Origin: Elusimicrobiota bacterium
GTDB taxonomy: Bacteria; Elusimicrobiota; Elusimicrobia; F11
NCBI GenBank assembly: GCA_046153645.1
Contig: JBJXGI010000024.1
Coordinates: 1 to 19,549 of the forward strand
Direction of reading: 5' to 3'
Length of the DNA stretch: 19,549 nucleotides
The position numbers and the translations under genes were made by a program. The notes beneath the pieces are model-generated. The model saw only the letters and a list, made by a program, of their open reading frames with translations. It had not been told where the DNA came from and ran no database searches. Within the stretch, counting starts at the first letter, position 1, and every line of letters begins with the position of its first letter. This document shows positions 1-19,549 of the stretch, piece after piece.

Positions 1-462
1 CAATATTCAAGTTATGACGATGGTGTTAAATTAGGCGGAAATGTGGGGCAAGTGGGTGGCACTTACGATTATGAAAATCGCAGCTGGAATTATTCATACA
101 CAATTAACCCAAAAACGTTACAGGATAGTTATAACGAAGGTAAACAAAATCGACGCAGAAATGGCTATGGTCCTGAAGGATTTGAGAAACAATTTAAAGT
201 TATTGATTGGCTTGGAACCGTTATGGCTGGGTGGAAAGCATCAGACGCACATGATGAGGGTTATAGAACACTAGGTTCAAATAAAATTACAACTGATTTT
301 GGTTTACTAACAGATATGCTAAGAGGGTCTATCTCAAATATTTCAGAGAAAAATGGAATGTTTCGCACCTCTATTGGATTGATAATTAGCCCTCTATATT
401 ATGGCGCAGTTGCAATAGGTGGAGGACCTGCATTTAAAGCTGGGCATGAGAATGCGCGTTAA
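1..462 (+). CDS. 5'-truncated CDS: C-terminal phospholipase A2-like domain, probably the toxin tip of an upstream polymorphic (RHS-type) toxin
   Basis: Frame 1 is open from base 1 (QYSSYDDGVKLGGNVGQ...) to TAA at 460-462, so the ORF-track start at 43 is internal. Motifs NGYGP (160-174), ASDAHDEGY (His-Asp at 250-255), KITTD and YYGAVAIGG match the order and spacing of secretory PLA2 motifs (NGCGP / C..HD.CY / K..CD / YY.AV..FG). An overlapping lipoprotein gene follows. Confidence 0.7.
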   Translation, partial: QYSSYDDGVKLGGNVGQVGGTYDYENRSWNYSYTINPKTLQDSYNEGKQNRRRNGYGPEGFEKQFKVIDWLGTVMAGWKASDAHDEGYRTLGSNKITTDFGLLTDMLRGSISNISEKNGMFRTSIGLIISPLYYGAVAIGGGPAFKAGHENAR

Positions 463-958
463 AATTTTCTCACTTATTGCTTTGTTCATTGCTTGTTTTT
501 GTGGGTGTATAAGCTTTTTTCATCCTCAACTAAAAAAAGAGTTACTTGCACGTGAAGTCTCAAAAAATCAGATAGACGTCATAAAAAAAACAATATTTAA
601 CGAAGGTTATAAAAAGATAGGAACAGAAGATGGCTTGTGGCAGGGTGCTTTAGACACACAGTATATTAAGGAAATATTAACCGATAAAATAAAAACCACT
701 CTTCTTATATTAATAAGTTTCAAAGAATCGGAAAATTTCAATCACTTTCATAATTTTGGAATCAGTATCTTAAATAACAACCAGTCAAATACGCCTGAAA
801 TCAAAGCCGAAATAAATCGAATGGAAGAAATTCTCTACAATAAACTTCTCGAAATATCTGATAGAAAAAACGTCAAAAGAGGCAATAAGGAAATTTATGC
901 GACTGAGGAAGGTTCCTATTGGCCATGGGCGTGGAAAACTAATTCTCAAAAGAAATGA
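452..958 (+). CDS. Predicted lipoprotein, putative immunity protein for the upstream PLA2-like toxin
   Basis: ATG at 452 (or 446) overlaps the upstream stop. The N-terminus MRVKIFSLIALFIACFCGC has a basic n-region, a hydrophobic h-region and a lipobox-like CGC. The immunity role is inferred from position only. Confidence 0.7.
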   Translation: MRVKIFSLIALFIACFCGCISFFHPQLKKELLAREVSKNQIDVIKKTIFNEGYKKIGTEDGLWQGALDTQYIKEILTDKIKTTLLILISFKESENFNHFHNFGISILNNNQSNTPEIKAEINRMEEILYNKLLEISDRKNVKRGNKEIYATEEGSYWPWAWKTNSQKK

Positions 959-972
959 AAAACCAATCAATA

Positions 973-1011
973 CCCCCCTCCCAACCTCCCCAATGAAAAA
1001 ACTTGGGGAGG
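973..1011 (+). repeat. REP-like palindromic element (C-rich leader + GGRGAGG hairpin family); may also act as a terminator/stabiliser hairpin
   Basis: CCCCCCTCCCAA leader then a 9-bp stem CCTCCCCAA (985-993) / TTGGGGAGG (1003-1011), starting 14 nt after the lipoprotein stop. Same layout as the copy at 18780-18814. Confidence 0.6.
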
Positions 1012-1040
1012 AATTTACATCAAAAACATTTCGGTTCTTA

Positions 1041-1144
1041 CAATTAATTGACACAAGATTGATTTGATTTATCACTTCGTTTCGTAAAGTTTTGTTAATG
1101 AAACGAAGTAAATTAAAAATTATCCCCTCTCAAAGGGGATCTCA
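1041..1144 (+). promoter_or_regulatory. Structured promoter/5'-leader region of the RHS gene
   Basis: Perfect palindrome CAATTAATTG (1041-1050) overlaps TTGACA (1048-1053), but no good -10 box is visible. A 10-bp inverted repeat ACTTCGTTTC/GAAACGAAGT lies at 1074-1083/1100-1109. A 7-bp stem ATCCCCT/AGGGGAT (1122-1128/1134-1140) has the probable RBS in its 3' arm. Confidence 0.45.
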
Positions 1145-4100
1145 ATGAAAACCAGTCGCGCTGTTGTGTATGTTTTATTTTTACTTTCCATTTCTCTCCA
1201 AAATATTTTCTCTGAAGCGCCCTCCAGTTCTAATGTTGCTTCTCAACCCAATGCCAGCGGCGTTAATCCGGGCGGAATTGCTCCCGCCGGATCTGCCGAT
1301 AACTTCCTATTTACAGGGTCTTTTCTCTATTCAGTTCCATTAAGCGTTCCCCCTGGAATCAATGGAATGGAGCCCCAACTTGTTCTGAACTATAACTCAA
1401 GTCAAGGAAATGGATGGGTCGGAACCGGTTGGGAACTCTCTTTGGGAAGTATTCAACGTTCCACAAAAAATGGTGTCCCCAGTTATACAGGAGCCGATAC
1501 TTTTATTCTTTCCATGCAAGGTCAAACAGCTGAACTAACTCAAATACCGGACGGAACTTATCGCTCAAAAAATGAAGGAGCCTTTGCCAAATTCGTGAAA
1601 CAAGGAAATGAATGGGTTATGACAGATAAAATGGGCACGCGATATTTTTTTGGCAGTAGCGTTAATAGTCAAATCACTTTCCCCAACGCAGGAATTTATC
1701 TTTGGGCGCTAAACAAAGTCATCGATCGAAATGGAAATTACATGCTCATTACTTATAACAAACCCCAAGGTGAAGCGCAGATATACCCTGAATCAATACT
1801 TTATACCGGCAATGAAAATACCGGGCGTGAGCCGGTCAATCAAATTTCTTTTGTCACCACGCCTGGGACAGTGCGTGAACTTTCTTATTCCCCAAAATTT
1901 GCCCATCAAATTTCATCACGTTTAAGTTATATTCAAAGCCATGTTAATGGCGTAAAAAGTTGGAAATATGAATTTAGTTACATAACAAGTCAACAAACAA
2001 GCCGCAATTTACTCAAAGAAGTACAAAAGGTGGGCTTAGATGGAGTCACTAAAGTTTCTCTTTTTTCTGCCACTCATAACTTAGAAAATATTCCGTTTAA
2101 CTTACAAAACTATAGATTTGTTGATAATTTAGATGGAGAAGCCGAAACGGTACAAATAATTCCCGCAGATTTTAATGGTGATGGAAAACAAGATTACATT
2201 CAAATAGCCAAAGATAATTCACGACCTCAAAACAACCAAGCCAAAACCCGCTTTTTTTTCTCTAAAGGAAATGGGACATTTGAACAATTTGGTCCCAATC
2301 CCGATCTCGCTTTGACTCTTGTACAAAACCAAATCACTTTGGGAGATTTTAATGGCGACGGAAAAACCGACCTTTTGCGTTTTGATTATAGAGGAAGCCA
2401 AAACGATTTATTAAATCCGATTACTATTTTTACTTCTAATGCAAATGGCAGTTTTACTCAAAGAAATTTTTCACTTTCGTCTCCTTTATATCAACAAAAT
2501 TTAAGTCGTGTTTTGGTTGCTGATTTTAATGGTGATGCTGTCTCAGATATTTTTATTTATAACGCTCAAAGTAGTATGGGACAGGTTTTTCTCATGAAAG
2601 CCAATTTAGAAACCATTGATATGGGAGCCAGATCATTCCCCTATCTTCAAGTTTCCGTTATTGGTGATTTTAATGGAGATGGGAAACAAGATATCGGTTG
2701 TTATAAAACAGGGCAAGGTGGGTCAAAATTATTTTTCTCAAATGGAGATGGGACGTTTCAAGATGCGGGGCAACTTCCTGGCAACTCATGGGGGTTTCAT
2801 GATATGAGAATGTCAGCCATTGATTTAAATAAAGACAATATTTCTGACATCGTTTTATGGGATAACGGTCATGATCATAATGGATCTCCGTCATCCAATA
2901 GTCCTAAAGTTGTGGTTTATTTATCTAAAGGAGACGGGTTTTTCTATAAAACCTCTTATATAACAACCGGTGGCGTTAAATCTCCTGAATACACGTCATT
3001 TATGGAAAGTGGTGATTTTAATGGGGATGGGTTAAATGATCTTATTTTGGCTACACCCAGCAATAACCCCAGTAGCGCCTATGCCAAAATATTTCTAAAT
3101 AAAGGTGAAGGTGTGTTGGAATATTGGGCTGATGCCCCGTGGAACGATTTTAGAACAGAGCAGAATTCAATTGTGGTTGGTGATTTTAACGGAGATACTC
3201 AAGCCGATTTAATGACTTACCGGTGGCGCAATGCTTCTTATGGAGGCCGCCTGTATTTTTCCAACGAAGACTTCCCTGATCTTATTTCTCAAATAAATAA
3301 TGCTATTGGGGGTGGCGTTAAAACAAAATATATTTCGAGTAGTAAATTTTTAAATACCTTCCTCCCTTTTTCGATTCCGGTGGTGAGCGAAATAGCGCAA
3401 TTTGATGGAAGAAGTAACAACCCAAGTGATTGGATAAAAAATTCTTTTTCCTACGAAGGTGGTTTTTTTGATACCACCTTTCGAGAATTTTTAGGGTTTA
3501 AGAAGGTGTATTCAACAGATCAAAAAGGAACCAAAACAGTTTCAACATTCTTACAAAATTTAAATCACCTGGATCGATTGGTTGAAGCCAATGCCATGAA
3601 GGGTCGACTATATAAAAAAGAAATTTACGATTCCTTTGGCCAATTACTGCGCATCAGTGAAACTGTCTGGGAAATGATTAAACCATTTACCAATGTGTAC
3701 TTTGTTAGGACGGGGTATACGCGCAGCAGGAATGTTGAAGTTAATCCCCCCATTGTTGCGCAAGTTGATTTTGCTTATGATGATGTGCCTTACGGTCCAG
3801 GGTTTGGAAACCTTATACAAACCTACAATTCCGGAGATATTTCAATAACAGGAGATGAAATAAAAGAAAATATTGAATATGGCCAAAACCCAACAAAGTA
3901 TATTGTGGGTCTTCCCATTAAAAAAATAATTCGTGGGCCCAGACAAGAAATCTTAGGTGAAACACAATATTTCTATGATGGATCTCAAACATTGGGAACC
4001 ATTACCAAAGGGAACCTGACGCAAGTTAAAAAATACTTAGAAACTCCTTCCTCGCAAAAATGGATTACCTCCAAAACAGAGTTTAACTCAGAAGGATTTG

Positions 4101-7100
4101 TGACGGCGGTGATTGATCCCAAAGGAAATAGAACAGAAACGGAATATGACGCCAAAGGTTTCCCAGTTCTTATTCGAAATCCACATGGGTTTACTGTTAA
4201 AAGCCAATACGACCCGCTCACAGGGCAAGTGTTATCTGACACTGATTTAAACAATCAAACTTCAATTTATAAATATGATTCGATGGGACGACTTGTTAAA
4301 GCAATCGGTCCGTTGGATTCAGAGGCGTTCCCCACCGCTGAATATGATTATCGCCAAGATCTTTGGGGTAACACCGCGCAACAACATATTTTTCTTAAAA
4401 AAAGAGAACGTCACGGAACTTCAGATTCACTTTGGTCTAAAGAGTATTTTGATGGTTTGGGACGCACTTACAAAACAGAAATAGAAGGAAAAGAAGATTC
4501 CATTATCAGTGAAACTCGCTTTAATAATAGAGGGCTTGTTGATTCTCAAAGCATACCACGCTATTCGGCTGACACACATTTACGATGGACCAACAATATC
4601 TATGACGCCTTAGGGCGACTAAAGCAAACCATTTATCCTGATGGGACAAGTGAACAAATCACCTATTTGGGGTATGAAACGCGTTTTAGAGATGCAGACG
4701 GTGTCACACAAACAGCTATCAGTGATTCTGCTGGTAGAACCATTAAGCGATACGAACCAGGCGTTTCAGCCCCCACTCAATTCACTTATGATCCGCTCGG
4801 ACGTTTAACCTTGTTACAAGATTCTCAAGGAAAATTAACTTATTTCACCTATGATTCTCTGGGAAATAAATTATCAATGAAAGACCCCAATTCAGGAACA
4901 TGGGTTTATACTTACGACGATAACAGAAACATGACCTCGCAACTTGATCCAAGAGGCATCAAAATTGGAATGACTTACGATGGGATGAATCGCCTTTTAG
5001 AAAAATCTATTCAATCTAACCCACAGAATATAAACAACCAACCCGTTGGAACAAAATTAGCTGTTTATAACTATGATCATGTTGAACCGGCACGGCCTTA
5101 TTCGAAGGGAAGACTCACCACGGTTCGAGATCCAAATGGCGTGGTTCATTTTTATCATGACTCTTTAGGCCGACTGACCCGTCAAACCAAAGAACTGGGA
5201 ACCGTTACCTATGAAATTAAAAATAATTATGACGCATTAGACCGAGTGAAAGAAATTATTTATCCCAATGATTATTCTGTTAAGTATGAGTATGACAATG
5301 GTGGCAACCTGACTCGGGTTACCAATCAAGACGCTTCGACTGTGTTTGTTTCTTACCCCAATTATTCTGCGGTTGGAAAAGTATTAAACCAAGAACAAAC
5401 CAACGGAAAAATAAAAACCTCTTATTCTTATGAATCTTTCAAACAAAGACTCAAAGAACTGAAAACCGAAAGCTGGGCGACAGGAACACCCCAAAGAATT
5501 AAACACCATCACTACAATTACTATAACGGTGGAAATATTTATCAAATAACCGATCAAATAAATTCGGCCAACTATCAAGCTTTCCTTTATGATCCACTCC
5601 AACGTTTAAAAGAAGCCACTGGATCTTATGGAATTCAAACATTTAGTTATGATTCTCTTGGCAACTTTTTAACTAAAGGAAACAGTAAATATATTTACTC
5701 AGATCCTCGTCATCCTTATGCTGTCACTAAAATCCAAAAACAAATAATTTCTGACAAAGACAACTCAACCTTATTGGCCATGAATTTATCTTCCAGCGAA
5801 AATATTTATAAATTAACAGGTCAAATAAAAGGATCCGCAGTCTCTCTTTCTCAACCTGTGACCATGGTTTTGAAAGGAGAAATTGAACAAGCAGTCACAT
5901 TATCATCAACCACAACGTCTTTTGAATTTAGAGGGGTTGCTGGCGGCCAAAGCATCTCCGTTTCCCCTTTGATGAATAACCGCTCAGCAACTCCCTCAAA
6001 TTATTCTTTCCCTTCTTTTTCAAAAAATGAACCACTGCTTGATTTTAATCTCACCACTTCAAGTGCCATTAACGCTAACACGGCCAAGTCATTTTCTCAT
6101 GGTCAAACAGGTCCTGTTTTTGTTCAAGGGCGTTATGATGAAGCGCTTTCGTTTAATGGTGTGTCAGATATTTTTGCCATTCCCAACACGTCCAACATAA
6201 ACCCTGCGCAATTAACCATAATGGTTCAAATAAAACCCACCAGTTACCCCACACAACAATATGCAACACTCATTTCTAAAAGTAGCAGCAGTTATATAGG
6301 AAATTTAACCAATGGCTATCGCTTGTTTTTATCTCGACAAGGAAAAATATCTTTTGAAATAGGAAAACAGGCAGGAACATCAATTATCGCCTCTTCAACA
6401 AAAGTTATTCCACTACATAAATGGTCTTTTGTTGCAGTTACTTTTGATGGAACAAAACTTCGCATCTATATTGATGGCGTGTATGATTCCGTAGCCAATT
6501 ACACACTCCCATTGATCACCAATACGTTTCCAGTGACGCTGGGTGCCAGTTTAAACGATAAAAAACAAATTGCCGCACAAACATTTTTCCAGGGTGTATT
6601 AGACGAACCCCGCATTCACAGTCGCGCCTGGAGTTTGGCCGAAATTCAAAAAATTCAAAGTGAACTTATTGATACCTACGACTTCTCTTATGATGAAGCA
6701 GGAAACATGGTTTCAAAAGTTTCAAATGAAGCCTCGTGGAATTATCAATTTGATGTGGAAGGTCGGCTTGCCAAGGTTTCTAATAATGGAACTCAAATGG
6801 CTTTGTTTTTATATGACGGTGACGGCGGTCGTGTTCAGAAAACCACAGCGCAAGGCACCACGAAATATATTGGAAAGTTGTTTGAAATCAGACCAGATGG
6901 CAGTTACGTCAATCACATCTTTGGCGCGGGGCAATTGGTGGCCAGTCGTATCCAACCCATTTCAGGGGTTTCGAGTATTCAATATTTTCAAACCGATCAT
7001 CTGGGCAGTATAAGCTCTGTCACCAATGAAAACGGAACAGTGATTCACGAACTTGCGTATGCCCCCTTCGGAGAAAAAATTAAAAACATAGGTACATCTT

Positions 7101-8209
7101 CCCTTAAACATACCTACACTTCCCAAGAAGAAGATCCTGAAATTGACTTGCAATACTATAATGCTCGCTATTACGACCCAGCGTTGGGACGATTTATTAG
7201 TCCAGATGCAATAGTCCCCGATGTTTTTAACCCGCAAACATTAAACCGTTACTCTTATGTCACCAACAACCCGGTGATATTAACGGACCCTGATGGGGAG
7301 TGGGTTTATGCGGCTATCATCATCGGAGCTATTTTAGGTGGTATTCAAGGCGGAATTCAATCAGAGAAGAATGGAAAACCTTGGTATCAAGGTGCGGCAC
7401 AGGGAGCGGTTATAGGCGCAGTTATAGGTGGCTTATCAGCTGGGTATGGTACTGGGATTTCTGAGGCTGTTGGAGGTGGGGTCCCCGGTCTTATTATAGG
7501 GAATTCTGTAGCAGGTGCCTTTTCAGGAGCCGCCTATTCAGGGGCCTACGGTGGAGATATGTGGACTGGTTTTTATTCAGGATTTGTGGGTTCATTTACA
7601 GCAAGCCTCTTAAATCTTCGACCTGGAATTCCCATCATTTCAAATTCAATCGGTGGCGGAGTTGCAGCGGAAGCAGCAGGTGGAAAATTTTCTGAAGGAC
7701 TCAAACAATCAGCCGTGCAAGTTGTTGCGACGTCTATGTTAAATACAATGATCGAAAATGATCCGACCTTCACCAAAGAATCCGCAAAAAATATACCTAA
7801 CAATTCTGCTGTATATCTAGAAAGTACAGGATTACTCCGATTATTATTTTATGCGGCAGGAGATGACTTCAGCCATGTTATTATAAAAGACAAAAATGGA
7901 GCTTGGCATGATACTCATTTGAAAGGTAAATCAGGTGTCGTTGCAATAGATGACACATCTAAAAATGACGGGAGTTATTTTCAAAAAACACTTAACGGCC
8001 GAAGATATAACACCATATCAGCTAAGTTTGATACAAATAAAATAAATCAATATGCTGAAATTAAATACTTGCATCATGGATTACAAGTGTGCACAGTCTA
8101 CGCAAGTCGAGCTAGCAACGGGCAATTATTGGGATTATCGCCTGGCACACAAATGTATAACAATATAGGTTACCGTCCTTCATACCAGGTTTTTTATAAA
8201 CCAAAATAA
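1145..8209 (+). CDS. Giant secreted RHS/YD-repeat polymorphic toxin: signal peptide + SpvB/TcB-like N-terminus + FG-GAP propeller + TcB-mid-like region + RHS core (Ig-like/LamG insert) + Gly-rich linker + papain-like C-terminal domain
   Basis: Sec-like N-terminus MKTSRAVVYVLFLLSISLQNIFS. SpvB-like motif TGSFLYSVPLSVPPGINGMEPQLVLNYNS...GWVGTGW. Seven DxNxD repeats. FREFLGFKKV (TcB-mid-like). Many YDxxGR repeats. RHS-associated core DHLGS...YAPFG...LQYYNARYYDPALGRFISPD...NRYSYVTNNPVILTDPDG. Confidence 0.92.
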   Translation: MKTSRAVVYVLFLLSISLQNIFSEAPSSSNVASQPNASGVNPGGIAPAGSADNFLFTGSFLYSVPLSVPPGINGMEPQLVLNYNSSQGNGWVGTGWELSLGSIQRSTKNGVPSYTGADTFILSMQGQTAELTQIPDGTYRSKNEGAFAKFVKQGNEWVMTDKMGTRYFFGSSVNSQITFPNAGIYLWALNKVIDRNGNYMLITYNKPQGEAQIYPESILYTGNENTGREPVNQISFVTTPGTVRELSYSPKFAHQISSRLSYIQSHVNGVKSWKYEFSYITSQQTSRNLLKEVQKVGLDGVTKVSLFSATHNLENIPFNLQNYRFVDNLDGEAETVQIIPADFNGDGKQDYIQIAKDNSRPQNNQAKTRFFFSKGNGTFEQFGPNPDLALTLVQNQITLGDFNGDGKTDLLRFDYRGSQNDLLNPITIFTSNANGSFTQRNFSLSSPLYQQNLSRVLVADFNGDAVSDIFIYNAQSSMGQVFLMKANLETIDMGARSFPYLQVSVIGDFNGDGKQDIGCYKTGQGGSKLFFSNGDGTFQDAGQLPGNSWGFHDMRMSAIDLNKDNISDIVLWDNGHDHNGSPSSNSPKVVVYLSKGDGFFYKTSYITTGGVKSPEYTSFMESGDFNGDGLNDLILATPSNNPSSAYAKIFLNKGEGVLEYWADAPWNDFRTEQNSIVVGDFNGDTQADLMTYRWRNASYGGRLYFSNEDFPDLISQINNAIGGGVKTKYISSSKFLNTFLPFSIPVVSEIAQFDGRSNNPSDWIKNSFSYEGGFFDTTFREFLGFKKVYSTDQKGTKTVSTFLQNLNHLDRLVEANAMKGRLYKKEIYDSFGQLLRISETVWEMIKPFTNVYFVRTGYTRSRNVEVNPPIVAQVDFAYDDVPYGPGFGNLIQTYNSGDISITGDEIKENIEYGQNPTKYIVGLPIKKIIRGPRQEILGETQYFYDGSQTLGTITKGNLTQVKKYLETPSSQKWITSKTEFNSEGFVTAVIDPKGNRTETEYDAKGFPVLIRNPHGFTVKSQYDPLTGQVLSDTDLNNQTSIYKYDSMGRLVKAIGPLDSEAFPTAEYDYRQDLWGNTAQQHIFLKKRERHGTSDSLWSKEYFDGLGRTYKTEIEGKEDSIISETRFNNRGLVDSQSIPRYSADTHLRWTNNIYDALGRLKQTIYPDGTSEQITYLGYETRFRDADGVTQTAISDSAGRTIKRYEPGVSAPTQFTYDPLGRLTLLQDSQGKLTYFTYDSLGNKLSMKDPNSGTWVYTYDDNRNMTSQLDPRGIKIGMTYDGMNRLLEKSIQSNPQNINNQPVGTKLAVYNYDHVEPARPYSKGRLTTVRDPNGVVHFYHDSLGRLTRQTKELGTVTYEIKNNYDALDRVKEIIYPNDYSVKYEYDNGGNLTRVTNQDASTVFVSYPNYSAVGKVLNQEQTNGKIKTSYSYESFKQRLKELKTESWATGTPQRIKHHHYNYYNGGNIYQITDQINSANYQAFLYDPLQRLKEATGSYGIQTFSYDSLGNFLTKGNSKYIYSDPRHPYAVTKIQKQIISDKDNSTLLAMNLSSSENIYKLTGQIKGSAVSLSQPVTMVLKGEIEQAVTLSSTTTSFEFRGVAGGQSISVSPLMNNRSATPSNYSFPSFSKNEPLLDFNLTTSSAINANTAKSFSHGQTGPVFVQGRYDEALSFNGVSDIFAIPNTSNINPAQLTIMVQIKPTSYPTQQYATLISKSSSSYIGNLTNGYRLFLSRQGKISFEIGKQAGTSIIASSTKVIPLHKWSFVAVTFDGTKLRIYIDGVYDSVANYTLPLITNTFPVTLGASLNDKKQIAAQTFFQGVLDEPRIHSRAWSLAEIQKIQSELIDTYDFSYDEAGNMVSKVSNEASWNYQFDVEGRLAKVSNNGTQMALFLYDGDGGRVQKTTAQGTTKYIGKLFEIRPDGSYVNHIFGAGQLVASRIQPISGVSSIQYFQTDHLGSISSVTNENGTVIHELAYAPFGEKIKNIGTSSLKHTYTSQEEDPEIDLQYYNARYYDPALGRFISPDAIVPDVFNPQTLNRYSYVTNNPVILTDPDGEWVYAAIIIGAILGGIQGGIQSEKNGKPWYQGAAQGAVIGAVIGGLSAGYGTGISEAVGGGVPGLIIGNSVAGAFSGAAYSGAYGGDMWTGFYSGFVGSFTASLLNLRPGIPIISNSIGGGVAAEAAGGKFSEGLKQSAVQVVATSMLNTMIENDPTFTKESAKNIPNNSAVYLESTGLLRLLFYAAGDDFSHVIIKDKNGAWHDTHLKGKSGVVAIDDTSKNDGSYFQKTLNGRRYNTISAKFDTNKINQYAEIKYLHHGLQVCTVYASRASNGQLLGLSPGTQMYNNIGYRPSYQVFYKPK
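2165..3212 (+). repeat. Seven FG-GAP/VCBS-type repeats (probable 7-bladed Ca-binding beta-propeller) within the RHS protein
   Basis: ADFNGDGKQD, GDFNGDGKTD, ADFNGDAVSD, GDFNGDGKQD, IDLNKDNISD, GDFNGDGLND and GDFNGDTQAD, most followed by a xxGxGxF-type turn (SKGNGTF, SNANGSF, SNGDGTF, SKGDGFF). Confidence 0.85.
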
Positions 8210-8223
8210 AAACAGAGGTCAAT

Positions 8224-8808
8224 ATGAAAATAACTCAATACTTAATTCTAATACCATTACTTTTTACCGGTTGTGTGAGTCGTCATCATTTGGGAGTAAA
8301 ACAATTTGATCCTACTCATGTTGCTTGTCATTCAATTGGAACCAAAGTTATTTCACAATCGAAGGAATTTGAAGAGAAAGTCACAAAACTAGTTTCCATA
8401 AATGACTTAAATGCGCTCAAATCTCATTTCTCAAAAAAACTAAAAGAAAAACTATCAGATAAAGATTTGGAAACGATTAAGGCTAAAATTAACTCTTATC
8501 AATTTTCGGGAGTGATAAAACCAAAAAACCTTATTATTAGAAGCATCAACATAGGACCAGAAAATTTTTGGGATCCATTTACTTCCTATGACTTTGTTGT
8601 GGGATCATATTTATTAGAAGGAAAAACGAAAGGAAATTTAAGTATATGCTTTGTCAAAAAAGATGAGAAATACGATTTGGTTGGAATGTTGTTAACGCCA
8701 ATCAATAAAAAACGCGCTTCCGATGAAAATACTTTTAAGTATCTTTTTTTAGACTATATTGATTCAGAAGAATCAATATTTTGTCCCTGCTTAATTTTTA
8801 TGGGCTAA
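8224..8808 (+). CDS. Predicted lipoprotein, putative immunity protein for the RHS C-terminal domain
   Basis: RBS AGAGGT at 8214-8219. MKITQYLILIPLLFTGC is a clear lipoprotein signal. The gene starts 14 nt after the toxin stop. Its TAA overlaps the convergent miaB TAG. Confidence 0.75.
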   Translation: MKITQYLILIPLLFTGCVSRHHLGVKQFDPTHVACHSIGTKVISQSKEFEEKVTKLVSINDLNALKSHFSKKLKEKLSDKDLETIKAKINSYQFSGVIKPKNLIIRSINIGPENFWDPFTSYDFVVGSYLLEGKTKGNLSICFVKKDEKYDLVGMLLTPINKKRASDENTFKYLFLDYIDSEESIFCPCLIFMG

Positions 8809-10094
8809 ACCACTTCCCCATGCAGTTCGCGGGAATAGGTATCAATTACCTTGGCTTGGACTATGTCGCCTGGTTTGAGGGTGGGGTTTTTGATTCTCAT
8901 TCGCCAGGCGCCGCGGGTTTTTCCTCGAAATACACCATCTCCCTTGTCTTCTTCAATCAAAACCTCTTGAACGCTGCCAATGAGCTTTTTGGCATTGGCT
9001 TGACCTTGAGAATCAGTTAATTCCAGCAAAAGATTGACCCGGCGTTCTTTTTCTTCGTTAGGCACATCATCAGGAAATTTATCAGCTGATTCTGTCCCAG
9101 GGCGAGGTGAATATTTAAAACAATAGGCTGAATCAAAACCTGCTTCTTTAACCACGCTTAAGGTTTCTTCAAAATCAGCTATGGTTTCACCTGGAAAACC
9201 AACAATAATGTCACTTGAAATAACGATATTTGGAATGGCCTTTCGAAGAGCCAATACTCCTTTCATATAGGAGGAGCGCGTATAATTTCGTTTCATTTTT
9301 TTAAGCTGTGAGTCAGACCCGGATTGAACCGGCAAATGCATATATTCCGGCACATTGGGGGTTTCAGCCATGGCTTGAATCAAGTTTTCATTTAAATAAT
9401 AAGGGTGGGGGCTAATAAACCGAAGTCTTTGTAAACCATTTATTTTAGCAACATCTCTAAGAAGTTCTGGGAAGAAATAATTGTCACTGGGTGCTTGCTG
9501 GGGCTTATAAGAATTAACGGTTTGACCCAGTAGCCAAATTTCTTTGGCCCCCTCTGTCACGCGCGCTTCGGTTTCTTGCAAAATAGTTTCAACAGGTCGG
9601 TACACCTCACGCCCTCGAACAGATGGAACAATACAGTAAGTACAGGAGTAATTACACCCTCGCATAATGGTCACGTATTGGACAACAGAGTTGTTAGGCG
9701 TGGTTTCAACTGGTTCAGGAATAAGACGATCTTCAACCAAAGGTTTCAGCGATTTATCAAGTTCATAAGGGAACTCTTCAATATCTTTAGCTCCCACGAT
9801 AAGGTCGATATGCGGAAACTTTCGTTTCATTTCAACTTTGGCGCGCTCTGCGGCACACCCCGTGACAATCAAAAGACCATTGGGGTTATTTAATTTCCAC
9901 TCTTTCATGCGGCCAATAAAAGACATGGCTTTATGCTCGGCCAACTCTCGCACTGTACAGGTGTTAACCAAAACAGCATCCGCTTCCTCTAGGTTTTGGG
10001 TTTGGGCAAACCCTCGTTCTTTAAAATGGCGCCCCATTTCATCAGAGTCAGCAAAATTCATCTGACAGCCAAAGGTTTGTGTGAATAGTTTCAT
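8805..10094 (-). CDS. miaB: tRNA-2-methylthio-N6-dimethylallyladenosine synthase (radical SAM methylthiotransferase)
   Basis: TFGCQMN..DS, NTCTVRE.AE.K and VTGC (UPF0004 domain); radical SAM motif GCNYSCTYC; HLPVQSGSD, SDIIVGFPGET, YSPRPGT; C-terminal TRAM-like region. Confidence 0.95.
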   Translation of the reverse strand: MKLFTQTFGCQMNFADSDEMGRHFKERGFAQTQNLEEADAVLVNTCTVRELAEHKAMSFIGRMKEWKLNNPNGLLIVTGCAAERAKVEMKRKFPHIDLIVGAKDIEEFPYELDKSLKPLVEDRLIPEPVETTPNNSVVQYVTIMRGCNYSCTYCIVPSVRGREVYRPVETILQETEARVTEGAKEIWLLGQTVNSYKPQQAPSDNYFFPELLRDVAKINGLQRLRFISPHPYYLNENLIQAMAETPNVPEYMHLPVQSGSDSQLKKMKRNYTRSSYMKGVLALRKAIPNIVISSDIIVGFPGETIADFEETLSVVKEAGFDSAYCFKYSPRPGTESADKFPDDVPNEEKERRVNLLLELTDSQGQANAKKLIGSVQEVLIEEDKGDGVFRGKTRGAWRMRIKNPTLKPGDIVQAKVIDTYSRELHGEVV

Positions 10095-10273
10095 ATTTTA
10101 GGAGAGGTTTTATTTTGATGCGCTCGGCCAGACCAATAGAGCTTGAGAATAGAAGAGAGCCATTCGAATTTGAGAGCAACAGACCAATCTTTATAGTTTT
10201 TTTGAGCTTCAGCATCAAAATACTGAACCATGCGCAAAGGTTCTCGCTCTTTGTCATCCCATTCTTCTTTCAT
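10091..10273 (-). CDS. Small 60-aa hypothetical protein, translationally coupled partner of the nucleotidyltransferase
   Basis: ATGA overlaps at both ends (10270-10273 with the NTase stop, 10091-10094 with the miaB start). An upstream AAGGAG RBS lies in the NTase 3' end. Confidence 0.75.
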   Translation of the reverse strand: MKEEWDDKEREPLRMVQYFDAEAQKNYKDWSVALKFEWLSSILKLYWSGRAHQNKTSPKI

Positions 10274-10764
10274 TTATTCTCCTTCAAGATGTGTTCTAAC
10301 CCAATAATGTCCTGAAGGTCTTGTGGACGGCCTGCTTTCTTTTTTAAGGTGATAAGATCTGGTATTTGCATAACATTGATAGGAATCGTTCCTAACAGAG
10401 CAACTTTTTTTCGGGAATAGGCATCAGAAAAAGGAATTTGTTCTTCAACAAAAACGTCTATTAGCTCATCTAATTTCTGCGGGTGATATAAGGAAAATAC
10501 TTTCATTCCTTTCTCTGTAACCCAACTTTTTCTTTTTTCTGGATCAGAAAAATCATCAATAGGCACGGGGGCTTTAGGTCGGTATCCTTTACTTTTTATG
10601 AGATCAAGAAAGGTATGAAGATTTTTTTCATCTAGCGCAACCATGAGATCTAAATCCGCCGTAGCACGAATAAAACCATGGAGAATAACCGCAACCCCTC
10701 CCACAACAAGATATCTGACACCTTTCATGTCAAGATCTTTAAATAGTTCTTCGTAAAAAGTCAT
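10270..10764 (-). CDS. Pol-beta-superfamily nucleotidyltransferase (AbiEii/DUF6036-like)
   Basis: YLVVGGVAVILHGFIRATADLDL (GG...R.T.D.D), a distal IDVF strand, and C-terminal LITLKKKAGRPQDLQDI. Confidence 0.85.
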   Translation of the reverse strand: MTFYEELFKDLDMKGVRYLVVGGVAVILHGFIRATADLDLMVALDEKNLHTFLDLIKSKGYRPKAPVPIDDFSDPEKRKSWVTEKGMKVFSLYHPQKLDELIDVFVEEQIPFSDAYSRKKVALLGTIPINVMQIPDLITLKKKAGRPQDLQDIIGLEHILKENK

Positions 10765-10769
10765 TTTTT

Positions 10770-11399
10770 TTAAGGTTTTAATGTGACGTAACTGTTTTTC
10801 TTTTTATCCCAGTTAATATACCAGCCGTTTCGTTTATAGCGGCCCTTGGTGAGTTTAGCATCTACAAAACTGACATAGTCATCTTTAAAGTTATACACTT
10901 CGCCTTGGCGGTTTATATCGAAAGTGCCGCCATTTTTCTTGTGGCCATTAAAAATTAGAAGTTCAACCAAAGGGCCCAATTTTCCTTCTTGCGTGATGAC
11001 CAAAAATGCGTAATCGCGTTTGGTGTCTCCATTAAAATCTCCCCACGCCACGGAAGGATGAACTCCAATTAAACGAGAATTATAATAACCCAACATTTCA
11101 GAGTTATATTCACTGTCTTTGGGAATTCTATAACCAGGAGATTCACTTTGAAGTGCCGTTTCTATATCATCCGGTAAAATAAGTGTGCGCGTTCCATCTG
11201 CTGCTGTTTCAACAACAGGAACATTGACTTTCTTTGTTTGGGAATAAAGATACGGACAAGAGAAAAAGAAAAAAAGAACTAACCAATTCGTCATTCCCGA
11301 ATGTCTTTCTCGGGAATCTAAATCTTTTTTTTTAAAAAGTAAGTGAGACCCCCGATTACGAATTTCGGGGATGACGGAGTAAAAATTTTCGTTAGCCAT
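10770..11399 (-). CDS. Exported hypothetical protein with a single FG-GAP-like Ca-binding motif; N-terminus contains a palindromic element
   Basis: ATG lies 2 nt after the tkt stop. Hydrophobic WLVLFFFFSCPYLYS|Q resembles a signal peptide h/c-region. WGDFNGDTKRDYAFL motif. An alternative start at 11294 (MTNWLV...) lies inside the repeat. Confidence 0.75.
   Translation of the reverse strand: MANENFYSVIPEIRNRGSHLLFKKKDLDSRERHSGMTNWLVLFFFFSCPYLYSQTKKVNVPVVETAADGTRTLILPDDIETALQSESPGYRIPKDSEYNSEMLGYYNSRLIGVHPSVAWGDFNGDTKRDYAFLVITQEGKLGPLVELLIFNGHKKNGGTFDINRQGEVYNFKDDYVSFVDAKLTKGRYKRNGWYINWDKKKNSYVTLKP
11289..11376. mobile_element. 88-bp palindromic MITE/RPE-like element (GTCATTCCCG...CGGGRATGAC family)
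   Basis: 13-bp terminal inverted repeats CGTCATTCCCGAA / TTCGGGGATGACG (12/13 match). Two internal hairpins: ATTCCCGA-9nt-TCGGGAAT and CCCCGA-9nt-TCGGGG. Confidence 0.75.
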
Positions 11400-11401
11400 G
11401 A

Positions 11402-13447
11402 TTATTGAACTGTTTCCTTTAATTGATCGAGAACCCGCTTAGAAGTATTTACTACATTATCGACTGAAAAGCCGAATTTTTCCATAAGAATATTTGCCGG
11501 AGCTGAGGCACCAAAAGTTTTCATTCCAATAATGGCACCTTCTGTTCCGACATAGCGTTCCCATCCAAATCCTGACAAACATTCGATACTTACGCGGGCT
11601 TTGATATTTTTAGGAAGAACAGATTCCCGGTAAGCGGCCTCTTGTTGTTCAAACAACTCCCATGAAGGGAGTGAAACAACTCTTGTTGCAATTCCTTCAT
11701 TTTCAAGTTTTGTTTGTGCCGATAATGCCAATGAAACCTCGGACCCCGTCGCAATTAAAATGAGATCTGGCTTTCCAGAGTTAGCGTCGGTCAAAATATA
11801 TCCACCCTTTTCAACTTGTCCGGCAAGTGGATATTTTGATTTATGAAGGACGGGTAAGTTTTGACGAGTTAAAACCAAGAGGGTTGGCCCATGACGATGT
11901 TCAATGGCAAATTTCCACGCAGCGGCTGTTTCAATGGCGTCAGCGGGACGAATTGTCACTACATTGGGAATGGCTCTCATGTGAGCCAATTGTTCAATGG
12001 GTTGATGCGTGGGACCGTCTTCTCCCAAACCAATTGAATCATGAGTAAGAACATAAATCATTTGTAGTTTCATGAGGGCGGACAATCGCATCGCTCCTTT
12101 CATGTAATCAGTAAAATTAAAAAATGTCCCCCCATAGGGAATTAATTTTTTTGAAAGTGACATGCCATTCATCGCGGCTGCCATAGCATGTTCGCGCACG
12201 CCGAAATGCAGGTTTCGTCCTGCTGATTTTTTATTAAAAGAAGAGATTCCTTTCATGTTTGTATTATTTGATGGGGCTAAATCCGCGGATCCGCCTAATA
12301 GTTCTGGGAAAATGGGTGCAATGGCGTTAATCACTTTACCAGAAGCCGCTCTCGTGGCCATTTTTTCTTCAGCGGCAAAGTCAGGCAATTTGGCTTCCCA
12401 CCCTTGAGGAAGTTTTTGAGAATCTAAACGGTCCCAAAGTTTTTTTAATTCAGGATTTTTTATTGACCATTCTTTAAAACGTTTATTCCATTCTTCTTCG
12501 CATTTTTCACCTTTCAAAATAGATTTGGAATAAAATTGCGACACTTCTTCTGGAATATAAAAATCAGATTCTGACTGCCATCCGAGATTTTTCTTCGTTA
12601 AAGCAATTTCTTCTTTGCCAAGAGGGCTGCCATGAACTTCACCCGTATTGGCCTTATTCGGGCTCCCATAACCAATGGTGGTTTGAATAGCGATTAGCGT
12701 TGGTTTGGTCGTTTCTTTTTGAGCGGATTGAATAGCGGCTTTCAAAAGGTCTAAGTTATGACCATCTTTTACTTTTAAAACATTCCAACCTTGTGATTTG
12801 AAACGAGCGGGAACATCTTCGCTAAAAGAAACATCTGTATTTCCTTCAATGGAAATATGGTTATCATCATAAAGAATAATAATTTGTCCAAGCCCCAAAT
12901 GTCCTGCCAGTGATGCCGCTTCAGAAGAAATTCCCTCCATCATGCAACCGTCGCCAGCAAAAACATAAATACGGTGATCAAGCAATGCTTTGCCTTTGGT
13001 TGGAAAAAGTGAATTTAAATATTTTTGCCCCATGGCTATTCCAACGGCTGTTGCAATTCCTTGACCTAAAGGACCAGTGGTTGTTTCAACACCAGGTGTA
13101 TCACCCAACTCAGGATGCCCAGGTGTTTGACTATGCCACTGACGGAAATTTTTTAATTGTTCTAAAGGTAAATCATATCCCGTTAAATGGAGCATGGAAT
13201 ACAAAAGCATCGATCCATGCCCATTGGATAAAATGAATCGATCGCGGTTAACCCAATTGGGATTTTTAGGATTAAATTTTAAAAACTGGCTCCAAAGAAC
13301 GTGCGCTATGGATGCCATCCCCATCGGCATTCCGGGGTGTCCTGAGTTGGCTTTTTCAACACCATCAACTGATAAAAACCGAATCGTATTTACACATAAC
13401 TCAGGTAAAGATGGTTTTGAAAATTTATTTTTTTTTGCTACGGCCAT
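11402..13447 (-). CDS. tkt: Transketolase
   Basis: SGHPGMPMG, RDRFILSNGHGSMLLY, TPGHPE, TTGPLGQG, TPP motif GDGCMMEG...DDN, FGVREHAM, THDSIGLGEDGPTHQPIEQ. RBS AAGGAG at 13454-13459 (-). Confidence 0.98.
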   Translation of the reverse strand: MAVAKKNKFSKPSLPELCVNTIRFLSVDGVEKANSGHPGMPMGMASIAHVLWSQFLKFNPKNPNWVNRDRFILSNGHGSMLLYSMLHLTGYDLPLEQLKNFRQWHSQTPGHPELGDTPGVETTTGPLGQGIATAVGIAMGQKYLNSLFPTKGKALLDHRIYVFAGDGCMMEGISSEAASLAGHLGLGQIIILYDDNHISIEGNTDVSFSEDVPARFKSQGWNVLKVKDGHNLDLLKAAIQSAQKETTKPTLIAIQTTIGYGSPNKANTGEVHGSPLGKEEIALTKKNLGWQSESDFYIPEEVSQFYSKSILKGEKCEEEWNKRFKEWSIKNPELKKLWDRLDSQKLPQGWEAKLPDFAAEEKMATRAASGKVINAIAPIFPELLGGSADLAPSNNTNMKGISSFNKKSAGRNLHFGVREHAMAAAMNGMSLSKKLIPYGGTFFNFTDYMKGAMRLSALMKLQMIYVLTHDSIGLGEDGPTHQPIEQLAHMRAIPNVVTIRPADAIETAAAWKFAIEHRHGPTLLVLTRQNLPVLHKSKYPLAGQVEKGGYILTDANSGKPDLILIATGSEVSLALSAQTKLENEGIATRVVSLPSWELFEQQEAAYRESVLPKNIKARVSIECLSGFGWERYVGTEGAIIGMKTFGASAPANILMEKFGFSVDNVVNTSKRVLDQLKETVQ

Positions 13448-13470
13448 GGAAGGCTCCTTCGATAAAATTT

Positions 13471-13487
13471 GTCATTCGGGGGTGACG
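13471..13487. repeat. Collapsed remnant of the GTCATTCC palindromic element
   Basis: GTCATTCGGGGGTGACG equals the left end (GTCATTC) fused to the right end (TTCGGGGRTGACG) of the 11289-11376 element. Confidence 0.45.
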
Positions 13488-13492
13488 ATATT

Positions 13493-13522
13493 ATTCTACG
13501 TTAAATTCAGTACGTGTGTTAA
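13493..13522 (-). promoter_or_regulatory. Candidate sigma70 promoter for tkt
   Basis: On the - strand TTAACA (13522-13517), an 18-nt spacer, then TAGAAT (13498-13493), in the largest intergenic gap of the - strand block. Confidence 0.35.
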
Positions 13523-14169
13523 GACAATGCTTGAAGAAATTCATCATTGGATTGCATCTGCAAATAAGGGTTGGATTTTTTTTCTTTTTCTAGGGTTTGA
13601 TTGGGAATAAAACCGTAATCATGTCCAGGCCAAAACACAAGATGAGAAGGAAGTGTTGCTATCTTCTGAAGACTTTTAAACAATGTTGGCCCATCACCGC
13701 CTGGTAAATCGGCTCGACCACATCCGCCCATAAACAAAGTGTCCCCAGTAATTAAATTATCCCCCACTTGAATACATTGGGAACCCGGTGTGTGTCCTGG
13801 CGTGTGCAGAAAAGTAAGTTCAGTTTCTCCAATTTTTACTTTTTCTCCACCTTCTAAACCCTTTACTGTTTTCCCCAACGAAGCGACAATGGAGGTTCCA
13901 CTTTTAGAATAGGTAATTTCTGCTTTATTCGCGTAAACAGGAATATCATGTTGGACTAAGATTTCTTCAATGGCATTGGTGTGATCGTAATGGGCATGAG
14001 TGATAATCATTCCGGTCAGTTTAAAACCAAGTTGATTTACTTCTTTTTGAAAAGTGTCTGGCGCCCAGGCAGGGTCAACAATAAAAGCTTCTTTGGTTTG
14101 GTCGTCTCCAATGAGATAACCAAAGTTTTGCATAGGGCCGATTTCAAATTGTTTGAAAATCAGTGCCAT
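13519..14169 (-). CDS. MBL-fold metallo-hydrolase (glyoxalase II-like)
   Basis: THAHYDH, HTPGHTPGS, TGDTLF..GCGR.D, PGHDY. Confidence 0.92.
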   Translation of the reverse strand: MALIFKQFEIGPMQNFGYLIGDDQTKEAFIVDPAWAPDTFQKEVNQLGFKLTGMIITHAHYDHTNAIEEILVQHDIPVYANKAEITYSKSGTSIVASLGKTVKGLEGGEKVKIGETELTFLHTPGHTPGSQCIQVGDNLITGDTLFMGGCGRADLPGGDGPTLFKSLQKIATLPSHLVFWPGHDYGFIPNQTLEKEKKSNPYLQMQSNDEFLQALS

Positions 14170-14174
14170 GAAAT

Positions 14175-15467
14175 CTACAAACCAACTCTTTTGAAAATTG
14201 TATTCACATGTCTAAAATGATTTGAAGTGTCAAAACATTGTAATAATTCTTTCTTGGATAAATATGAACCAATTCGAGTGTCAGCTTCAATGAGTTTTCT
14301 GAACGATTTTCCTTGAGTCCAGGCTTCTAGTGCATTTTTTTGAACCATCTCATATCCTTTCTGACGTTCCAGTCCTTTCCTCACCAGAGCCAACATGATT
14401 TTTTCCGAAGCCAAGAATTCTTCTGTTTTGGCTAAGTTGGCTTTCATTCGTTCTGGATAAACTTGGAGATTTTGGAGAATTCCGTTCATTCTATTTAAAG
14501 CATAATCTGCGAGAATGGTTGAATCAGGCAAGATCACTCGTTCAACAGATGAGTGAGAAATATCTCTTTCATGCCACAATGCCACATTTTCGATCCCGGC
14601 CAATGCATTGGTACGAAGAAGTCGGGCCAAGCCGCAAATGTTTTCACATCCGATAGGATTTCGCTTATGTGGCATGGCGCTCGATCCTTTTTGTCCTTTG
14701 GAAAATGGTTCTTCGGCTTCTAATACTTCAGTTCGTTGAAGGTGTCGAATTTCGGTTGCAATTCTTTCTAACATGGCACCGATAAGAGCCAAGGTATTAA
14801 GGAAATGTGCGTGCCGATCTCTGGGGATAACTTGAGTTCCTACAGGTTCGGCCTGAAGTCCCAATTTTTTACAGACGTAAGTTTCTAAATCGGGGTCGTT
14901 ATGGGCAAAGGTCCCAACTGCACCCGAAAGTTTTCCGATTGCAATCATTTTGCGAGCTTCAGTTAATCGTTGTAAATTTCGCTTGGCTTCTGATAACCAC
15001 CCAGCCACTTTAATTCCAAAGGTAATAGGTTCAGCATGAACACCGTGAGATCTTCCCACCATAGGGACATTTTTATATTTGAGCGCCAAATCTTTTATCG
15101 TGGAAATGAGCATTTTTAGATCGGCATCTAAAATATTCCCCGCTTCTTTTATTTGCACGGATAAACCAGTGTCAACAACATCACTTGAGGTGAGCCCCAT
15201 GTGTAAAAATCGTGATTCAGGACCAATGACCTCTTCCATATGAGTTAAGAACGCAATAATGTCGTGTTTCGTCACCATTTCAATTTCAAGAATTCTGGCG
15301 GGGTTGATTCGAGCTTTAGAACGAATCACTTGAATGGCTTTCTTCGGCACTTTCCCTTTTAAAGACAACGCTTCGGCGGCCAATACTTCTACTTCAAACC
15401 AGATTTTATATTTACGTTCTTCCGTCCAGATGGAAGACATTACTTCACGTGAGTATCGAGGAATCAC
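14175..15467 (-). CDS. purB: Adenylosuccinate lyase
   Basis: MIPRYSR start (GTG), HDIIAF, HMGLTSSD, GRSHGVHAEP, the fumarate-lyase signature GSSAMPHKRNP, and WHERDISHSSVER. Confidence 0.97.
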   Translation of the reverse strand: MIPRYSREVMSSIWTEERKYKIWFEVEVLAAEALSLKGKVPKKAIQVIRSKARINPARILEIEMVTKHDIIAFLTHMEEVIGPESRFLHMGLTSSDVVDTGLSVQIKEAGNILDADLKMLISTIKDLALKYKNVPMVGRSHGVHAEPITFGIKVAGWLSEAKRNLQRLTEARKMIAIGKLSGAVGTFAHNDPDLETYVCKKLGLQAEPVGTQVIPRDRHAHFLNTLALIGAMLERIATEIRHLQRTEVLEAEEPFSKGQKGSSAMPHKRNPIGCENICGLARLLRTNALAGIENVALWHERDISHSSVERVILPDSTILADYALNRMNGILQNLQVYPERMKANLAKTEEFLASEKIMLALVRKGLERQKGYEMVQKNALEAWTQGKSFRKLIEADTRIGSYLSKKELLQCFDTSNHFRHVNTIFKRVGL

Positions 15468-16102
15468 TTTTTTACTCCTTCACTAAATTTATCTAAATCT
15501 ATTTTCTCATTACAGATATCTTTTAACACCCGCACATATAGTTTATGTTCTTCAGGATGAATTTTTTCTGCTAAAGATTCGGGCGTATCACTGGGCAGAA
15601 CTTTTACTTTGGCCTGCGCTAGAATGGGCCCTTCATCAAAAACTTCGTTAACCAAATGAACAGTGCAACCCGATTCTGTTTCTCCGTTTTTTAATACGGC
15701 CTCATGCACGTGCCGGCCATACATTCCCTTCCCTCCATACTTGGGTAAAAGTGAAGGATGAATATTTATTATTCTATTGGGGAAAGAACGAATCATACAA
15801 GGTTCAATTTTAAGCAAGTAACCTGCCAGACAAACCAAATCAACATTTTTTTCATTCAATGCTTTAGCTAACTTTGAACAAAATAAAGTTCTCGTAGAAA
15901 ACTTTTCTGCTTCAAAAAGAAGAGTTTCTATTTGAGATTCGCGCGCTCGCTGTAATCCATACGCATAGCGTTGATTAGAAACAACCACAACCACTTCGCC
16001 ATTAATTTCACCCGACTTACAGGCATCTACAATAGCCTGCATATTGGTGCCATTTCCGGAAATTAAAACAGCAATTCTTTTTTTATTGGAAGAATCAGGC
16101 AT
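15464..16102 (-). CDS. purN: Phosphoribosylglycinamide formyltransferase
   Basis: IAVLISGNGTN, LAGYL, INIHPSLLPKYGG, SGCTVHLV...DEGPI. Start revised to the ATG at 16102 (MPDSSNKK), which overlaps the purM end by 8 nt. Confidence 0.95.
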   Translation of the reverse strand: MPDSSNKKRIAVLISGNGTNMQAIVDACKSGEINGEVVVVVSNQRYAYGLQRARESQIETLLFEAEKFSTRTLFCSKLAKALNEKNVDLVCLAGYLLKIEPCMIRSFPNRIINIHPSLLPKYGGKGMYGRHVHEAVLKNGETESGCTVHLVNEVFDEGPILAQAKVKVLPSDTPESLAEKIHPEEHKLYVRVLKDICNEKIDLDKFSEGVKK

Positions 16103-17066
16103 AGGTGACAACGCCAGTGCCCTTCGTAATTTGGCCAATCAATTTTGCTTGAGGCAACATTTTCATCGCTTTTTTGAGCGCAGAAGGGGCCACTGCCACA
16201 ATCATTCCTATTCCCATATTAAAGGTAAAAAACATTTCTTTATCAGAGAGTTTTGCTCTATGTTGAATTTCTTTGAATATCTCAGGAATATCCCAAGTTC
16301 CTTTGGCAATATGAGCATTCATGTTTTTAGGTAAAATTCTTGGAATATTGTCAGTAAACCCGCCTCCTGTCACATGAACAAGACCTCGAATCCCATCTGT
16401 TTTTCCTTTATTTAATTCTCTAATAACTGGAAGAACTGATTTCACATAAAGTTTTGTAGGAGCTAGCAATTGTTTCGCGCGTTTTTTCCATTCAGACTTT
16501 TTAAATACTTTTCTTACCAGTGAATACCCATTGGAGTGAAGACCTGAGGAGGGAAGACCCAATAAAATATCGCCCACTTGAACTGTCATTTTAGGGTTTA
16601 ATTTCTTTTTCTTATCAACCACACCCGCGGCAAAACCGGCCAAATCATATTCACCCGGTTTATAGAAACCTGGCATTTCAGCCGTTTCCCCGCCAAGAAG
16701 TTCACATTGAGATTCTTTACATGCTTTGACAATACCACGAACCACTGCCTCGGCTTCGTCCACATTTAATTTACCACAGGCAAAATAATCCAAAAAGAAA
16801 AGAGGTTCTGCACCTGAACAAATGAGATCGTTTACATTCATTCCCACCAAATCAAAACCAATCGTGTCATGAATTCCTAATTCTTGAGCAATGGCTAATT
16901 TTGTTCCCACACCGTCTGTACATCCAATAATAATAGGCTCTTTATAACCTTTGGGAATCGGCATTCCATCAGAAAACCCACCAATCATGGGTGCCATTTT
17001 TTTTATTCGATGAACCAATTCATTGCCCGCATTAATATCTACACCTGCTTTTTTGTAAGTAATCAT
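16095..17066 (-). CDS. purM: Phosphoribosylformylglycinamidine cyclo-ligase (AIR synthetase)
   Basis: TYKKAGVDI, TDGVGTK, GAEPLFFLDY, LGGETAEMPG, SSGLHSNGYSLVRK, HVTGGG, TFNMGIGM. Confidence 0.97.
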   Translation of the reverse strand: MITYKKAGVDINAGNELVHRIKKMAPMIGGFSDGMPIPKGYKEPIIIGCTDGVGTKLAIAQELGIHDTIGFDLVGMNVNDLICSGAEPLFFLDYFACGKLNVDEAEAVVRGIVKACKESQCELLGGETAEMPGFYKPGEYDLAGFAAGVVDKKKKLNPKMTVQVGDILLGLPSSGLHSNGYSLVRKVFKKSEWKKRAKQLLAPTKLYVKSVLPVIRELNKGKTDGIRGLVHVTGGGFTDNIPRILPKNMNAHIAKGTWDIPEIFKEIQHRAKLSDKEMFFTFNMGIGMIVAVAPSALKKAMKMLPQAKLIGQITKGTGVVTYA

Positions 17067-17647
17067 TTTTTCCTCGATCCTGGTTTAATGGCGAGAGTTC
17101 CTTGTTTACATAAATCACAATTGTCGCTCTGCCAACTTTGAACTTCTAAATTGAGTAGTGAAAATAAAGGTTTACCTAAAGCGGCCAACGTCTTATTCGG
17201 TGTTAATGAACGATTCACAATAGAACCTATTCCCATTAATTCCGCATTTGAGCTTTTGACAAGTGATACAACTTCATTTGTCGAAAGCCCTGTGGTGATA
17301 ACATCTTCAATAATCAAGACCTTTTCGCCATCAGAAAGGCTAAAACCTCTTCTTAAAATAGGTTTCCCTTCGTCATCTTTTTCAGAAAAAATGGCTCTGG
17401 TCTTTTTAGCTCTTCCCACTTCTTGACCAATGATAAGGCCGCCCATGGCAGGAGATAATACCGTATCAATATGAAATGGAAATCGCGCTGCTAATTCTTT
17501 TCCCAGTTGTTCAGCCACATCAGGATATTGGAGTAAAAGAGCCGATTGCATATAACGATTGCTATGCAACCCGGATGAAAGAATAAAATGTCCTTCCAAA
17601 AGCGCGTTTTTCGATTTAAAAAGTTGCAATAATTCTGTTTCAGTCAT
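17063..17647 (-). CDS. pyrE: Orotate phosphoribosyltransferase
   Basis: ALLEGHFILSSGLHS..Y.Q, the PRPP loop VLIIEDVITTG, and a C-terminal CDLC...KPGSR tail. Start revised to the ATG at 17647 (MTETELL), 10 nt after the pyrF stop. Confidence 0.95.
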   Translation of the reverse strand: MTETELLQLFKSKNALLEGHFILSSGLHSNRYMQSALLLQYPDVAEQLGKELAARFPFHIDTVLSPAMGGLIIGQEVGRAKKTRAIFSEKDDEGKPILRRGFSLSDGEKVLIIEDVITTGLSTNEVVSLVKSSNAELMGIGSIVNRSLTPNKTLAALGKPLFSLLNLEVQSWQSDNCDLCKQGTLAIKPGSRKK

Positions 17648-17657
17648 ATTTTTCTTT

Positions 17658-18341
17658 TTAGCGAATTCGAAGCCAATCCGCCATGATCTTTTTTGCAATA
17701 AGGTCAGGAGTTTTACTTTCTAAAATAGGGCGACCAACCACAATAAAAGTAGACCCAGCTTTTTTGGCTTCAAAGGGGGTGGCGACTCTTTTTTGATCTC
17801 CCCTCTCGTTCTCTGGTAATCGAATTCCGGGGGTAATGATTTCCACTTTTCCTTTTAATATTTTTCTCAAAGCGGCGGTTTCTTCCACAGAGGCAACAAC
17901 TCCATCTATTAATGCTTCTTTAGCAAGGTTGGCCAAAGACAAAACTTGATCAAAAGGTTTCTTAGAAATTCCAAGATGAATTAAATCTTCTTGTGACATA
18001 CTGGTTAACACTGTGACTCCCCATAACAAAGGACGCTTTTTCTCTTTTGCCAAGGTTGCCATGGCCGCTAACCCTGCCGAAGTATGAACAGTTGCGCTAT
18101 AAACACCTGCGGCAGATGCTTCTCGGATAGATCTCAACATCGTGTTGGGAATATCATGAAATTTTAAATCTAAGAAAACTTTTTTTCCGAATTTATTAAT
18201 TTCATTAATAATTTGAGGGCCGTATTTGAGAATTAACGTGGGGCCTACTTTAAAAATATCTACATATTCTTGAGTGGCGCGAATTAACGCGCTAACTTCT
18301 TTTTTTGTGTCTACATCAAGGGCAACAATTAAAGGTTTCAT
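17658..18341 (-). CDS. pyrF: Orotidine-5'-phosphate decarboxylase
   Basis: LIVALD, FKVG, VFLDLKFHDIPNT, VTVLTS, TPGIR, DQKRVATP, VVGRPI. Confidence 0.97.
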   Translation of the reverse strand: MKPLIVALDVDTKKEVSALIRATQEYVDIFKVGPTLILKYGPQIINEINKFGKKVFLDLKFHDIPNTMLRSIREASAAGVYSATVHTSAGLAAMATLAKEKKRPLLWGVTVLTSMSQEDLIHLGISKKPFDQVLSLANLAKEALIDGVVASVEETAALRKILKGKVEIITPGIRLPENERGDQKRVATPFEAKKAGSTFIVVGRPILESKTPDLIAKKIMADWLRIR

Positions 18342-19441
18342 TAAATTTCAACTCCTACCGCAGCGGATATATTTTTAAAGCCGTCTCTTTCCAATAACCG
18401 AAGTAAACCTTTATTGATTGTGGCCACCAAAGAAGGGCCTTCATAAACCCAACCTGAATAAATTTGCACCAAAGAAGAACCATATTTTATTTTTTGATAG
18501 GCGTCTTCAGCTGAAAATATTCCTCCCACACCAATAATGGGAATTTTTTTCTGCGCAAGTTTCGCTATTTTTTTTAGTGTCGCATTTGATTTCTCTTTCA
18601 AAGGCGCGCCACTAAGGCCCCCCTCTAATTCCATTCCACGGTTCCCTAAAGAAGATTTATCAATCGTCGTATTCGTGGCAATAATTCCGCAAGAAAACTC
18701 AATGGCCAAAGCAACAATAGCTTCAATTAAGGCGTCATCCCCATCTGGCGATATTTTTATAAATAAAGGCTTCATTTTTCCCCTCTCCTTGAAAAGGAGA
18801 GGGTCAGGGTGAGGATCCAGCTTTCTTATGCCCTCAATAATATTTCTCAATGGTTCAATTTGTTGCAATGCCCTTAAGTTTGGCGTATTAGGCGAACTCA
18901 CATTAATCACAACATAATCAGCCAATGGTGATAACTTTTCAAAGGCCGTACCATAATCCTGAAAAGCTTCATTTAAAGGAGTCATTTTCCCTTTACCAAT
19001 ATTAATTCCCAAAGGAATTTTTAATTTTTTTTTATCCTTTTTAATGTTATCAAGGGCGACATTCATACCTGGGTTGTTAAAACCCATTCGATTGACAAGG
19101 GCTGAATGTTGCGGAAAACGAAAAAGTCGAGGTTTCTCTTGCCCTTCTTGAGGAAGAGGTGTTATGGTTCCTACTTCAATAAATCCAAATCCAAAAGTGG
19201 GAAGAATAGAAAGAAGTTCGGCTTTTTTATCAAATCCTGCGCCAAGGCCAACAGGATTTGGAAATTCAATCCCCAAAACTTCGGTTTTTAATTTGGGGTC
19301 ACCAAAAGAAAAATTTCTTGAAAAAAAAGATTTTATTGGAGAAATAGCTTCCACTCTTTTTAAAGCGCTAACCGTGAGGTTATGCGCACCTTCCGGATCT
19401 AAATTAAAAATGAAAGGTTTTAAAAGATTTTTATAAATCAT
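18341..19441 (-). CDS. pyrD: Quinone-dependent dihydroorotate dehydrogenase (class 2)
   Basis: DPEGAH, NPVGLGAGFDK, NRMGFNN, catalytic-loop NVSSPNT, KISPD, TNTT, GGLSG, IIGVGGI. Confidence 0.97.
   Translation of the reverse strand: MIYKNLLKPFIFNLDPEGAHNLTVSALKRVEAISPIKSFFSRNFSFGDPKLKTEVLGIEFPNPVGLGAGFDKKAELLSILPTFGFGFIEVGTITPLPQEGQEKPRLFRFPQHSALVNRMGFNNPGMNVALDNIKKDKKKLKIPLGINIGKGKMTPLNEAFQDYGTAFEKLSPLADYVVINVSSPNTPNLRALQQIEPLRNIIEGIRKLDPHPDPLLFKERGKMKPLFIKISPDGDDALIEAIVALAIEFSCGIIATNTTIDKSSLGNRGMELEGGLSGAPLKEKSNATLKKIAKLAQKKIPIIGVGGIFSAEDAYQKIKYGSSLVQIYSGWVYEGPSLVATINKGLLRLLERDGFKNISAAVGVEI
18780..18814 (-). repeat. REP-like palindromic element inside the pyrD reading frame
   Basis: The - strand reads CCTCACCCTGACCCTCTCCTTTTCAAGGAGAGGGG, with a perfect 10-bp stem (18781-18790/18794-18803). 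It encodes PHPDPLLFKERG. Confidence 0.75.
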
Positions 19442-19448
19442 GAACTAA

Positions 19449-19477
19449 ATTCCAGCTTATTACGCGCCGGAATGATG
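19449..19477 (-). repeat. Half copy of the (G)TCATTCC palindromic element spanning the pyrC stop codon
   Basis: The - strand reads CATCATTCCGGC-GCGTAATAA-GCTGGAAT: an 8-bp stem (one G.U pair) with a 9-nt loop, the same geometry as the arms of 11289-11376. Confidence 0.55.
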
Positions 19478-19549
19478 AAGTTCGGAAGACTTTGAGGAAA
19501 CAGTTCTTTTTTCAAAAACTGTTTGTCCCCCTACCAAGGTTCTCTCCAC
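19460..19549 (-). CDS. pyrC: 3' end of a probable dihydroorotase (amidohydrolase C-terminal strand); truncated by the window edge
   Basis: Not in the ORF track. The - strand reads VERTLVGGQTVFEKELFSSKSSELHHSGA*. V..T.V.G..V is the typical C-terminus of dihydroorotase/amidohydrolases, and it lies directly upstream of pyrD-pyrF-pyrE. Confidence 0.7.
   Translation of the reverse strand: MERTLVGGQTVFEKRTVSSKSSELHHSGA

Follow-up and report, generated by a model that had tools for sequence, protein, structure and literature searches.

The first 8,808 nucleotides of the window, by which we mean the whole stretch of 19,549 nucleotides analysed, raise the question of what kind of toxin system is encoded by two successive pairs of a toxin-like gene and a lipoprotein gene, and of whether that system is new. 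The window is the entire contig C82 of genome G000 (2.63 Mb, 105 contigs, 99.7% complete). According to the open reading frame list and the translations, positions 1-8808 are filled by four genes on the same strand, all found at the positions given in the preliminary description, which read them as two Sec-exported, TcB/TcC-like RHS toxins in tandem, each with an immunity lipoprotein, forming an undescribed system that attacks the cell envelope. The observed layout was borne out, whereas the interpretation stands only in part: the toxin-immunity pairing, the polymorphic tips and the independence from T6SS hold, and the second large toxin and the novelty of the architecture do not.

The large SpvB-RHS gene, the tips and their lipoproteins

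The large gene (1145-8209, forward strand) encodes 2,354 aa, divided into a TcB/TcC-like full-length carrier part (1145-7297) and a tip of 303 aa (7298-8209) that would be released. The carrier comprises an SpvB domain (residues 57-208; PF03534, E 2e-22), FG-GAP repeats (PF13517, E 6.5e-32), a TcdB_toxin_midN domain (675-800; PF12256, E 3.7e-17) and an RHS/YD shell, in which the RHS repeats precede a LamG insert (1673-1835, about nucleotides 6161-6649) absent from the preliminary description; the RHS core (1972-2051) follows the insert, and the DPxG motif ends the carrier at position 7297. The core retains Arg2008 and the two Asp residues of the autoprotease, which match those of YenC2 and of a bacterial teneurin-like protein. 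By motif and hydropathy reading, the N-terminus is signal-peptide-like, being basic and then hydrophobic (hydropathy 3.0), with a non-canonical cleavage motif. The first 1,550 aa and the core are common to all seven full-length relatives (28-37% and 38-51% identity, respectively); the last 150 aa are shared by none of them, so the tips are polymorphic.

SpvB, an integrin-like propeller and RHS also make up the TcdB/TcaC class in Table 1 of Zhang et al. 2012 (PMC3482391), where they follow a signal peptide, for which the N-terminus of the window protein is a candidate; the class likewise has a variable tip, downstream immunity and, among its listed tips, papain-like ones. The large gene is an ordinary member of this known polymorphic-toxin class, as the table presents it, and is therefore not new; the Sec-exported SpvB-RHS architecture, which had been thought undescribed, already stands in the TcdB/TcaC row. 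The window gene differs in its LamG insert, and the phylum list of that row is without Elusimicrobia.

The tip of the large protein begins with a Gly/Ala-rich helical pre-toxin region of about 150 aa, which is followed by a domain containing His2244 and Cys2316. These two residues align with the tip of P0168 in a weak pairwise match (E 5.5e-4), no database homologues were found for the last 150 aa, and a single-sequence fold model was poor (pLDDT 45) and gave no match in a fold search. The His...Cys domain bears a weak resemblance to permuted NlpC/P60. Tox-Act1, a permuted NlpC/P60 phospholipase toxin, shares the His-before-Cys order, acts in the periplasm and has membrane-associated immunity (PMC12994826, as far as consulted); it differs in being delivered by T6SS, and it serves here as a functional precedent rather than as a demonstrated homologue. 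Neither this papain-like tip nor the PLA2-like tip of the upstream gene has a Pfam match, and both labels are motif-level only.

Putative immunity lipoprotein 1 (452-958, forward strand; 168 aa, lipobox F-C-G-C19) has a probable ATG at 452, which overlaps the stop codon of the upstream ORF by 11 nt; putative immunity lipoprotein 2 (8224-8808, forward strand; 194 aa, lipobox F-T-G-C17), assigned by its position, starts 14 nt behind the large gene. Both lipoboxes were read from motif and hydropathy. The two proteins do not match each other, in agreement with the preliminary description. A Pfam search assigned no family to lipoprotein 1, and the language-model neighbours of lipoprotein 2 are DUF5104 proteins (score 0.93), which is a lead only. 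In genome G194, the gene directly behind a homologous tip (L094:8596-9489) matches lipoprotein 1 at 41% and holds two tandem domain copies. Because the tip-lipoprotein pair recurs there, the assignment of lipoprotein 1 as the cognate of the upstream tip is supported, and with it the toxin-immunity logic. A lipobox or hydrophobic N-terminus in 28 of the 31 downstream genes of related loci (of the remaining three, two are soluble and one is uncalled) agrees with an envelope location of the putative immunity proteins. The lipoproteins are predicted to neutralise their cognate tips, and the motifs suggest that the tips attack the envelope, with lipids as the probable targets of the PLA2-like and the permuted-NlpC/P60-like domains.

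The proposed independence from T6SS is supported: no PAAR, VgrG or TcA gene is present among the window ORFs, and PAAR (PF05488), VipB (PF05943) and VgrG (TIGR03361) were found in none of the five genomes used for secretion-profile searches (G000, G003, G008, G381 and G394), with positive controls. The TcA profiles PF03538 and PF18276 also matched none of the five, but their controls were likewise silent. No T9SS family is among the domain matches of the large protein. G000 has three secretins, one of them in a GspD/J/E cluster on C85 (GspD-type secretin, T2SSJ, T2SSE), and the toxin loci of Neorhizobium, G008, G032 and G035 have gsp genes at a distance of 0.3-6 kb; T2SS is the export route that we infer for the toxins.

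The upstream gene and shell-less mini-Rhs toxins

The upstream ORF (1-462, forward strand) is open at its 5' end and encodes the C-terminal 153 aa of a toxin, namely a predicted barrel end followed by a helical domain with a PLA2-like motif. Its matches assign it, as the C-terminal half, to a mini-Rhs toxin (hereafter, mini), a protein of about 330 aa that has no shell, and not to a second large toxin. The intact mini P0182 (332 aa) matches the window ORF at 52% and, at 57%, a 3'-open mini at the end of contig C48 of the same genome (G000:C48:19430-19832), whose hydrophobic leader is joined directly to the latter half of the RHS core; when both pieces are aligned on P0182, a gap of about 43 residues is left. 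The window ORF also matches P0009 (45%), and an ordinary orphan in G194 matches both the C48 piece (58%) and the window ORF (43%). G000 contains a second mini of 309 aa (C22:6979-7908), with a hydrophobic leader, a half-core and a lipoprotein gene behind it. The leader ends in A-x-A in C48, C22 and P0182, and in P0182 and the C48 half only about 20 residues precede the core Arg, with no YD-repeat shell. From N- to C-terminus, such a mini comprises a predicted signal peptide, the half-core with the RYY...DPxG autoprotease, a barrel predicted to be of the outer-membrane type, and the PLA2-like motif. The preliminary description had itself held that an upstream gene lacking an RHS or trafficking region would refute its reading, and the family of the upstream gene is without the RHS shell. 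A classical orphan Rhs module was also considered for this gene and was rejected on account of the hydrophobic leader in C48, C22 and P0182.

The ends of C48 and C82 do not overlap, and the join is not bridged by the run contigs of one study. We nevertheless lean towards the view that the window ORF and the C48 piece are the same gene. A 67-nt element (1037-1103, forward strand) that precedes the large gene is identical at 65 of 67 positions (blastn) to C48:19369-19435, where it precedes the mini and includes its start codon; this element is likely a shared promoter or a recombination scar. One run contig departs from the window at 1103 into the start of the C48 mini, and the run contigs of the same study contain variant tips diverging at 149 and 153, as well as a junction at which an end like that of lipoprotein 1 meets position 1. 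Because of these variant tips and this junction, the window ORF may be either the C48 gene or the last of several tandem paralogues.

The model of P0182 has a pLDDT of 47 overall and of 55-75 in the strand region. Its residues 61-217 are nearest to outer-membrane barrels (Omp33, Z 10.1, rmsd 4.1, 132 aligned; PcoB, Z 10.0; KdgM, Z 9.8), and Foldseek returned nothing for the mini model at E 0.001 or better, barrels appearing only in the wide search. The model predicts a 12-strand beta-barrel region before the helical PLA2-motif domain, whose helices (pLDDT under 50) bear G-Y-G-P, H-D-x-x-Y and a later Asp. In the window ORF, the motif lies at aa 55-58 (G-Y-G-P), 84-88 (H-D-x-x-Y) and 99 (D), and we take it to resemble the Cys-less parvovirus-type PLA2 motif. 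Compared with the Tox-PLA2 signature of Zhang 2012 (DxC[ST], CxxHxxxYxN, C), the window tip has HDxxY there and the cysteines are missing.

Minis are a recurrent design. Among 253 parsed proteins of a survey of 260 (120 listed of 322 from one search, together with the best 150 of another), 32 are signal-peptide minis; a further one recognised by eye and four taken from loci bring the set to 37. All 37 keep the Arg, the Asp at +13 and the DPxG Asp, which correspond in an alignment to YenC2 649-689 and to Arg2103 of the teneurin-like protein, whose autoprotease residues are given as Arg2103, Asp2116 and Asp2140 in the part of PMC13018210 consulted. Minis pass from their signal-peptide-like leader directly into the RHS core, and do so at a few fixed registers: 25 of the 37 begin at the core Arg and the other 12 after a spacer of about 10 residues. 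Ala occupies position -3 in 17 of 25 minis versus 1 of 122 in the comparison, an analysis whose filter had already removed canonical leaders. The DNA pattern for A-[QH]-A-R-Y-Y-D-x3-G-R-F, sought in 185,579 genomes, gave 49 loci with 47 distinct matches, one of which is a signal-peptide mini, the others being canonical cores; this pattern therefore misses most minis, and the presence of A-Q-A in canonical cores as well weakens the argument from -3 Ala. The minis would be processed by signal peptidase and by self-cleavage at DPxG. The same tips occur on minis, on orphans and on full-length genes. Clustering by tip divides the 34 complete minis into 16 groups, and 21 of these minis have a tip in common with ordinary Rhs proteins or orphans (153 tips compared). 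Because G194 carries the upstream tip of the window on an ordinary orphan core, this tip family is not always a mini.

Across 401 genomes of the phylum, leader-matching minis occur, among the matches listed, at eight loci in five genomes, five of these loci having built the query; two further, divergent minis are present in G204 and G365. Rhs genes on C63 were left out of consideration because, judged by eye, they may not belong to G000.

A linked, predicted enzyme of family PF13369 and split shells in rhizobia

The minis are linked to a gene encoding PF13369 (SirB1-like Transglut_core2) and TPR, the C48 copy of which scores 79.7 bits against a cut-off of 23.5. This gene directly precedes the mini in G003, G381, G394 (twice), G204 and G365 and lies one gene away in G008; in G000, it is on C48, 12 kb from the mini, and is followed only by a lipoprotein gene. 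The start of the mini tightly overlaps the stop codon of the enzyme gene. The enzyme clade (at least 56% identity) is found in exactly the five of 401 genomes with leader-matching signal-peptide minis, while any enzyme match occurs in 17 of the 401; no core fragment was seen by eye at the nine most distant enzyme loci. Residues of a Cys-His-Asp/Glu triad are present, the Cys occurring in 13 of 13 secreted-type copies versus none of four housekeeping SirB1 proteins and in all 79 parsable homologues (of 101), and the N-terminus is hydrophobic in 95 of the 101. Named homologues include Nitrospirota and Thermodesulfovibrionales; viral contigs gave no homologue. The gene product is a predicted secreted Cys enzyme, which likely matures the minis or couples them to a carrier.

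The function of PF13369 is stated to be unknown in the part of PMC10318531 consulted, where the family is discussed in the acetyltransferase section. Section 19 of PMC3482391 has only inactive transglutaminase domains fused to RHS toxins. These domains and the linked enzyme belong to the same fold family and are both linked with RHS toxins (PMC10318531; PMC3482391, parts consulted), but the fused domains are without catalytic residues, whereas the linked clade is stand-alone and of the secreted type and retains both Cys and His.

When metagenomes were scanned with the enzyme as sole query, 80 of 90 confirmed loci were retained, of which 13 had no downstream room, leaving 67. Immediately behind the enzyme gene lies a signal-peptide mini in 49 of the 67 by script (37 of 55 after de-duplication) and in 55 of the 67 with six added by eye; the other 12 comprise four core-less signal-peptide toxins, one full-length, window-like SpvB-RHS gene (L185), one leaderless core and six unrelated genes. 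With those four metagenome loci and four genome loci, the enzyme also precedes signal-peptide toxins without an RHS core. In the 39 of 43 loci that could be parsed, the predicted mature start is at the Arg in 16 (plus two within two residues), 14 residues before it in 11 (plus two mis-called) and one residue after it in eight; the Arg is missing in eight of the 39. Five metagenome loci contain several tandem minis.

Cultured rhizobia provide a further arrangement. The enzyme search matched eight plasmids, seven of which were viewed: four rhizobial plasmids, all with IS or Tn3 neighbours, have a mini behind the enzyme, in one case interrupted by a stop, and three weak sphingomonad matches have no Rhs neighbour. 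In Neorhizobium petrolearium OS53 (NZ_CP123001.1), a full T2SS cluster comes first, and behind it lie, in this order, a TcdB-type shell of 1,855 aa, the enzyme, a mini and a small gene; Rhizobium lentis BLR27 p2 has the same order of shell, enzyme, mini and downstream gene without the T2SS cluster. The downstream gene is a putative immunity gene, and in both strains it makes up a single operon with shell, enzyme and mini. Both shells (1,830-1,855 aa) are without DPxG and tip and leave the core after the Arg and the first Asp, at an identical four-residue motif; they are 49% identical overall, and their shared end motif has synonymous codon differences. Their minis take up the core eight residues behind the Arg and contain DPxG, so that only shell and mini together hold all three autoprotease residues. 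Another strain has a full-length twin that is 93% identical to the truncated shell.

A coupling model and its alternatives

We consider that the enzyme may couple the core-fragment N-terminus of the mini to a carrier in the periplasm before export by T2SS, a reading to which we give slightly less than an even chance. The large toxin, the mini, the enzyme and the carrier would enter the periplasm through Sec, and signal peptidase would expose the core fragment of the mini. The PF13369 enzyme would then join the fragment to the carrier by transpeptidation, or dock it there, the carrier being most plausibly an RHS shell whose plug is thereby restored. The shell-cargo complex would leave through T2SS, DPxG self-cleavage would release the tip, and the lipoproteins would shield the envelope of the producer. 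Counted for this coupling were the autoprotease residues of all 37 minis, the co-occurrence of enzyme and mini, the conserved Cys of the enzyme, the split operons of rhizobia and the nearby T2SS genes. The stronger form, in which a periplasmic PF13369 transpeptidase widely ligates separately exported cassettes onto RHS shells or other surface carriers, seems rather doubtful to us; if true, tips would be swapped at the protein level and not by DNA recombination, and PF13369 would acquire its first function.

The main competitor of coupling is a maturation independent of shells, in which the free N-terminal core remnant serves as a tag that the enzyme acylates, trims or chaperones, the shells are bystanders and the minis reach the outside on vesicles or by themselves, as small substrates of T2SS. 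Both autoprotease Asp residues are retained although the RHS core fragment normally packs inside the shell, and the rhizobial minis are without the tag and the catalytic Arg while the adjacent shell retains the Arg; both facts argue against it. In its favour, genome G003 (100% complete) contains, besides the enzyme and a mini, neither SpvB nor a further RHS core, a shell lies directly upstream at none of 50 metagenomic loci with at least 600 nt upstream, the non-RHS partners open with a similar aromatic-acidic motif (by eye), and PF13369 is discussed among acetyltransferases in the section of PMC10318531 mentioned above. No shell-only gene was recognised in G000 or G003, where there are only giant proteins with one weak YD match each. 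Because of the shell-less G003, the 0 of 50 upstream shells, the non-RHS partners, the 12 kb between enzyme gene and mini in G000 and a G000 large protein that already owns core and tip, we place coupling no higher than stated, and shell-independent maturation, somewhat unlikely in itself, next to it.

The remaining explanations are less probable. The minis could be orphan cassettes that stay silent and store DNA for displacing the C-terminus of the full-length gene, signal peptide and enzyme being incidental; the 21 of 34 tips shared with ordinary Rhs, the common 67-nt upstream element, the tandem-array-like variant tips and lipoprotein-end joint of the run contigs and the known displacement arrays (PMC8125069, part consulted) would fit, but leaders that end at fixed core registers in unrelated lineages, the tight overlap with the enzyme stop codon and the location of minis, which precede full-length genes, are distant from them or occur where the genome has none, make this improbable. 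Slightly more improbable still is that enzyme and signal peptide form a mobile cassette, selfish or of the addiction type, which enters Rhs cores and picks up a tip and an immunity gene, truncated shells being its casualties. The full-length twin of a truncated shell, the varying upstream contexts, the IS or Tn3 neighbours on all four rhizobial plasmids and half-cores that resemble the Rhs cores of the host lineage by eye are what such a cassette would leave, but no recombinase is consistently linked, and the two rhizobial shells are intact, with the same end motif and synonymous differences. Highly improbable is the original picture of two full-length TcB/TcC-like Sec toxins in tandem. The unbridged C48-C82 join and the upstream tip on an ordinary orphan core in G194 leave it some room, but in the 99.7% complete genome SpvB and a full shell each occur just once, the corresponding 5' half on C48 is a signal peptide with a half-core, and the class is already published (PMC3482391, Table 1).

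Returning to the minis and their enzyme, several known systems come close to them. Orphan Rhs modules and C-terminal displacement arrays (PMC8125069, part consulted) also combine a core fragment, a tip and an immunity gene and exchange tips, but are without a secretion signal and located downstream; minis have their own signal-peptide-like leader at fixed core registers and lie upstream or alone, behind a dedicated enzyme gene. Tc B/C and bacterial teneurin-like proteins (PDB 4igl, 9pt5; PMC13018210) share the RHS shell, the Arg-Asp-Asp autoprotease and DPxG release, and the latter are described there as Sec-exported accessory toxins with immunity genes; here, the split falls inside the core plug and not between TcB and TcC, and the cargo has its own signal peptide. 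Neisseria MafA-MafB resembles the unit in that a short polymorphic toxin exported through Sec has a secreted partner, always the same, encoded directly upstream, but MafA is a lipoprotein anchor confined to Neisseria, whereas minis have a predicted Cys enzyme as partner and an RHS core remnant as leader (PMC3482391, part consulted). The TcdB/TcaC passages of the same paper mention neither a shell-less signal-peptide half-core cassette nor a separate active PF13369 partner, and no description of either was found in full-text searches covering the main texts of openly readable papers, 10.1101/2021.10.19.465003 among them. Shell-less minis with their linked enzyme are thus apparently a widespread and undescribed kind of toxin, and the module, a variation on how polymorphic toxins are trafficked, has an appreciable chance of working by a mechanism that is new.

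The three-gene unit of a secreted Cys enzyme, a half-core toxin and an immunity gene recurs in Elusimicrobia, in matches named Nitrospirota or Thermodesulfovibrionales and in rhizobia. Rhs toxins are thought to need a shell and to change their tips by recombination with silent orphans. The recurrence of the unit points to an unrecognised route of maturation and delivery for interbacterial toxins and gives PF13369 a testable role, and the rhizobial operons make the unit of shell, enzyme and mini directly testable in strains that are harmless. Many short 'RHS core domain proteins' that have been filed as fragments may be active.

Variant enzymes, cassettes and toxin partners

The gene of the predicted secreted, Cys-bearing PF13369 (SirB1-like) enzyme also precedes partners other than the usual mini, a small Rhs toxin comprising a predicted signal peptide, an RHS half-core ending in DPxG and a tip. 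At four loci (L127:1741-7523, L128:5946-7349, L129:489-2606 and L130:2955-6403), it precedes polymorphic toxins of a second family, which have a signal peptide but no RHS core, occur as tandem copies and share an uncharacterised N-terminal domain; their mature start resembles the RHS core motif, and their tips differ, one being a DUF900 hydrolase. A longer form of the enzyme (560-660 aa) precedes minis lacking the catalytic Arg (L249-L263), which are frequently present three per array. Intermediate cassettes consisting of a signal peptide, approximately 240 aa of RHS repeats, the core and a tip were found in genome G394 (L093:49-1683 and L097:8685-10205). By eye, a CRISPR-like repeat array with cas2/cas1-like genes lies immediately 5' of an enzyme-mini pair in the same genome (L087:9959-12000). 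In Mesorhizobium sp. L-2-11, a Tn3 transposase adjoins an enzyme-mini-immunity unit (L264:3408-5675) on two plasmids, and the mini is broken by an in-frame stop immediately 3' of the cleavage motif.

The remaining window and other large proteins

Several run contigs, assembled from the sequencing runs of one study, begin matching the window at 975 and depart from it at 1015-1016; these entry and exit points suggest that 975-1015, just 3' of lipoprotein 1, is a short repeated element. The stop of lipoprotein 2 overlaps by 4 nt a minus-strand miaB-like gene in a housekeeping block (8805-19441, minus strand) of miaB-, transketolase-, purB/N/M- and pyrE/F/D-like genes, which includes a DUF6036 nucleotidyltransferase (10270-10764).

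Dozens of secreted proteins of 1,200-10,000 aa, spread over many contigs of the window's genome, share an N-terminal 'E-x-x-x-W-x-E-R-R/K'-like motif and terminate in Ala. Contig C63 (4,253 bp), possibly foreign to this genome bin, carries two Rhs fragments that by eye are different in style and Bacteroidetes-like. In genome G003, one open frame spans 18,143 aa and gives a weak YD match.

A possible signalling neighbourhood

Around the enzyme and mini in the window's genome (contig C48, 7933-18032), G003 (L033:11044-17999) and G035 (L130), Pfam matches identified several membrane sensor kinases and response regulators, a transporter of the FadL type and a protein with a fused HMG-CoA reductase. 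This block is conserved between the window's genome and G003; it looks like a small-molecule signalling module, which might control the toxins.
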